Virus record (IMG/VR): IMGVR_UViG_3300047510_001118
Location: 124,001-188,000 of that record
Length of the DNA stretch: 64,000 bases
Strand: one strand, 5' to 3'
Shown here one piece after another: positions 1-64,000 of the stretch (positions within the stretch are counted from its first letter, which is position 1; every line of letters begins with the position of its first letter). Below the pieces are notes generated by a model. It was not told the origin of the DNA. It saw only the letters and a program-made list of their open reading frames with translations, and ran no database searches. The position numbers and the translations under genes were made by a program.

Positions 1-303
1 AAAAATAAATGCTTCAAATCCTCTGTCGTTTAAACTAGTCAAAGGTAGAACTTCTAACTCGTTTCCGCACTCACTGTCCCCTACTGCTATGCTCCAATCT
101 ATAGGCATAGTTACTTCGTTGCCTCCAATGTTTAATACCATTGCTGGACTATTAAAACTTTCTAAAAAGATTAATGGAATAAAAAAGAAATCGGGATTAT
201 TTGGATCGTTGTTATCTAGAACACTAAATCTAATATCTTCCTCAACTTCATCTGGCATTTTTGATAAATCAAATGTCTTGTTGTCTATTGTTAAAATTAA
301 CAT
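1..303 (-). CDS. Hypothetical phage protein, 3' truncated by window edge (not in ORF track)
   Basis: ATG at 303 with GGAG SD, 12 nt after the uvsW stop. Reads MLILTIDNKTFDLSKMPDEVEEDIRFSVLD... with no stop to position 1. Confidence 0.8.
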   Translation of the reverse strand, partial: MLILTIDNKTFDLSKMPDEVEEDIRFSVLDNNDPNNPDFFFIPLIFLESFNSPAMVLNIGGNEVTMPIDWSIAVGDSECGNELEVLPLTSLNDRGFEAFIF

Positions 304-315
304 CTTATCTCCGAG

Positions 316-1776
316 TTACAGCCAATTTATCTTTTCAAGAGTAAAAGGATACTTGGCTTCTTTGTAAAATTTTTTTCGCTCTGTTAAGTGTCGTTTCGCG
401 TATTTGCACGTTGACGTGATGTCCCAGATTTGTACAAAGTCTTTATCTTCTGCCTTTCTAATCCCTCGCCCAATGCTTTGTATAACGCGGACAAAGCTCT
501 TTCCGGGTTCAAGAAGAACCAGATTAAAAATCCTTGGAATATTAAGACCCACAGCGGCCACACCATAAGTCGCCACAATAACCTTGCTATCAGATTCTTT
601 AACTTCATCATAATGTTCTTTTCTCTCTGTTAATTTAACTTCGCCGCTGATAAACACTGAATCTGGAATCGCTTCAACGATTTGTTTGCCTGCGTCTAGC
701 CTATCTACTAATATTAATGTATTGCCTGCATCTTTTATTGAATTACATAATTTTGCGATATATCCTATACGTTCACTGTCTGTGACAAGATATTTTAATT
801 CTTCTTGATAGGTTCTAAATTCTTTTACATCTAGCATCTGTACAATGTTAACATGACATTGTGCCAACACACCTCGCTCTTGTAGTTGATGTGCCGCTAT
901 TCTATTAACCACTGGGCCAATTGTGGCTAGGATACTATGAAAATTAATTTCTTCTTTGGGTATAGTTCCTGTAAGTCCCCAACGTATAGGAGCATGAGCC
1001 ATGTTTTGACTCAGTAGTTTCTTTAACACATCTGCCTTGGCCTGGTGAACTTCGTCTATGATTACACAGACTACACCTTCTAAGAATTCCGCCAATGACA
1101 GTGTTTCAGAATCGTAACTTTTCTTATCTAGTATGTTTAAACTTTGCCAAGTACAGATAGTATGTGTACGATTTAATTCTTTTCTATCTCCAAAATATAC
1201 CCCAACATCTAACCCAACATTGCGATAGTCTTCTTCTGTTTGAACAACTAGGCTCTTATTTGGAACAATAACTAATGTTCGACCGTAAGGTTCACACAGT
1301 GCTGATAGAGTGGCTGTGATAATTGTTTTACCTGCGCCAGTGGCTAACTCTTGTAACCCTTGCGGGTTATCCATAAAGTTATTAATCGCATCTAGTTGAT
1401 AGTCACGTAATACAATAGGTTGCCCAGCCATAGGGTGACCTTTTGGCCATGTCTTACCTTGTTCAGCCCAATATTGATCTGTGATTTTAGCAAAATCAAA
1501 TTTGTGTGTTTGGCGTAGATCTTCAATTTCTTCAACGCTGACGTCGCACTCTTCTAATATAGGAAGAATAGTTTCTAAGTGATTTAGATAACCATTGCCT
1601 CCAAGACCAAAGAACGTAGTAGTACCATCCCATCGTCCTAATTTGTATTGTGGCATGTGACGAGCATATGGAAGCTCAAATTTTAATGCGTTAGAAATTT
1701 TCCTCCGTATTTCAACTGGAAGACCTTCTATTTTAATATTGACTTCGTCTCGAATAATTATTTTACAACTGTACAA
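316..1776 (-). CDS. uvsW: SF2 DNA helicase, UvsW-like
   Basis: Walker A ATGAGKT, DExH (IIDEVH), motif VI QSIGRGIR. Sits in an operon with uvsX/uvsY/gp32. TTG start with AAGGA upstream. Confidence 0.9.
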   Translation of the reverse strand: MYSCKIIIRDEVNIKIEGLPVEIRRKISNALKFELPYARHMPQYKLGRWDGTTTFFGLGGNGYLNHLETILPILEECDVSVEEIEDLRQTHKFDFAKITDQYWAEQGKTWPKGHPMAGQPIVLRDYQLDAINNFMDNPQGLQELATGAGKTIITATLSALCEPYGRTLVIVPNKSLVVQTEEDYRNVGLDVGVYFGDRKELNRTHTICTWQSLNILDKKSYDSETLSLAEFLEGVVCVIIDEVHQAKADVLKKLLSQNMAHAPIRWGLTGTIPKEEINFHSILATIGPVVNRIAAHQLQERGVLAQCHVNIVQMLDVKEFRTYQEELKYLVTDSERIGYIAKLCNSIKDAGNTLILVDRLDAGKQIVEAIPDSVFISGEVKLTERKEHYDEVKESDSKVIVATYGVAAVGLNIPRIFNLVLLEPGKSFVRVIQSIGRGIRKAEDKDFVQIWDITSTCKYAKRHLTERKKFYKEAKYPFTLEKINWL

Positions 1777-3007
1777 TTACTGAATTTCCTTTTCTAGTGT
1801 AATTAGAACGTAAGTTATTATTATAATAGTAAACTGTTAAAAAGTCACTGATATACGCAGATGTTTTTCCATATTCATATGTGGTCGCCACAACAGCAGT
1901 GTGTGGTTTCCAATCAGCATTTAACAAAGGTTTAGGAATACGATTTTTTGTGATAAAAACCACCTTAGTATCCGGACCAATGTAACTGTTCAATTTTTGA
2001 TCTTTGACGTATTGATTAAAATCTTTGTTATCTTGAGTATCGTTTTCTAATCTAAAAAATACATTAATTTCTTCTTGGGGAATATATTTTGTAAGATGCT
2101 CAATATACGATTTTACCTGTGGAATTGTCTCTTTTTTATCGTCAACGAAGATCAAAGCAGGCCATTGTTTTAATTCGTTTATAACATCAAAGACAGTATC
2201 AATACCGTATTTGGTCGGTTCTATTCTAAATCTGGTCGATGTTTCAACCAGGATATTTTTTATGAGGAAATTGTTTGTCTTTTCGTCGATTTTTTTCAAA
2301 ATTTCGGTGTTTTTATGAAAAATTCCACAATTTTTTACCCTCTCTAAAAACACCAGAAAATCTTCGTCTCTATAGACCGGAAACTGAGATTTCAAATATT
2401 CAGTACAATTCAAACTGGCATTCTTAATTTCTATTTTTTCATTTTCAAAACTGACGTATGGCACATTTTCAGAAGGGTCTTCCAAGATGTTTTCAATATT
2501 TTGATAAATTTCATCAACTTCTTCTGTGGTTTCAAAATCTAAAGACTTAAGGGCAGTGACCACAGCATATAAATTCTTTTCATTGAATGGAATTTCTTTT
2601 TTATTCTTTTCTTCTCGAATTTGTCCGATCAACGATTTTTGTAAATCCATCCATACTCCAGCAAATTTCTTAGAAAACACAAATTTTACTGAAATTTTAG
2701 ATTTTTTGTCTTGGGTGGTTTCAAGAAAAATCGTCTGTGTGCGATCAATGTATCGAACAGGAATTTTTAAGGGTCTATTTGTTAATATATGATCAACGTC
2801 CACTGAATTCTTTTCCAACCCCTGACGGTATTTTTCAATTTTCTTCAATGAAAGGTCAATTTGACGATCAGTAAGGCCGGTTCCGCGGCCAACTTGCCGA
2901 CCAAGGCTTCGTATCAAAGATACTTCGTTAGAGTCTATTCGAATATTAACGGATCGTAGTGTACTTCCCGCTAAAATTTCAAGTGCGTCTTCAATAGTAT
3001 GATTCAT
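1763..3007 (-). CDS. Hypothetical protein (~414 aa)
   Basis: Long ORF overlapping the uvsW start. Start moved from 3025 to ATG 3007 because 3014-3041 is a sigma70-like promoter. Confidence 0.8.
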   Translation of the reverse strand: MNHTIEDALEILAGSTLRSVNIRIDSNEVSLIRSLGRQVGRGTGLTDRQIDLSLKKIEKYRQGLEKNSVDVDHILTNRPLKIPVRYIDRTQTIFLETTQDKKSKISVKFVFSKKFAGVWMDLQKSLIGQIREEKNKKEIPFNEKNLYAVVTALKSLDFETTEEVDEIYQNIENILEDPSENVPYVSFENEKIEIKNASLNCTEYLKSQFPVYRDEDFLVFLERVKNCGIFHKNTEILKKIDEKTNNFLIKNILVETSTRFRIEPTKYGIDTVFDVINELKQWPALIFVDDKKETIPQVKSYIEHLTKYIPQEEINVFFRLENDTQDNKDFNQYVKDQKLNSYIGPDTKVVFITKNRIPKPLLNADWKPHTAVVATTYEYGKTSAYISDFLTVYYYNNNLRSNYTRKGNSVIVQL

Positions 3008-3013
3008 ACTATG

Positions 3014-3041
3014 ATTATAACACAAATAAATTAAAAGTCAA
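3014..3041 (-). promoter_or_regulatory. Sigma70-type promoter with extended -10
   Basis: Minus strand TTGACT (3041-3036), 16 nt spacer, TG-T-TATAAT (3019-3014), then 6 nt and ATG 3007. Confidence 0.65.
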
Positions 3042-3045
3042 GACC

Positions 3046-3501
3046 TTATATTGTGGCATCTTCCATACCAGCAACACGTAGTTTCACAATATTAGTGATC
3101 TGCCATTGTTTTTGGTCAAGTGCTTTGGTAATGCCCAGCCACTTGTTTCTTAAAAGAGCAAATTCGTTGATAATTTTTTCATAATCTACAACATCTGCTT
3201 CGCCTTCGACGTATTTTTCAACATCTCTGCTACTTAGAGCACGAGCATAGTTTTCTAAATACTTTTTGAAATGATAACTTTTTAATCTTCTTAATTCAAT
3301 ATTAAGATATTCAAGAATTGCTTCAATTTCTTGAAGTTGGTTAAATCGATGTTCGACAACACCTGGCATACTTGCCGCGGCTTTTTCAACATTGCCTATT
3401 AATTTAACCTCTTTTCGGGCATCAATTAATTCTGTTTCAAAAAATAAAACCGCGTCGGGAATTTTCCCGATATCGCGGCTTATTTCGGTATACCAACCCA
3501 T
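3046..3501 (-). CDS. uvsY: Recombination mediator, UvsY-like
   Basis: 151-aa helical protein with KYLENY...SSRDVEKYVEGE signature, adjacent to uvsX and uvsW. Confidence 0.75.
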   Translation of the reverse strand: MGWYTEISRDIGKIPDAVLFFETELIDARKEVKLIGNVEKAAASMPGVVEHRFNQLQEIEAILEYLNIELRRLKSYHFKKYLENYARALSSRDVEKYVEGEADVVDYEKIINEFALLRNKWLGITKALDQKQWQITNIVKLRVAGMEDATI

Positions 3502-3752
3502 TAATCTTCGTCCCAGTCTGCGGAATCATAGTCAGTTTCTTCTTCACTGCTATCATCCCAATCATCTAGATAATATTCAATTGCGGCATCTAAGTCTTCA
3601 TCGCCGCCGATAGCGGCTTTGAATACATGATCTTGAACACCGTTGTCGGCCAAGATATCAACATACTTTGACGCTACAGTTTCAATTGCTTTTTTGTCAA
3701 AAAATTCTTTTAGTCCGCACCAAATATCAACGATATGATCTTCATTCAGCAT
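3501..3752 (-). CDS. Small acidic hypothetical protein
   Basis: 83 aa, D/E-rich tail, overlaps both neighbours (translational coupling). Confidence 0.8.
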   Translation of the reverse strand: MLNEDHIVDIWCGLKEFFDKKAIETVASKYVDILADNGVQDHVFKAAIGGDEDLDAAIEYYLDDWDDSSEEETDYDSADWDED

Positions 3753-4821
3753 GATTTAAGATTTCTCCAGTTTCTAAGTCAACGTCAGTAGGAGTAATTA
3801 CCTTAGGATTACTAACATAGTCTAACATAACTTTGTCTAATGATCCTTCTTCGTTACGCTCCCATTCTTTTCGATACAATTTAATTTCAGTACCGTCTGA
3901 CAATGCGTATTTAAGTCGATTGCCATCTTTTTGTAAAAAACCCTTGCCTTCAAATAAATCAACCAGACCACTGTAGGGATTCATACCTGTTTCATATGGA
4001 ATCTTGATCTGTACTGATTCAAAAGGCTTGGCATAACGAGTTTTCATGATCTTACAAGCGGCACGAATACCTTTTACTTCTGAGATCTTATTACCATCTT
4101 CGTCTTCTTTTAACTTCAATTTCTTCATGGCAACCACGATAGAACTTGCGTAAACGAAGCCTTGTCCGCCTGAGATTTTATCGTCCGGATCAAACATATC
4201 TTGGCTAGCGTATGTGTGATTTGTACAAACCAAGCCGACATTGTAACTGCCAAACATATTAACGCAATTACGAACCAACGCCGTAAGTGCCTTTGGCTTT
4301 CTACCCATATCACCTTTTAGGTCTCCTGCTTCAAATTGATTAACATCTGTAGGAGTCATTAACATACCTAAACTATCGATAACAAATAAAACTTTTGGAC
4401 GTTCCTCCATAGTCTTATATTCTTTCATGAATTCGTTGACAGTTTTTGCCACGTCATCAATCATAGCCATGTTAAGTTTAAGTAACTTTTCTTCCGATGT
4501 ATCTACACCTAATGCTTCTAACCATGCTTGATCTAGAGCATTTTCGCTGTCAATTAACACAACATAGATACCCTGTTGTTGTGCGTTACGAATTAAGTTA
4601 CCTGAACAGATAAATGATTTACCTGCGCCTGATTCACCAGCAAACACAGTAACTTTGCCCAACGGAACTCCTCTATGAAAGTCACTGCTGATCAAATAGT
4701 TTAAGGCATAGTTGCCTGTAGAGATCCAATCTGTTGGATCGTTGAATCCAACACCTAATCCGTCAATGCTCTTAGTCAGAGTCTTACGGAATTTTGATAA
4801 GTCAAATGCTTTAGAAGCCAT
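3742..4821 (-). CDS. uvsX: RecA-family recombinase, UvsX-like
   Basis: Walker A GESGAGKS, Walker B VIDSL, ISGGQG loop, KTRY motif. Start 4821 via TAATG overlap. Confidence 0.93.
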   Translation of the reverse strand: MASKAFDLSKFRKTLTKSIDGLGVGFNDPTDWISTGNYALNYLISSDFHRGVPLGKVTVFAGESGAGKSFICSGNLIRNAQQQGIYVVLIDSENALDQAWLEALGVDTSEEKLLKLNMAMIDDVAKTVNEFMKEYKTMEERPKVLFVIDSLGMLMTPTDVNQFEAGDLKGDMGRKPKALTALVRNCVNMFGSYNVGLVCTNHTYASQDMFDPDDKISGGQGFVYASSIVVAMKKLKLKEDEDGNKISEVKGIRAACKIMKTRYAKPFESVQIKIPYETGMNPYSGLVDLFEGKGFLQKDGNRLKYALSDGTEIKLYRKEWERNEEGSLDKVMLDYVSNPKVITPTDVDLETGEILNHAE

Positions 4822-5012
4822 TAGTTGTCGACCTCCATTGAATTCCATTCTTTAACCACAGCAATCATTTCTTCCTCTGAACTACAGAGAATCTTTGCTG
4901 TTTTCCATTCGCTATCTTCATCACGGCCACCTACTTCAACCATAAATCCATTGTCGTAACGGTTAAGTGTGATAGACTCATTTACTTTTGCTAGTTTCTT
5001 TAATTTTGCCAT
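4821..5012 (-). CDS. Small hypothetical protein (63 aa)
   Basis: AAGGAG SD upstream. Stop overlaps the uvsX ATG. Confidence 0.8.
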   Translation of the reverse strand: MAKLKKLAKVNESITLNRYDNGFMVEVGGRDEDSEWKTAKILCSSEEEMIAVVKEWNSMEVDN

Positions 5013-5037
5013 TGTTGTTCTCCTTGTTAGTGGCGAG

Positions 5038-5062
5038 AAGTACAGGGGGTGTCCCTGTACTT
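5038..5062. terminator. Hairpin downstream of gp32 (putative terminator or processing site)
   Basis: AAGTACAGGG-ggtgt-CCCTGTACTT perfect 10-bp inverted repeat. No clear U-tract. Confidence 0.45.
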
Positions 5063-5073
5063 ACTCTAGTCTA

Positions 5074-6039
5074 TTATTGCTTTTGACGATTGCGAATCAT
5101 CGCAAGGATATCTTCAGCACGACCACTTCCTGAAGCGTTGCTAGGAGCAGGAGTAGCAGGTTTTTGTACTGGTGCTGGAGCAGATGCCACTGCTGGCTCA
5201 TCTGGATCAACAGCACTGTCAACTGCGCCTACAGGATCACCTGTTACTTGACCCATGCCTGCTGGACGGAAATATTGACCCCATGCTTCTTTGTCAAACG
5301 GCTCACCGTCAACACTGGCTCTAAACATTTCAGAAATTACCTTTAATTCAACTTCGCCGGGTTTCTTTGGTAAAAAGTCGTTGAGGTTGAATAGACCGTG
5401 CGCCTTTGTGGCTTCAAGTTCTTGATCAGTGAGTGGACGCTCACGACGGCTCCATTTAGATGTGCTGTAATCAGCATAGCCACCTTTTGAAGTTTTTACA
5501 AGTTTGAAGTCAACGCCACGAGCAAAGTCAGTTGGCAATTCTTCTAACTCAGGATCAACCAATGCTGATTTGATCAGTTGGAAAATCTGAGGACCAATAA
5601 TAAATCTACGGATTGGATTTTCTGGTTTGTTTTCTTCGCGAAGACCATCGTCTACAACAAAGCCTTGGAAAATGTATGAACGTTTCTTCCAATACTTACG
5701 ACCCATGTCTTCAAGACTCTTGTCCTTGAACCAACCACGTACTTCGGATAGGATTGGGCAAGTTTCACCGTACATTTCCATACATGGTACTTGTACCTGT
5801 ACAGGACGGCTGTCTGTTTCACCTTTGATACCGGCGAATGGCAATTTGATCATCAATCTTTCTGCCCAGAAGAAAGTATTATCTCCATTACCATCTGGTA
5901 GGAAACGTACTGTGGATTCTTTGTTTTGCTCTAAGTTCCAGAACGGATAGATTGCGTTGTCACCAACTGGGCGGTCGCCGCCGCTTGATCTTGTTTCTTG
6001 TGCCTGTAGTTTGGCGCGAATTTCTGCTAATGTGGCCAT
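5074..6039 (-). CDS. gp32: Single-stranded DNA-binding protein, T4 gp32-like
   Basis: MATLAEIRAKL N-terminus, VRFLP, PC..MYGETCPIL, KYWKKRSYIFQG, YADYSTSKW, terminal EDILAMIRNRQ. Confidence 0.9.
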   Translation of the reverse strand: MATLAEIRAKLQAQETRSSGGDRPVGDNAIYPFWNLEQNKESTVRFLPDGNGDNTFFWAERLMIKLPFAGIKGETDSRPVQVQVPCMEMYGETCPILSEVRGWFKDKSLEDMGRKYWKKRSYIFQGFVVDDGLREENKPENPIRRFIIGPQIFQLIKSALVDPELEELPTDFARGVDFKLVKTSKGGYADYSTSKWSRRERPLTDQELEATKAHGLFNLNDFLPKKPGEVELKVISEMFRASVDGEPFDKEAWGQYFRPAGMGQVTGDPVGAVDSAVDPDEPAVASAPAPVQKPATPAPSNASGSGRAEDILAMIRNRQKQ

Positions 6040-6077
6040 AATGTTCTCCTTTTAATATGCCTTTTATTTGCCTTAGT

Positions 6078-6135
6078 TGTTTAGGACCTTCCTAAACAAA
6101 AAACGCATACTTGTTATTGTATGCGTTTTTATTTA
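6078..6135 (-). promoter_or_regulatory. gp32 leader: TAAATA motif plus two adjacent hairpins
   Basis: TAAATA at 6135-6130. Hairpin 6099-6130 (12-bp stem, 8-nt loop). Hairpin 6078-6098 (9-bp stem, 3-nt loop). Confidence 0.6.
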
Positions 6136-6182
6136 TTAAAGCAAGAGTTTTCTTGCTCTAAATGTGAATATATTTTACCGTT

Positions 6183-6875
6183 TTACGATGCTCGACCAAA
6201 CCATCTAGCATATTTGTATAACGGATCATCTTTACTAATTGTGCCGCCGTCTACAGTACTAGAATTATTACCACTAAAGTTAGTTCCAGCAACACTGTCA
6301 ATGGCTCCAGCAATAGATGATTTGACTTTTTTACCTACTTCAGTTCCGCCAACTAATGAGTCAACGGCGGCCACACCTGTTACACCACCAACTACTCCGG
6401 CACCTACTTTTTTCCAAGTACTTGGTTTGCCAGTTTTAGGATCTATTTCTGGTTTGCCAGTTTTAGGATCTATTTCTGGTTTGCCAGTTTTAGGATCTAT
6501 TTTTGTAGAGCCGCCTGCTTTGTTAGCCTTTGATTGAATTATATCTTTAACCTTTTCTCCGCCAGCCTTTTTCCAACTATCTGGTATGGCTTTGGTTATC
6601 ATACCTTTAGCGGCTTTAGGCACATATTTAAGAGCCGGAATCATAAACAATACATCAATAAAAAGAGTTTGATAATCATCTTCGGTCATACTTTCTGGAT
6701 TTTTTGCCAGTTTACTAGATAATTTATAAATTTCAACAATATCCATAACTGTCAGCACAGCAGAAACTGCTCCTAATAATCCGCCAATAGTAACACTACC
6801 TAAAAAAGGAATGGCCAAAAAAGCAACTTCGTTAACTTTTTGACGATCTTCTTTGATTATTTCTTGAATTCTCAT
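6183..6875 (-). CDS. Hypothetical, possibly internal virion or membrane-active protein
   Basis: 230 aa, MRIQEIIKE start, two hydrophobic Gly-rich segments, (PEIDPKTGK)-type repeat. Confidence 0.75.
   Translation of the reverse strand: MRIQEIIKEDRQKVNEVAFLAIPFLGSVTIGGLLGAVSAVLTVMDIVEIYKLSSKLAKNPESMTEDDYQTLFIDVLFMIPALKYVPKAAKGMITKAIPDSWKKAGGEKVKDIIQSKANKAGGSTKIDPKTGKPEIDPKTGKPEIDPKTGKPSTWKKVGAGVVGGVTGVAAVDSLVGGTEVGKKVKSSIAGAIDSVAGTNFSGNNSSTVDGGTISKDDPLYKYARWFGRAS
6424..6504. repeat. 27-bp coding tandem repeat x3
   Basis: GGTTTGCCAGTTTTAGGATCTATTTCT at 6424, 6451 and 6478 (one mismatch in the last copy). No spacers. Confidence 0.97.
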
Positions 6876-6877
6876 AA

Positions 6878-8947
6878 TTAGAAATCTGTGCTAACAACAC
6901 CTTGTTGTACTGGTGCTTGTGCCTGCGCCAAGTTTGGTGCGCCGCCACCACCTGGTCTCATTCCTTGTCTAACCTGTTGTATTTTTCCTTGTTGTGCCAT
7001 TAGAGCTTGACTTGCGGCAGCATATTCAGGATCTCCAGGATTTACTGTTTTACCATTATATTGTATAGGCCCTTCTGGCTTGCCCATTTTAATAGTTCCT
7101 GATACATTAGTCTGCGAACTAGTTTTAGTAGTTCCGGCTTGTGCAGGTGCTTTTGGATTTGCCTGAGCAGGCGGTGGAGAATACTGTCCGGTAGCACTGT
7201 CTTTGACCCAGTCTGGTGGTGGGTTCATTCCTTTTGCCCACTCTTCTGGTGTGCCAGGGTGATTTTTAAACTTTGTCTGAGCCGCTGGCGGTTGGGTTGG
7301 ACTTGTTCCGGCCGCAGGTTTCGCTGCCTGTGCTGCCTGAGTAGGTGCTGGAGTCACTGTTCCGGAAGCAGACGCAGTTTTCTCACCAGTTTCTGGATTT
7401 GTTCCATCTGGCATTGTTACATTTTGACCTTGAGCATTAACACCGGTTGCTGGTCCAGGTTTTGTTGTAGTTCCTGCTGCCTTTGCGGCTTGTAATGCTT
7501 TTTGTGTTGCCGGACCAAATTTGCCATCTACTTTAATACCAGCAGCCTGTTGAAATTTGCTAATTGCGGCTTCTAATTCTCCCGCAGTACTAGCATCGGC
7601 GGCCTCTTGTATTGCTGAGCTCATTGTGTCAAAATCTGGTTGTGATTGTTCTTTGGCACTTAATCTTTCAACTACTTGACCAGCAAATTGTCCTGCTTGA
7701 TCTCCAAATCGTTTTTCAACGGCAATCTTAACGCCTTCTTCGCCTTTGGGGAAAGTACCTTGCTGTTGGTCATACATGCTCATAATAAATTCTACAACTT
7801 CACGGGCATTAGCAGCCGGTTGTGGTTGAGGTTGTTGAATCATATCATATTCGAATGTAGATATATCATCTAAATGATTTTCGTAATCTGCTAAATGATT
7901 GTGTTCTTTAACATCGTCGTCCTCGCATTCGCAAGGATCGCAACTGCAGTCTTTACATTTAGTTTCTGCGATTAAATCTTCGTAATCTACTGCTTTTGGT
8001 TGATCAACTAGTCTATAGATATACGGAAAAATATTTTTTAATTCTTCATTAAATGTTCTAATAGTTAGAGCATCAATCCACTGATTAATAGTTTCTTCAG
8101 GAACTGGTAATGTCTGATATGGCTTGTAACCTTCTCTAAATTCTGCGTAATAATTTTGTTTTTGTAATCTAGTAATTTCGTCTTTGATTTCGGAGATACG
8201 ATCAATGACTTTTTCACTAACTTCTGACAATGCTTCAGATAGACCATTACGTTGAGTGTAGTTTTTAAATTGGCGTAACTTTGCTAATTCTTCACTTAAT
8301 CCAGAGATATGAGTTCCAATTTGATCGTAACTGGTACCGCCATTGGCGATATGTACAGCCATTGCTCTAGCACCATTTAGATGGCGATGTGGATAACGGA
8401 AACGTTCACCTGACGCACTTTCAATGTAGATGCTGTCAATGTGCATAGTTCTTCCTGCTGGAATATTGTAGTTAACAGGTTGGCTATGTTTTACTATGAT
8501 TTTAGCCTCGCCCACGTCTTGGTAACTAGTTTTACTAGTGCCCCATAGTTTACTTTCACTCATTTTCATTTCTCCGTTTTCCTGCGCTAGGTATTCGTAA
8601 TCTCTTTGGTCTAGATTTGTTTTTGTTATATCTCTAGTGTCAAAATTTAATAGATTTGACTTGGCAAACATACGTAGTTCTTTTAAAAAATCATACCAAT
8701 CTTTTCTTGCGTTTGCGTTATCGCCTTCTACCATCGAATCGCTGTAGATAATTGTTAGACTTTTTTCGTCAATTTTTATATTGACGTGTCCAAGGCTTGC
8801 GCCCTCGTGTGTGTAGTCTAAATCAAAGAATCTAGCACCTGCTGGATCAGTAATAACTTTACCTGCCTTATCTCCTAGTTTAATTTTAGAGAAACGGCTG
8901 CGAACTTTGTTAAAAAGGTCAGTGGAAATTGTGGTCAAATCTTTCAT
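6878..8947 (-). CDS. Putative virion protein with a peptidoglycan-binding (PG_binding_1-like) domain and Pro/Ala/Gln-rich tail
   Basis: AAISKFQQAAGIKVDGKFGPATQKALQ at ~7490-7580, low-complexity C-terminus, TAAATA-N5-ATG start. Confidence 0.7.
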   Translation of the reverse strand: MKDLTTISTDLFNKVRSRFSKIKLGDKAGKVITDPAGARFFDLDYTHEGASLGHVNIKIDEKSLTIIYSDSMVEGDNANARKDWYDFLKELRMFAKSNLLNFDTRDITKTNLDQRDYEYLAQENGEMKMSESKLWGTSKTSYQDVGEAKIIVKHSQPVNYNIPAGRTMHIDSIYIESASGERFRYPHRHLNGARAMAVHIANGGTSYDQIGTHISGLSEELAKLRQFKNYTQRNGLSEALSEVSEKVIDRISEIKDEITRLQKQNYYAEFREGYKPYQTLPVPEETINQWIDALTIRTFNEELKNIFPYIYRLVDQPKAVDYEDLIAETKCKDCSCDPCECEDDDVKEHNHLADYENHLDDISTFEYDMIQQPQPQPAANAREVVEFIMSMYDQQQGTFPKGEEGVKIAVEKRFGDQAGQFAGQVVERLSAKEQSQPDFDTMSSAIQEAADASTAGELEAAISKFQQAAGIKVDGKFGPATQKALQAAKAAGTTTKPGPATGVNAQGQNVTMPDGTNPETGEKTASASGTVTPAPTQAAQAAKPAAGTSPTQPPAAQTKFKNHPGTPEEWAKGMNPPPDWVKDSATGQYSPPPAQANPKAPAQAGTTKTSSQTNVSGTIKMGKPEGPIQYNGKTVNPGDPEYAAASQALMAQQGKIQQVRQGMRPGGGGAPNLAQAQAPVQQGVVSTDF

Positions 8948-8958
8948 AGTAGTATTTA

Positions 8959-10554
8959 TTAGAATCCTGTTGAAACAAATATAGGCATTGGCGGTTCAAA
9001 ATCGTCATTTTCGTCGTCTTCGCGCCCACTCATTACATCAAACACCCTAGAATCCCAGTCCGCCATAACTGAGCTCATACGAACTGATAGCAGTAGAGCT
9101 GAAACTAGATCGTCAGTTTCCCCAGTTTTTGCTTTAAAACTTATACCCGATGCTATGAATGCTTTTAGCTCAGAAATTAACGGTTTAGAATTAATCTTCA
9201 TTTTTCCAGATTCAACTAAGTGTTTAACCCTTGAGCAAGCAGTAATTTTACTGCGATGTGTAGTATTAAATCCTTTACGGAATTTACGTACATGTCCTTT
9301 TCTTATGGGTTCTGCTACAAATAACCCTGGTATATTTTCTTCGCCAATGTTTTTAATTACTATCAGTGCGGCTTCGCCTACTGTGTTATTTTCTACACTC
9401 CAGTAGATGTTTTGTCCCTGCATTTTAGGACAGCAATCTTGAATGTATCGATTAATATCCCGCAATATTCGAATCTGTCCATCTACTGCTGTTGTGTTAT
9501 GTTGCCACTCTGCTACCTGTTCCATAGTGGGTAATTCTATGACTTGTATAGCGGCATAGTTTCCGCCTGTGCCTAGAGCAGGGTCTAGTGCCACGGCATA
9601 AATGTACTCATCTGATGGTTTCTTATACCACCTTGCCTGCCCCATTTTTAATATAGGTTCTTTGCCTTCCATGCCAGCAAGACAGATACTGTTGATCAGT
9701 GTTTCGTCATAGACTAGGAATTCGCAGCCGTATTCTCGACGAAATCGTTCCTCGCCAATACGTCCTAATTCTACATCTTTCCATTCGTCATTGCGATCCG
9801 GGTGTTCCCACCATTCGGCTTTAAAAGCGTGAAAGCCATTTAACCCCACTTCAGTTTCGTTGCCAAATTCGTCAAACTTTTTATTGGCTTCTTTCCAAAT
9901 TGTAGCAAACGTATCTTCGTCTGAGTTAGGTGTTGATGTGATAATTGCTCGACCACCAGTGGCCAGTGTAGGAGATATTGAAGTCCAAAATTCTTCTGCT
10001 ATGTTTGGTTGTACAAACGCAAACTCGTCACAGTATAGTAATGATATAGACATACCGCGACCTGTGTTGCCGGTGGTTGTTGCTGAAACTATACGACTAC
10101 CGTTGTCAAATTCTATACTACCTTTATTGTAGTTTGTTACACCACAACGTATATGATCGGGGCAGTCTTCATAGGCGTATCTAATACGCTGCATAATTTC
10201 TTGTGCGCCCGTGTATTTGTGTGCGGCAACAAGAATAGTTTGATCTGGATGGAACATAGCGTACCAGAGCAAGTAACCTGCGGCACAGGTTGTTTTGCCA
10301 CTTTGTCGTGGCAACATATTGATATTAAATCTATTATCGTGATAACTGTGTAAGAGATTTATTTGATAGGTATACGGTTCAAACAACAACTTACCTTTTA
10401 CAGGATGTTGTATATAAAAAAAGTTTTTAGCAAAATAGAGGTATCCAGTTATGGGGTCAGCACACTCTATTAGATCCTGAATCTGTTGTTCAGTAAATCT
10501 TTCTTGTTTATGGGCTTTCTTTATTAAGACGCCGTCTAAGGTTTTTCCAGCCAT
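8959..10554 (-). CDS. gp17: Terminase large subunit
   Basis: Walker A PRQSGKTT, Walker B LLYCDEFAF, STPN coupling motif, RNase H-like ALDPALG and TDDLVSAL. Confidence 0.96.
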   Translation of the reverse strand: MAGKTLDGVLIKKAHKQERFTEQQIQDLIECADPITGYLYFAKNFFYIQHPVKGKLLFEPYTYQINLLHSYHDNRFNINMLPRQSGKTTCAAGYLLWYAMFHPDQTILVAAHKYTGAQEIMQRIRYAYEDCPDHIRCGVTNYNKGSIEFDNGSRIVSATTTGNTGRGMSISLLYCDEFAFVQPNIAEEFWTSISPTLATGGRAIITSTPNSDEDTFATIWKEANKKFDEFGNETEVGLNGFHAFKAEWWEHPDRNDEWKDVELGRIGEERFRREYGCEFLVYDETLINSICLAGMEGKEPILKMGQARWYKKPSDEYIYAVALDPALGTGGNYAAIQVIELPTMEQVAEWQHNTTAVDGQIRILRDINRYIQDCCPKMQGQNIYWSVENNTVGEAALIVIKNIGEENIPGLFVAEPIRKGHVRKFRKGFNTTHRSKITACSRVKHLVESGKMKINSKPLISELKAFIASGISFKAKTGETDDLVSALLLSVRMSSVMADWDSRVFDVMSGREDDENDDFEPPMPIFVSTGF

Positions 10555-10568
10555 GCTGTTATTTAACG

Positions 10569-10596
10569 AAAAAAATAGGCCCCGAAGAGCCTATTT
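10569..10596 (-). terminator. Rho-independent terminator with C(UUCG)G tetraloop
   Basis: Minus strand AAATAGGCTC-TTCG-GGGCCTATTT-TTTT. Confidence 0.85.
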
Positions 10597-10618
10597 GGTT
10601 ACTGCTGACGAAATCTTA

Positions 10619-11671
10619 TTATAGTTTTCCTGCTCTGGCTGCTTTTTCTTTAGCATACGCCCTTTCGGCATCTTCAACATCCCATGACTTCATACCCGGT
10701 ACATATTTGTCTTTTTTACCGATTCGTGCCATTCTATCTTGTAAAGATCTTTGTTCTTTTTCAGCGGAAACTTGATCTTGATGTCTTCTGTTTGAATCTG
10801 CAGCATCTATGTCTCGAACGGCTTGTGCTTGTTTTGGATCAAAGTACATTGTTTCATCAACACTATCTTCCTTAGTAGGACTTTGCTGATTAGCAAGATC
10901 GTTTGCTGTATTCATTCTAATTAGTCTTTGCTCTTGTGGAGTTAGCGGTTCTCCTTGTTCTTGTTTTTTAAGAGCCGCGTCTAAAGCAGGATTAGATTGA
11001 CTACCTTCTTTGATTTCTTTCCACATAGCATCTAATTGACGTCTAATGCTAGACTCACGCACTGCCATTGGATTATCGCCTGGATATTCTTTTTTGTATT
11101 GTTGTTTTTCTTTGTTTAATCCGCCTGACAAATCTTTAATCATTGTATGATGATCGCTAACCTGCTGATCTGGTTCATTGGCAAACTCTTCAGAAGTTGC
11201 ATTGTATGGGCTTGGATCTTTAATGCGAATGTCTGCTGGATTTTTTGGACCGTTTACGCCGCCGCCAGCATCTGTAGTAACACTGTCAACATCAGAATAT
11301 GCTTCTTCAGGTGAGTTTTCAAAAGGCTTTGGACTATCTGCTTTAGAGATCAAATCTCGAATTTGTGCCATACCGCTAGGACCGTCGGAGCCTGCTGGTT
11401 TGATTTTAGTAATGGAAATAGGCATATCCATTCCTGGACTAGGCATAGCCATTGGCTCGCTCATTCTAGTTGGAGCACTGGCCGCTTTCATAAGATCTAG
11501 CAGTTGCTTGATATTGTCAACGCCCTGAGCATTCATGCTTAAATTCATTGATACATTACCTGAAGATGGAGAACTGCTTGACATTGGCATGCCGCATTCC
11601 TCAACACTTTCATTAATTTGTTTCTTTTCAACACTGCCGTCAACAATGTTTAATAATTTTTTCATGTCCAT
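10619..11671 (-). CDS. Hypothetical, putative prohead core or internal protein
   Basis: Hydrophilic low-complexity protein with several [IV]xE motifs. Start reassigned to ATG 11671 (AAGGA SD, just after upstream TAA). Confidence 0.65.
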   Translation of the reverse strand: MDMKKLLNIVDGSVEKKQINESVEECGMPMSSSSPSSGNVSMNLSMNAQGVDNIKQLLDLMKAASAPTRMSEPMAMPSPGMDMPISITKIKPAGSDGPSGMAQIRDLISKADSPKPFENSPEEAYSDVDSVTTDAGGGVNGPKNPADIRIKDPSPYNATSEEFANEPDQQVSDHHTMIKDLSGGLNKEKQQYKKEYPGDNPMAVRESSIRRQLDAMWKEIKEGSQSNPALDAALKKQEQGEPLTPQEQRLIRMNTANDLANQQSPTKEDSVDETMYFDPKQAQAVRDIDAADSNRRHQDQVSAEKEQRSLQDRMARIGKKDKYVPGMKSWDVEDAERAYAKEKAARAGKL

Positions 11672-11672
11672 T

Positions 11673-12275
11673 TTATTTTTTTCCTTTTTGGGCTTTAGAT
11701 CCAATTGGGCTAACGCCCGCTGAGGCTTCAACTGCTGCCGCTGGTTTTTCAGCAGGTACAGATTTGGCTAGTAACGCATCGTTGACACCTTTGTATTGTT
11801 CGCCACCGTGTTTAGTTTTAGATAGATCTTTTAAGAAACTAGAAACTTTTTTCTCACCGACTAAGTCTTGATGATTGCTGTCTGGAAAATCACATTGACC
11901 AATTAAAGGCTTTTCTGCTTCTTTTCTATTTTCTGTTTCTTGAAAATCTTCAGCGGCCTGTCCGGCTGTACGTACTCTAATGAGTCCCAAAGAGCATCCG
12001 CAAACTTGACTGATGTAATTTTCTAAAACTTGTGTGGTAGTGGGATAGTTAATTTCTACATCAAAATTTGTAACAGAAACATTTTTTAATTCTGGAAAAT
12101 CTAAAGGAGTTTCAGTAATAGGTGTACGTTTGCCTTTAGATAGTTTTACCACAGAAAAACGTTCCATTGCTGTTTTTAGTTTTTCCGCAAAACCTTCTTC
12201 AAGGTCACCCGCAACTTTAACCTTAAACTCATAGGTCTTTTTGCTTTCTGTTAAGTATTCTGTAAATGATTTCAT
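11673..12275 (-). CDS. Hypothetical, putative internal head protein
   Basis: Start ATG 12275 (GGGGA SD, TAAATA at 12298-12293). N-terminus MKSFTEYLTE resembles T4 capsid-targeting sequences. Confidence 0.7.
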   Translation of the reverse strand: MKSFTEYLTESKKTYEFKVKVAGDLEEGFAEKLKTAMERFSVVKLSKGKRTPITETPLDFPELKNVSVTNFDVEINYPTTTQVLENYISQVCGCSLGLIRVRTAGQAAEDFQETENRKEAEKPLIGQCDFPDSNHQDLVGEKKVSSFLKDLSKTKHGGEQYKGVNDALLAKSVPAEKPAAAVEASAGVSPIGSKAQKGKK

Positions 12276-12295
12276 AATATTCCCCACTACTATAT

Positions 12296-12805
12296 TTATT
12301 TTATATTCTTCAATTTTTCTAAGAGGCTATTGCGGTCAGTTATAAGGTATCCTTCGCCTTGTATAGAACCGTCATCTTCACCAGGTTTTTGTGCTTCCTG
12401 GTCTACTTTTTGCTTCTTAATTTGTAGCTCAATCATCTTAAGTTTTTTGTCAATTTTAGCAGATTTTGCGTCTATAGCGTTCTTTAATGCTGACTGTGCT
12501 ACTTCAAAAATCCTTGAACTAAATCTAGGTTCTACATTCATACCTAAATCCATCAAATCATCATAGGCATCTGTAGCACGTTTGGCTAGATCATCAAATT
12601 CTGTGTCGCTGATATCTCCTAGTCCTTTGACCTGTGGAAGGGCCGCTGAAATTTTGTCTATTTCGCTGATATCTCTAAATAGATTTTCAGCCGGAGCAGA
12701 TTCTCTGGCTTTTTGTTTTTCTGCTACACGTACTCGCTTTTCTTCTTCTTTAGCGATTTCTTTGTTTTCAGGCAGATTTAACAATTCTTCTAGTTTCTTA
12801 GTCAT
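12296..12805 (-). CDS. Probable terminase small subunit (gp16-like)
   Basis: Helical 169 aa with ...MNVEPRFSSRIFEVA... and a C-terminal DRNSLLEKLK tail, near gp17. Confidence 0.5.
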   Translation of the reverse strand: MTKKLEELLNLPENKEIAKEEEKRVRVAEKQKARESAPAENLFRDISEIDKISAALPQVKGLGDISDTEFDDLAKRATDAYDDLMDLGMNVEPRFSSRIFEVAQSALKNAIDAKSAKIDKKLKMIELQIKKQKVDQEAQKPGEDDGSIQGEGYLITDRNSLLEKLKNIK

Positions 12806-12815
12806 AGTGTTTTAC

Positions 12816-13250
12816 TTATCGCTTTCCGTAATGAAAAATATCACTTTCGGACAGCACTCTAAATTTTAATCCCTGTTGTCTACACCAAGCATTGGCTGCA
12901 GACCACTTTGCTTGATTTTTAATGTACGCGGCCTGACGTGCTTTGCTACGTCCTACCTTTTCTCGTATTGCTTGATTTGCGGGTTTAACTTCCCATACTT
13001 CGGCATGTTTACGTCCTGTTCGATCATTATAGACTACAAAAAAATCAGGTACGTAGATAGTATATTTTCCAGTTAGGGGATCTCTATATGGAACTTTGAT
13101 AACTTCACTGCCCCACTTTTCAATTGCGCCGTTATTGTCAAACATCTGCATCACTGCCCACTCCCAACTACTTCTATATGTGGGTGTTCTATTGCCCATA
13201 TATTTTTCAGGATTTTTAAGGGCAAATTTTCCTTGAGCAAACTTTGGCAT
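12816..13250 (-). CDS. gp4: Head completion nuclease, T4 gp4-like (TnsA/PD-(D/E)xK fold)
   Basis: KNPEKY.G, YRSSWE, W.SE...PY, Y.PDF, EVKP, N.AKW.AA..WC, F.VLSE motifs. Confidence 0.88.
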   Translation of the reverse strand: MPKFAQGKFALKNPEKYMGNRTPTYRSSWEWAVMQMFDNNGAIEKWGSEVIKVPYRDPLTGKYTIYVPDFFVVYNDRTGRKHAEVWEVKPANQAIREKVGRSKARQAAYIKNQAKWSAANAWCRQQGLKFRVLSESDIFHYGKR

Positions 13251-13621
13251 TATAAAACAATATTTCTTGTCTCTAGTAATTCACCGGTGGATTCTCTTCT
13301 ATATCCTAGTGTAGAAATTTTTTGTCTGTTATAGTTTAAAACTTCTGCTACAATAGCACTGAGTTGAATTTCTTGTAGACCTTCTAACGTGTCAAGCAGA
13401 TCAAAAACTTTTACACCGTCAATCTTTGCCTGTTGTAATAATACTATGGCTGTAGATTGACTGGCTAATTTATCAAATCCTCTTTTTTCAAAGAATCCAA
13501 TGGTCGCATCAATTTCAGCGGCCGGAAAACTAATAGGTTCTGTAAAGTATGTGTCAAAAAAACTCTTAACTCCTTCAGATGAGTCAGTGTTGGCTGTGCT
13601 TGGTAAATTAGAATTTATCAT
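13250..13621 (-). CDS. Hypothetical protein (123 aa)
   Basis: ORF tightly coupled between its neighbours. Confidence 0.8.
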   Translation of the reverse strand: MINSNLPSTANTDSSEGVKSFFDTYFTEPISFPAAEIDATIGFFEKRGFDKLASQSTAIVLLQQAKIDGVKVFDLLDTLEGLQEIQLSAIVAEVLNYNRQKISTLGYRRESTGELLETRNIVL

Positions 13622-13623
13622 GA

Positions 13624-15015
13624 TTATCCTGCTGTTGAAATTATTTTATCTGCTAAATCGTTGAGTTTATTATTTCGTCCGGAGTCAACTAATCTGTCAA
13701 CGGCTGCTGCCGCACCTGCTCCTGGGGGAACTACACCCGACTTGATGGCCAGCTCAACCAATGCTGTTTTAGCGGCTGGATTATTAGTTAACGCTGTCTT
13801 TCGTTGATCTGGGGTATTTTTCTTAGCAGTTTCTCTTGGCGCCGAAGCCGTGGTAGTTTTTGCTTGACCGTTGCCGGCCGATTTAGGAAAGAATACGTTA
13901 GCAACACCACTGACATCAATACCTGTACTAGCACCGATGGCGCTTTTAAGTATACCAAATCCTTCTTGACGTACTCCTTCTCTGGTTAATCGTTTTGAAT
14001 TATTATAAACATTAATACCTTTAATTACAGTGCCAAGAGTGAATCCATTACCACCAGGTCCTAGATCTGAAAGTATGCTGCCAATGCCGCCTAGGATACC
14101 ACCTTGTCCAAAAAGACTAGTTACACCACCGCCCAACAATCCCAGTGGGCTAGGTTGATTATCATAAAATTCTGTGGCAAATGTTTTAGGATTTCCTCTA
14201 CTCACTGCGCCAGCACCGTAGATTACCGCTTCATAGGCTAGGGTCATAGTATTCTGCGTACCTTCGTTAGTTGAAGAACTTAATGCGTCGTGCTGCCATC
14301 CTGTGATAATTGGATTAATCAAAGTATAACTTTGATATTGATGTCTGGCTAATTGAAATATCTGTATGCTACTAAAAAATGGCACACTAGAACCATTGTC
14401 AAGACCGTATCTAAATGTATTAAGAGTTGGACCTTTAGTTGAATTTCTTTGATAGGCTGCTGGAACCCCAGATGCCGCAGACCCTAAGAAACTTTTTACA
14501 GCACCCATTAATCCGTTAGATCCAGGAATAATTCCTGCTACTACATTACCTAGACCAGATAACAAGGCTCCGGCAGTAGACGATCCTGCACTGGCTCCGT
14601 GTTTACTGTCGCCATAATAATAGCCGTAATACATGGCCCATAAATTTGTAGTCAATCCAAAATTATCGTCGTGAAAGACAACGTTTGTATTTTCATATTC
14701 TAATTTTGTTTGTACTGCTTTTTTTCTATTATACTGTTGTGGTCTATCAACAGTAATTCTAAACTTGGGCAAATCAACACTTTTTACCAGCATATTAATT
14801 GCTGTTCCATGCTTTTGTATATCAAATTTTCCTGACGCAACTGCTGCAGGATTAAGATTAAATACCACATGATACATCCACTTGCCCTTGGGGGCAAGTC
14901 GCATAGACTGTGAATTATACAGTCTTGCTGCATGTTGAAAATCTCCCAGTGTTCCTTTAGGATTTCCTAAACCTGAGATTACATTGTTTAAAAAGCCGTT
15001 TAATAAGTTTGCCAT
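13624..15015 (-). CDS. Tail-tube-fold baseplate protein (gp48/gp54-like)
   Basis: VKSVDLPKF...QYNRK...LEY..TNVVFHDD tube-like core plus Gly-rich hydrophobic segments, directly downstream of the tail tube gene. Confidence 0.55.
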   Translation of the reverse strand: MANLLNGFLNNVISGLGNPKGTLGDFQHAARLYNSQSMRLAPKGKWMYHVVFNLNPAAVASGKFDIQKHGTAINMLVKSVDLPKFRITVDRPQQYNRKKAVQTKLEYENTNVVFHDDNFGLTTNLWAMYYGYYYGDSKHGASAGSSTAGALLSGLGNVVAGIIPGSNGLMGAVKSFLGSAASGVPAAYQRNSTKGPTLNTFRYGLDNGSSVPFFSSIQIFQLARHQYQSYTLINPIITGWQHDALSSSTNEGTQNTMTLAYEAVIYGAGAVSRGNPKTFATEFYDNQPSPLGLLGGGVTSLFGQGGILGGIGSILSDLGPGGNGFTLGTVIKGINVYNNSKRLTREGVRQEGFGILKSAIGASTGIDVSGVANVFFPKSAGNGQAKTTTASAPRETAKKNTPDQRKTALTNNPAAKTALVELAIKSGVVPPGAGAAAAVDRLVDSGRNNKLNDLADKIISTAG

Positions 15016-15050
15016 ACAAATATTTAGCGAATAATTTTAAGTGCGTAGAT

Positions 15051-15080
15051 AAAGAAAAAGGGCACCGAAGTGCCCCTTTC
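15051..15080 (-). terminator. Rho-independent terminator with C(UUCG)G tetraloop
   Basis: Minus strand GGGCAC-TTCG-GTGCCC-TTTTTCTTT after the tail tube gene. Confidence 0.85.
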
Positions 15081-15104
15081 TTTTTGACTGCTCCCGAACT
15101 TTAA

Positions 15105-15725
15105 TTATCCACCTGTAGATAGAGTTCCAAGAGCTCTTCCTACTGCTGTACCAATTCCTGTGCCTTGTGGGCTTTGGATGGCATTATCATACTGAATTGT
15201 TAAATCAATTGTTACTGGGTCATTGGTACCATAGTTAACTGTACCGTATGTTGCGTTGGTTAAGAAACAACCATACATTTCCCATGTTTCTAATACTGTT
15301 GGAACGTTTGCGCCGTTACCACCATCTAACATTTCTAAACGTAGTGTGAATTTGTAATCAATTCCTGCTGCCGCAGAACTTTGTTCAAAAAAGTCAAATT
15401 GCTTTTGTAACTGCTCGCCTACTAGTTTTTGTACTTCACCTGTGGCGTCATCACGTAATTTTACTGTTACTGCTTCCCACTTGTGTTTACCAGCCATATA
15501 AACACGGCTGTTGTACACTGGTAGTTCAATTGGATCAAATGTCACTGTTGGACGTTTTGCTTCAACAACCTGCTTGGTTAAGTTAGTTGTGGGCGAAGAC
15601 ACTCCAAAATTTTCAAATGACATTCTAAATCTGTACGATAGTTTTGGCATTAGCAAGCCTTGCGAGCTTGCTGATTGGTCACTGGCTAACGGTACTGATA
15701 ATCTGCTTAGTGTTGATATAGACAT
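15105..15725 (-). CDS. gp19: Tail tube protein
   Basis: PKLSYRFR, RPTVTF, W..VTVKLRDD, ETWEMYGCF, LTIQYDNA motifs. Follows the sheath gene. Confidence 0.88.
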   Translation of the reverse strand: MSISTLSRLSVPLASDQSASSQGLLMPKLSYRFRMSFENFGVSSPTTNLTKQVVEAKRPTVTFDPIELPVYNSRVYMAGKHKWEAVTVKLRDDATGEVQKLVGEQLQKQFDFFEQSSAAAGIDYKFTLRLEMLDGGNGANVPTVLETWEMYGCFLTNATYGTVNYGTNDPVTIDLTIQYDNAIQSPQGTGIGTAVGRALGTLSTGG

Positions 15726-15757
15726 TCTTTAGTCTCCTGTAGTCTTATTTATTAGCC

Positions 15758-18700
15758 TTATAACCCTGCAATTTCACCGGTATTCTTTAAGCGTACTGGA
15801 ATATAAATGAATTCCACTGCTTTAACTGGTTCAATCGCAATGTCAACATACAACTCGTTTCTATCGATTCTATTAGGTGTGTTGTTGCTTTCGTCACACA
15901 CCACTAGATAGTCGTATAGAGCACGTTGTCCGACTAATTCAAGCAATAGACTTTCAACCTGTTGCTTGATTTCATCTCTAGTAATCTTATCGTTTGGTTC
16001 AAAGATGTATGGTTTTGCTAGTTTGTTTAACTGACTACGTAGGTAAATTACCAAACGTGCTACATTAATACGATCTAAAGCACTGGCGTTTCTTGCGCGA
16101 GTCTTTTGACCAAAGTTAACTAGTCCAGCACCTGTGAAGAATGTGATTGGATTAACTTTTACATTGTATAGTGTATCTCTTTGACCTTCGTTAAGAGCCA
16201 CTGATACAAATTCGCCTTCGTCACTGATATAACCAACTGCTGTTGCGTTAGTAATACCGCCACGTCTTGTACCTGCTGGAGCAAACCATGGGTAACTTAC
16301 TTGATCGCTTAGAGCAATCATACGGCAAATCATATGACTTGGTGGTACCGCAACGTCTCTGCCTGCGTTGTCGCTGGTGAATCCCCATGGATAAAATATA
16401 CCCAGGTATTCATCAAAACTTACAAGACCGTTGTCGTCGTCTTGTAGGCTTAGAGCAACGTTGTTACCCCAATCGTTGATTGTTGTAGCATCTGGTGTTA
16501 AACGTGCTGGTGTATCTCCAACTATGAATGCTGTTAAACCGCGATCGTAGTTTAGATTTACCATTTCACCAATTAGTTCTGAATAACCTGGGCAAGCCAT
16601 TAGGTTAAACGATCTAACTTCTGTGTCACGAATTTCTTGATTGCTGTTTACCAATGCCTGTAGAGATTGGATAATAACCTTACGTTGTGCGTGACGTCCA
16701 AATGAACCTGAACCGTCTGCTTGGTTGCCAGACTCTGTTACCCAACGATGTGGATAGTATGTTGACATAGCAACATCTCCCATACGTCCGTTGTCTGCGG
16801 TAACATCTACATAATTTCTTACAAATTTCTTAACATTGAATCCTGAACGACGTAGATTCCATAGGATCATACCACGTGGGTATAATGCTGGATCCGGAGC
16901 ATCAAAGTCTAGGAAGTCACTGCCTGTGCCACGGTTTAGTGCGGCAATGGTTGCTGCCTCTTCGTTAGCACCACTGGTTGACCAACGAGCATCTGCGAAT
17001 AAAACTCCGTTTTCTGTAGTTTGGTCTGTCTTGTCTAGTGTTTCCCACTTTAGTAAATCACCATTCCAACGTTTGATTACAGGATAGTTTTCTAAATCGC
17101 TGGTATCGATCCAAATTTGGCCGTCGGCATCTGCGCCAATTTCTGTAGTACCGTCGCTGAGTGTAATTGGTTGGCTAGCACTTACAATAGCGCCATTTAC
17201 ATCGGTATCTGGATATACTGTGCCGTAACCTACCCAAGTTGTTCCATTGTGAACCATTAGATCAACTTCGTCAACTACAGAGCTATACCATAGTTCGCCG
17301 TCGGCTACTAAAGTTTGTGGAGCATCTGCGTCAATATAATACGTTCTTACAGTACCAGCAAATGTGCGTGGAATCCAGTTACTTGCGATGTGTGTATATG
17401 TATCGCCAGCATCACTGCCATCTGTATCAACTTCATAAACATTGGTATTAGCGGCTAGACCTAATGTCACTGCGTCTGCTGATTTAAATCTAATTTCGCC
17501 ACCTTTAGCATGACTGATTACTACTTTATTGTCGCTAGTAACAACAGCACTGATATCATTGATGTTAGCACTGTTAATTGCGCCGGCCAGTGTAGTAGCG
17601 TCGCTGGCATTGCCTGCGGCTGTATAAGAAACTGTAGCACTTAGAGCACTGCCTACACCGTAGATACCAGTTTGACCTGGTCGACTCCCGCCTAGTACTA
17701 ATGTCTTAGCACCAGCAGATAGTGTTGCGCCAATTATGCCTGTAGACACAGTAGTAGCACCACTTCTTGCTCTACGCATTACACGGAATGTTGCTAAAGG
17801 TTGTACAGTCTCATCTAAATTGTACTGTACATATACAGAATTAACTGGAAGACCAATGCCGCCACCGTTAACATCTAGCTCTGCTAGTGCTGACTGGTTA
17901 GTTGCGTATAATGGTGCTTCAACGGCATCCCATAACTGTGTAGTTTCGTTGTAAACTTTTACTCTCCAACGAGCACCTAGATTAGGTTCTGTTGTTTTAA
18001 CCCAAACAGATCCTGTTGGGCGAGGTGTATTACCTCTTGATTTCCATTGTGGCACATCAGTGTGCTTAGAAATCTGTAATTTAGGAGCATAGTATACTCC
18101 AGCAGTGATTCCTACTGCTGTTAATAACGCAGAAGTAGAAGTATTTTTTACTTCAACACTGTCAACATCATTAGTTTTGGCAAATAGTTGTAACAAACCG
18201 TTAACTACACGAGCACCTAAACCTGCGATATTAGCATCATTAATGTCATCGGCTAAACTTGCTACAGAAGTGCCGCTTGTACTGATTGTTTCATTAGCAG
18301 TTCCGTTAACAGAAACTACTAGGTCGTCACCTGCTGTATATGAACCAGTACCTGTGCCAGTTACCATTGGATGTACTGTGGCCCATTCATTGCTACCAAC
18401 CAATACCCAAGAAGCACTGCCTACATCACCGGCAGCATCAAACGGGCTCTTGTAATACAGTTCAATTTCGTGTCCTGTTGACAGATTTGAATCATTGTAA
18501 ACTAAAGCATAGGTTCCTACAGCACCTGTTGTGTCTAGTGGAACTCCTGTTGAAAAAATAGTTGGAACTTTGTTGTTAAAACTTTGACCGCCTGAACCTG
18601 CTGGTCTGTTGTCCCATTCAAAAATACCATAGTTTGTACTGGCTGAATCTAACCAGAATGTTCCATCTAATGGAGCACCGCCTGGAGCATCAGCACTGGC

Positions 18701-19060
18701 TACTAACTTGTTTAGATCAATTTCTGCTCTGACGATAAACGCAGAATTAGAAACACCTAAGTAACTGTAAGCGGCCTGTAAACCATACTCATTTAGTTCA
18801 CCAGCATGAATTGGGTTGTTGTTAGAGTCAACACGGAATGTTGGATCTCCAAATGTGTCAACTAGATCACGTTGACTTGTAATTAAATAAACCTTGCCTG
18901 CGTTTGCAGCAAGTGTACCTTGTGCTGTACCTGTGCCGCTACCATTCTCTTTATTTTGCGCAGACGCAACAATAAACAATGGGCGTGTACCTGGTTCAGC
19001 GGGTGTATAGAAACTTTCATCTATAACCGAAACTTGTACGCCTGGGGAAGTTAAAGCCAT
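15758..19060 (-). CDS. gp18: Contractile tail sheath protein (1100 aa)
   Basis: SPGVQVSVIDES N-terminus, YPWFAPAG.RRG, VNPI, GQKT, ALDRINVARL, FEPND..TR, VVCDESNN, PVKAVEFIYIP C-terminus. Confidence 0.96.
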   Translation of the reverse strand: MALTSPGVQVSVIDESFYTPAEPGTRPLFIVASAQNKENGSGTGTAQGTLAANAGKVYLITSQRDLVDTFGDPTFRVDSNNNPIHAGELNEYGLQAAYSYLGVSNSAFIVRAEIDLNKLVASADAPGGAPLDGTFWLDSASTNYGIFEWDNRPAGSGGQSFNNKVPTIFSTGVPLDTTGAVGTYALVYNDSNLSTGHEIELYYKSPFDAAGDVGSASWVLVGSNEWATVHPMVTGTGTGSYTAGDDLVVSVNGTANETISTSGTSVASLADDINDANIAGLGARVVNGLLQLFAKTNDVDSVEVKNTSTSALLTAVGITAGVYYAPKLQISKHTDVPQWKSRGNTPRPTGSVWVKTTEPNLGARWRVKVYNETTQLWDAVEAPLYATNQSALAELDVNGGGIGLPVNSVYVQYNLDETVQPLATFRVMRRARSGATTVSTGIIGATLSAGAKTLVLGGSRPGQTGIYGVGSALSATVSYTAAGNASDATTLAGAINSANINDISAVVTSDNKVVISHAKGGEIRFKSADAVTLGLAANTNVYEVDTDGSDAGDTYTHIASNWIPRTFAGTVRTYYIDADAPQTLVADGELWYSSVVDEVDLMVHNGTTWVGYGTVYPDTDVNGAIVSASQPITLSDGTTEIGADADGQIWIDTSDLENYPVIKRWNGDLLKWETLDKTDQTTENGVLFADARWSTSGANEEAATIAALNRGTGSDFLDFDAPDPALYPRGMILWNLRRSGFNVKKFVRNYVDVTADNGRMGDVAMSTYYPHRWVTESGNQADGSGSFGRHAQRKVIIQSLQALVNSNQEIRDTEVRSFNLMACPGYSELIGEMVNLNYDRGLTAFIVGDTPARLTPDATTINDWGNNVALSLQDDDNGLVSFDEYLGIFYPWGFTSDNAGRDVAVPPSHMICRMIALSDQVSYPWFAPAGTRRGGITNATAVGYISDEGEFVSVALNEGQRDTLYNVKVNPITFFTGAGLVNFGQKTRARNASALDRINVARLVIYLRSQLNKLAKPYIFEPNDKITRDEIKQQVESLLLELVGQRALYDYLVVCDESNNTPNRIDRNELYVDIAIEPVKAVEFIYIPVRLKNTGEIAGL

Positions 19061-19180
19061 ATCCTTATCTCCTAATTAGCTCTTCTTTTTAAGCTCTAAC
19101 AATATTTAGCCCATAGGTGATAAAAATGCTGACTTATACACCAATGAAAAGGGGAGAAAAAGGGTGGTTATAAATAGTTT

Positions 19181-19516
19181 ATGCGCCCTTTATGTCAAAC
19201 CTGTCAGAAAAAACCCTGTGCTGTAAACTATTACAAGCATGGTCGTGCTTATTATAGATCTAAGTGTGATAGTTGTGTAACCGGTGCTACATCAGGTGTA
19301 CCTAGATGGTATCAACTAGGTTACAGACAAAAAGACTTCTGTGAAAAATGCGGCCACAAGAGCAAATTCAAAGAAATCTTTAACGTGTTTCACATAGACG
19401 GAGATTTAAATAACTGCCGTCCTGCTAATCTTAAGACAGTGTGTGCAAACTGTCAGCGATCCCTACATAGAGAGGGCGTTCGTTGGCGTCAGGGAGACCT
19501 AACACCTGATTTTTAA
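19181..19516 (+). CDS. Small zinc-binding HNH-like protein
   Basis: Four CxxC pairs, FHIDGDLNNC...NL..VCANC, TATAAATA immediately upstream. Confidence 0.75.
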   Translation: MRPLCQTCQKKPCAVNYYKHGRAYYRSKCDSCVTGATSGVPRWYQLGYRQKDFCEKCGHKSKFKEIFNVFHIDGDLNNCRPANLKTVCANCQRSLHREGVRWRQGDLTPDF

Positions 19517-20111
19517 TCTTAGCGTAGAGCGCATCTATGCTGTCATCGTTTTCTAAGATAAAATCAAATTTAGTACCAACCCAGGCAGTTTCGCTGGCAT
19601 GTACGCCCAATCTTTTTAATTCCTGTTGTGCTACATTATGCCCTTGATTGGCAGAAAGTGCTAGATTATACCATGCGGGTAATTCACCACGCTTGACCCA
19701 AACAATGGTTCCGCCGGCACGTTTGATTGATTCAATTTCGTTAGGAAAACGGCAGTCACTGATCACAACATCATCTTTAGAGTTACGTAGTTTATTTTCT
19801 AGGCTGGCAATCCAAGTGTCGTCATGGAATCCTTTACGACATACTTCTGTGCCCCAATATTGTAGTACCCAACGTGGAGTTAAATTAGGCATGTCTAGGC
19901 GTTCTGCCCACCACGGATCTACCTGCTCACGCCATTCGCGAGCGGCCTTGGTTCTGCCTTCCAGCATAGTTCTGTCCCAACCAAAGACTGCCGCACAGGC
20001 ATCTTTTAAAGTATTGGCGAAACTTTCGCGTCTAAATTCATGGAAATTAACTAGATAGTCGGCAATAGTATCTTTGCCCGAACCAATAAAACCACACACA
20101 CCTATAATCAT
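19431..20111 (-). CDS. Deoxynucleoside monophosphate kinase (T4 gp1-like)
   Basis: P-loop GFIGSGKDT, FA..LK, TPR..LQ..GTE, VISDCRFPNE, HASE. Confidence 0.92.
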   Translation of the reverse strand: MIIGVCGFIGSGKDTIADYLVNFHEFRRESFANTLKDACAAVFGWDRTMLEGRTKAAREWREQVDPWWAERLDMPNLTPRWVLQYWGTEVCRKGFHDDTWIASLENKLRNSKDDVVISDCRFPNEIESIKRAGGTIVWVKRGELPAWYNLALSANQGHNVAQQELKRLGVHASETAWVGTKFDFILENDDSIDALYAKIKNQVLGLPDANERPLYVGIADSLHTLS

Positions 20112-20132
20112 ATAGCCTCCTAATGATGCTAT

Positions 20133-20161
20133 ATTTTATATTACAAAACTAAAAAAGTCAA
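20133..20161 (-). promoter_or_regulatory. Sigma70-type promoter for dNMP kinase
   Basis: Minus strand TTGACT (20161-20156), 17 nt, TAAAAT (20138-20133). GGAGG SD follows. Confidence 0.65.
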
Positions 20162-20168
20162 TGGCCGG

Positions 20169-20945
20169 TTAGCCAATTATGAATGTGTAGCCGCGGCCGC
20201 CAGCAACCTGTGTAGCCAAATCTTTTTCAAGGTTTTCAATTTCAGCAGTGGCTTCAGTTTTCAGTGCGGCGCCATTGAGGCTTGATCCGCCGGCTGGGCC
20301 AGCAATATTAGCAAATTTTTCACGGGCCTGGCCCAGCATTAGTTTGCAGTTAGCCAAAGTATAATCTTTGATCCACTGTTGTGCTAGATAATCGTTTAGA
20401 ATGCCAATGTCGGGGCGGTAATTGTAGCAGAGAAGCATGAGCTCCTCGTCCGAATTTCGTGGACGTTGTAGCAGTGTGAGTTTGTGTGATTGACTATGCC
20501 ATTTAAATTCAATAAAACTGCCAAACATACGACCTACCATTTCCTGGTACTGAGCAAATAGTTCATAGGTTAATATACCGCCCATATTGGAGCTCGAAAG
20601 CAAGTATGTGTTTGTGTAGGCTAGGTTAAACGGTTCAAATATTGTACCACCTTGGCCCGAACCAGTTCTTGAACCAATGCTACGGCGGAATATTTGACGT
20701 ACCTCAATAACCTCTTTGGGTAGAGTGTATGTGTTTTGATCCTGTACGGTGGTTAAGAACATATAACTTTCTTCTACTGAACTGTCGCCTCTCTGTCTGT
20801 ATTTTCCTAGAGCACGTTCTAAGGCTGTTTCATAGTGTTTAGGATCTAATTCCACATCAACCATGCCGTCGCCCAGCATGTTACGACAATAGTCATAGAC
20901 TGCTGTTTTTGCCTGTTGTAATTCGTTAATTTCTGTAGTTGGCAT
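20169..20945 (-). CDS. gp13: Neck protein (head-tail adaptor), gp13-like
   Basis: LG..MVDVELD..HYE.ALE.AL..Y, W IKDY..A..K..LG.AR.KF..I.GP.GG..LNG motifs. Confidence 0.85.
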   Translation of the reverse strand: MPTTEINELQQAKTAVYDYCRNMLGDGMVDVELDPKHYETALERALGKYRQRGDSSVEESYMFLTTVQDQNTYTLPKEVIEVRQIFRRSIGSRTGSGQGGTIFEPFNLAYTNTYLLSSSNMGGILTYELFAQYQEMVGRMFGSFIEFKWHSQSHKLTLLQRPRNSDEELMLLCYNYRPDIGILNDYLAQQWIKDYTLANCKLMLGQAREKFANIAGPAGGSSLNGAALKTEATAEIENLEKDLATQVAGGRGYTFIIG

Positions 20946-20975
20946 ACTTTATCTCTTTTGTATATTTACCGTTTA

Positions 20976-22925
20976 TTATACCGTGCCATACAATGTCTTC
21001 CAACCGTCAACGCTGGTGTATATTATTTCTGCCGGGCTAGAAAGAGCCGTGATTTGCGTATCATTGTTGACTGTTAGTGTACAGAAAGTAGAGATATTTA
21101 CAATAACTAATCTCTGTCCTGGTGTACCGTTAGGTAAGTTCACATTATGAGTATCTGACCCACTGTATCCATCTGCTACTGTACAAAATAACAGATTAAA
21201 GTCGAGATCGGTAATAGTTAAGTTTGTATTGATACCATCAAAATCGTATATGTATTCACCTTGAACAACCGGATTAGCGGCTGTGGTCTGTACAGTACCG
21301 TCTCCAAACTGTAGTGTTCCGGGTAGTTCTGTGGTTGCGTCATTTCTAAATACCCAACGGTGCTCAAACGCATTACCCGGCTCCAACATTTCAATGCTGA
21401 AATCCCTATATGTGGGATTGCCTTCTTGATACACACTACCAATGATTACTCCGCCGGGTGTTACCAGTGTACCGTTAGATGTAAACTCCCAAGGACCGGT
21501 CTGTAGGGGCGTAGTATTTCTAAATGTATAGGTAAAACCTGCAATAAATTCAAAACCTGGAACATTGATACTACAGATATCTCCAGGAACAATATCAGTT
21601 GATACAACTGGCAACCATTCTGGTGCTACTTCTGAGCCAGCATTGATTTCCCAGCCAGCACCAACTACAGTAATATCATCGTTTGCGGAAATATCTACAA
21701 CAAGAAGGTCAAGACTGCTGCCCACGATTGCTTCTGCTGATACAGTTGGATAACGACTGGTCTCTATAGTTAGGTCTTCATTCGTGGCCACAGAAATAGT
21801 TCCACCGTTGCCTGATGGAAATACGAGATTACTATATAAAAACACATCACCAGATGCAGTGATTCCGCTAGGTAGAGAAAGATTGCCGTCGGCATCAAAC
21901 ACAAACTCTATTGAAGAACCTTCCAGATTATTTAGGCCGATAGTTATATTGCCATTGGATCCTTCGTTGTAGTTAGCACTCTGTATGGTTAGAGGATAGG
22001 TACTAGCACCTAATCCAGGATTGGCTTCAGCATACTGAACACTCCAATATAGTCCACCATCAAGCACACCTGTCACAGTTCTCTGTACATCATTACCGAA
22101 TGTAATGATCCATCCTGCCTGTACTTGATCAGTGTCTGTGTTCTTAGGAATTTCTAATACGCTGGCTCCGCCCACGTAGTCTACTGTGTCTCCGGCAGCA
22201 TTTAACGGAACTTCAATAATAGTACCAGCGGCTAATACAGTAGCAGTATTTTCTATGGTAGCACTACCTGGTAGTCTTAACCTGCCTTGATCGTCAAATA
22301 TCCAAGCCTTGCTAGTTTCGGTGTTTGCGTTGGTAACTACAGCAAATCCAAGATCGCTATAGATAACTACTCCAGGTTCGCTTTCACCTATTAGACCATT
22401 GCTACTGCCCGGTAGTTGTAGGCCGCCGTTGTTGTTAAATGTCCAGGTGCGTGTTTGTCCGTCAACGCCAAAGTCTGTGGTAATGGTCACACGATCGTTG
22501 GTATCGCTGACTCTAACATTGTTCTTCTCACCGCCCAAGAATAGGTCAGCGGTACTGCTATCTATTGTGCCGCCAGCACGAATGTGTATGTGATTAGGAC
22601 TAGTAGGGTCTACAATGAGATATTGATCATTGCCGTAGTTGCCATCGTTATAGTGTAGGCCAGCATCTGGGATTAGTTTGATAGTGTCAAAGCCATAACC
22701 GTCGCCGCTGTCGGCATTTGAACCGTAGAGCACACCTGGTCCAACGACCTTGCTACGCAGATGTGTTCGCTGTCCGTCAAACATTGACAACACTAGTTTA
22801 TCGTCAGGACCACTAGTGTCTAGATAAAAACTTGTTTCACCGTAGGGGCGAATCTCGTTGTCATTCGTTGAGTTTGCGTCATTGCCATCTACCTGGCTGG
22901 TTACTATTTTTCTTATGGTTGTCAT
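20976..22925 (-). CDS. Fibre-like virion protein (649 aa)
   Basis: Gly/Thr/Asp-rich, repeated W/F-x-F-x3-G-x-L-x-LP linkers, between neck and fibre genes. Confidence 0.6.
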   Translation of the reverse strand: MTTIRKIVTSQVDGNDANSTNDNEIRPYGETSFYLDTSGPDDKLVLSMFDGQRTHLRSKVVGPGVLYGSNADSGDGYGFDTIKLIPDAGLHYNDGNYGNDQYLIVDPTSPNHIHIRAGGTIDSSTADLFLGGEKNNVRVSDTNDRVTITTDFGVDGQTRTWTFNNNGGLQLPGSSNGLIGESEPGVVIYSDLGFAVVTNANTETSKAWIFDDQGRLRLPGSATIENTATVLAAGTIIEVPLNAAGDTVDYVGGASVLEIPKNTDTDQVQAGWIITFGNDVQRTVTGVLDGGLYWSVQYAEANPGLGASTYPLTIQSANYNEGSNGNITIGLNNLEGSSIEFVFDADGNLSLPSGITASGDVFLYSNLVFPSGNGGTISVATNEDLTIETSRYPTVSAEAIVGSSLDLLVVDISANDDITVVGAGWEINAGSEVAPEWLPVVSTDIVPGDICSINVPGFEFIAGFTYTFRNTTPLQTGPWEFTSNGTLVTPGGVIIGSVYQEGNPTYRDFSIEMLEPGNAFEHRWVFRNDATTELPGTLQFGDGTVQTTAANPVVQGEYIYDFDGINTNLTITDLDFNLLFCTVADGYSGSDTHNVNLPNGTPGQRLVIVNISTFCTLTVNNDTQITALSSPAEIIYTSVDGWKTLYGTV

Positions 22926-22938
22926 TCAGTTGCCCCTA

Positions 22939-25900
22939 TTAATCCCAAAATTCTTCGCCGTAGAATACCTTGGCGGTCCAATGTATCTTCAATGTCTTTG
23001 ACTCACCGTCTAGACGGCGATAACTGATAGTACCTTCATTCTGTACTAGCCATAGATCATCGTTTTCACTGTCAGTTGATCCACTGGCTACTTCTGTGTG
23101 GCTAATGTGCTGTTCGCCGCTGTCATCAACGATGTGTATGGTTCCTATGAATGTACCCTCGCCTGTGTAAGCGTGATAGTCTATGACAGCACCACGGAAG
23201 TTTGTGGCACCACCAGGTAAATCACTCTTATCCCACCATACCTGCGGAGCACCACCACTGTCGTATCTAAAGTATATAGTGTCGCCTTGATTGTAGGTAT
23301 GTAACGCATTAGTACTAACACCTATCTCGCCTACATCGGTGGTCCATCCGCCGTTGTAAATGTGCCAAGTTATGTTGTCTAAACTGAACTGTATAGTTAG
23401 GTAGTCCTGAATACTAAAAGGACCGGGATCATTTATTATTGCCGCGATGTCTGTTGAACTATCCGACACCCAGAACTTATCGTCATTTACTACTGATCTA
23501 GATGCTGTTGTGGTGATATAGTTAGTGGTCACCGCAGTGACTGACACAGCATTGCTGCCTGATACTTCTTCTATCCTACGTCCTGCTGACGCTGTTGATT
23601 TTACACGACCAACTCCTGCCGCGGATTTCAGCACAGTACCGTCTGAGAATCTAACGCCTTCATTGATCTCGGTTAGATCTAACTCATAGCGTACATAACT
23701 AAATGTTCCTGTGCCATCATTAGCCCAGGATAGCCATTCTACAGCATAGTAAGTGTCGTTGTCAGCAACATACATCACTGCCTTCGAACCTTCAACTGTG
23801 ACACCAAAGTTTCCAGCATAGGCAGTATTAAAGTTGGTGTAGACTCTCGACTCTATGTCTGATAGATCATCCCAACCATCTAGGTTCCATTGTGTACCTG
23901 TTGGACTGACATTGCTGTCCCACACACCTTCTCTGTAGGGATTGTAGACTCCGTCATAGTTAGCATCGCGAGTGATACCAATGCCTGCTCCCTCACCATC
24001 GTCTGCTATGATGACGTCAACTTCTGATCCGCCGGCAGTTTTTGCGAAAAAGTTAGGATCTGTGATTTCTGTTCTTGTATAACTGTAAGAACCGCCGTTG
24101 TTCAACCCCCAACTGTAAAATTCAAACTTGTAATAACGGTCAGTGGTAACATCACGCATCACCAGTTCAGCACCTACGATATTGTTACCAACCTGTCCAC
24201 CTAGTGCGGCTCTAAATGTGGTAAAATCTCTGCCGCCAACACCTACTAGATTGGTCCAACCGTCTGCGTTCCATTCTGTGTTTAGAGGACTTAGGTACGT
24301 GCTATTGTCGTATTCTGTTTCAGCGACAAGGTTGTACAGCCCTTGATTTAGACTTCTGGTCAATACAACACCTGGACTGATTTCGTCACGCACTGATGAT
24401 GTTAGTTCTATGCTAACTCCATCATAGTTACCCGGAATGTTATCTCCAGTGACTCCGCTAAACTGAGGTGTGCTGGTAGATAGTATCTCTCCCAGTTCTC
24501 CTACTGTTTCTATTTCAAAAGTGATGTTTAAACTAGTGTCTGTGCTACCACCGATCTGATTAAACCATATCTTGTATCTCTGTCCTGTTACATATCCAGT
24601 ACCGGGATTGTTTATAGCAGTGAGAAGCAAGACTGGTCCCGCACCTATGATCACATCAAAAGTTGCTCCCTGCCCACTGACCGGTGCTGTGACTGATACA
24701 GGATCACCAAATGTCACAGGCTGTGTGATGAATGGGTCGTTGGTTAGTTCAATGTATGGTTGGACTGACCCAATGCTTACACCAACTAACCCAGGTTCTA
24801 TTTCTGTGACAGTACCGTTGATTAAGATCTCTGTGACATTTTCAATACTAGGTCCAATGCCAGTACCAACTGCGATAGATCCACCACCTAATACAGAGTT
24901 ACCGGTACTGTCTAGAATGTCTCCATCTGCTGGTAGTGTTAGATTACCATTGTCACCAAATGTCCAAGTTTTCTTATCAAGTTGTTCTTGTGTTATTGGA
25001 TCTAATTGTATAGTAGAAATCTTTACAGCATCATTGGTTGTTGTTATGTTTAGTGCTTGATTTAAATCAGTATTGCCCGCAGTATCTGTACCTTGATTAA
25101 AAATACGACCCATAGTACTACGATTGCCATCGGTGTGCGGGAAACTTAAAATAGCCGGTTGATCATTAGTTCCATTGGGAAACACTAATCCCGATCCAGT
25201 AACTTCATCATTAGTTTCATCTACATTTACATAAAACGCAAACCATAAACCATTATTATCTATTGACGGTTGTAAGTCGATTCGATTAGGAACATATCCT
25301 GAAGTAGAACCAACTATAGAGTTTGCTGGAGGTAAAATTAATCGGCCGTCGTCAGTAAATGTCCAAGTCTTTGTCTCTACACTATAAATCGGAATAGTAA
25401 TATCAGATAAACTACCCACATATCCTGATCCAATATTTCCACTGATTCTTCCTGATATTTCTACATAGCCATTCGACGGATCAGTTTCGCCAGTTAGGAC
25501 AAATAGTTGAGACAGAGGACCAGTGAACAAATCATTTGTATCTCCATAGGTAATAATAATATTTGTTCCTAGCTCAAGTCCTGTTAACATTGAATATACT
25601 TCGCCAGGATTGGCTACATACAATTTAACTTCGATATCGGTGGTGCCAATCTGAGTTACAGGATCAAGAGAAGTTAAAAAGTCAAGGTAATTGCTATAGT
25701 TATTGGTGATATCATCAACTAAAGTCTTACTGGTGTTAATAGTAGCATCATTGTTTATGATCTGTGTTACGGATCTTGCTGTATTAGCGATACCAACAAA
25801 CGCTGTACCCTGGAATGAACCATCAGGGAAATGTAAGTTACCATCAGCGCCAAATATAAAACTTTCATTACCAGCGGTTAGTTTAATAGCACCGTTGGCT

Positions 25901-27336
25901 GAAATATTTGAAGGATACGCTGGAAGTTGGCTTGCCCCTATACTAGCAGTCCAACCTGCTCCACCGGCTAATACAACATCGTTTAATGTTATTGTTAGTG
26001 TATAGTCTGATAAACCGTGAACCAACGTACTAAATGTAAATGCGTCTCCAGACGAATATCCAGGATTAACCAAAGTTGGCCAAATATTGTTAAGTTGTAA
26101 AACGGCTGTACCATTTTGTTCGTATTGTATTTGGCCCTCTAGTTGCCAAGGTTCGCTAGTCAATTCAAGAGATGGTTTGCTGATAGATGGTATATAATGA
26201 GTTGAGTCAAATGTCAGTGTGAATATTTGCGAAGTCGGAGTTGGCAATGTTAATCCACCCAAGTAGTCAAATAACCAATACTTGGCAACACCGTCAACGC
26301 TGGTATTTACTGTGACAGCATTTTGTGTGGCAATCACACGACCATAGTCAGTACCGTTTAAGGTTTCGTTAACACCCTCTAAGACAGCACCATTAGATGA
26401 TGTGCTGACTTGCATATAGGAACCGTTGTTAGGACCGTCTGGTTCTACATAATGTTTAATACTAGCAGTAGAGTTGTTTACAGTTAATGTAGAACCTGCT
26501 TCATCTGTAGAAGTTGTAACTGTATCATCACTTATTATTCTAGTTCGTTTTGCGATAACAATGCCAGTAGTTTCTATTTCAATCTGTGATTCTATTTCCG
26601 TTGTTTCTGAAATAGTTCCGCCTACTGTTTCTTCTGAAATAGTAGTTGAACTTGATTTGCCAATAACACCGTTGCTAACGGTTAAATCATCTGGGAATGT
26701 TATACTACCATCATTGCCAAATGACCAACTGTACTCGTCAAGTGTATCGGTGTTCCTTACATTTATATTAACGCCTGGCCCCCAAGCGGTAAGACTAATA
26801 TCTCCGCCTAAAAATTCTGTGGTCAACGGCAGCGATAGTCTTGAAGAATATATAGGACTTGGACCACTCTCATCTACAATTTCTTCAAAACCGTATTGAG
26901 TTTGACTACCGACATACAGTATACCACTAAATCCTATGTTGACGTTACCGTCAACATCTGTTGTGGCTGTGAGACCGTCGCTGGCTGTAGTTGTTGGTTT
27001 GTCTGTAATACTGTCCCAGGTTAACGCCCCGCCTGGAGTGGCTGCTACTTCTCCGTTTACTATGATAGTACCATCGTTGGTAACACTTAGAGGAATGCCA
27101 TTGAAATATACAGTACTGCCTGTGAGATACAAACTACGCCACTGTTTTGTGGGAGATCCTAGATCATACGTATCAGTTACGGCAGGTATGATATGCTGAT
27201 CAACAGCACTGAGATTTAATGCTTCGCCGGCGTATATTTCATTAAAATTTTGATTTACTTTATTAAAAGCATCGCGTACGGTATCCCCGTCTTTGGTGTT
27301 GAATCCGCTACCTAGATTAATCGTTTGTTTTGCCAT
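22939..27336 (-). CDS. Large fibre or baseplate-attached virion protein (1465 aa)
   Basis: N-terminal MAKQTINLG...DGDTVRDAF.KVN.NF.E attachment motif (gp9/gp10-like), repeated linkers, duplicated ~100-aa module. Confidence 0.7.
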   Translation of the reverse strand: MAKQTINLGSGFNTKDGDTVRDAFNKVNQNFNEIYAGEALNLSAVDQHIIPAVTDTYDLGSPTKQWRSLYLTGSTVYFNGIPLSVTNDGTIIVNGEVAATPGGALTWDSITDKPTTTASDGLTATTDVDGNVNIGFSGILYVGSQTQYGFEEIVDESGPSPIYSSRLSLPLTTEFLGGDISLTAWGPGVNINVRNTDTLDEYSWSFGNDGSITFPDDLTVSNGVIGKSSSTTISEETVGGTISETTEIESQIEIETTGIVIAKRTRIISDDTVTTSTDEAGSTLTVNNSTASIKHYVEPDGPNNGSYMQVSTSSNGAVLEGVNETLNGTDYGRVIATQNAVTVNTSVDGVAKYWLFDYLGGLTLPTPTSQIFTLTFDSTHYIPSISKPSLELTSEPWQLEGQIQYEQNGTAVLQLNNIWPTLVNPGYSSGDAFTFSTLVHGLSDYTLTITLNDVVLAGGAGWTASIGASQLPAYPSNISANGAIKLTAGNESFIFGADGNLHFPDGSFQGTAFVGIANTARSVTQIINNDATINTSKTLVDDITNNYSNYLDFLTSLDPVTQIGTTDIEVKLYVANPGEVYSMLTGLELGTNIIITYGDTNDLFTGPLSQLFVLTGETDPSNGYVEISGRISGNIGSGYVGSLSDITIPIYSVETKTWTFTDDGRLILPPANSIVGSTSGYVPNRIDLQPSIDNNGLWFAFYVNVDETNDEVTGSGLVFPNGTNDQPAILSFPHTDGNRSTMGRIFNQGTDTAGNTDLNQALNITTTNDAVKISTIQLDPITQEQLDKKTWTFGDNGNLTLPADGDILDSTGNSVLGGGSIAVGTGIGPSIENVTEILINGTVTEIEPGLVGVSIGSVQPYIELTNDPFITQPVTFGDPVSVTAPVSGQGATFDVIIGAGPVLLLTAINNPGTGYVTGQRYKIWFNQIGGSTDTSLNITFEIETVGELGEILSTSTPQFSGVTGDNIPGNYDGVSIELTSSVRDEISPGVVLTRSLNQGLYNLVAETEYDNSTYLSPLNTEWNADGWTNLVGVGGRDFTTFRAALGGQVGNNIVGAELVMRDVTTDRYYKFEFYSWGLNNGGSYSYTRTEITDPNFFAKTAGGSEVDVIIADDGEGAGIGITRDANYDGVYNPYREGVWDSNVSPTGTQWNLDGWDDLSDIESRVYTNFNTAYAGNFGVTVEGSKAVMYVADNDTYYAVEWLSWANDGTGTFSYVRYELDLTEINEGVRFSDGTVLKSAAGVGRVKSTASAGRRIEEVSGSNAVSVTAVTTNYITTTASRSVVNDDKFWVSDSSTDIAAIINDPGPFSIQDYLTIQFSLDNITWHIYNGGWTTDVGEIGVSTNALHTYNQGDTIYFRYDSGGAPQVWWDKSDLPGGATNFRGAVIDYHAYTGEGTFIGTIHIVDDSGEQHISHTEVASGSTDSENDDLWLVQNEGTISYRRLDGESKTLKIHWTAKVFYGEEFWD

Positions 27337-27365
27337 GTTTTTTGTCCCAAATCGCTCGTTGTTAG

Positions 27366-27386
27366 TATTTATCGCGTCGATAAATA
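27366..27386. promoter_or_regulatory. Back-to-back late-promoter motifs forming a palindrome
   Basis: TATTTATCG-CGT-CGATAAATA between divergent genes (27336 minus; gp14 plus). Confidence 0.7.
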
Positions 27387-27393
27387 TATGACT

Positions 27394-28965
27394 ATGCCAA
27401 GATTAAGCCTTTATCGTCCTGAAAAATCGCAAGATTACAAGTTTTTTGACCGTACCGTCTACGAGATGTTTCAAGTAGGCGGCGTTGATCTATATATACA
27501 CAAATATATAGGTACAGAAGATGCCGATGGTGTCAAAAAAAGTGCCACACAAATACAAGATTTGTTGTTTTTAGAAAATCGAGATCGCAAATATGATCAA
27601 GATATTTTTACAATTCGCGGACATTATCAAACACAAGACATCGATTTTAACCTTAGCCAATTTGGTTTATTTTTAAGCAACGATACACTTTTTGTCACAA
27701 TACACATTAATAACAGTGTAGACACTCTGGGACGTAAAATTATGCCCGGTGATGTTATAGAATTGCCTAATTTAAAAGACGAATACGCAGCCAATGACTA
27801 TTCTCAAGCATTAAAAAGATTTTATGTTGTAGAAGAGGTTAATCGAGCCGCAGAAGGATTTTCAGCAACTTGGTACCCGCACTTATATCGTGTAAAATTA
27901 AAGAGCATTGTTGACAGTCAAGAATACAAAGATATACTTGACAGGCCTGCTGATGAATCTACCTATGCTGGCGAATGGAATCCTAATACAAATTATTATC
28001 CTGGACAAACTGTCAAATATAAAGGAATTCTTTACGAAGTTACACAAGAAGTTGTAGGTAATACAGATGTTACAGAAACAACCATTGAGCCTACAGTTAC
28101 AGACGATTGGGCCACTTATTATACTCTAAGCGGAGATGATACACTTAGAGATCTAATGAGTACTTACGAAAAAGAAATAACAATTAGTAATGCTGTAATA
28201 TCTGAAGCAGAAGCAGATGCTCCCAAAAGCGGATATGACACTTCTACTTTTTACACGGTGGCAGTTGATACAGAATCTGGTGACGTTAATCTTACGCTGG
28301 TTAATTCATCTATAGAAGCAACCACTGACACATTAACTAACGATACTCCGCTGCCATTAAGAAACGGATATTCTGGTTATCTGTTAGATGACGGTATTGC
28401 TACTAATGGTCCTTTACCAGGAGATGCTCAATTTGGTTTTGGTATTCAATTTCCTATAGCGCCAGCCTTGGGTGATATGTTTTTAAGAACAGATTTTTTA
28501 CCTAATCGACTTTTTAAATTTGATGGCCGGCGATGGATCAAGCAGGAAGATGCTATGCGTATGACCATGACCAATTCTGATACCCGTCAAACACAAAAAA
28601 CCAGTTTCATTAATAATACTGCTAAATCTGGTATTAGACAACTAGCATCTGACACAATTAAAATTGATTTGACTGGTGATGAGATATGGGAAGCAGGCTC
28701 ATTCACTGTTAACTTTACAATGAGTCTAACATCTGCTACTATATTAACAAATATTAACTATGACGCAGATTATCTTGTAGAAGTGTGGTTAAATGAAACT
28801 AGCAAGGCCGTGGATGTAGCATTTACCAACGTTGCTGGAAAAATAAACATTGTAATTAATCATTCTATCTATGACGGTACTGCTATTAGATATACTGTCT
28901 ATGACAGAGTAGTAACACAACGACAAAGCCTATCAAAGGCATTAAGACCACAGGCGGATAACTAA
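27394..28965 (+). CDS. gp14: Neck / head-closure protein, gp14-like, with insertions
   Basis: MPRLSLY, DLLFLENRDRKY, FNLSQFG, GDVIELP, GFSATWYPHL. Start at 27394 (or 27388) after TAAATA. Confidence 0.8.
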   Translation: MPRLSLYRPEKSQDYKFFDRTVYEMFQVGGVDLYIHKYIGTEDADGVKKSATQIQDLLFLENRDRKYDQDIFTIRGHYQTQDIDFNLSQFGLFLSNDTLFVTIHINNSVDTLGRKIMPGDVIELPNLKDEYAANDYSQALKRFYVVEEVNRAAEGFSATWYPHLYRVKLKSIVDSQEYKDILDRPADESTYAGEWNPNTNYYPGQTVKYKGILYEVTQEVVGNTDVTETTIEPTVTDDWATYYTLSGDDTLRDLMSTYEKEITISNAVISEAEADAPKSGYDTSTFYTVAVDTESGDVNLTLVNSSIEATTDTLTNDTPLPLRNGYSGYLLDDGIATNGPLPGDAQFGFGIQFPIAPALGDMFLRTDFLPNRLFKFDGRRWIKQEDAMRMTMTNSDTRQTQKTSFINNTAKSGIRQLASDTIKIDLTGDEIWEAGSFTVNFTMSLTSATILTNINYDADYLVEVWLNETSKAVDVAFTNVAGKINIVINHSIYDGTAIRYTVYDRVVTQRQSLSKALRPQADN

Positions 28966-30398
28966 TGCAACATTTTTATGACGGTCAGATTAGACGATAC
29001 CTAGCACAGATAATCCGTATGTTAAGTGGATTCAAATATAAATCTGCTGACGGAAAAGAAACCACAGTACCAGTAATGTACGGCGACATGACTCGCCAAG
29101 TTGGTGCTATTATCAAAGATAATTCAGAAAACAAACTACCCAGTGCTCCTCGAATTGCAGTTTATATCACTGGCCTATCTATGGATAGAGCTAGACTAGG
29201 AGACTCTACTTATGTCAGTAAAGTACACATTAGAGAAAGAGAAAAAATATTTGACAATGACGGTAATTTAACTGGATACACACAAACACAGGGCGATAAT
29301 TATACCATTGAAAGATTAATGCCTACTCCTTATAAACTTACTGTTAAAGCAGATATATGGTCAACGAACACTGATCAAAAGTTACAGATAATGGAACAGA
29401 TATTAATGCTGTTTAATCCCAGTCTTGAAATACAAACCACTGATAATTTTGTAGACTGGACCAGTCTTAGCGTTGTAGAGTTAACTGAAATTACCTTTAG
29501 TAGCAGAACAATTCCGTCAGGAAATGAAACAGAAATAGACATTGGTGCTCTTACGTTTGAAACTCCCATTTGGATCAGTCCGCCAACTAAAGTTAAAAAA
29601 CTTGGAGTAGTCACAGACATCGTTATGAATGTTTTTGACGCACAGGGAAATCTTAATAATCTTGATGAGCCGACTACGCAAGAATTTGTAAATGTAGGAA
29701 ATTTTGGATTATTAGTGTATAACAACACCCTGACACTATTAAAATATACCAACACTGTTGATTCAGATGATACCAGTGACGCAGTGTTTACCAAAGGCGG
29801 TCCTGAGATTAGTTGGCAGGTTATCTTTGATCAGTATCCTGGTAAATTTCGCAATGATATAAGTCAAATTTTTCTAATACAAGAAAATGGTAATAAAGTT
29901 GTGGGAAGATTAATTTTAAATCCCAGCGATCCCGATGACACAACTAGGTTATTTGTTAATTGGGACACTGATACTTTTCCGACAGACACTCTTATCGAAA
30001 GCACGTTGTCACCCACAGGTAGAACCACTGTAGACGCTGTAATTGATCCAACTAGGTTTAATCCTAGACCTAAATTACCAAATGGTACATTAGGTTGGGC
30101 CGACGCCGGTAGACGATATCTAATACTTGAAGGTATTGGTGCTTCAATAAACACCGACGGTCCTGATGCTTGGAAAAGCATGTCGGGCGACGATTTTCTT
30201 GCCAATGCCAATGATATTATAGAATGGAATGGCACTGCTTGGGAAATAGTTTTAAGCAAGGAAGATCGTAACAGTGTAGAAGAACCTATATATGTAACTA
30301 ATTTACGTACCGGGATTCAATACAAATATTTTGACGATATGTGGACTAAATCGTTTGAGGGCGAGTATCCGAAAGGCACGTGGCGATTAGTTTTCTAA
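28965..30398 (+). CDS. gp15: Tail sheath stabiliser / tail terminator, gp15-like
   Basis: HFYD.QIRRY, VPVMYG, PRIA, PTPY.L...DIW, Q.LQIMEQIL.LFNP, LTFET motifs. Confidence 0.87.
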   Translation: MQHFYDGQIRRYLAQIIRMLSGFKYKSADGKETTVPVMYGDMTRQVGAIIKDNSENKLPSAPRIAVYITGLSMDRARLGDSTYVSKVHIREREKIFDNDGNLTGYTQTQGDNYTIERLMPTPYKLTVKADIWSTNTDQKLQIMEQILMLFNPSLEIQTTDNFVDWTSLSVVELTEITFSSRTIPSGNETEIDIGALTFETPIWISPPTKVKKLGVVTDIVMNVFDAQGNLNNLDEPTTQEFVNVGNFGLLVYNNTLTLLKYTNTVDSDDTSDAVFTKGGPEISWQVIFDQYPGKFRNDISQIFLIQENGNKVVGRLILNPSDPDDTTRLFVNWDTDTFPTDTLIESTLSPTGRTTVDAVIDPTRFNPRPKLPNGTLGWADAGRRYLILEGIGASINTDGPDAWKSMSGDDFLANANDIIEWNGTAWEIVLSKEDRNSVEEPIYVTNLRTGIQYKYFDDMWTKSFEGEYPKGTWRLVF

Positions 30399-30411
30399 AA
30401 TAAGTAAGCAT

Positions 30412-30846
30412 ATGAAAGATCAGATTGTCTGCTCCGGCGCACTTTTTTATGCTAAATCTACTAAACGTTTTCTACTGCTACAAAAAGCAGAAGGCAAGCA
30501 TGCCAACACGTGGGGACTAGTAGGCGGTACTAACAACGAAGGCGAAACTGCTTGGCAAGGTCTTCAACGAGAAATCCAAGAAGAAATTGGCGCTGTTCCA
30601 AACATTCTAAAAACTATTCCTATAGAAACATTTGTCAGCAATGATACTGTTTTTAATTTTCACACCTATCTCTGTGTAATTTCAGAAGAATTTATTCCAA
30701 CACTCAGTAATGAACACACGGGCTGGGCCTGGTCAACTGTAGACGGTGCTCCTAAACCTTTACACCAAGGTTTAAAATCTAGTTTCAGTAATAAAACTAT
30801 CAGAACTAAACTTCAAACAGTGTTTGATATTGTAGAGCTAATATAA
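30412..30846 (+). CDS. Nudix hydrolase
   Basis: Complete Nudix box G-TNNEG-E-TAWQGLQ-RE-IQ-EE-IG. Confidence 0.95.
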   Translation: MKDQIVCSGALFYAKSTKRFLLLQKAEGKHANTWGLVGGTNNEGETAWQGLQREIQEEIGAVPNILKTIPIETFVSNDTVFNFHTYLCVISEEFIPTLSNEHTGWAWSTVDGAPKPLHQGLKSSFSNKTIRTKLQTVFDIVELI

Positions 30847-31676
30847 TGTTTAATTGGTTTAAAAAGAAAAAAAGTTGGGTAAGATTCTACTCTCTAGATC
30901 AAAATGTTGCTGTAATGTATCCGGTTATAGAAACTAAACTAGTCGATCGAGACTGGAATGATCTTGCTACCACTGAAAGAAATAGGCCAGAACAAGGACG
31001 ACAGACTGTATTAAATTGTCCAGCAATTAAGCAGGCTATAAATGTCGGTTATGTTCTTTGTGCTCCGGCAGACTTTGTCATCAAGACCGGACCTTCGATT
31101 GAAAATCTAAGTTGGGAAACTCCGTTTTTATTTAAACGCGAATCACAAAAATATACATTCAGCGGCACCGATTATTATGTAAGTTGGCATAGTCCTGCTC
31201 AAACCGAACCGTTGCTACCCAAAGAAATACCTAATTCAGATCGTGCCTGTTTACACTCGGCAGTTAAGGTTGAAACTCCCTGGCGAATAAAGGCCAGCGA
31301 AGATATAGTGTTTTTACAAGTTCCGGTTTCTTATAACAGTGAATCTAGATTTACCGCTGCCATAGGTATAGTCGATCCAAGATACATGCACGCGGTCAGT
31401 GTACAATTATTTTGGCATGTTCTTGATGGAGAAACACTAATCAAAGCAGGCACACCGCTGGTTCAGTACATTCCTATCAGTAGAGAATTATTAAAGAAAA
31501 ACAGTCACGAATTTATCTGTGATTCTGCCACTGACATAGAAAAAGAAATTGAAGAAGCCTATACATTTGCCAATCACAATAGGTTTCCTCGAACTGATAC
31601 TGTATCTAATAAGATTCAAATAATCACAAAATTATTTGATTACTTCCGTAAAAAATACCCAAACTCTAAAATTTAA
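30846..31676 (+). CDS. Conserved hypothetical, possibly dUTPase-like beta fold; paralogue of 45444-46232
   Basis: Shares RFYSL, NCP.I, PADF.I.T, K.ETPWR..AS, Y N.ESRFTAA, VQLFW.VL, AGTPL.Q.IP.SR with the paralogue. Confidence 0.7.
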   Translation: MFNWFKKKKSWVRFYSLDQNVAVMYPVIETKLVDRDWNDLATTERNRPEQGRQTVLNCPAIKQAINVGYVLCAPADFVIKTGPSIENLSWETPFLFKRESQKYTFSGTDYYVSWHSPAQTEPLLPKEIPNSDRACLHSAVKVETPWRIKASEDIVFLQVPVSYNSESRFTAAIGIVDPRYMHAVSVQLFWHVLDGETLIKAGTPLVQYIPISRELLKKNSHEFICDSATDIEKEIEEAYTFANHNRFPRTDTVSNKIQIITKLFDYFRKKYPNSKI

Positions 31677-32263
31677 ATGTTTAACTTAGTTAGAGGATCG
31701 GAATTAATTTCTCCTCGAACAAAAGTATTAAACGACAGAGAGATTCTAGGTATTTCTCCTTCGTAGTAATCAACTAGATGTTCTGTATTACTGGGGAAAA
31801 CTAGCATATCGCCGGCTCTAGGGGTTATGGACCAACTTTTTGAGTTATATACGTTGGCTCCCATAACTTGAAATTCAAGAGTGTCATATTGACTAGTTAT
31901 AAATCTAATATTTCCTGTTTCGCCTTCTGATTCTAGATACAGTACACCAGATAAAATAGAATTAGGGTGCCAGTGTCTATGATGACTCTGTCCTTTTTCA
32001 GTTTTGTTCAACCAACTTTCAGTGATATAAATTTCTACTTTAGGACTAACCATCATTATGTTATAAAAATATTCTTTAACTATCTGTTGGCACTTTTCAC
32101 CGAGGTCTCTAAAGTTTTCAGATCCTAATATATCTTGGCTTTCGCTGATCCAATTTTGATAGTTTCTGGCCCATTTAACTGAGCTCAAATCTATGTTTCC
32201 GATATCAACGGGTGCTCGAAATATTGGTTTTGAAAATAAGGGCCAAACGGTTTTTTCTGTCAT
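31673..32263 (-). CDS. Fe(II)/2OG oxygenase-like (TIGR02466-type, HxH)
   Basis: ESWLN, HWHPNSILSGVLYL, FPS..EH.V, RISLSFN. Start ATG 32263. Confidence 0.85.
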   Translation of the reverse strand: MTEKTVWPLFSKPIFRAPVDIGNIDLSSVKWARNYQNWISESQDILGSENFRDLGEKCQQIVKEYFYNIMMVSPKVEIYITESWLNKTEKGQSHHRHWHPNSILSGVLYLESEGETGNIRFITSQYDTLEFQVMGANVYNSKSWSITPRAGDMLVFPSNTEHLVDYYEGEIPRISLSFNTFVRGEINSDPLTKLNI

Positions 32264-32329
32264 GATGTCTGTTTTCACTTGGTTAACTATGATATATATA
32301 GTGCTTCCCTTGACATTTTACTGACAATT

Positions 32330-32908
32330 ATGAAATTAGAAAAAGACATAGCAATATTTGATAATGTTCTAACCAAAGACGAATGCAGTCAATTAATAGA
32401 ACATTTCAATCGTTTAGAGAAATTAAATCTAAGTTTTACCCGAATAGATCTTAGGGACGCACCTGGACATAAAAAAAATGACCGTGCTACTTTTCCGCTA
32501 GAAGAAACTTCTATGAGATTTTCGTCAGACATGGCCTTTTTAAATGTTTTCTTAGATCGATTTTGGATTTGTTATAATCGGTATATGGATCATTACAGTG
32601 TCTTGATCGACGCACCGAGACAGTATGTTAGATCATTAAAGATACAAAAAACTTTGCCAGGGCAAGGTTATCATGTTTGGCATTTTGAAAATGACGGTAT
32701 TGAACGGGCATCAAGAATCTGTGCTTGGGGAATATATCTTAATACTGTAGAACAAGGTGGAGAAACTGAGTGGCTATACCAGGGCGTAAGAGTTCCAGCC
32801 ACAGAAGGAAGTTTAGTTATATGGCCTGCTGGTTTTACGCACACCCATAGAGGAAATCCTCCACTTAGCGGGGAAAAATATTTAATGACCGGATGGGTAG
32901 AGTTTTAA
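32330..32908 (+). CDS. Fe(II)/2OG oxygenase (prolyl-4-hydroxylase-like, HxE)
   Basis: GYHVWHFE, YLNTVEQGGETE, WPAGFTHTHRGNPP..GEKY..TGW. Start ATG 32330. Confidence 0.88.
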   Translation: MKLEKDIAIFDNVLTKDECSQLIEHFNRLEKLNLSFTRIDLRDAPGHKKNDRATFPLEETSMRFSSDMAFLNVFLDRFWICYNRYMDHYSVLIDAPRQYVRSLKIQKTLPGQGYHVWHFENDGIERASRICAWGIYLNTVEQGGETEWLYQGVRVPATEGSLVIWPAGFTHTHRGNPPLSGEKYLMTGWVEF

Positions 32909-33513
32909 TGGAAGTAATTAATGCTTTTCCTGTCGAATTTTTTGTTTTTAAAAATAAAGATATTGACAATCAGGAATTAATTAAAAAATTAGAACGTCTC
33001 GATAATGTTGAGATTAAAAAAACTACTACTCTTAGTATGTTAGTAGATTTACGTAATTTGCCAGAATTTTCTGATTTATTTTCTTGGTTTAAGTCTTGCC
33101 TTGAAGAAGTACGCCAAGGAATGAAGTTTGACTGCGACCGTTTAGAAATATCAAATAGTTGGTTTAATGTCGCCATGGCAGACTATAAAATGTATCAAAA
33201 CTATCATAGGCATTCTATGAGTTTTTACAGCGCAGTATATTATCTAACTGGCGGGTCATCTACAATATTCGAGGATCCTGTTCGAGATCGAAGCCAAGCA
33301 CAGATTGAAGTTCTTAGACATGACTATCAACCAACATTTGCCTCAGAAGCAGAACCGGGAAAATTAATCATCTTTCCTAGTTGGGTATATCACAATAGTC
33401 GCCCGCATCTAGAAAGTTTCAATCGATATGTAATCAGTTTTAATGTTTTTCCTGCGGGTAAAATTAATTATAATCTAGCCACCGATTCTAAACTTGAGGT
33501 TGAAATAAAATGA
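32908..33513 (+). CDS. Fe(II)/2OG oxygenase-like (TIGR02466-type, HxH)
   Basis: NSWFN, HRHSMSFYSAVYYL, FPSWVYH, RYVISFN. TAATG coupling. Confidence 0.85.
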   Translation: MEVINAFPVEFFVFKNKDIDNQELIKKLERLDNVEIKKTTTLSMLVDLRNLPEFSDLFSWFKSCLEEVRQGMKFDCDRLEISNSWFNVAMADYKMYQNYHRHSMSFYSAVYYLTGGSSTIFEDPVRDRSQAQIEVLRHDYQPTFASEAEPGKLIIFPSWVYHNSRPHLESFNRYVISFNVFPAGKINYNLATDSKLEVEIK

Positions 33514-35003
33514 TTAAAAGTCTAGTAGTTCTTGGCAGCGGCACAAGCGGCCTATTAGCAGCCTTGATGATGAAAAAAGCATTTAATGATATGTCTGTAA
33601 AAGTAGTAGCCAGCGAAAGAATAGGAATTATTGGCGTGGGAGAAGGGGCCACAGAACACTGGAAATTTCTCTGTAATTTTCTTGGCATTAACATGAATGA
33701 AGCAGTAGTTCATTGTGGTGCTACTATGAAAGTTGGTATTGTGTTTAAAGATTGGGGTGTTCCAGATTATTATCATTCGGTATTTGATAGTTACGCTTGG
33801 AAAAATGGTGAAACATATCCCTTTTATTCTAAATTAATGGGAGATCGAGTTGACTCCATACAGTTGACCGGTCGAGGATCTAGAGAGCCCATTGTTCCCC
33901 TTGGTTGGGCTACTATGAAAGAAGACCCCGAGGCTAGTCAGTTTCATTTTAATACATTTAAACTAAATGAATATCTTCACAGACTATGTAAAGAAAGAGG
34001 TATTGAAATAATTAACGACGAGATAACAGACGTAGTTATAGAAGACGGTGTAGTAAAAGAATTAATAGGATCACAAAAACATTCTGCTGATTTCTTCATC
34101 GACAGTAGTGGAATGGCTAGGGTTATCATAGGTAAACTTGGTGCCCAATGGAACAGTTACGGAAAACATTTAATCACTAATTCTGCTATAGCATTTCCCA
34201 CTGAAGATACCGACGAGTATCCAATTTATACCACAGCCACTGCTATGAAGCACGGCTGGATGTGGAACACTCCAGTCCAAGGACGATGGGGTAACGGTTA
34301 TGTATTCTGTGACAAGTATATTGACTTTGATCAGGCACAGGCCGAGGTAGAAGAAAAACTAGGTAAAAAAGTTAATATATTTAAAAAAATAAAGTTTGAT
34401 CCAGGGACACTTGATAAAAATTGGATCAGTAATTGTTGTGCTATAGGTCTTAGTTCTGGGTTTGTTGAGCCTTTAGAAAGTTCAGCAATAAGTCAAGGAC
34501 TATTACAAACATGGTTATTAATGAATGTATTTCCGTCTTGGGGGAATTCTAAAAAATCTATTACAGATCTCTATAATAGCAAGTGTCGAGCAATCAGCGA
34601 AAACATTTTAGATTTTATAGCAGTTCACTTTATTACTCCTAGGGAAGATACAGAGTTTTGGAAATATTTAAAATTAAATAGATCTAAGTGGGTTCCTAAG
34701 TCTTTAGAAAAAAATCTAAAGAGTTGGCATAAACGAACACCGCTGTCGTTTGAGTTTGACAGTCAATGGACGTTATTTAAAGCAGAAAATTGGATTTTAA
34801 CTTTGTACGGTTTAGGTCTGTTTGATCTAGATGCTATCAAAGAAGAATACGAACTACACGACCAATCAGTTAAAGATTACGTCAACGGATATTTACAAGA
34901 CGAAATAGATTTTATAAACTCTCGAACTTATGTTTCCCATAAAAAAGGTTTAGAGATGTTTGTTGAAAATTTTAATAAAATAAAAACGGAATATAAATTA
35001 TGA
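33510..35003 (+). CDS. Flavin-dependent halogenase family (PrnA/RebH-like) #1
   Basis: GSGTSG, GVGEG, ATMK (catalytic Lys position), WMWNTP, FVEPLESS. Confidence 0.9.
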   Translation: MIKSLVVLGSGTSGLLAALMMKKAFNDMSVKVVASERIGIIGVGEGATEHWKFLCNFLGINMNEAVVHCGATMKVGIVFKDWGVPDYYHSVFDSYAWKNGETYPFYSKLMGDRVDSIQLTGRGSREPIVPLGWATMKEDPEASQFHFNTFKLNEYLHRLCKERGIEIINDEITDVVIEDGVVKELIGSQKHSADFFIDSSGMARVIIGKLGAQWNSYGKHLITNSAIAFPTEDTDEYPIYTTATAMKHGWMWNTPVQGRWGNGYVFCDKYIDFDQAQAEVEEKLGKKVNIFKKIKFDPGTLDKNWISNCCAIGLSSGFVEPLESSAISQGLLQTWLLMNVFPSWGNSKKSITDLYNSKCRAISENILDFIAVHFITPREDTEFWKYLKLNRSKWVPKSLEKNLKSWHKRTPLSFEFDSQWTLFKAENWILTLYGLGLFDLDAIKEEYELHDQSVKDYVNGYLQDEIDFINSRTYVSHKKGLEMFVENFNKIKTEYKL

Positions 35004-36502
35004 TCGATTCTTTGTGTGTATTAGGTGGAGGAACTAGCGGGCTAATAGTTGCGCTTATGGCTCGAGAAGCCTATCCTAAACTAAAAATAACTATGTTAGA
35101 ATCTAGCAAGTTAGGAATTATTGGTGTTGGCGAAGGATCTACAGAACACTGGAAAAAATTTATCAATCAGATTGGAATAAATGTCCCCGAACTAGTTAGG
35201 GAAACCGGCGCAACATTTAAAATAGGTATTAAGTTTACAAACTGGCATGGAGACGGAACGCACTACTTCCATAGCCTCAGTGAACAGTTCGGCAGTCATT
35301 CTTTTAAAAACGGATTACCATTTACATGGTTTCAAATCGTAGGGGAAAATTGGGATCCGCTAGATACTGCTTGGAAATTATCAATGGACAGCCGTCATAT
35401 TGAACCTCTTCATGATATCCTAAGTCAATATCATTTTGACACATTTAAACTTAACGACTACTTACACAGGCTCTGTAAAATTAGAGGTATTGATATTGTT
35501 GACACTGAGGTCGAGGACGTCATTTTAGATGAACAGGGATTTGTTAAAGAATTAATTGATGTAAACCATACTAGACATGCCTATGATTTTTATGTCGACT
35601 GTAGCGGATTCCGACGTGTCATTGGCAGCAAACTAGGCGCAAAGTGGATTGATTGTACAGATAAACTGCCAATGAATTCGGCTATTGCTTTCCCTACAGG
35701 GTATACCGAAGATATTCCTAGTTATACTGAAGCAACAGCATTAACCAGCGGCTGGTGCTGGAGGATTCCAACACAAGAGAGATACGGAAACGGTTATGTT
35801 TTCTGTGATAATTTTATCAATGAAACACAGGCCTATGATGAAGTTTCAGAATATTATAAACAGTCAAACATCGCAGACAAAATAGAAATAGGAAGAAAAG
35901 TTAAATTTGGAGCAGGTTATGTTGACAAATTCTGGATTAAAAATTGTGCGATGATAGGTCTCAGTGGCATATTTGTAGAACCTCTCGAGGCTTCTAGTAT
36001 CGGCACTACTATACAGCAGACATTTATGCTATTGCCAAGTTTAATGTTCTTTAATCGCGACGAAGAAATAACATCTAACAAGTATAATTTTATGATGAAA
36101 AAAGTTTCCACTAACATCGTAGACTTTATACAACTTCACTATTTTACTCAAAGGTCTGATTCAGAATTTTGGCGTTGGTGTAAAAACGAACTAGTATTAA
36201 CTGATTTTAACAAAGAATACCTAGACTATTTTAAAAAGAATATGCCTAATGTATATTATTTTAATGATCCAATGATTCTGTTTAGTCATTTAAATTTTAC
36301 TCAGGTTATGCATGGTCTAAGATTATTCGACAACGATAAAATATTAAAAACTTATGAAAGTCATCTAAGTCAGTATACACTTGAAACCAATAATATTTTA
36401 AAAGATATTGACGATCAAGTAGCAAATAATGAAATATTTTCTCATCGCCAGGCTTTAGAAATTTTAAAAGAAAGATATGAAAAAACACACTATAAACTCT
36501 AA
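35000..36502 (+). CDS. Flavin-dependent halogenase family #2
   Basis: GGGTSG, GVGEG, ATFK, WCWRIP, FVEPLEAS. Confidence 0.9.
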   Translation: MIDSLCVLGGGTSGLIVALMAREAYPKLKITMLESSKLGIIGVGEGSTEHWKKFINQIGINVPELVRETGATFKIGIKFTNWHGDGTHYFHSLSEQFGSHSFKNGLPFTWFQIVGENWDPLDTAWKLSMDSRHIEPLHDILSQYHFDTFKLNDYLHRLCKIRGIDIVDTEVEDVILDEQGFVKELIDVNHTRHAYDFYVDCSGFRRVIGSKLGAKWIDCTDKLPMNSAIAFPTGYTEDIPSYTEATALTSGWCWRIPTQERYGNGYVFCDNFINETQAYDEVSEYYKQSNIADKIEIGRKVKFGAGYVDKFWIKNCAMIGLSGIFVEPLEASSIGTTIQQTFMLLPSLMFFNRDEEITSNKYNFMMKKVSTNIVDFIQLHYFTQRSDSEFWRWCKNELVLTDFNKEYLDYFKKNMPNVYYFNDPMILFSHLNFTQVMHGLRLFDNDKILKTYESHLSQYTLETNNILKDIDDQVANNEIFSHRQALEILKERYEKTHYKL

Positions 36503-38027
36503 GGCAATAATTTTAGGTGGTGGTACTGCTGGTTGGCTAACAGCAATTTTCATAAAGCGTAACTGGCCCACTGTAGATGTTTCTGTTATAGAAAATCCCA
36601 AACAACCTCCCATAATTGCTGGAGAAAGTGGCACAACAACATTCGTAAGTCTTCTGCGTCATTTAAAAATTGATGTTGAAGATTTTATTAGGAAAGTCAA
36701 TGCTACTCCTAAATTGGGAGGTAAATTTCGTAACTGGGACAGTGTTGGTTCTGAATTTATTCATAGTTTACAGACAGATTATGCTCCGTGGCTAGACGGA
36801 TGGAACGAATACGTTGATGAAAATACTGAAGTTAATTACAGTCTGACAGCAGTTCGAGGAATGTTAGGACATCAAAGTGATCCGTATCTTAAAACTCTCA
36901 TAGGAAATAATGTTCCTATTGCCGATGCGTTATTCGCAACATATTTTATTAAAGAAAATAAAGTTCCTTTTGGGGCGTCTAGTGATATTCCTTGTATTCC
37001 AATGTGGCATTTTGAAAGTCGAGGAGCCGCGGGTTATTTTAAAAATCTCGGGTTAGAGAGAGGTATAAATCTAATCGAAGGCGAATATCAAAGTTCTAAT
37101 TTAGATGACCGAGGAAATATAACATCGCTGGTTCTTGATGGTGATAGACTAGTTCAAGGAGACTGGTTTTTCGATTGTTCGGGATTCGCTAGACTATTAG
37201 TAGGCAAAGTTTACAATGAAAAGTTAGTTGACTATACAAATTACTTTCCAGCAAGAGCGGTAGTAGCATGGTGGGACGATCCTTGTTATTGTGTCACTAC
37301 TAATGCTACAGCAATGAAATATGGTTGGTCTTGGAATATTAATCTTCGCCATAGATCTGGAAACGGTTATATCTATGACCCGGATCATATAACTCTAGAT
37401 CAAGCACTAGACGAAGCCAAAGAAATGTTTGGCCAGCATATCGAACCCATTGCTAATTTTCAATTCACTCCAGGAATGTTTAGAAAGGCATGGCATAAAA
37501 ATACAGTTGCTATCGGACTTAGTTCTGGCTTTCTAGAACCTTTAGAAGCCAACGGCGTAGCAGTAATTATTGAAAGTTTATATGCTTTACAAGATTATTG
37601 GAAACCTTTTGAAAAATCAATGCGGGAAGAAGCGATAGAAAGATTTAATGATCGTGTCTGGTACATAACAGAAGATATTCGAGACTTTTTATCTCTACAT
37701 TATAGAGGTCATAGATCTGACACAAAATTTTGGCTCAGTCATAAAAATGATGATTTTCGAGTGCCCCCAAGTCTAAAAGAAAAACTAGAAAACTGGAAAT
37801 TATTTTTTGCTAATATGGGGTCGGATCCCGAATGTCACGGATATAGCCCTACGGCGTGGCTTATGGTTTTACAGGGATTAAAAATGTTTGATCATAGTCC
37901 GATAGCGGCTAGCATGAAGAACTTTCTTCCTATAGGAAATAGTGTACTAAATAAGAATGTAGCCCGTTATAAGGGACTTGTTGCTCCATTTTGGACCATA
38001 GATGAGTGGATTCAACGGACAGCATAA
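36477..38027 (+). CDS. Flavin-dependent halogenase family #3
   Basis: GGGTAG, IAGES, ATPK, WSWNIN, FLEPLEAN. Confidence 0.88.
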   Translation: MKKHTINSKAIILGGGTAGWLTAIFIKRNWPTVDVSVIENPKQPPIIAGESGTTTFVSLLRHLKIDVEDFIRKVNATPKLGGKFRNWDSVGSEFIHSLQTDYAPWLDGWNEYVDENTEVNYSLTAVRGMLGHQSDPYLKTLIGNNVPIADALFATYFIKENKVPFGASSDIPCIPMWHFESRGAAGYFKNLGLERGINLIEGEYQSSNLDDRGNITSLVLDGDRLVQGDWFFDCSGFARLLVGKVYNEKLVDYTNYFPARAVVAWWDDPCYCVTTNATAMKYGWSWNINLRHRSGNGYIYDPDHITLDQALDEAKEMFGQHIEPIANFQFTPGMFRKAWHKNTVAIGLSSGFLEPLEANGVAVIIESLYALQDYWKPFEKSMREEAIERFNDRVWYITEDIRDFLSLHYRGHRSDTKFWLSHKNDDFRVPPSLKEKLENWKLFFANMGSDPECHGYSPTAWLMVLQGLKMFDHSPIAASMKNFLPIGNSVLNKNVARYKGLVAPFWTIDEWIQRTA

Positions 38028-38052
38028 ATATACTGTTAAAGGAGAATTTACA

Positions 38053-38223
38053 ATGCCTACATATAAGATGATTTTTAGAGATGCAGAAAATCCTAATACA
38101 TCTGACCTACATATCATTGAAGATTTTTGCGAAGCAAAAACTAGAGAAGAAGCACGTCAAATTTTTGAGGATCGCCACGGAGTGAAGTATGTAGTCGCCG
38201 GTCCGATCAAAGTTGAGGAATAA
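38053..38223 (+). CDS. Small hypothetical protein (56 aa)
   Basis: TAAATA at 38025-38030, AAGGAG SD at 38039-38044, ATG 38053. Confidence 0.8.
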   Translation: MPTYKMIFRDAENPNTSDLHIIEDFCEAKTREEARQIFEDRHGVKYVVAGPIKVEE

Positions 38224-38240
38224 TCCTTAATTTTTCTTGT

Positions 38241-38864
38241 CTAGCGTTTGAGTAGATCTCGGACGCTAGATATCTTTTGTAATTCCTGTTTAATAGCATC
38301 ACTAGTCCACTCAAAGGGCAAACCTAGACAAGGCCTAGTATCCCATTTAAGCCAAGCACTGTCTCCATCAGCATCGACATATTGTAAAAATGCCTGTATT
38401 TGTCGCTCGCTGGTTAAGGGGTTGCGCCAGTGTTCGTGTCGTCTACCACTGTAAACTACCATATCACCAACTTCTAAATTAATTTCGTGCTCTGTGCCCT
38501 GTTCATTTTTAATGTATATAGGCCAATCATCGTCTTTTTCTAAACATAAACTAACCGTATACTCACTGCTAGGTCTATCGAAGTGTTTCTGTAATTCAGA
38601 ACCCTTATAGTATATCCTTGCATAAGAATATGTTGGCCATAATCGTTTACCGGTAATTTTTTCAACTTCGGGTTGTACCCAGAGACTTAATGCTTCTATC
38701 ATTAATGGGCTGTAACGAGCAAATGTATTTTCACAGAGATCCGATAACTTTGCTCTGGGATATAGATGTTTACATGCAGTTTCCATCATAGAAAATTCTA
38801 AAGCAATAAACTGACATAGTTCTTTACTTAGAATGTTTTTAGAAATAACATAATCATTATTCAT
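38241..38864 (-). CDS. Fe(II)/2OG oxygenase (HxD)
   Basis: PTYSYARIY, KHFDRPSSEY, L..GD.VVY.G..HEHWR. Confidence 0.85.
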   Translation of the reverse strand: MNNDYVISKNILSKELCQFIALEFSMMETACKHLYPRAKLSDLCENTFARYSPLMIEALSLWVQPEVEKITGKRLWPTYSYARIYYKGSELQKHFDRPSSEYTVSLCLEKDDDWPIYIKNEQGTEHEINLEVGDMVVYSGRRHEHWRNPLTSERQIQAFLQYVDADGDSAWLKWDTRPCLGLPFEWTSDAIKQELQKISSVRDLLKR

Positions 38865-39415
38865 AGTACTGGCACCAATGACATGTCCACAAAGGGACGC
38901 TCAATATAATTTCGAATATAAGGACTCTGCGGTAAAGTATGTATATCAAATCCAATAGTAGTCCTATAACCGTCAAACGGCTCTAATACTTCAACTTTAT
39001 GTTTTCTCGTTCCTGGACCAAGATAAATTTGTCCAGGTTTATTTTCTATTACATAATCCTCAAACACAGTATTTGTTTTTTTTGGATCTAATGATATGTA
39101 GCCGTGATATGCGTAACCATGTTCATGCCAATCTAATACTGTGTCTGGTCTATGATAGTTAATCCACGACTGCATCCAAAGTGGCCGACCCTGTCCTAGG
39201 TGATGTCTTATTAAAGAACATAATTCTTTATATAACCCATAAAAAGCAGTACTAGGAGCAGTTAATACAAAAATATTATACTTGGTATAGTCCCAGGTAG
39301 AATTACCTTCCGGAAATAATCTTTTAAAATTTGTATGTGCTTGTTCTATGTCGTCAAACAGTTGTTTTTGATTGTCAATGATATATTGACTTTGGTATAA
39401 TATATAGTTGTTCAT
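38861..39415 (-). CDS. Fe(II)/2OG oxygenase-like (HxH)
   Basis: QSWIN, WHEH, GPG..KHKV, RTTIGFD. Confidence 0.75.
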   Translation of the reverse strand: MNNYILYQSQYIIDNQKQLFDDIEQAHTNFKRLFPEGNSTWDYTKYNIFVLTAPSTAFYGLYKELCSLIRHHLGQGRPLWMQSWINYHRPDTVLDWHEHGYAYHGYISLDPKKTNTVFEDYVIENKPGQIYLGPGTRKHKVEVLEPFDGYRTTIGFDIHTLPQSPYIRNYIERPFVDMSLVPVL

Positions 39416-40020
39416 AATAATACCTTGCCTAGATTTATATTGATTACCATTCTATATTTTGATTCCTTGGCATATGATGAAGTGTGATAATATTTTCCTG
39501 GAAAAATAAGAATTTTACCTTTCTTAGGTGTAACTATATGTTTTATAGTAAAGTTATTTTCTTTGATAGCCTGTATATCTTTGTTTCCGCTATCGTAGTC
39601 TTCATTTACTTCATTAAAAATTACAGTGTCGCCGTCTGAATCATTGACATAATAGATAGCATTGTAATGAGGGAAATAACTGTCAATATGTGGCATGTGC
39701 CAGTTAAGACTACTGTTAGGATTAGACAATGTAAGATTTGCTCTCATTCTTATTAAACGATTAAATGGTACATTGGCTCGGCTTGTTATACTTAAAACTA
39801 AAGGATACACTAGATCAAAGTACTGACTAGTTTTTTCATTTTGTTCAAAGAAAAAATGATTAAAGCCTGCGTGATTGTCCTTGTTGTTTAAAAAACATTC
39901 ATCTCCGGAAACCATGTTAGGATTGAAGACCCAGGGAAAATTAAAACTAGTCATTAGATCTAGTAGGTGATTTTGATAATCAACAGGAATAATATTTTCT
40001 ATTTCTATAATGTCATTCAT
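39412..40020 (-). CDS. Fe(II)/2OG oxygenase (HxD)
   Basis: RMRANL, PHID, IYYVNDSDGDT, FPGKYYHTS, RMVININ. Confidence 0.85.
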   Translation of the reverse strand: MNDIIEIENIIPVDYQNHLLDLMTSFNFPWVFNPNMVSGDECFLNNKDNHAGFNHFFFEQNEKTSQYFDLVYPLVLSITSRANVPFNRLIRMRANLTLSNPNSSLNWHMPHIDSYFPHYNAIYYVNDSDGDTVIFNEVNEDYDSGNKDIQAIKENNFTIKHIVTPKKGKILIFPGKYYHTSSYAKESKYRMVININLGKVLL

Positions 40021-40636
40021 AAATTTTACCGAGGTTTCCTGAAATTGAAATCCTATAATCGTCTGAACTACTAAATGGATAAACTGTATGCTGTAAGCAC
40101 GAAGGAAACAAAAATATTGTGCCTTCGTAGGTTCGATCTACTGGAAATTCTGCTTCTCGTATTTCTCCAAATATATTAGTGTATATAAAAGAAAACATTC
40201 CTGCTCTGGGCATATTTGATTTTTTTACATGTTTCGTTGATAATTCGTCATCGATATCGTAAGGAACTTGAATCCAAATAGCAAAACTAAATGCTCCATC
40301 GTGACCGTGTATGGGATTAAACTCGTGTTTCTTTTGTAGATTAACCCAGTAATTAGTTAATTTTAAATTGTCTGCTCTTAGATCTTTAGCAGTGTTTGTA
40401 ATTCCCCAGCCAGTGTTATATGCCCTGGCTAGATCAACTAAAAATGTTTCAAGTTCTTCTTTATTTTTTTCTAGTTTATATTCTAGTTCTATGTTGCCAG
40501 CAAGGTTGCTGTTAAAATCCGCAGTTGACGAATTTCTTAATTCTTCAATTTCCGTTTTTAATTTTAAAAACAGTTCATCTGGAACTTTTGCTCTTATAAA
40601 TCCATAATTAGAAAAATTACCGTACATTAGACTCAT
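40013..40636 (-). CDS. Fe(II)/2OG oxygenase-like (HxH)
   Basis: WVNLQ, FNPIHGHDG.FSF.IW, FPSCLQH.VYPF, RISISGN. Confidence 0.85.
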   Translation of the reverse strand: MSLMYGNFSNYGFIRAKVPDELFLKLKTEIEELRNSSTADFNSNLAGNIELEYKLEKNKEELETFLVDLARAYNTGWGITNTAKDLRADNLKLTNYWVNLQKKHEFNPIHGHDGAFSFAIWIQVPYDIDDELSTKHVKKSNMPRAGMFSFIYTNIFGEIREAEFPVDRTYEGTIFLFPSCLQHTVYPFSSSDDYRISISGNLGKIYE

Positions 40637-41244
40637 TGTGCTGTTCCAAAAAATGTTATTGTTAATCTAGACGTTTCGATGGTATCACCGAAATAATTTT
40701 CTGCGCTGTGCCACTGATACGGAGCAAACATCACACACCTGTTATACACATTCTCAATATACATATTTTTCTTAAATAATTCTCTCTGTTGTTCTTTAAA
40801 TTTAAGATATTTTTTTAAATCCTGTGTTGTATTTTCTTCAAAAGATAATTTAGCATAGTTTTGATCATCATCATTGATCTTAGTGAAAAATGAAATACCA
40901 GAATCTTTTGGTGGATGTGGATTCAGAAATATGACTCCCGCTACATTATAGTTAGGCTCATCTTGGTGTATCCATCCTTTTCCATAGGTATTGTTAACCA
41001 AGGCAAAGTTAGTTTTTAGATGTAAAAAATTTTGTTTAGCGTGTATATGATTAATCAGTTTAGTAGCCAACGAATGAAAAAGATTTTCATTTAATTCGTT
41101 AATAGGTTTAGTTCTAGTACCTGGCCATGTTTTATATTCGTCAATATTGTATTCTTGTTTAAGAGCATAATGCCTCCATAGATCACCGGATTCGAAAAAG
41201 TTATCTATAACCTTTATTGGCTGTGATATAGGTATGTGCTTCAT
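40633..41244 (-). CDS. Fe(II)/2OG oxygenase (HxD); paralogue of 41241-41948
   Basis: IDNFFE, WPGTRT, GWIHQD, AGVIFL, YNRC, WHSAE, RLT..FF. Confidence 0.83.
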   Translation of the reverse strand: MKHIPISQPIKVIDNFFESGDLWRHYALKQEYNIDEYKTWPGTRTKPINELNENLFHSLATKLINHIHAKQNFLHLKTNFALVNNTYGKGWIHQDEPNYNVAGVIFLNPHPPKDSGISFFTKINDDDQNYAKLSFEENTTQDLKKYLKFKEQQRELFKKNMYIENVYNRCVMFAPYQWHSAENYFGDTIETSRLTITFFGTAQ

Positions 41245-41948
41245 ACTGCCCTCGCAAAAAATACCTGTGTAAGTCTAGCCGTAGTATGTGAATTTCCAAA
41301 GAAGTTTTCGGCACTGTGCCAGTTGCGAGGATCGAAAATAATACATCTATTATAAACGCTTTCCATCGTAACTGAAGGTGTAAAGTGAGAAATTTGTTCT
41401 TTTCTATATTTTTCGTACTGTGCTCGTTCCTCGGGACTGGCTACTAAAACATCATTCATAAAAATTTCTGTGTAAAGATCTCCGTTAAAATCGGTTTGAT
41501 CTTCGTAGATGACAGTGCCACTGCCCAGCGGGCTGTCTTGATTTAAATAGACAACACCTGCGATATTTAATTTAGGATCGTCATCGTGGACCCATCCGCG
41601 TCCATAGGATTCCTCGATAACTTGAAATCCGGTTTGTAGTTCTAAAAATTCTGTATATCCGTAGTCTTTGAGTATTATCAGTAGTTTCCTCATAAACATT
41701 TCAAAGAAATCTCGATTTACAGTATGTAACAAATCAGTTCTAAGTCCGGGCCAACTGCCGCGTTCTCCTTTAAAAAATTTCTGATCCAGAGCAAATTCTC
41801 TAACTAGATCCGGGTCTTCGTAAAAGTTATCAAAGACCATCGTGGGCAAGTATGGATAGACAAAACGATTCTTAATGCCCGATCCTTCGATGAATCTGCC
41901 ACTACTTTTATTCATTTCGATCAGTTTATTAATGTATGCCTTATCCAT
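41241..41948 (-). CDS. Fe(II)/2OG oxygenase (HxD)
   Basis: FDNFYE, WPGLRT, GWVHDD, AGVVYL, YNRC, WHSAE, RLTQVFF. Confidence 0.83.
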   Translation of the reverse strand: MDKAYINKLIEMNKSSGRFIEGSGIKNRFVYPYLPTMVFDNFYEDPDLVREFALDQKFFKGERGSWPGLRTDLLHTVNRDFFEMFMRKLLIILKDYGYTEFLELQTGFQVIEESYGRGWVHDDDPKLNIAGVVYLNQDSPLGSGTVIYEDQTDFNGDLYTEIFMNDVLVASPEERAQYEKYRKEQISHFTPSVTMESVYNRCIIFDPRNWHSAENFFGNSHTTARLTQVFFARAV

Positions 41949-42519
41949 TTTTTCTCGCCGTAAAATTCATTGTTAGGACTATTCTTTTTGTAAACATTTT
42001 AGGACACGAACTTGCGTGATAATGCCAGCCGTTAAACATTAAGATTTTTCCTTGATCGGGTGTACTACGATGCATTACTCTATACTTTTCAGACGGATCG
42101 ATTTCATGGAATATATAGGTATCTCCGTCGGTGCTGTTAACATAGTAACAAACAGTAAAGTGTTCTTGATCATAATCTCGATGAGGAAGATTATGTTTAT
42201 ATGGCATGCTTGGTAGAGCATATTTGGTATTTAATAAAAATCCCAACCGCATTCTTAGCAACGTACCTAACTCATATCCTGTTTTATTCAGCGTTTCATT
42301 TAATAATGGCATGAAAAAATCTAAGTACGGATTAGTTTCATTGTTGGGATGGAACACTAAATGTGTAAATCCTGGTGTAGAATTTTGTATATCGTTGGCT
42401 TTTTCAAACGTAGTATCTTCAACAAAGTGCCAAGGAAATTTAATATCTGTTACTAGGTCATAAATTTTATTTTGATATTCTTTATCTATAACATTTGATA
42501 TTTCTATAGGTTTAAACAT
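41941..42519 (-). CDS. Fe(II)/2OG oxygenase (HxD); paralogue of 39412-40020
   Basis: RMRLG, PHRD, YYVNSTDGDT, FNGWHYHASS, RIVLTMN. Confidence 0.85.
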   Translation of the reverse strand: MFKPIEISNVIDKEYQNKIYDLVTDIKFPWHFVEDTTFEKANDIQNSTPGFTHLVFHPNNETNPYLDFFMPLLNETLNKTGYELGTLLRMRLGFLLNTKYALPSMPYKHNLPHRDYDQEHFTVCYYVNSTDGDTYIFHEIDPSEKYRVMHRSTPDQGKILMFNGWHYHASSCPKMFTKRIVLTMNFTARKNG

Positions 42520-43234
42520 TGTGATTGATCCTATAATAATTTCTATCTACGCTGTTCGTAGGCGACTCTGTGGTAAATCTATTCCAACACGGAATACTCA
42601 TACTTAATCTTTTACTATCTGGATACGCAACGTGAAAACATCTAGCAGGAATATACAGCGCATCGCCTGGTTCTAGTTCTACGTCTAATGCTACTTCTAA
42701 ATCTTCTTCAGAGACTCTGTTATTCATAGTTCCAGTTTTATAAAGATAAGATATTCTATTTTTAAATACCTTCCATCTAGTTTTTCCTTCTACTTGGAAA
42801 ATAAAATTTGCTGGATAATCATCGTGTATTGGAAAACTTTTTGATCCAGTTAATCCGCAGTAAACATGAATAGCGGCATTAACAAAAAATAATTTTTCAA
42901 AAATAGTTAGCAAGTGATTTGTTTTTTCGTTGTAAAAACCATAATTAGTAATTACTAAACAGTTACCTTGATTTACCTTGTCAAAAATAAATTCTTTATC
43001 TTGTACTTTCCTGTTCCATATCCATGCTTTAGTATGCTCTGGTATTTCAATTTTTTGATTTGTTATATGATCTATTAATTCAAATTGAAATAATTCAGGG
43101 CGATTCATACAAGACTCTACATCTTGCCATGTAAGCAATTCATGAGGAGTTTCTAATAAACCTTTAAAAAAATGAGGCTTATCGTTGACTAAGAGATTAG
43201 TTTCATTTAATATACGTTGTCCGATAGCGTTCAT
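42512..43234 (-). CDS. JmjC/cupin oxygenase (YcfD/ROX-like core)
   Basis: SFPIHDD..NFIFQVEGK.RW, LEPGDALYIP...FHVA, RLSMSI. Confidence 0.88.
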   Translation of the reverse strand: MNAIGQRILNETNLLVNDKPHFFKGLLETPHELLTWQDVESCMNRPELFQFELIDHITNQKIEIPEHTKAWIWNRKVQDKEFIFDKVNQGNCLVITNYGFYNEKTNHLLTIFEKLFFVNAAIHVYCGLTGSKSFPIHDDYPANFIFQVEGKTRWKVFKNRISYLYKTGTMNNRVSEEDLEVALDVELEPGDALYIPARCFHVAYPDSKRLSMSIPCWNRFTTESPTNSVDRNYYRINHNV

Positions 43235-43829
43235 CGTCTGTCCTAATTAATTTAACATTAAATGCTAGAGAAATTCGATCCTCGTTAGTTGGATTGTATC
43301 CTACACCATGCGGCAAATGTCCTGGGAACATTAATAACTTACCTGATAAAGGTTCAAAACTTATTGCGCTGGCACTGGCCGGTGTATAATGATCTAAAAC
43401 TGCCTGTGAAGATATAATATAATCTAAAGCATGATTTTTATAAAATGTTATATTTCCTTGCCCGGCAGTTGCTTTGACATAAAATGTTCCTGATAAAAAA
43501 CTATTATCGTGTATATGGATCGAATTTCCGTTATTTTGATTATTGATATTAAACCAAAAATTTTCTAAATCAATAATAACTAAATCTTCTTTGTAGCCGT
43601 AATCTCTTACACATTGCTCTGCTTGTTCTAATATTTTACGTTCTAAAACTTCTAATTCTTTATATGTACCCGGACGAAAATCTTTACTTTGCCATCCGCC
43701 TTCGTTGCTTAGTTTTCTTCCCTGTGGATCTTTTTCTCTTAGAGAATAGCACAGGGATATCAAATCTGTAGGATCGATATCAGTTTGTTCCCACCAAATA
43801 GGAGTTGGAAAATAATATCCTATATTCAT
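43203..43829 (-). CDS. Fe(II)/2OG oxygenase-like (TIGR02466-type, HxH)
   Basis: NEGGWQS, WFNIN, HIHDNSFLSGTFYV, FPGHLPHGV, RISLAFN. Confidence 0.88.
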   Translation of the reverse strand: MNIGYYFPTPIWWEQTDIDPTDLISLCYSLREKDPQGRKLSNEGGWQSKDFRPGTYKELEVLERKILEQAEQCVRDYGYKEDLVIIDLENFWFNINNQNNGNSIHIHDNSFLSGTFYVKATAGQGNITFYKNHALDYIISSQAVLDHYTPASASAISFEPLSGKLLMFPGHLPHGVGYNPTNEDRISLAFNVKLIRTDDERYRTTYIK

Positions 43830-44623
43830 TTTAATATATCTCTCATAGTTGTAGGAGGTAATTCGTGACTAAAAGCAAATGTATGACTCCATCTAAAGTC
43901 TACTGAATCGCAGATGTAGGCCAAATGACATACATTGGCTGGATAAATTGTAAGAGTTTTATATTTGGACGGTGCTGTTCCTATTAGCTCAAATCCCCAT
44001 TCAGACAATTCGCCGTCGGAGATATTAAACCAACTATCGGCTCTTTTAGGAAACTCGCTAAGTTCTCTCCACTTTTTGTGATTTGGATGTGTTTTGTCAA
44101 CTTGAAAATCATATAATTCTCTAAACATCTTTCCGTGATATTGATAAATCTTTGTTCCGCTGTCGTTAAGGTTATGATCAGTAAACCACATATTTGCTAC
44201 CATTCCATAAACATAGTCAATGTGAGGTATTCTCCAACAGGTTATTGGTCGAGAATTTTTCTTGAAATAAACATTTCCCCACTCGTGTATCTGTGGATCA
44301 AATATGTCAGTTCTGATATTTTTTAAATAAAATTCTTTTATTAAGACACAGAGATCTAAACTTACCCACTCGGGTACATGTATTGTATCGAAAGGATTTG
44401 GATCAAAGTTACTAGGATGATTATTATCTTTTTGTATTGGAAATGATGCTATAAGATTTTTGAAAATTTCAAATCCATCATCTACAAACGGATCTTCTGC
44501 TATCCAGTAACCAACATCTTTGGTTAGTTTGACATATTCTGTCTGCCAGGAGTCCAGAGGTTTTAATTTTAAAACCTTGTTAAAATTATTAGCATCAGGA
44601 TAGCATACTTTAAAATCTATCAT
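43826..44623 (-). CDS. Fe(II)/2OG oxygenase-like (HxD)
   Basis: IPHID, NMWF, SGT.IY, YPANVCH, RWS..F. Confidence 0.7.
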   Translation of the reverse strand: MIDFKVCYPDANNFNKVLKLKPLDSWQTEYVKLTKDVGYWIAEDPFVDDGFEIFKNLIASFPIQKDNNHPSNFDPNPFDTIHVPEWVSLDLCVLIKEFYLKNIRTDIFDPQIHEWGNVYFKKNSRPITCWRIPHIDYVYGMVANMWFTDHNLNDSGTKIYQYHGKMFRELYDFQVDKTHPNHKKWRELSEFPKRADSWFNISDGELSEWGFELIGTAPSKYKTLTIYPANVCHLAYICDSVDFRWSHTFAFSHELPPTTMRDILK

Positions 44624-45204
44624 TTTATATTAAATGTGAGAACGATTCTTTCTTGATCGGTTTTATTTGGCTGGACTCTGTGACGCAAAAATCCAGGAAA
44701 TATTAATACGTCATTGGTTTCAGCAGGAACTGCTCTGTAAAGCGATTCTTCTGGTATTATAGGATACATTGTTTTATGATATTCAAGAGGATCTTTAAAT
44801 TCAATATATCCGGCACCCGGCGGAAGTTTTATATAGGCAGCGACAGCAAATGTAACATTGTTGTGATTGTGCTCTAAAGTTTCTCCAGAGTTTCCGTGTC
44901 TATTAAACCACGACTCTGTTACTTCACTCCACCCGTTAGTGAATCCGTATTCTCGACGAATATGTGCGATGCGTTCGCCTAGCCAATTTTGAAAATGTGC
45001 TAGTTCGTCCCAGGTGTGTGGTTGTATTTCCTTGTCAAGCGATACTGTAGATATCGCCTGTCCTTTTTCTAATCGAGAATTTTCTTCAACTTGAGAAAAC
45101 AAATTCTCAATTTTAGGGCCTAAAATGTCATAATTAAATTCGTACCTAAATTTCCAAATGTCTGGAGGAAATACGAACAAACCGCCATTATTAAGATGTA
45201 ACAC
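44620..45204 (-). CDS. Fe(II)/2OG oxygenase-like (TIGR02466-type, HxH)
   Basis: ESWFN, EHNH, FPGFLRHRV, RIVLTFN. GTG start at 45204 with GAGGA SD. Confidence 0.85.
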   Translation of the reverse strand: MLHLNNGGLFVFPPDIWKFRYEFNYDILGPKIENLFSQVEENSRLEKGQAISTVSLDKEIQPHTWDELAHFQNWLGERIAHIRREYGFTNGWSEVTESWFNRHGNSGETLEHNHNNVTFAVAAYIKLPPGAGYIEFKDPLEYHKTMYPIIPEESLYRAVPAETNDVLIFPGFLRHRVQPNKTDQERIVLTFNIK

Positions 45205-45439
45205 CCTGTGTTTCCTCGAACGTCTCAAGTGCTAGAGTAAGACCCATGAGAACACCTTCCATCTTTAAAACATCGACAGATAAATCTTGTCGACGAGTAA
45301 AATCAATAGAAGTAATTCCATATGGATTTAATTTAATGTTAGCAAAATCTTCTTCCATTTTTGATAATTCTTGTTGTGCTTTTTCTTTTTCAGAAGTTAG
45401 ATTAGCCATCGTCTGTTGAATTTTTTCTTTGAAACTCAT
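45191..45439 (-). CDS. Small coiled-coil hypothetical protein (82 aa)
   Basis: Heptad-like helix, AAGGA SD, inside the operon. Confidence 0.8.
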   Translation of the reverse strand: MSFKEKIQQTMANLTSEKEKAQQELSKMEEDFANIKLNPYGITSIDFTRRQDLSVDVLKMEGVLMGLTLALETFEETQGVTS

Positions 45440-45443
45440 AATA

Positions 45444-46232
45444 TCATCCTTTTTTATATCTAGTTAGTACTGCTATAGAACGTTTTAATCTTGAGGCTAA
45501 ACTATCATGATTTAAAATCACACAGTTTGCGGCATAATTAAAGGCTCTTTCCTTTTCTTTATCACGGTCATTGGCGTTTTCTATTTTAACATCATAACTG
45601 GATAAGGACAAGGATTTTCTTGAAACAGGTATTAATTGGCATAGAGGAGTTCCAGCTCGAACTAGAGTTTTGTCATTTAATACATTCCAAAAAAGTTGGA
45701 CATTTAATACGTGTCCGTATTTCATATCAAGGAACCCCGTGGCTGCTGTGAATCTGCTTTCGTTGTTATAGGTTACAGGCAGTTGAAGTAGCATAACATC
45801 ATCACTGGCTTCAACTCGCCACGGGGTTTCTAACTTTATTACAGTTTTTAAAGTTGTATTGGGATCATCTATCAGCGGTTCTACTTGACTACGTGTATGA
45901 CCAGAAACATAGGCATCACGTCCTTCGCTGACTTTATTGAATCGATAAGGTTCTCTCCATTCCATGCTTACACCGTCACCGTTAGTTTGAATGATGAAAT
46001 CGGCAGGTGCTGGCACTACCCAGCCTGTTGAAATAATTTTTCTAATTCCTGGACAATTTTTAGAACTCAAAGTTTCAGGAAGGTCACCGACCTGTTCCTG
46101 TTCCATAAACGGTCTAACTAACCTTGATGATGGAATAATTGGAAAAAGATCTACTACACCAGGCTCTAGACTATAAAATCTGATATAGGGCTCTTCTTTT
46201 TTACCAAATAATCTTTTACAGAGCGTAGTCAT
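45444..46232 (-). CDS. Conserved hypothetical; paralogue of 30846-31676
   Basis: See the shared motif blocks listed for the paralogue. Confidence 0.75.
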   Translation of the reverse strand: MTTLCKRLFGKKEEPYIRFYSLEPGVVDLFPIIPSSRLVRPFMEQEQVGDLPETLSSKNCPGIRKIISTGWVVPAPADFIIQTNGDGVSMEWREPYRFNKVSEGRDAYVSGHTRSQVEPLIDDPNTTLKTVIKLETPWRVEASDDVMLLQLPVTYNNESRFTAATGFLDMKYGHVLNVQLFWNVLNDKTLVRAGTPLCQLIPVSRKSLSLSSYDVKIENANDRDKEKERAFNYAANCVILNHDSLASRLKRSIAVLTRYKKG

Positions 46233-47832
46233 CTTTTCCGCCGTAGATATTATCTTTCAAATATTGATAATGCGTCGGTAGTGTTTTAATATACTCAACA
46301 ACAAAATCTCTATATTCTTCGTATCTACGTTTTGTAAATCCTATTTCTTCTTCTTTAAGTTCGCGTTCGATTCTATCACCGCCGAAGAAAATTAATTCTT
46401 TGGTCGATATTGATTTAACTCCCATGCCGGCTGCAATGAAAATATTTCCAGTATAGTCTTGAAAGTATCTTTGGTTACCGGCTATGTTGCCGACCAAATT
46501 CGGGTACTGTGCTTGATACAACATATAATCACCGTGCATATCAGGACAATATTCGTGTAGTTCAGTACACCAGCGCCAGTAAGGAGTGTCAGTCCTCATC
46601 GACAGAGCATAGTGTTGAGAAACAAAATCTCTAAACTTAGTAACTTCAAAATCTACAGCAAAATTATAGCCTTCAATTTCTGATCTAGTAACAAAGCCCT
46701 GTCTACGGTTAAGAGCATCGACTAGTTTAATAATGTTTTCGTGAGTAGTTAACAGTCCAGTAGACTCTAATGGTTCAACAAATCCATAACTTAGGCCGAC
46801 ACCAACTACATTGGCTAACCATGCTCTTCGACGCTTACCATGTCTAATTTTTACAGGAAACATTTCTGCTTCTTCTGCGATTTTAGGACTGTGTTTTACA
46901 GCCAAATGTGCTCTAAATTCTTTTTGAGCATCCTCGGGTGTTACAAATCTAGTAGAAAATACGTAGCCAGTGCCAATCCTGTTCCAGAGAGGAATATTCC
47001 ATACCCAGCCATTGTCCAAGGCGTGGCAGTCAGTGACATTGTGCATTTCGCGCTCTCTGTCGATGTATGGTAATCTACAGGCCCAAGCCATATCATTGGC
47101 TAGATATTTGTCAAATGGTTTAAATTCAGAACCCATCCAACCTTCTAATAAAATTGATTTGAACCCAGTACAATCGATCCATAGATCCGATTTTAAAATT
47201 CTACCATCATCTAACATGATATCTGTGATATCGCCTCTTGTATTTTTTTTATGCGAATGTACATCGCCTACTATATGTTCAACTCCGTGGGGTAGTGCTA
47301 TTTTTTCTTTGAGATATTTTCCAAAAAGTTGAGCATCAAGATGATATGCTGTATCCCATTTAAATTTATAATTTCTTAGTATACCTTTTTCGTCTTTGGT
47401 TTCTTTATTGTGTTTTGCTAACAGCGTATTTCCTGTAACAAAGAATTCTGCAAAACTTTCTGGCGGATATTCGTCAGGATATAATGTTGATAATTCGCTC
47501 CATGATTGTAGGCCGCCCGGCTTATCAGTATAATCTAACCCAGCACTAAATGGGTATTCAAAAGATTCCCCCTTGCCTTCTCTAAAATTAGTAAAACGAA
47601 TAGAATTTTTATATGTGGCATTACAAGCGGCCATCCAGTCTTCGTCTTTAAGATCTAATAACTGAAGAAATTTATTAATGTGACCTAAGGTGCTTTCACC
47701 AACTCCGACAGTGCCAACTTTGGAAGATTCGACAAGTGTAATCTTTAAATGTGGACACAGTTTAGATAATGCTGCCGCAGTCATCCAACCAGAACTTCCA
47801 CCACCTACTATTGTGACTGTGTTAATCTGCAT
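46216..47832 (-). CDS. Flavin-dependent halogenase family #4
   Basis: GGGSSG, GVGEST, ATYK, YHLDA, WVWNIP, FVEPLESTG. Confidence 0.92.
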   Translation of the reverse strand: MQINTVTIVGGGSSGWMTAAALSKLCPHLKITLVESSKVGTVGVGESTLGHINKFLQLLDLKDEDWMAACNATYKNSIRFTNFREGKGESFEYPFSAGLDYTDKPGGLQSWSELSTLYPDEYPPESFAEFFVTGNTLLAKHNKETKDEKGILRNYKFKWDTAYHLDAQLFGKYLKEKIALPHGVEHIVGDVHSHKKNTRGDITDIMLDDGRILKSDLWIDCTGFKSILLEGWMGSEFKPFDKYLANDMAWACRLPYIDREREMHNVTDCHALDNGWVWNIPLWNRIGTGYVFSTRFVTPEDAQKEFRAHLAVKHSPKIAEEAEMFPVKIRHGKRRRAWLANVVGVGLSYGFVEPLESTGLLTTHENIIKLVDALNRRQGFVTRSEIEGYNFAVDFEVTKFRDFVSQHYALSMRTDTPYWRWCTELHEYCPDMHGDYMLYQAQYPNLVGNIAGNQRYFQDYTGNIFIAAGMGVKSISTKELIFFGGDRIERELKEEEIGFTKRRYEEYRDFVVEYIKTLPTHYQYLKDNIYGGKDDYAL

Positions 47833-47858
47833 ATTCTTTCCTTTATAACAACGCTGAT

Positions 47859-47866
47859 TATTTATA
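47859..47866 (-). promoter_or_regulatory. T4-type late promoter TATAAATA heading the right arm of the enzyme island
   Basis: Exact TATAAATA just downstream of a terminator and upstream of an AAGGA SD. Confidence 0.65.
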
Positions 47867-47887
47867 GTAGTATTTTTTGTTGATCAA

Positions 47888-47920
47888 CAAAAAAGGCACT
47901 GTTTTAGCAGTGCCTTTTTG
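47888..47920. terminator. Rho-independent terminator ending the fibre operon
   Basis: AAAAAGGCACTG-TTTTAG-CAGTGCCTTTTT with A/T tracts on both sides. Confidence 0.85.
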
Positions 47921-47937
47921 TTCTAGATTAAAGAAAT

Positions 47938-48429
47938 TTATTCTTTATTGCCCCACCAACCGTCAAATCGCTTCCATGCTGGTAGTTCTGAACTGCTTGG
48001 ATGATTTGGTTTTTCTGAGGAAGGTTCCTCTGTGGCAGCTCGAGCCATAATGTCTTCTAAACGTTCTGGTTCTTGTGCTACAGGTTTTGGTATTAAGGAC
48101 TTAACATTAGTAACATGTTGTGCCCAAGGGCCGTTTGAGCTTAATGTTCCCGTTTCCATAAGTTCGTGATAAATCATGTCTAATTGCTGGCCAATTTGAC
48201 CATAGGCCACAGACCTTGCCACAGAATTATCTGTGAACGGACCATCCCGCTCTACCCATACCATTCTTTCCTGATTTGGACTCCATTCTAAAGTCCAGTC
48301 TAGCGTAATTTCATCAGGAGCATCGACCCACTGAATCGTAGCATCAGGTCCATTATAAATTTCATAATCTTCGCCGGGTTCGACTATCTGTGAAACCCAA
48401 CCTTGATAACTGATAAGTGCTTTTTTCAT
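47938..48429 (-). CDS. Probable tail-fibre assembly or accessory protein
   Basis: AR..AY..I.QQLDMIY...W..HV..VK..IPKP motif, downstream of the fibre genes. TATAAATA-N5-ATG start. Confidence 0.55.
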   Translation of the reverse strand: MKKALISYQGWVSQIVEPGEDYEIYNGPDATIQWVDAPDEITLDWTLEWSPNQERMVWVERDGPFTDNSVARSVAYGQIGQQLDMIYHELMETGTLSSNGPWAQHVTNVKSLIPKPVAQEPERLEDIMARAATEEPSSEKPNHPSSSELPAWKRFDGWWGNKE

Positions 48430-48452
48430 AGTGTTATTTATACTCCTAACCT

Positions 48453-49310
48453 TTATTTTTTATATTCTTCAATTACTACAATTCCTGGGCGACCGTCTGA
48501 TCCCCTGTGCCCATGGAAATATCCACCTGTGCCGCCAGTTCCTGGCGCACTGTGTCCTTGGTGATTATGACTAAAGTGGCCTCCTTGCGGATGTCCGCTA
48601 GGTGCTGGACCACCAAAGTGACTAGTGCCGCCTGGACCAAAACTATGATGATGTGCGCCACCACCACCTTGATGTATATTTAAATCTCCACCACTACCTG
48701 AGGCACTAACTCCACCCGAGTGCTGGTTTTGTCTATTAGCGCCATGTCCTCCGCCTGCTGACACATATGGACCAAATGAACTACCGTTGCCGTTACCGCC
48801 AGCGCCCGCATAGTATGTTCCGCCACCGCCGCCGCCGATAGTAATACCTACTGAACTAATACTAGTAACATCCATAATTCGTTCAGCATAACCACCTGCT
48901 CCGCCACTTTCTCCGTGACCACTGGCACCACCTCCTGCGCCCTGTACCTTAACCCGAATATATCGAACACCTGCTGGTCTATTCCAAGTACCGTTGCTAG
49001 TAAACACTGACATCCCGCTAAAACCTATTTGAGAGTATTCGTAGGCATTATTTGATGGATTAACTCTAAGAACTGAATTTGAGCCGCCAACACTAGTGAG
49101 TCCTGTGCCTCCTTTACCTACAGGCATAGTTCCGGTAGATACACTGCCAGCAAGATCAACAGAGCTTCCTGCTAATTTACCCGAAGAAACTGCCCCACCT
49201 TGAATATTAGTGGTTGTAATGGTAGTGGATGCTATCTTAGCATTAGTAATAGTGCCGTCGATAAATGATGCACTAACTAAACGTTTTAATGATTGATAAT
49301 CAAATGGCAT
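48453..49310 (-). CDS. Short fibre protein with Gly/His-rich C-terminal domain (paralogue A)
   Basis: MPFDY start, pentapeptide shaft, FTSNGTWNRPAGV...QGAGGG Gly-rich domain. Confidence 0.8.
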   Translation of the reverse strand: MPFDYQSLKRLVSASFIDGTITNAKIASTTITTTNIQGGAVSSGKLAGSSVDLAGSVSTGTMPVGKGGTGLTSVGGSNSVLRVNPSNNAYEYSQIGFSGMSVFTSNGTWNRPAGVRYIRVKVQGAGGGASGHGESGGAGGYAERIMDVTSISSVGITIGGGGGGTYYAGAGGNGNGSSFGPYVSAGGGHGANRQNQHSGGVSASGSGGDLNIHQGGGGAHHHSFGPGGTSHFGGPAPSGHPQGGHFSHNHQGHSAPGTGGTGGYFHGHRGSDGRPGIVVIEEYKK

Positions 49311-49322
49311 GCTACTATCCTA

Positions 49323-50183
49323 TTAGAAAAATTCTGTAATTACTACGATTCCAGGACGACCATCAGAACCTCGATGTCCATGGAAATATCCGGCAGTTCC
49401 GCCAGTGCCAGGAGCACTGTGTCCTTGGTGGTTATGACTAAAGTGGCCACCTTGCGGGTGACCTGCTGGTGCTGGGCCTCCCCAAAAACTGGCTCCTCCC
49501 ATTCCCGATGAACGCTGTTCGTGGCCACCGCCTGAACCAGTATGTATGTTAAAATCGCCGCCGCTGCCAACTCCACTTAGACCACCGTTGTGGTTGTTAT
49601 GTCTATTGGCGCCGTGGCCTCCACCTGCTGACACATATGGACCAAATGAACTACCGTTGCCGTTACCTCCGGCATTGTTATAGTATGTTCCGCTACCGCC
49701 ACCACCTACAGTAATACCAACGTTATTGATACTATCGACATTTAACAGTCTTTCAGCATAGCCACCTGCAGCGCCACTTTCACCGTGACCGCTGGCTCCG
49801 CCAGCACCGGCCTGTACTTGGATCCAGATATATCGTACTCTGCTATCTCCCTTACTCCAAGTTCCGTTTCCGGTAAAAACTACCATTCTATAAATGCCTG
49901 TTGGGCGGAATTCAATACTATTATTTGATGAATTAGTAGCAAGTAGATTATATGCGCCACCGGTGCTTGTACTACCTGTTCCGCCTTTGCTAAAAGGTGT
50001 AGTTCCGCTGACTACACTAGAACCAAAGTCTACTGAACCAGAACCTAATTGGGTTGCTGTAATAGTATTAGGGGCTAGTTCTGCGTTGGCTACAGCATCA
50101 GTGGCAAAGTCCGATCCAACTAGAGTTGAATTAACTAAAGCACTGTTTGATAGTTGTTTTAATGATTCATAATCAAATGGCAT
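49323..50183 (-). CDS. Short fibre protein with Gly/His-rich C-terminal domain (paralogue B)
   Basis: Same architecture as paralogue A. Confidence 0.8.
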   Translation of the reverse strand: MPFDYESLKQLSNSALVNSTLVGSDFATDAVANAELAPNTITATQLGSGSVDFGSSVVSGTTPFSKGGTGSTSTGGAYNLLATNSSNNSIEFRPTGIYRMVVFTGNGTWSKGDSRVRYIWIQVQAGAGGASGHGESGAAGGYAERLLNVDSINNVGITVGGGGSGTYYNNAGGNGNGSSFGPYVSAGGGHGANRHNNHNGGLSGVGSGGDFNIHTGSGGGHEQRSSGMGGASFWGGPAPAGHPQGGHFSHNHQGHSAPGTGGTAGYFHGHRGSDGRPGIVVITEFF

Positions 50184-50193
50184 ACTTTATCTC

Positions 50194-51045
50194 TTAATAA
50201 TAATTTGTTACTACAACAATACCCGGGCGGCCATCTGAACCTCTATGCCCGTGAAAATGTGCTCCAGCACCGCCGGTTCCTGGCGCACTGTGTCCTTGGT
50301 GGTTATGGGCAAAATGGCCGCCCTGTGGGTGGCTACTAACTGCTCCGCCGCCAAAATATGTATCTGCTGTACTTTGAGCACTATAAGCATGATGGCTAAA
50401 ACCTCCGCCCATGTGTAAGTTTAGGTTTCCTCCGGATCCCACGCCGCTAACTCCACCTGAGTGCTGGTTTTGTCTATTAGCACCGTGGCCTCCGCCTGCG
50501 GAAATGTAAGGCCCAAAACTAGTACCTCCTCCGTTACCGCCAGCATTGGCGTAATAAGTTCCGCTACCTCCGCCGCTGATAGTAATACCCACTGAACCGA
50601 TACCGGTAACATCAAGAAAACGTTCAGCATAGCCGCCGGCTCCGCCGCCTTCACCGTGTCCTGAGCCGCCGCCGGCGCCACCTTGTACTTGTACTCTTAT
50701 GTATTTTACACCTGCTGGTCTATTCCAGGTGCCACTACCAGTCCAAACTTGAATACTAGCAACTCCGTGTTGTTCCCAACTTAGACTTGAACCGTTACTT
50801 TGAAGAGCCCTATAACCACCACCAAAACTGGTAATTCCAAGACCACCTCGACCGATAGGTAACGTACCTGTGGTTGTACCTGATCCAACATCTACTGCTC
50901 CGGACGCTAACTTGGCTGCTGTTACGTTTCCGTTTACTATGTTACCGCCAGTGATAGTACCGTCTTGTATGTCACTGGCTGTAAGAGCTCCGTTAACAAC
51001 AGCATCACTTGTGATGTTTTTAAGCGTTTGATAATCAAATGGCAT
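50194..51045 (-). CDS. Short fibre protein with Gly/His-rich C-terminal domain (paralogue C)
   Basis: Same architecture as paralogue A. Confidence 0.8.
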   Translation of the reverse strand: MPFDYQTLKNITSDAVVNGALTASDIQDGTITGGNIVNGNVTAAKLASGAVDVGSGTTTGTLPIGRGGLGITSFGGGYRALQSNGSSLSWEQHGVASIQVWTGSGTWNRPAGVKYIRVQVQGGAGGGSGHGEGGGAGGYAERFLDVTGIGSVGITISGGGSGTYYANAGGNGGGTSFGPYISAGGGHGANRQNQHSGGVSGVGSGGNLNLHMGGGFSHHAYSAQSTADTYFGGGAVSSHPQGGHFAHNHQGHSAPGTGGAGAHFHGHRGSDGRPGIVVVTNYY

Positions 51046-51063
51046 ACTAGATATAACCCTCTA

Positions 51064-51891
51064 TTAAATACCAGATTCTAATAACCAACCGTATGATGAG
51101 TTGGAATAGACTAAACTAAATGCAGCACCAGCAGTTGTAACTGTCATAGTATCTAACTGACGCATGATACGCTGACCGTTGTTACCGACTGTTAATGCTC
51201 TAACGTTAAATGTTCCTGCTAGGTCGATAAACCAAACTTGATCTCCTGTTGCTGGACTTGCTGGCAATGTTAAAGTAATCGCTGTTGAGCTAGTATCAGC
51301 AAAAACTCGATCGCCTGCGGCCAGTGTTACAGAACTGTTTCTAGTAACCCACGGTTTACCGTAGGTTCTTTCTGTAAAAATCTTTGTCATCAAATGGTAA
51401 TCTGCTGACGGAGTAAATGATGAGCTGGCTGTTACAGTTGAACCGTTAAATGTAGCGGTGCCTGATACTGTTAAACTTCCACCCAAATTAGATGCGCCAG
51501 TACCTACAGTAAATGTTGATGATCCTGTTACTGATGTATTGCCGCTAAATGCAGCAGTAGTAGCAGTTAAAGGACCACCAGTGTTAACATAGGCTATGTA
51601 ATCAGTACCATTGGATGCTAGACTCACTGCCGCACCGGCTACTAAACTCCAGTTAGCACTGGCTGTTACGGCGGGATTTCTAATCACTCCTGCTGGAGTG
51701 TTTAATGTGACAGTGCCGCTGGTTGAATTATAAAATGTCTGGTGCGCACCAGCAAACAACGCCGGGGTCGGTAATGTCACAGTATAAGGCGCCGTACCGG
51801 TAAGTGTCGTAAATAGACCCTGATCTGGTGTTGTATATGTAATTGATCCGGATGTCGTCGTTACCGGAAACGAGGTATTATATCGTGCCAT
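51064..51891 (-). CDS. Tail-fibre-related protein
   Basis: Two T-x-TLP modules; DTS..A.T.TLPASP..GD.V..ID..GTF fibre repeat. Confidence 0.7.
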   Translation of the reverse strand: MARYNTSFPVTTTSGSITYTTPDQGLFTTLTGTAPYTVTLPTPALFAGAHQTFYNSTSGTVTLNTPAGVIRNPAVTASANWSLVAGAAVSLASNGTDYIAYVNTGGPLTATTAAFSGNTSVTGSSTFTVGTGASNLGGSLTVSGTATFNGSTVTASSSFTPSADYHLMTKIFTERTYGKPWVTRNSSVTLAAGDRVFADTSSTAITLTLPASPATGDQVWFIDLAGTFNVRALTVGNNGQRIMRQLDTMTVTTAGAAFSLVYSNSSYGWLLESGI

Positions 51892-51906
51892 TTGCTATCC
51901 GCCCTC

Positions 51907-52227
51907 TTATGATGTTGAAGTTTCGATACCGTAAACTGTAGATCCAACTGTGGCTGCGCTAGACCAAACAACTACGTTAATACCTGCCTGCGCTACTAGA
52001 CCTGTTCTTTCAAACACACCTTTTGGCGCAATAACTGTATCGTATTCAAGATAATCTTGATCGTTTGGTGTTGCCGACGTTGCTAATGCCAGTCTTACTG
52101 TAATCGATGTTGTGTTTCTATTAGTAATAGATACATTGAATACAGAATAGTAACCAGTTGGTACAGTATATACTACTGTATTTGTTGTGGCTGGGATTGC
52201 CTGTACTCCTAATCTTCCTGTTGCCAT
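51907..52227 (-). CDS. Small beta-rich virion protein (106 aa)
   Basis: T.VYTVP, NVSI.NR, LE.TG.V pattern. Lies in the fibre operon. Confidence 0.65.
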   Translation of the reverse strand: MATGRLGVQAIPATTNTVVYTVPTGYYSVFNVSITNRNTTSITVRLALATSATPNDQDYLEYDTVIAPKGVFERTGLVAQAGINVVVWSSAATVGSTVYGIETSTS

Positions 52228-52241
52228 GTTTTATTTCTCCA

Positions 52242-55200
52242 TTATCTTTGCATAAAGAATCCAAGTGCAACGGGAGCCCCGTCGATGCCACCTGTGAAAT
52301 TCATCTTACTTGTAACATTAAGTGCTACACCCGTTGTAGTACTAATGCTATTACCTGCTATATATACCACACCCGCGGTCAATGTATTTACGTTTAATGA
52401 GCTCTGACCACCGCCAATTTGTGCAGTGATATATGCTTTAATTGCTCGCTGTGTAGGTACCACGTTATCGCTATCCGCTGTAAAGAACGGATCTGTGCTG
52501 AACTGTGTAATGATTGCTGATCCAATACCTAGTTCCACAGAACCCAACTGCAGACTGTTCAAACCGCTTAGGTTAAACGCCGAAGCGTTCAATGTAGCAG
52601 TACCAGTTGCTTGTTGGACTCCGAACAAGTCGCCAACGTTAAAGTTACCGTCTTGGTCAGTGGCTGTAAAGAATACTCGTCCGCCGCCGCTAAACAGTTC
52701 TTGATTAGCCTGACTTGCTGTGCTAATATCCACATTTGGATAGTTAGTTTGGTTGAAGTTACCTGTACCGATGTACAAGTAATCGTGACCAGTTAATCGA
52801 ACCTGACTGTACTTAATTCTTGTGGTAATTAAATCGCCGTGTCCTGGTGCTTGTAACACAGTTAAACCTGGGTTAATTTGGAAGGTTGCTGTGTAATTTC
52901 CTAGATCACCCAGTACGTTATTTACAGTAACTAGTTTGAAATACAATCCTGGTAAACTTGCGAACTCGACGTTAGCACCCGCTGTTGGAATATCGTACAA
53001 GCCGTTTACTGAAATAAATGTGCTTGGTTGATATAGGTTAGCGTAGCCGTCACCTAGTGTTTCTGCCTGTGCTGTTGAGTTATCAGCACCTCGATTTGAG
53101 AAGCTCGGATTACCTAGAGCCCCGTCACCTAGACGAACTCTAAATGTAGCCGGTAACACCTTGTTAGGATCAGTTACTGAGAACACAGGACCTGCTCTGT
53201 ATGTCATACCAGATATAGTAGCGTCAGTTAGTTGAACTGGTGTTGTTGATCCAGCAGTAGTACTGATTTTGAAACTCGATGCTGTGATAGTTGAGCCAAT
53301 TACATAATATGTGTTTTCTTCAACTAGTCCGCCTGCTGTTGTTCCAAAGAATTCAACCGGCATGCTGTCAACTAAGTTAATAGTGTTGCTGACATTAATC
53401 ACGTCTGTTGATGCTACAGTTGAAGAAACTGTTCCTTTTGGATATCCTGAACCAGGTTCGATCATACGAACTTCTGCTACTATGCCTGATGCCACTCTCA
53501 CGCGACCCAGTGCTTGAGCTCCGGTTCTAACTGTATTTGCTATAGTTCCCGATGCGGCTGATATCAGAGCAAATATTCCAGTATTGCTTGGATTACCAAA
53601 TGCTCCGCTGATCCAACTTGAGCTAACTGTTAACGTTCTTGCTGTCCAGTTTAGACCATCTGGACTTGTAGCACAGGCTGTTGTACCAGAGGCTGTGGCT
53701 ATAAACATACCTTGTCCATAGGTTACACTAGTCCATGAAGTACTAGTTGGCAATCCTGCTGGACTTGCTACCCAAGTCTGTCCTCTATCGATACTTACTG
53801 CAGCATTTCTTCCGCCGCTGGCCACTGCTACAAATCTACCATTACCGTAGGCTAATCCTGACCAAGTAGTGTTTGCTGGCAGAGTTCCGCCTGCTGTCCA
53901 ACTTGTACCGTTGGTAGAATATGCTGTTTGATTATTGCCTGTGGATATAGCAACGAATGCCTTGGCTCCATATGCTACTGCTGAATATGTTCCTGCTCCG
54001 AGACTTGGAATAGTTCTTGTTGTGAAACTTGTACCGCTAGTACTTGATGCCGCACTTGATGCGCCACCAACAGCAACATAAATGTTATTGCCGTAAGCAA
54101 GGCTTACTAAATTGCTGGCCGGTAAAGCAGTACCTGCTGTCCACGCAGATATTGTTGAAATGCCTGTTCTAGTAGTATATGCTATATCAGTACTGCCTGT
54201 GGCTATAGCCACATATTTGGCTGTTGAATCTAATATAGTTACTGTTGGTGTTGTAGTATATCCTGCTCCTGTATTTGTAACAGCAATACTTACTACTCCG
54301 TCTGTTGTGCCTGTTGCTGAAACTCTTGAAGGAGTTAAAATCGCTGTAGTACCAATATACAATAATGAAGCAGTGCCGTTACTTACAGTACCTGACTGAT
54401 GTACTGGCCCGCCAACACCTGTTGTTCCTGCTAATGTTACACGATACCAATTTTTAATGTTAGGTGTAACTGTGGTGTTTGTATGATACAGAATAGAATC
54501 TAAACTAACTGATGTGCTGGAAGCCCACACTGATCCTGTAAATGGATCACCAATTGAAACATCTGGATTACTGTTGTATCCTCGACCCCAACTTTCCACT
54601 GTTACTTGTGTTATTCGATCTGTGGCCGCAGAAACAGTCGGTGCTACGTTATAGCCAGATCCAGGAATAGTCACTGTTACATCTGTAATTCTGCCATCTA
54701 ATACGGCACAGGTAGCAGTGGCGCCCGTTCCTCCACTTACTGCGGTAAACACAATAACTGGCGGTGTGTCATAACCTTGGCCGCCGTCTAGAATTTCAAC
54801 TCTAGCAACTTGATCTGCTGTGGCTGCGCCTGTGGTATTTGCTTCGCCTAAGATAGCCCTAAACTGTGCGCCACGACCGCTTAATCCGCCAACTACGGCA
54901 GTGGCAACTGCTCCTTCTCCACCGGCATATACTACACTAGACCAGTTTGCGCTGGAAGGTAATACACCTGCGTTGGCCCAGGTCACACCGTCTGGGGAAT
55001 AACTTGTTGAAGTACTGTTATTAGCAATAGCAACAAATTTATTATCACCGTAGCAGACATCTTTCCATGTTGTTGTTGAAGAAAGTGTTCTAGCAGTAGC
55101 ATTAAATCCTGGAGCACTGTAAGAAACTCTTGGTTCAATGATATACGCTGTTGTTAAATCTAGAGCGGCTTCTATTGGTGTTCCTGGAACAGCATGATCC

Positions 55201-58200
55201 CAGCCAGCGGCTAAGATCGTCATAGATCCTGATGCTGTTGATAATGTTACTGCTCCGCCTCCTGGAGTTGTACTCACAGTAAATTGTGTAGCAGTTAATC
55301 CTGCGCTTCTTACATAGTAAGGAATATTAGCAGTAATTCCGCCGAATGCTGTGCCTGTAAAGTATATAGGCATGTTAGCATATAGACTTGCTGTGCTAGC
55401 CACAGTAATAAGATTACTAGTTACTGTAGTATTAGTAGCAGTTAACGAAGTAAATGAATCTTTATACACCTGTGCTACTTTACTACCATTTAAGAAAGTT
55501 AAGATATTAGCATATTGACCTACACCAGTACCAGCAGTAATTTGTATTCTCATGCCGTTATAAGCATTAGTTAATGCTGTATCTGTGGCTGCGATTGTAA
55601 TTTCAATGTCAGTACCGCTTTGTGCAGCGTTTTGTGCGCTGGCATAGTTGGTGCCGCCAGACCCATTACCGTCATCTGGGTCAATAATTCTTGTTTCAAA
55701 TACTGCCCCGTCTCGATATTCGTCTGCTAGAGCCTCGATATTATAACCACTACCGCTTACTGTGTGAACTGTGTTGGAATAATCTGAGCCAGCATTACCA
55801 AATTCTAAACGTAGAACTTCCATAGTGCCGTCTGTTACTACGTTAGTGATCTGTGCTTGAGCGGCTTTATTATCTACTCTAGCATATAGCGGTGTTTCTT
55901 TACTAGATACACCTTCAGCAATAACACCATATGTACCATATGAGCTGTTACCGTTGGTAGCACGGATACGTCCGCCTTTTTCTGCTAGGTATCCAGCGTA
56001 TCCATAGTAGTTAAACACAGATACAAGTTCTGTTAATGAGTCACTACCAGTACACCATACACCTAGACCGTCTGACATAATAGTAGTAAAGTCGTTCTTA
56101 ACCATAGACTTGTTACCGCCATTGTGTAAACTTGAATCGATCTTAGCACCAGAACAGCCTGTTCCGAACATTGTTACGTTCTGGCTATAGTGAGATCTTG
56201 TTAAGATCCATACAGATTCGTCGTTTGGACCAAACCCTGGGTCAAGGGCAACATAGGCGCCAGCAGTTGGTCGTTTAGTTCCGAAATCATTTAGTGCGCT
56301 CAAGTCACCGTTTAAACCAATTAATGTACAATTTCTTAGGCCGCAGGCATTTCTTGTACGGAACATATCTGCGTATTCAGAACCTTTAACTGCGTTTAGA
56401 TACAACTGTGCCGAACGTGTTGTCTTATAGTTGCCTGGCCAACGTAAATCGTAGACTAAGGCATCCATATATTCACGCATATCTCTCTTACATGAAGTAG
56501 GATCGTAAGCATATACCACAGTCATTGAGCCTGTGCTGGTAGTTAAACTTACATCATTGCCGCCTTTGGTTAGGCTAATTGTGAATTCAGTAGCACTTGG
56601 TACTGAAGTTACGTAGTAAGTTTCTGTATTAGATACACCACCGAAAACATTAGTAAATCTTACAGGATCGTTAACTGAAAGATTATGTGCCAATGCTGTT
56701 TCTAAAATATTGGAAGGACTTGTAGTGTCTGTGACTTCTCCGCCGTATGTAGCCGCAATGTATGCGCTGGCTTCTTCTGCTAAGAAATCTAAGTTTGCTT
56801 TAATAACTAAAGAAGAATTAATCAATCCAGAATCGTTAGCATAAGACATAGTGCCGTGTATTTCTGGTTGTTCACCTACACCAAACTCTAGGATATCAAT
56901 AATAATATCCATACCATTTTTTGCTGATGTAGAAGCATCGTCGCTACTTGATATTGTATTAACTATTCTTCTACGTAATTCTCTAAATGTCTGTAGAGTA
57001 GCACGTTTTTGTTCACCAATAACTTTGCTGGCCTGTGCTTGATAGTAGGCCATACCTGCTTTTACAGCACGGAAGTTACTGCCCATGAGCATGTCATAGG
57101 TTACAGCATCAATAACGTAACCCATGTCGCGTTGACATGTAACTGAATCGTAGACTAAGTTAGGATAATTTTCACCGATCCAATCTGACACTAGGCTGAT
57201 AATTGTTGCTCGAGCAGACTGCAGTGTTGTAGCCTGAGTTAGCATATCGGCACTTACCCAAGAAATATCTGGTAAATTAGTTGTTTCTGCCAGTATTGTT
57301 AGCCCAGTTCCACTAGTGAAAGATGTTATCGCAGTACCGTTCCAAGTAGCAGATAATGTAAATTGTGTACCAGATGGAATAGTTTTAACATAATATGTTA
57401 CCCCAGAATCTAAACCGTTAGCACTGGCCTGTGGACGAATTTCGTCACCAATATCCAAACCGTGAGCCGATGCTGTGGTAAATGTTGTTCCGCCAACAAT
57501 GTCAGTAATTGTTACTCTTGGCACACCTGTTGTAAGCCCTTGGTCGATAATATTTGTAATAATATCAACTAAACTACCTACAAGTGTTGAGGATGTAGCA
57601 TCACCGGTTGTACCTGTAATTCTTGTAACGGTACCTTGCAGTGTTGAATATACTCCGCCGCTGGCAATTGCTTGTAATACGGTCTTTAATTGTGCGTAAG
57701 CGTTTAAAGTTGCTGTCTTATCTGCCGAGTCAATCTGTAAAGCATTTGTTAATCTTGAATAGTAAGCAACACCTGCTTGTTTGCTGGCAAAACTACCACC
57801 ATATGTTAGGTCGTAACGTACAGCATCAACAATATACTCGACATCTCGCATACATTTTTCTTCACTGTACACAATTGAAGGGTAATTGTCGTCAATAAAT
57901 TGTTGTACTTCTGCGGCAATAAATTTTTTGTTTTGAGTGATTAATTTTGCTGCCGCATGATTTTCAACATCATAACCAGTAAATGTTGGCCACTGGAATC
58001 GAGGCTGTTTACCATTTCTGATGTAACTAACGATAGTTTCAATACCTAGTTGTGCCTTAGCACTACCGCCACCTACCGCCAGTCCTCGAATTTTATATTT
58101 TAAGAATTTAACTAGACCTAAACTGGCTTTCTTTTGGCTTGCTAAAACTGTTAGAGCAGATTCTAAATTTCTATAATAGCTCTTACCAGCGATTATTGAA

Positions 58201-61200
58201 GCAAAGTTACTGCCAAATGCCATGTCGTAGGCAATAGCATCTACCATATAGCCAATATCTCTAGAACATGTATCCTCGTTAAATGATAGGTCTTGGAAGA
58301 ACTTATTAACCCATGCTAGACCATCTAATTGTATTTCAGATTTGCGAGATTGAATAGCCGCAAATCCTGCTTCTAAATCATCGTCTACCCATGTTAGGCT
58401 AGGAGCGAGTGTTGTTGGACTTTCACCGTCTTCGATCCAGTCGATAACATCCTGTACTCGATCTTGAGCAAACGTGGCTGCGCCGATTGATCCCCCTGTA
58501 CCGCTTAGGGATTGTGGCGTTACGTTTCCTGCCTGTGGAGTTACAGATAATCTTCTTGCTACCTCGTCAATAATACTCTTCATGTGAGTATATGCAGCCA
58601 CAGTAGCAACTTCTGTGTCTTCTGGGATGACTAGATTAATATAGGTATAGTAACTACGACCTGCAATCAATGTCTGAGTGTTACCGCCATAGGTCAAATC
58701 GTAACGAATTGCATCTAAGATATATTCAATATCGCGTTGACATTTTGCTTGCCCTGTTGCTCCTAGAGCGGTCCAAACTGCTGGATATGTGTTTTGTATA
58801 TAACGGCTTACATCTGCTTTAATGAAGGCATAGTTGTTAGCAATCTGTATTCTTGCGTTCTGATAGTCAACATCAAATCCGACAGGATCTGGCATTATTT
58901 CTACAGGAGCCGCTGTTACGCCGTCTGCTAATATATCATAGATAGTATTAGCCGCAGTTTCTACTCGCTCTGCGGCCGCATATTCTCCAACCGTTCCAAA
59001 TATATCAACGTTACTTCCGTCAAGTTTACCGACAATAGCAACAGGATCTAAAGGATTGCCAGGAGTCTTAACAATCGATAATGGAGAAGTTAAAAGATCT
59101 GGAATAATATCTTTAACTCTTCTTAGTGATGCTACAGTTTTTTCTGTATCGTTGGCCAACAATTCTATAGCAGGCTGTGGTCTAATCACAGTTGAACGTA
59201 GTTCGTCGCCAACTACCGCAGTATTCTTGGGAATAATCATCGGTAATACTTCAAAGTATGTTCCAGTTTTAACAGAAACAGTAGTATTAGATGTTACAGC
59301 AGCCTTAATAGCCAATTCTGACTGGGCAAGAAGACCGTTAATAACAATATCTAACAGGTCGCTAACTAGTGCCTTTGCCTGTGTTTCTGCGGTCAAATCA
59401 GTATCGATGATCTGTGCTACTTGATCTGCTACTAGAACACCGTTTTCTATCTGATAACTAGTTGTTGGCTCAACATTGTCTAGGACATCTTCTGCTATAG
59501 AAACTAGATATTCATATGCTGAAACAGTTTGTGTAATCTGTTCGGCAAAATTATCATTGATATAATTTCCGCCATCAGCATCGTAGTATGATCTTGCGGC
59601 CTTTGTAGACTCTTCGTTACCGCCATGGCCGATATCATAAATTAAAGCATCAACTAATAGGCCAACATCTCGCTCGCAGGTCGCTTCGTCATAGGATAAA
59701 GTACCAGTCATTGGGGCAGTTTGAGTCGTAAGAGTTCTTGTAATACCGCCCTGTGTGTTAGAGATCGTAAATTTTACCCCGTCTATAACTTGTTTAACGT
59801 AATATTTTGTTCCAGCAGTTACTCCACCGACTGTGCCGCTAAATTCAATTGGCATATTAGCAGATAGGTTGCCGGTGCTATTACATGTAAATTCGTTAGT
59901 TGCAGCAGAACTTGCTGAGATAGCAACTGTGTAAGTATATGTTACCCAGTTTGAAACCTCTTTCATTATAAATTGTTTATTTTTTCTTAGAAGATCGCAA
60001 GCGTCTCTGTTATGATATCCTTTTTCAATTTGATCTAAGGCATAACGCACACTAGCCCAAGGTTTGTCAAAACTTAAACCTTGTCCTGATTCTAAAGTAT
60101 CTGTTCCAGTAGGCCCAACATAAACTAAGTTATTAATAATACCGTAGTATTCCCATGCTGGAAATCCTTGATTTACACGTAAGATCTGGCCATCTGTTCC
60201 GATAGGCAGTCTTGCTGGACCGTTAGCACTGTAATAATATGTATCGCCCTCTGTGGTCAATACTAATGCTTCGCTACCAGCAGATAAAAGATTCCAAAAA
60301 TCACCGTCTGTGTCTTGGTCTGGACGATTTCCAGGAGGAGTAGCAGTTGATGTATGTGGTGCCAAGCAGACAAAACTACTGGCTCCCCAAAATACTACAT
60401 CACCTCTATGATATGTAACACCTGATGTCCATGTAGACCCATATCCTACATACGAAATATTACCAATTACATTTGACGCTTCGGTGCTTACCGTGATGAT
60501 AAGATCATTGGCCGGGCTAATACCGCCTAGATCTGTACCAAGAATTTTAATTTTATCGCCAACATCATAACCTGTACCACCGTCAGCCACTGTTACGATA
60601 TACGATGTTCCAACTCTTTCTACATCAAATTCTGCTCCGGTTCCGCCTCCTACTAGAGGAATTAAATTAGTTCCAGTTACAGCAAGATACTCAGCACTAG
60701 ATGTTCGCCATTTGAAGCCAGAATTTAGTTGACTCCAATACATAACTGCCGGTGGTTCTTCAGCAGTATTATCAGCGATTGCTACGAATGTGTAGGCTCC
60801 TGCTCTAACGACATCGCCCACTTTATAGTCTTCAGTGCTTAACCAGTCTCCGCGGAAATTAAATCCGGTTGTATAAAGATCCCAGTCATCTGAATTAGTT
60901 GTCGGTGTTTGACCAACGTTGTTTGTTTTAGCAATAAATGAATAACCACCATAGGTTACAATATCGCCCTCTTGATAAACTGTTGCTATATCCCACGAGT
61001 CTTCAAATTGTAAACCTTCAACAAACAATACAAATTTTACATTGTCAAAAGTTGAAGTTGATGTATGAGGAGTTACACAAATCCATGTGCTGGCTCCATA
61101 TTTTACTACATCGTTTAATTTATATCTAGTAGTTGCGGCCCAATCGCCTAGATATGTAACACCTTGATTAAAGATGTCCCATTTACCTTGATCTAATTCA

Positions 61201-61919
61201 AGCCCTAATTGACTTGGTCCTGTAACAGTTCCTGCTATGGTCTGTGGACCATATGTGCCTGCTAGAGCAAACTGAACTGATGTCGTAGTACAAGCGGTAA
61301 CTGTGAAAGTTCCGTTAAATTCTGTTGGTGTTACGTCAGCGATTGTGATTGATGCGCCAGGAGCATATGGAGCAACGACCTGTGCAGCAAATGTTATAGT
61401 GGCTGTTCCGCCAGTGGCCGAAGCGCCAGTTGTAGGTAGTTCAACTGTTGCGGCTGCTGAAGTATGATAGGCATTACATACATAGGTTGTTCCGCCGTAT
61501 CTTACAAAATCGTGTGAACGATATCTAGTATTAGCAGTCCACGTGCCGCGCCATAAAAATGACTCAGCAAATGTATCCCATTTATCGTCATCGTCTTCAA
61601 GACCTAATGCTAGTGTGGCCGCAGATGTATGTGCTTCTGTACAGAGATAAATCAAACCGCCGTATTTGACAAGATCGCCTACGTTGTAGTAGGTACTTAT
61701 TGCCCAGTCGCCTGTCCAGTTTGTTCCGCCTGATACCAGGTTCCATTTACTTGGAATTGCTGATCTGTCAGTTTCAAAAAGGGCTGCCGATGTATGGGGT
61801 ATTACGCAAATATATGTTTGACCTCCGACGCTTACTACGTCGTCTGGTACATAAGATGTGGTTGCGTCCCATTCGCCTTGCCACACAAATCTAATTCTAC
61901 CTAATTTAAATTCAGCCAT
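52242..61919 (-). CDS. Giant modular virion fibre/baseplate protein (3225 aa)
   Basis: Seven N-terminal aromatic CBM5/12-like repeats, a beta-helix-like segment interrupted by six helical CxRD repeats, Asp-box (S/T-x-D/N-G-x-T-W) propeller, conserved C-terminal TGHD domain. Confidence 0.85.
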   Translation of the reverse strand: MAEFKLGRIRFVWQGEWDATTSYVPDDVVSVGGQTYICVIPHTSAALFETDRSAIPSKWNLVSGGTNWTGDWAISTYYNVGDLVKYGGLIYLCTEAHTSAATLALGLEDDDDKWDTFAESFLWRGTWTANTRYRSHDFVRYGGTTYVCNAYHTSAAATVELPTTGASATGGTATITFAAQVVAPYAPGASITIADVTPTEFNGTFTVTACTTTSVQFALAGTYGPQTIAGTVTGPSQLGLELDQGKWDIFNQGVTYLGDWAATTRYKLNDVVKYGASTWICVTPHTSTSTFDNVKFVLFVEGLQFEDSWDIATVYQEGDIVTYGGYSFIAKTNNVGQTPTTNSDDWDLYTTGFNFRGDWLSTEDYKVGDVVRAGAYTFVAIADNTAEEPPAVMYWSQLNSGFKWRTSSAEYLAVTGTNLIPLVGGGTGAEFDVERVGTSYIVTVADGGTGYDVGDKIKILGTDLGGISPANDLIITVSTEASNVIGNISYVGYGSTWTSGVTYHRGDVVFWGASSFVCLAPHTSTATPPGNRPDQDTDGDFWNLLSAGSEALVLTTEGDTYYYSANGPARLPIGTDGQILRVNQGFPAWEYYGIINNLVYVGPTGTDTLESGQGLSFDKPWASVRYALDQIEKGYHNRDACDLLRKNKQFIMKEVSNWVTYTYTVAISASSAATNEFTCNSTGNLSANMPIEFSGTVGGVTAGTKYYVKQVIDGVKFTISNTQGGITRTLTTQTAPMTGTLSYDEATCERDVGLLVDALIYDIGHGGNEESTKAARSYYDADGGNYINDNFAEQITQTVSAYEYLVSIAEDVLDNVEPTTSYQIENGVLVADQVAQIIDTDLTAETQAKALVSDLLDIVINGLLAQSELAIKAAVTSNTTVSVKTGTYFEVLPMIIPKNTAVVGDELRSTVIRPQPAIELLANDTEKTVASLRRVKDIIPDLLTSPLSIVKTPGNPLDPVAIVGKLDGSNVDIFGTVGEYAAAERVETAANTIYDILADGVTAAPVEIMPDPVGFDVDYQNARIQIANNYAFIKADVSRYIQNTYPAVWTALGATGQAKCQRDIEYILDAIRYDLTYGGNTQTLIAGRSYYTYINLVIPEDTEVATVAAYTHMKSIIDEVARRLSVTPQAGNVTPQSLSGTGGSIGAATFAQDRVQDVIDWIEDGESPTTLAPSLTWVDDDLEAGFAAIQSRKSEIQLDGLAWVNKFFQDLSFNEDTCSRDIGYMVDAIAYDMAFGSNFASIIAGKSYYRNLESALTVLASQKKASLGLVKFLKYKIRGLAVGGGSAKAQLGIETIVSYIRNGKQPRFQWPTFTGYDVENHAAAKLITQNKKFIAAEVQQFIDDNYPSIVYSEEKCMRDVEYIVDAVRYDLTYGGSFASKQAGVAYYSRLTNALQIDSADKTATLNAYAQLKTVLQAIASGGVYSTLQGTVTRITGTTGDATSSTLVGSLVDIITNIIDQGLTTGVPRVTITDIVGGTTFTTASAHGLDIGDEIRPQASANGLDSGVTYYVKTIPSGTQFTLSATWNGTAITSFTSGTGLTILAETTNLPDISWVSADMLTQATTLQSARATIISLVSDWIGENYPNLVYDSVTCQRDMGYVIDAVTYDMLMGSNFRAVKAGMAYYQAQASKVIGEQKRATLQTFRELRRRIVNTISSSDDASTSAKNGMDIIIDILEFGVGEQPEIHGTMSYANDSGLINSSLVIKANLDFLAEEASAYIAATYGGEVTDTTSPSNILETALAHNLSVNDPVRFTNVFGGVSNTETYYVTSVPSATEFTISLTKGGNDVSLTTSTGSMTVVYAYDPTSCKRDMREYMDALVYDLRWPGNYKTTRSAQLYLNAVKGSEYADMFRTRNACGLRNCTLIGLNGDLSALNDFGTKRPTAGAYVALDPGFGPNDESVWILTRSHYSQNVTMFGTGCSGAKIDSSLHNGGNKSMVKNDFTTIMSDGLGVWCTGSDSLTELVSVFNYYGYAGYLAEKGGRIRATNGNSSYGTYGVIAEGVSSKETPLYARVDNKAAQAQITNVVTDGTMEVLRLEFGNAGSDYSNTVHTVSGSGYNIEALADEYRDGAVFETRIIDPDDGNGSGGTNYASAQNAAQSGTDIEITIAATDTALTNAYNGMRIQITAGTGVGQYANILTFLNGSKVAQVYKDSFTSLTATNTTVTSNLITVASTASLYANMPIYFTGTAFGGITANIPYYVRSAGLTATQFTVSTTPGGGAVTLSTASGSMTILAAGWDHAVPGTPIEAALDLTTAYIIEPRVSYSAPGFNATARTLSSTTTWKDVCYGDNKFVAIANNSTSTSYSPDGVTWANAGVLPSSANWSSVVYAGGEGAVATAVVGGLSGRGAQFRAILGEANTTGAATADQVARVEILDGGQGYDTPPVIVFTAVSGGTGATATCAVLDGRITDVTVTIPGSGYNVAPTVSAATDRITQVTVESWGRGYNSNPDVSIGDPFTGSVWASSTSVSLDSILYHTNTTVTPNIKNWYRVTLAGTTGVGGPVHQSGTVSNGTASLLYIGTTAILTPSRVSATGTTDGVVSIAVTNTGAGYTTTPTVTILDSTAKYVAIATGSTDIAYTTRTGISTISAWTAGTALPASNLVSLAYGNNIYVAVGGASSAASSTSGTSFTTRTIPSLGAGTYSAVAYGAKAFVAISTGNNQTAYSTNGTSWTAGGTLPANTTWSGLAYGNGRFVAVASGGRNAAVSIDRGQTWVASPAGLPTSTSWTSVTYGQGMFIATASGTTACATSPDGLNWTARTLTVSSSWISGAFGNPSNTGIFALISAASGTIANTVRTGAQALGRVRVASGIVAEVRMIEPGSGYPKGTVSSTVASTDVINVSNTINLVDSMPVEFFGTTAGGLVEENTYYVIGSTITASSFKISTTAGSTTPVQLTDATISGMTYRAGPVFSVTDPNKVLPATFRVRLGDGALGNPSFSNRGADNSTAQAETLGDGYANLYQPSTFISVNGLYDIPTAGANVEFASLPGLYFKLVTVNNVLGDLGNYTATFQINPGLTVLQAPGHGDLITTRIKYSQVRLTGHDYLYIGTGNFNQTNYPNVDISTASQANQELFSGGGRVFFTATDQDGNFNVGDLFGVQQATGTATLNASAFNLSGLNSLQLGSVELGIGSAIITQFSTDPFFTADSDNVVPTQRAIKAYITAQIGGGQSSLNVNTLTAGVVYIAGNSISTTTGVALNVTSKMNFTGGIDGAPVALGFFMQR

Positions 61920-61969
61920 TTAGTGCTCCATCCTTACTCGTTATTTATCTTACTTTATATTTCCGGTTT

Positions 61970-64000
61970 TTATAGTGCTCCGGGCCTTACCCACTGATTT
62001 ACAAAGAACTGATAGGCCATGCCGTCTCCGTCCCAGCCAGCAAATTCACCTTGTACATTGACTGTATTTGGCATATTAACTACTGATCCCGGAATTCCCG
62101 CAGGAATAGTACTTTGAATCTTATCTGGTCCACCTACTAATACTGTACCAGCAATCAACTGTCCTGTGAATGTATTTGATCCACCTTGACTTAATCTGCT
62201 GGTTAAATAGGATTTAATAGCCTTTTGAGTTGGAATTAGTTCGTTGCTGTTAGCAATAAATGTTGAATCTGTACTAAATTGTCTAATAACAACAGATGCT
62301 TGTCCAACGGCAATACCACCTAAACTCAGTGTTTCTAATCCTGATAATCCAAACTGGCTAGCACTTAAGGTAACAATACCTGTAGCCTGTTCAACACCGA
62401 ACAAGTCGCCAACTTTAAAGTTACCGTCTTGGTCTGTACTTGTATAAAACACGCGACCAAAGTTTACCTCAACTGCTTGATCCTGAGGTGCTAGAACAGT
62501 TTCTTCTGGAACATCTGGATAATTTGTTTGTTCAAAATTACCGTAACCAATATATAGATAGTCGTGTCCTGTTAATCGAGCCTGACTATATTTTGTTCTA
62601 ATTAATACTGGAGTTTCGTGATCCGGAGTTTCAGAAGATCGAATTTCCGGACCTACGGTTATATTTGCCTGTATGTTAGGAGCAACGGTACCAAATACTG
62701 CTGTTGCTCCTGTAATTTTATAAATTTGATCATTACCTTGTATAACTAAGTTATCCCCGGGTCCTGGTAATCTAGTTAAATTCTTAACAGTTAATGTAAG
62801 GCCGGTTTGATATTTGTCAGCATAACCACCGCCTCGAATAGCCACTGCTGTTGATGTAGTATTATATCCCTGGCCTCGGTTTAAAAATGTTGGATTTCCT
62901 AGTGTACCGTTACTAATTCTTGGAATTATAGAAGCATTTACAGTCACGTTTGGATCTCTAATAGTTATAGTTGGGGCCGATGCGTAATTAGAACCAGGTT
63001 CCCAAACAGCCACACCTGTGATTCTATTAGATGTAACAGTGACTCTTCCTTTTGTTTTTGCTCCGGCTTTGATTAGTGTAGCATTGTTCTGCCCCGAGAC
63101 TGTTACAAATGCTCCGTCTTTAGACGGTTCAACCCAACCGAATGTCACTGCTCCGTATGGATCGCTAGTAACTGTTCTACGTTTCCAGTTAAATCCGTCT
63201 TCGCTGGTCCAGGCAATATCTGAATTAGCATTTAATACTAAAAATACTCCTTGACCGTAACAGATTTTAGTTCCGGTAATTTCATAGGCACTCTGTTGCC
63301 ATGTTTGGCCATCAGTGCTAAACGCTGGTTTTCCTACAGTGCTAGAAATAGCAACAAACACACCGTTACCGTAGGCTACATCAGACCAATCTTCTGACGC
63401 AGGTAATGTTGTTATTGACCAAGATGTTCCGTTAGTGCTTAATGCAGCCGACGTTCCGCCCGATGCTACCGCAACAAATTTACCTGCTCCATAGCATAAA
63501 CCAGTCCACGATGCCGAAGTCGTTAACCCTGTCCCCGTGACCCATGTATTACCAAAGTCTGTCGAATAGGCTGCTGTTGCGTTCACTGCTGGGATAGGAT
63601 TCATTGGATCATCGTTATTAGCAGGTATATAAGTTGCTATGGCAACAAATTTACTGTTTCCATAAACTACTTTATTCCAACCGGATTTAGTTGGTAGTGT
63701 CGTTCTTTTCCAGCCGTCGCCGTTTGATTTTGAGACTAATGCTGTAGACTGTGTAGCAGTTGCGCCACCGCTGTAGGCAATTATTACCCAATAACTGTTT
63801 CCGTAGGCAATTCCTGACCATTGATCTCCAACTGGTAATGTAATCGGTGTCCATGTTTCACCGTCAACTGATCGTCCGATCGTCTGTTGACCGTCTGGCA
63901 CTGCCATAAAGAACCCGTTACCATATTCGATATCTATCCACTCGCTGCCTGTGGCCAGTGCGTTTGTCTGAGAATCTTCTTGAGTAAATCCCGGTGCTAA
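61970..64000 (-). CDS. Second giant virion protein, 5' truncated; paralogue of 52242-61919
   Basis: Frame open to 64000 (no stop upstream of ATG 63907). Asp-box repeats and YSQ.RLTGHDYLYIG...TDQDGNF.VGDLFGV.QATG C-terminal domain. Confidence 0.88.
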   Translation of the reverse strand, partial: LAPGFTQEDSQTNALATGSEWIDIEYGNGFFMAVPDGQQTIGRSVDGETWTPITLPVGDQWSGIAYGNSYWVIIAYSGGATATQSTALVSKSNGDGWKRTTLPTKSGWNKVVYGNSKFVAIATYIPANNDDPMNPIPAVNATAAYSTDFGNTWVTGTGLTTSASWTGLCYGAGKFVAVASGGTSAALSTNGTSWSITTLPASEDWSDVAYGNGVFVAISSTVGKPAFSTDGQTWQQSAYEITGTKICYGQGVFLVLNANSDIAWTSEDGFNWKRRTVTSDPYGAVTFGWVEPSKDGAFVTVSGQNNATLIKAGAKTKGRVTVTSNRITGVAVWEPGSNYASAPTITIRDPNVTVNASIIPRISNGTLGNPTFLNRGQGYNTTSTAVAIRGGGYADKYQTGLTLTVKNLTRLPGPGDNLVIQGNDQIYKITGATAVFGTVAPNIQANITVGPEIRSSETPDHETPVLIRTKYSQARLTGHDYLYIGYGNFEQTNYPDVPEETVLAPQDQAVEVNFGRVFYTSTDQDGNFKVGDLFGVEQATGIVTLSASQFGLSGLETLSLGGIAVGQASVVIRQFSTDSTFIANSNELIPTQKAIKSYLTSRLSQGGSNTFTGQLIAGTVLVGGPDKIQSTIPAGIPGSVVNMPNTVNVQGEFAGWDGDGMAYQFFVNQWVRPGAL

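What the first reader, a model, noticed from the sequence alone, without database searches (positions are those of the whole stretch)
56380..60010. Six phycobiliprotein/globin-like repeats with intact bilin-attachment C-x-R-D in a giant virion protein
Seen: six helical repeats in the 3225-aa protein, with C-x-R-D codons at 59667-59678, 58731-58742, 58257-58268, 57843-57854, 57126-57137 and 56481-56492. They read TCERDVGLLVDALIYDIGHGGN, KCQRDIEYILDAIRYDLTYGGN, TCSRDIGYMVDAIAYDMAFGSN, KCMRDVEYIVDAVRYDLTYGGS, TCQRDMGYVIDAVTYDMLMGSN and SCKRDMREYMDALVYDLRWPGN. Each has an upstream helix (e.g. LITQNKKFIAAEVQQFIDDNYP). Repeats 1-5 also have two downstream helices (ATVAAYTHMKSIIDEVA; AKALVSDLLDIVINGL); repeat 6 runs into beta-helix sequence instead. 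Established (sequences recalled from memory): phycocyanin-alpha has K-C84-x-R-D87-I-G-Y-Y-L-R-M-V-T-Y-C-L-V-x-G-G, where Cys84 binds the bilin and Asp87 is its counter-ion. Allophycocyanin-beta ends in helices like TVQAIQAxKEV and GVYxDYICSGL. Some phages encode heme oxygenase, bilin reductases (PebS, PcyA, PcyX) and CpeT-like lyases, and a virus-encoded acceptor is not obvious. Inference: these are phycobiliprotein-fold domains lacking the X/Y dimer helices. In repeats 1 and 6 a beta-domain is inserted just before the Cys helix. They could be covalent bilin acceptors, giving a pigmented or light-responsive virion, or tetrapyrrole-binding decoys. The similarity is by eye only.
Basis: partly seen in the sequence, partly recalled or inferred. 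Interest (0 to 1): 0.92.

Follow-up and report, generated by a model that had tools for sequence, protein, structure and literature searches.

The report
Phycobiliprotein-like repeats in phage tail fibre
A giant tail-fibre protein of an uncultured jumbo phage carries six copies of a domain that folds like the pigment-carrying phycobiliproteins of cyanobacteria and keeps their pigment-attachment motif, which raises the untested possibility that these virus particles carry a light-absorbing pigment.

Summary
The 3225-aa ORF (52242-61919, minus strand) has six C-x-R-D motifs at the stated codons, against 0.04 expected by chance. They sit in six homologous helical repeats.

The fold inference is supported:
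- Pfam PF00502 (Phycobilisome) passes its cut-off on the whole protein.
- Repeat profiles hit almost only phycocyanin/allophycocyanin alpha chains in the PDB, with marginal E-values.
- A template-free AlphaFold model of repeat 5 matches smURFP, the ApcE bilin domain, allophycocyanin and phycocyanin (TM 0.6-0.77).
- The X/Y helices are absent.
- In repeat 1 a beta-barrel is inserted before the Cys helix.

The domain defines a family seen in phage and metagenome contigs, and otherwise only on seven MAG contigs. It has at least 1565 protein clusters with 5-37 copies per protein. Among 50,697 phage records it occurs only in cyanophage fibre and baseplate proteins. Across 2866 repeats Cys is 95%, Arg 95% and Asp 98% conserved, and the three are lost together.

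Bilin binding is untested. No haem oxygenase, bilin reductase or lyase gene lies in the window. The domain is present in S-PM2, P-HM1 and P-HM2, which need light to adsorb. It is absent from P-SSM2 and P-SSP7, which adsorb in the dark. I found no published description.

The parts
52242..61919 (-). Giant ORF, 3225 aa: tail-fibre-like structural protein that carries all the repeats
   Evidence: ORF list and translation. PHROG tail-fibre families phrog_9851 (E 1e-166), phrog_4527 and phrog_5342. More than 744 giant homologues.
60720..61919 (-). N-terminal region with six CBM_5_12-like (chitin-binding type) modules; the extent (about aa 1-400) is approximate
   Evidence: Pfam PF02839, E 1.7e-37, 6 stretches.
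59931..60011 (-). Repeat 1, N-terminal helix pair (aa 637-663), separated from the rest of repeat 1 by an insert
   Evidence: HMM hit aa 637-708 to model positions 3-71. Helices 7-15 and 17-31 in the AlphaFold model of aa 632-885.
59685..59930 (-). Beta-barrel mini-domain inserted into repeat 1 (aa 664-745)
   Evidence: Six strands between the helix pair and the Cys helix in the model, pLDDT 93.5. Foldseek matches the small beta-barrel of phage endosialidases K1F/NF/phi92 and the F1-ATPase crown domain. Thirteen homologues keep the split.
59277..59684 (-). Repeat 1, Cys helix and downstream helices (aa 746-881); C-x-R-D at 59667-59678
58383..58871 (-). Repeat 2 (aa 1017-1179); C-x-R-D at 58731-58742
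   Evidence: HMM envelope, score 167.6. Pfam PF00502, E 0.032, on the repeat alone.
57966..58382 (-). Repeat 3 (aa 1180-1318); C-x-R-D at 58257-58268
   Evidence: HMM envelope, score 120.3.
57495..57968 (-). Repeat 4 (aa 1318-1475); C-x-R-D at 57843-57854
   Evidence: HMM envelope, score 167.0. Pfam PF00502, E 0.0037.
57276..57482 (-). Second copy of the beta mini-domain, between repeats 4 and 5 (aa 1480-1548)
   Evidence: Shares the '...GG...YYV...F.[IL]S...' pattern with the inserts of R1 and R6 and with two further copies, at roughly aa 2165-2240 and 2835-2910.
56835..57251 (-). Repeat 5 (aa 1557-1695); C-x-R-D at 57126-57137; the most phycobiliprotein-like copy
   Evidence: Pfam PF00502, E 4.8e-4, model positions 30-154 of 155. 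Aligns with allophycocyanin alpha residues 36-150, with the two Cys in register. AlphaFold pLDDT 83, six helices. Foldseek top hits are phycobiliproteins.
56346..56786 (-). Repeat 6 (aa 1712-1858), split and truncated: helix pair (56685-56786), beta insert (56499-56684), then the Cys helix and one further helix (56346-56498); C-x-R-D at 56481-56492
   Evidence: HMM hit to positions 29-74 only. The insert is homologous to that of R1.
52419..52826 (-). C-terminal tail-fibre module (aa 3032-3167)
   Evidence: Best stretch of phrog_9851 'tail fiber protein'. The same module ends the neighbouring upstream giant ORF.

Best explanation
The six repeats are real, homologous domains of about 140-160 aa, all helical. 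They have the fold of phycobiliproteins (the bilin-binding branch of the globin fold), spanning helices A to H without the N-terminal X/Y hairpin. They are strung along a 3225-aa tail-fibre-type structural protein of an uncultured jumbo myovirus. They belong to a large family seen in phage and metagenome contigs. Among cultured phages this family is confined to the fibre and baseplate proteins of T4-like cyanophages. It most likely descends from a C-x-R-D-type bilin-binding globin resembling phycobiliprotein alpha subunits. The Cys, Arg and Asp of the chromophore site are the best-kept residues of the domain and decay together. I therefore infer that the ancestral pocket is still in use, and that each repeat most likely carries a linear tetrapyrrole joined to the Cys by a thioether bond, added in the infected cell before assembly. 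The bilin would serve at least as a folding or stabilising cofactor of the fibre shaft. Shown here: the repeats, the motif, the fold, the distribution and the conservation. Inferred: common descent with phycobiliproteins (my estimate about 0.75) and ligand binding (about 0.45). The stated confidence applies to the whole statement including bilin binding. The fold claim alone I put at about 0.9.
For: Sequence:
- Pfam PF00502 scores 27.6 bits against a cut-off of 22.2 on the whole protein. Single repeats reach E 4.8e-4 to 0.03.
- phmmer aligns R5 with allophycocyanin alpha over residues 36-150 with the Cys in register.
- Three repeat profiles (6, 24 and 118 rows) hit almost nothing in the PDB but alpha-phycobiliproteins: 43/43, 27/29 and 29/31 hits.
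- PF00502 is the only Pfam family hit by more than one of 72 single repeats.

Structure:
- The template-free AlphaFold model of R5 has pLDDT 83 and pTM 0.78.
- Its top 37 Foldseek PDB hits are all phycobiliprotein-fold chains (smURFP, ApcE bilin domain, allophycocyanin, phycocyanin, cryptophyte phycoerythrin beta), with TM 0.6-0.77 and rmsd 2.2-2.8 A; sensor globins come next.
- Predicted structures of cyanophage fibre proteins match the same model.

Conservation:
- Over 2866 unique repeats from 262 proteins at about 30% identity, C is 95%, R 95% and D 98% conserved.
- Of 122 repeats without the Cys, 65 also lost R and 37 lost D. Of 2570 repeats with the Cys, only 50 lost R.
- 49% of all cysteines in these giant proteins lie in C-x-R-D.

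Literature:
- CXRD is the recognised bilin-attachment motif of phycobiliproteins. It also occurs in BBAG-1/-3 globins, which attach bilins without lyases (PMC10151467).

Host link:
- 17/17, 50/50 and 350/350 matching records among 50,697 phage genomes are cyanophages.
Against: - No chromophore has been observed; everything about the ligand is inference.
- The sequence similarity to phycobiliproteins stays marginal (best E about 1e-3) and does not improve with a broader profile. Only 4 of 72 single repeats reach Pfam E<0.01.
- AlphaFold was trained on phycobiliproteins and may be drawn to that fold by the motif.
- The family has further near-invariant residues that phycobiliproteins lack (Asp at +14 99%, Tyr at +30 99%, Asn at +20 81%), so the pocket may have been rebuilt for another purpose.
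- No haem oxygenase, bilin reductase or CpcS/CpcT family was found in 50 ORFs of the window. No relative of P-SSM2 PebS or haem oxygenase occurs in 1.41 Mb of window plus homologue flanks.
- The core genes of this phage resemble jumbo phages of heterotrophs (terminase 56% identical to PA5oct), so its host, and hence its bilin supply, is unknown.
- Syn1 has the repeats but no cpeT. P-SSM2 has ho1 and pebS but no repeats. There is therefore no strict gene co-occurrence.
Confidence: 0.45

Rival explanations
1. Ligand-free structural module. A phycobiliprotein-type domain was captured by a phage and is now only a rigid helical bead in the fibre shaft. Cys, Arg and Asp are kept because they make intra- or inter-domain contacts (salt bridges, packing against the neighbouring chain of the trimer) together with the new invariant Asp+14, Asn+20 and Tyr+30.
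For: - The extra near-invariant polar residues absent from phycobiliproteins point to a family-specific network.
- Copy number varies from 5 to 37 per protein, as expected of a length-setting shaft module.
- No bilin genes were found nearby.
- No strict co-occurrence with cpeT, ho1 or pebS.
- No report of coloured cyanophage particles was found in the literature searches.
Against: - A buried structural role does not easily explain why exactly the three chromophore-site residues are retained at 95-98% at about 30% overall identity, nor why they are lost as a unit while Asp+14 and Tyr+30 stay.
- Cys is otherwise rare in these proteins (0.64%).
- From my own knowledge, not tested here: apo-phycobiliproteins are generally poorly stable.
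Confidence: 0.33
2. The pocket is used, but not for a bilin. The Cys serves another chemistry, for example a covalent cross-link that hardens the fibre, a metal site formed with the conserved aspartates, or a different host-derived ligand.
For: - Conserved acidic residues on the Cys face of the helix (Asp+3, Asp+14), with Asp+9 and Asn+20 nearby, are not typical of a bilin pocket.
- The gene sits beside an island of eight 2OG-Fe(II) oxygenase-type genes, JmjC and cupin genes and four Trp halogenase genes that could modify proteins.
Against: No precedent known to me for such chemistry on this fold. The motif match to phycobiliproteins extends beyond C, R and D to the following [IV]-G-Y and the later Y and G-G, which is most simply read as retention of the original site.
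Confidence: 0.12
3. No relationship. This is an unrelated helical repeat that converged on a short C-x-R-D...G-Y motif, and the fold match is an AlphaFold or Foldseek artefact for a six-helix bundle.
For: E-values to phycobiliproteins are marginal and do not grow with profile depth. Foldseek E-values are about 1e-3. The model of R1 with its insert gives only weak phycobiliprotein hits.
Against: - The specificity is extreme: alpha-phycobiliproteins make up 43/43, 27/29 and 29/31 of the PDB sequence hits of three different repeat profiles.
- The R5 alignment is colinear over about 115 residues, covering helices A to H.
- The whole-protein Pfam score exceeds the curated cut-off.
- Foldseek ranks 37 phycobiliprotein chains ahead of any other globin.
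- The cultured carriers all infect phycobiliprotein-bearing hosts or their Prochlorococcus relatives.
Confidence: 0.05

Closest known systems
Phycobiliprotein alpha subunits (CpcA, ApcA; Pfam PF00502)
   Same: - Globin-like helices A to H.
- The Cys-helix motif K/T-C-x-R-D-[IV]-G-Y ... Y ... G-G is in register with Cys84, Arg86 and Asp87.
- Foldseek TM 0.5-0.65.
   Different: - No X/Y helices, which in phycobiliproteins build the alpha-beta monomer (my own knowledge).
- Tandem copies within one giant chain instead of free 160-aa subunits.
- Encoded by phages in fibre or baseplate genes, not in phycobilisome operons.
- Extra invariant Asp+14, Asn+20 and Tyr+30.
- Sequence identity only 17-22%.
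- Chromophore not shown.
ApcE (core-membrane linker) bilin-binding domain and smURFP
   Same: These are the best Foldseek matches (4xxi, 4xxk, 6fzn, 7uqa; TM up to 0.77 on target length, rmsd 2.2-2.8 A). From my own knowledge, not tested here: ApcE carries a long loop inserted between helices B and E, the same place as the beta-barrel insert of repeats 1 and 6, and both ApcE and smURFP attach their bilin without a lyase.
   Different: ApcE uses a different Cys (my own knowledge). smURFP is an engineered allophycocyanin alpha. Neither is repeated in tandem or part of a virion.
BBAG-1/BBAG-3 (bilin biosynthesis-associated globins of non-photosynthetic bacteria)
   Same: Phycobiliprotein paralogues outside the phycobilisome with a CXRD motif, which bind several bilins without lyases (PMC10151467).
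   Different: BBAGs are single-domain cellular proteins defined by clustering with haem oxygenase and pre-PcyA genes. No such neighbours were found here. No sequence comparison with BBAGs could be run.
Giant fibre and baseplate proteins of T4-like cyanophages (S-PM2 p091 'T4-GC 830', S-RSM4 'short tail fibre', P-HM1/P-HM2 gp7)
   Same: They carry the same repeat: five C-x-R-D copies in S-PM2 p091 and two in P-HM2 gp7. 350 cyanophage records match. They are annotated as virion structural, tail-fibre or baseplate proteins.
   Different: Only 23-30% identical to the window's repeats. Those phages are 170-250 kb T4-like phages, whereas this one is a jumbo phage with a PA5oct-like terminase. I found no paper that describes the domain in them.

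Membership tests
Phycobiliprotein family (Pfam PF00502) | Sequence score above the curated Pfam gathering cut-off | tested here: met
   The whole protein scores 27.6 bits against a cut-off of 22.2, E 3.2e-6. This is borderline: the best single repeat scores 20.6 bits, and only 4 of 72 single repeats reach E<0.01.
Phycobiliprotein family (Pfam PF00502) | Globin-like fold with helices A, B, E, F, G and H | tested here: met
   The AlphaFold model of R5 has six helices, pLDDT 83. The top 37 Foldseek PDB hits are phycobiliprotein chains, TM 0.6-0.77. This is a prediction, not an experimental structure.
Phycobiliprotein family (Pfam PF00502) | N-terminal X and Y helices that mediate alpha-beta monomer formation | tested here: not met
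   Alignments start at allophycocyanin residue 36 / Pfam position 30. Repeats follow each other every 138-167 aa (interquartile range) with no room for the hairpin.
Phycobiliprotein family (Pfam PF00502) | C-x-R-D chromophore site at the position equivalent to Cys84 | tested here: met
   In register in HMMER alignments. C/R/D are 95/95/98% conserved over 2866 repeats.
Phycobiliprotein family (Pfam PF00502) | Covalently bound bilin | not testable with these tools
   Needs spectroscopy, Zn-blot or mass spectrometry on virions or recombinant protein.
Phycobiliprotein family (Pfam PF00502) | Free subunit of about 160-175 aa encoded with partner subunit, linkers and lyases in a phototroph | tested here: not met
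   The domain sits inside a 3225-aa phage protein between fibre genes. A pattern scan of 185,579 species genomes gave only 7 stretches on 6 MAG contigs, none cyanobacterial.
BBAG (bilin biosynthesis-associated globins) | Gene clustered with haem oxygenase and a ferredoxin-dependent bilin reductase | tested here: not met
   Neither Pfam family was found in 50 window ORFs. No PebS or HO relative was found in 1.41 Mb of flanks. The rest of the 278-381 kb genome was not seen.
BBAG (bilin biosynthesis-associated globins) | Lyase-independent bilin attachment through CXRD (BBAG-1/-3) | not testable with these tools
   The motif is present. Attachment needs co-expression experiments such as those in PMC10151467.
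Phage tail fibre / baseplate structural protein | Homology to known fibre modules and position in a tail gene block | tested here: met
   phrog_9851 tail fibre, E 1e-166, and other tail PHROGs. Neighbours hit tail-fibre and fibre-assembly PHROGs. Cyanophage homologues are annotated as virion structural, tail-fibre or gp7 proteins. Presence in the particle of this phage is not shown.

The most novel reading that the evidence does not exclude
The fibre and baseplate proteins of these phages carry covalently bound bilins and act as the virion's own photoreceptor, gating adsorption by light. This would explain the unexplained light-dependent adsorption of S-PM2, P-HM1 and P-HM2. [quoted passage not shown] It would also give phage-encoded haem oxygenase, PebS/PcyA/PcyX and CpeT-like genes a virus-encoded acceptor. 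In the five phages I could check, the domain is present in the three that need light to adsorb (S-PM2; P-HM2; P-HM1). It is absent from the whole genomes of the two that adsorb in the dark (P-SSM2; P-SSP7). These five represent only about two independent lineages on each side.
Probability: 0.12. Interest if true: 0.97.

Novelty: new variant of a known kind. Interest (0 to 1): 0.82.

Why it matters
Phycobiliprotein-type globins are known as light-harvesting subunits of phototrophs and, since 2023, as BBAGs of heterotrophic bacteria. A third lineage, repeated up to 37 times inside virion fibre proteins and with the chromophore motif kept, has not been described as far as my searches reach.

If the repeats bind bilin, three open questions become directly testable:
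- Why cyanophages of Prochlorococcus, which lacks phycobilisomes, carry working ho1, pebS and pcyA genes. The role of pebS and pcyA is called 'a mystery' in PMC3037559, which lists ho1 in the same genomes.
- Why phages thought to infect heterotrophs carry hemO-pcyX/pcyA cassettes (called 'enigmatic' in PMC11480375).
- What senses light in light-dependent cyanophage adsorption (PMC6628666).

S-PM2 and P-HM2 are cultured laboratory systems in which this can be tested at once.

Even if the domain carries no ligand, it is a clear case of a host antenna-type fold exapted as a building block of phage fibres. It is also a marker that, among cultured phages, is exclusive to cyanophages.

Tried and rejected
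1. Megablast of the region against 50,697 phage genomes gave no match. The phage is not a sequenced isolate.
I replaced it with a degenerate DNA pattern.
3. Sub-ranges of protein ids are not accepted. Repeat alignments were built from DNA references instead.
4. Broader repeat profiles did not sharpen the PDB hit (E 7.7e-4, then 8e-3, then 0.025).
5. Foldseek on the R1 model with its insert gave only weak phycobiliprotein hits, because the domain is discontinuous.
6. Co-occurrence with bilin genes:
   - No HO, FDBR or lyase Pfam family in the window.
   - No PebS or HO relatives in 1.41 Mb around 141 homologous loci.
   - PSSM2_057, first taken as a possible HO, is not one. The annotated HO is PSSM2_291.
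   - A strict link to the phage CpeT-like gene is rejected. Syn1 lacks cpeT (PMC3037559 Table 3) but has the repeats. P-SSM2 has ho1 and pebS but no repeats.
7. The rest of this phage's 278-381 kb genome could not be read. Walking 10 kb per call was judged too costly.
8. A period-2 (alpha/beta-like) alternation of repeat types is only weak (mean identity 0.33-0.34 at even lags against 0.31 at odd lags) and was not pursued.
9. Model coordinates are not exposed, so burial of the Cys and pocket volume could not be measured.
10. The paper by Jia et al. 2010 on S-PM2 adsorption is not held. It is cited through PMC6628666 and PMC5082946.

Full report
**1. Observation**

The window holds one very long ORF on the minus strand, 52242..61919, of 3225 aa. 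A search for C-x-R-D finds six sites, at residues 748, 1060, 1218, 1356, 1595 and 1810. From the protein's own composition 0.038 such motifs are expected, and none of 20000 shuffles had three or more.

The six sites lie in repeats that align with about 30% identity, with C, R, D, D, A, Y, D and Y invariant. A profile of the repeats finds R2 to R5 full length. R1 comes in two pieces (aa 637-708 and 709-880). R6 is a fragment that stops after the second helix behind the Cys.

**2. What the repeats are: sequence evidence**

Pfam reports two families for the whole protein. One is six CBM_5_12 modules at the N-terminus. The other is PF00502 'Phycobilisome protein', E 3.2e-6, 27.6 bits against a curated cut-off of 22.2. 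Taken singly, R5, R4 and R2 reach E 4.8e-4, 3.7e-3 and 0.032.

A phmmer search of the repeat region against all PDB sequences puts allophycocyanin alpha first (E 8.6e-4). R5 aligns with residues 36-150 of that chain, and the repeat's Cys is in register with the chromophore Cys in T-C-L-R-D-M-D-Y-Y.

Profiles made from 6, 24 and 118 repeats hit almost nothing in the PDB except alpha subunits of phycocyanin, allophycocyanin and phycoerythrin: 43 of 43, 27 of 29 and 29 of 31 hits. The best E-values are only 7.7e-4, 8e-3 and 0.025. Of 72 single repeats from many phages, four hit PF00502 at E<0.01, and no other family is hit more than once. The sequence signal is therefore very specific but marginal, and it does not grow with profile depth.

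**3. Structure evidence**

A template-free AlphaFold2 model of R5 (aa 1550-1705, 24-row alignment of repeats) has mean pLDDT 83 and pTM 0.78. It consists of six helices.

Foldseek against the PDB returns phycobiliprotein-fold chains in the first 37 places: smURFP, the bilin-binding domain of ApcE, allophycocyanin, phycocyanin and cryptophyte phycoerythrin beta. TM-scores are 0.6-0.77 and rmsd 2.2-2.8 A over 120-135 residues. The DosC sensor globin comes next.

A second model, of R1 with its insert (aa 632-885, 72-row alignment), has pLDDT 93.5 and pTM 0.89. It reads helix, helix, six strands, then the Cys helix and further helices. This confirms a beta domain inserted just before the Cys helix. 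Foldseek matches that insert to the small beta-barrel of phage endosialidases and to the F1-ATPase crown. Because the domain is discontinuous, the helical part gives only weak phycoerythrin hits.

The same mini-domain of about 70 aa recurs five times in the protein, including inside R6. Thirteen homologues keep the split R1.

I could not check whether the Cys faces a cavity.

**4. The family**

A word-indexed search found more than 744 giant homologues of 1.9-4.8 thousand aa. An exhaustive profile search of 1.84 billion cluster representatives found 1565 proteins at E<=1e-3 and 1185 at E<=1e-10. Lengths among the best 150 run from 830 to 6382 aa, with up to 37 repeats.

Over 2866 unique repeats from 262 proteins, the Cys is kept in 95%, the Arg in 95% and the Asp in 98%. 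Three further positions that phycobiliproteins lack are also nearly fixed: Asp at +14 (99%), Tyr at +30 (99%) and Asn at +20 (81%).

The three chromophore-site residues decay together. Of 122 repeats without the Cys, 65 have also lost the Arg and 37 the Asp. Only 50 of 2570 repeats with the Cys lack the Arg. Asp+14 and Tyr+30 mostly persist in the degenerate copies.

**5. Where the domain occurs**

A degenerate DNA pattern for the motif found only seven stretches, on six contigs, in one genome for each of 185,579 bacterial and archaeal species. All are on MAG contigs assigned to various heterotrophs, and none is in a cyanobacterium. All 141 loci then held, of which 127 came from these two pattern scans, contain HMM-confirmed repeats.

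In 50,697 deposited phage genomes, three different queries matched 17, 50 and 350 records. Every one is a Synechococcus or Prochlorococcus phage or a marine single-cell virus. The hits lie in proteins annotated as tail fibre, short tail fibre, virion structural protein or gp7 baseplate wedge.

S-PM2 p091, annotated as tail fibre, has five C-x-R-D repeats. P-HM2 gp7 has two.

**6. The phage in the window**

The window is positions 124001-188000 of a 278-kb IMG/VR contig. The same protein is also recorded on a 381-kb contig.

The large terminase is 56% identical to that of Pseudomonas jumbo phage PA5oct, followed by other jumbo phages of 290-470 kb. The core is therefore not T4-like-cyanophage.

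The accessory genes point the other way. The window has four tryptophan halogenase genes, eight 2OG-Fe(II) oxygenase-type genes, and JmjC and cupin genes. The halogenase's best relatives are in cyanophages (S-CREM1 64%, Syn9 55%; 54 of 65 matching records). prnA is listed among cyanophage-exclusive genes (PMC3037559). The host is unknown. A picocyanobacterium is possible but not shown.

**7. Bilin genes**

No haem oxygenase, ferredoxin-dependent bilin reductase, CpcT/CpeT or CpcS family appears among 50 ORFs of the window. P-SSM2 PebS and haem oxygenase find no relative in 1.41 Mb comprising the window and the flanks of 141 homologous loci.

Most of this phage's genome could not be read. Among T4-like cyanophages there is no strict co-occurrence. 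Syn1 has the repeats but no cpeT. P-SSM2 has ho1 and pebS but no repeat anywhere in its 252 kb. In cyanobacterial hosts the cell itself supplies bilins, so these negatives weigh little.

**8. How it most likely works**

Three things are shown:
- A phycobiliprotein-type fold is repeated along a fibre protein.
- The chromophore-site triad is conserved and lost as a unit.
- In cultured phages the domain occurs only in cyanophages.

From PMC10151467, CXRD is the bilin-attachment motif of phycobiliproteins. The related BBAG-1/-3 globins of non-photosynthetic bacteria use it to attach bilins without lyases.

My inference is that the phage domain descends from such a bilin-binding globin and still binds a linear tetrapyrrole at the Cys. 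The bilin would be loaded in the cytoplasm before fibre assembly and would serve at least as a stabilising cofactor. I give the fold 0.9, common descent about 0.75 and bilin binding about 0.45.

The main rival (0.33) is a ligand-free shaft module whose C/R/D have acquired structural roles within the new Asp/Asn/Tyr network. A smaller rival (0.12) is another chemistry at the Cys, such as a cross-link or a metal site. Pure convergence (0.05) is unlikely given the specificity of the hits.

**9. A lead worth testing**

Liu et al. 2019 (PMC6628666) report the following:
- P-HM1 and P-HM2 do not adsorb to their hosts in the dark.
- P-SSM2 and P-SSP7 do adsorb in the dark.
- S-PM2 adsorption is light-dependent and independent of host photosynthesis.

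The repeat is present in S-PM2, P-HM1 and P-HM2. It is absent from the complete genomes of P-SSM2 and P-SSP7, searched in six frames at maximum sensitivity with two profiles.

This is five phages and about two independent lineages on each side. It is a lead, not evidence. It does suggest a concrete candidate for the photoreceptor and a simple experiment.

**10. Comparison with what is known, and novelty**

The closest known proteins are alpha-type phycobiliproteins, the ApcE bilin domain, smURFP and BBAGs. The phage domain meets the fold and motif criteria and, narrowly, the Pfam score. It fails the X/Y-helix and genomic-context criteria. The defining property, a bound bilin, is untested.

I therefore do not file it as a phycobiliprotein. 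I file it as a new, virion-borne, tandem-repeat lineage of the bilin-binding-globin fold.

Full-text searches gave no paper describing it. The search terms were PF00502 with phage; phycobilisome protein with tail fibre and virion; CXRD with phage; globin-like with tail fibre and cyanophage; and phycobiliprotein-like with cyanophage. Automated Pfam annotation does flag PF00502 on about one in seven of the listed homologues.

**11. Verdict**

- The structural interpretation is supported.
- The functional interpretation is open but well motivated and readily testable in cultured cyanophages.
- Interest is high.

Noticed in passing
window 61970-64000 (minus strand); L001:171-6038: The ORF listed as 645 aa (61970..63907) is only the C-terminal part of a second giant fibre-like protein of at least 1955 aa that runs off the window. 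It ends in the same phrog_9851 tail-fibre module as the 3225-aa protein. Near its N-terminus it has one weak, degenerate repeat without C-x-R-D.
   Followed up: partly
window 59685-59930, 57276-57482, 56499-56684, and roughly aa 2165-2240 and 2835-2910 of the giant ORF: There are five copies of a beta-barrel mini-domain of about 70 aa (pattern ...GG...YYV...F.[IL]S...). Two are inserted inside phycobiliprotein-like repeats. The modelled copy resembles the small beta-barrel of phage endosialidases and the F1-ATPase crown domain.
   Followed up: partly
window about 27300-48400: An island of oxygenase and halogenase genes lies directly beside the fibre genes: four tryptophan halogenase genes, eight 2OG-Fe(II) oxygenase-type genes (most in a run of about 200-aa ORFs at 38241-45228), plus JmjC, cupin_8 and two DUF6445 genes. 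The halogenase's nearest relatives are cyanophage prnA genes (S-CREM1 64%). Whether these enzymes modify the fibre proteins is unknown.
   Followed up: partly
whole window; terminase at 8959-10554 (minus strand): The phage is a jumbo myovirus (contigs of 278 and 381 kb). Its large terminase is closest to Pseudomonas phage PA5oct (56%) and other 290-470 kb phages. Its accessory genes (prnA, 2OG oxygenases, the fibre repeat) are otherwise typical of T4-like cyanophages. It may be a new kind of large cyanophage, or a phage sharing their gene pool.
   Followed up: partly
window 48453-51891 (minus strand): Four consecutive paralogous-looking ORFs of 275-286 aa lie just downstream of the giant gene. 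The two that were scanned hit tail-fibre or fibre-assembly PHROGs (phrog_863, phrog_31104, phrog_972).
   Followed up: no
family-wide (262 proteins); window repeats R2-R5: There is a weak period-2 pattern. Repeats two or four places apart are slightly more alike (mean identity 0.33-0.34) than neighbours (0.31). In the window, R2/R4 read K-C-x-R-D-[IV]-E-Y and R3/R5 read T-C-x-R-D-[IM]-G-Y. This hints at a two-repeat super-unit.
   Followed up: partly
L148 (P-HM2 gp7), L021 (S-PM2 p091), L142-L147 (P-SSM2), L149 (P-SSP7): Presence of the repeat tracks published light-dependent adsorption in the five cyanophages checked. It is present in S-PM2, P-HM1 and P-HM2, and absent from P-SSM2 and P-SSP7.
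   Followed up: partly
L146:28709-29410 (P-SSM2): In P-SSM2 the haem oxygenase gene lies immediately upstream of a block of tail-fibre genes, separated only by an HNH endonuclease gene.
   Followed up: no
L014-L020 (genome contigs): The only 'cellular' occurrences of the motif are on contigs of MAGs assigned to Crocinitomicaceae, Yoonia, Chitinophagales, Acidimicrobiaceae, Rhodobacteraceae and a gammaproteobacterium. These are probably phage contigs binned with bacteria, but they could hint at non-cyanobacterial hosts.
   Followed up: no
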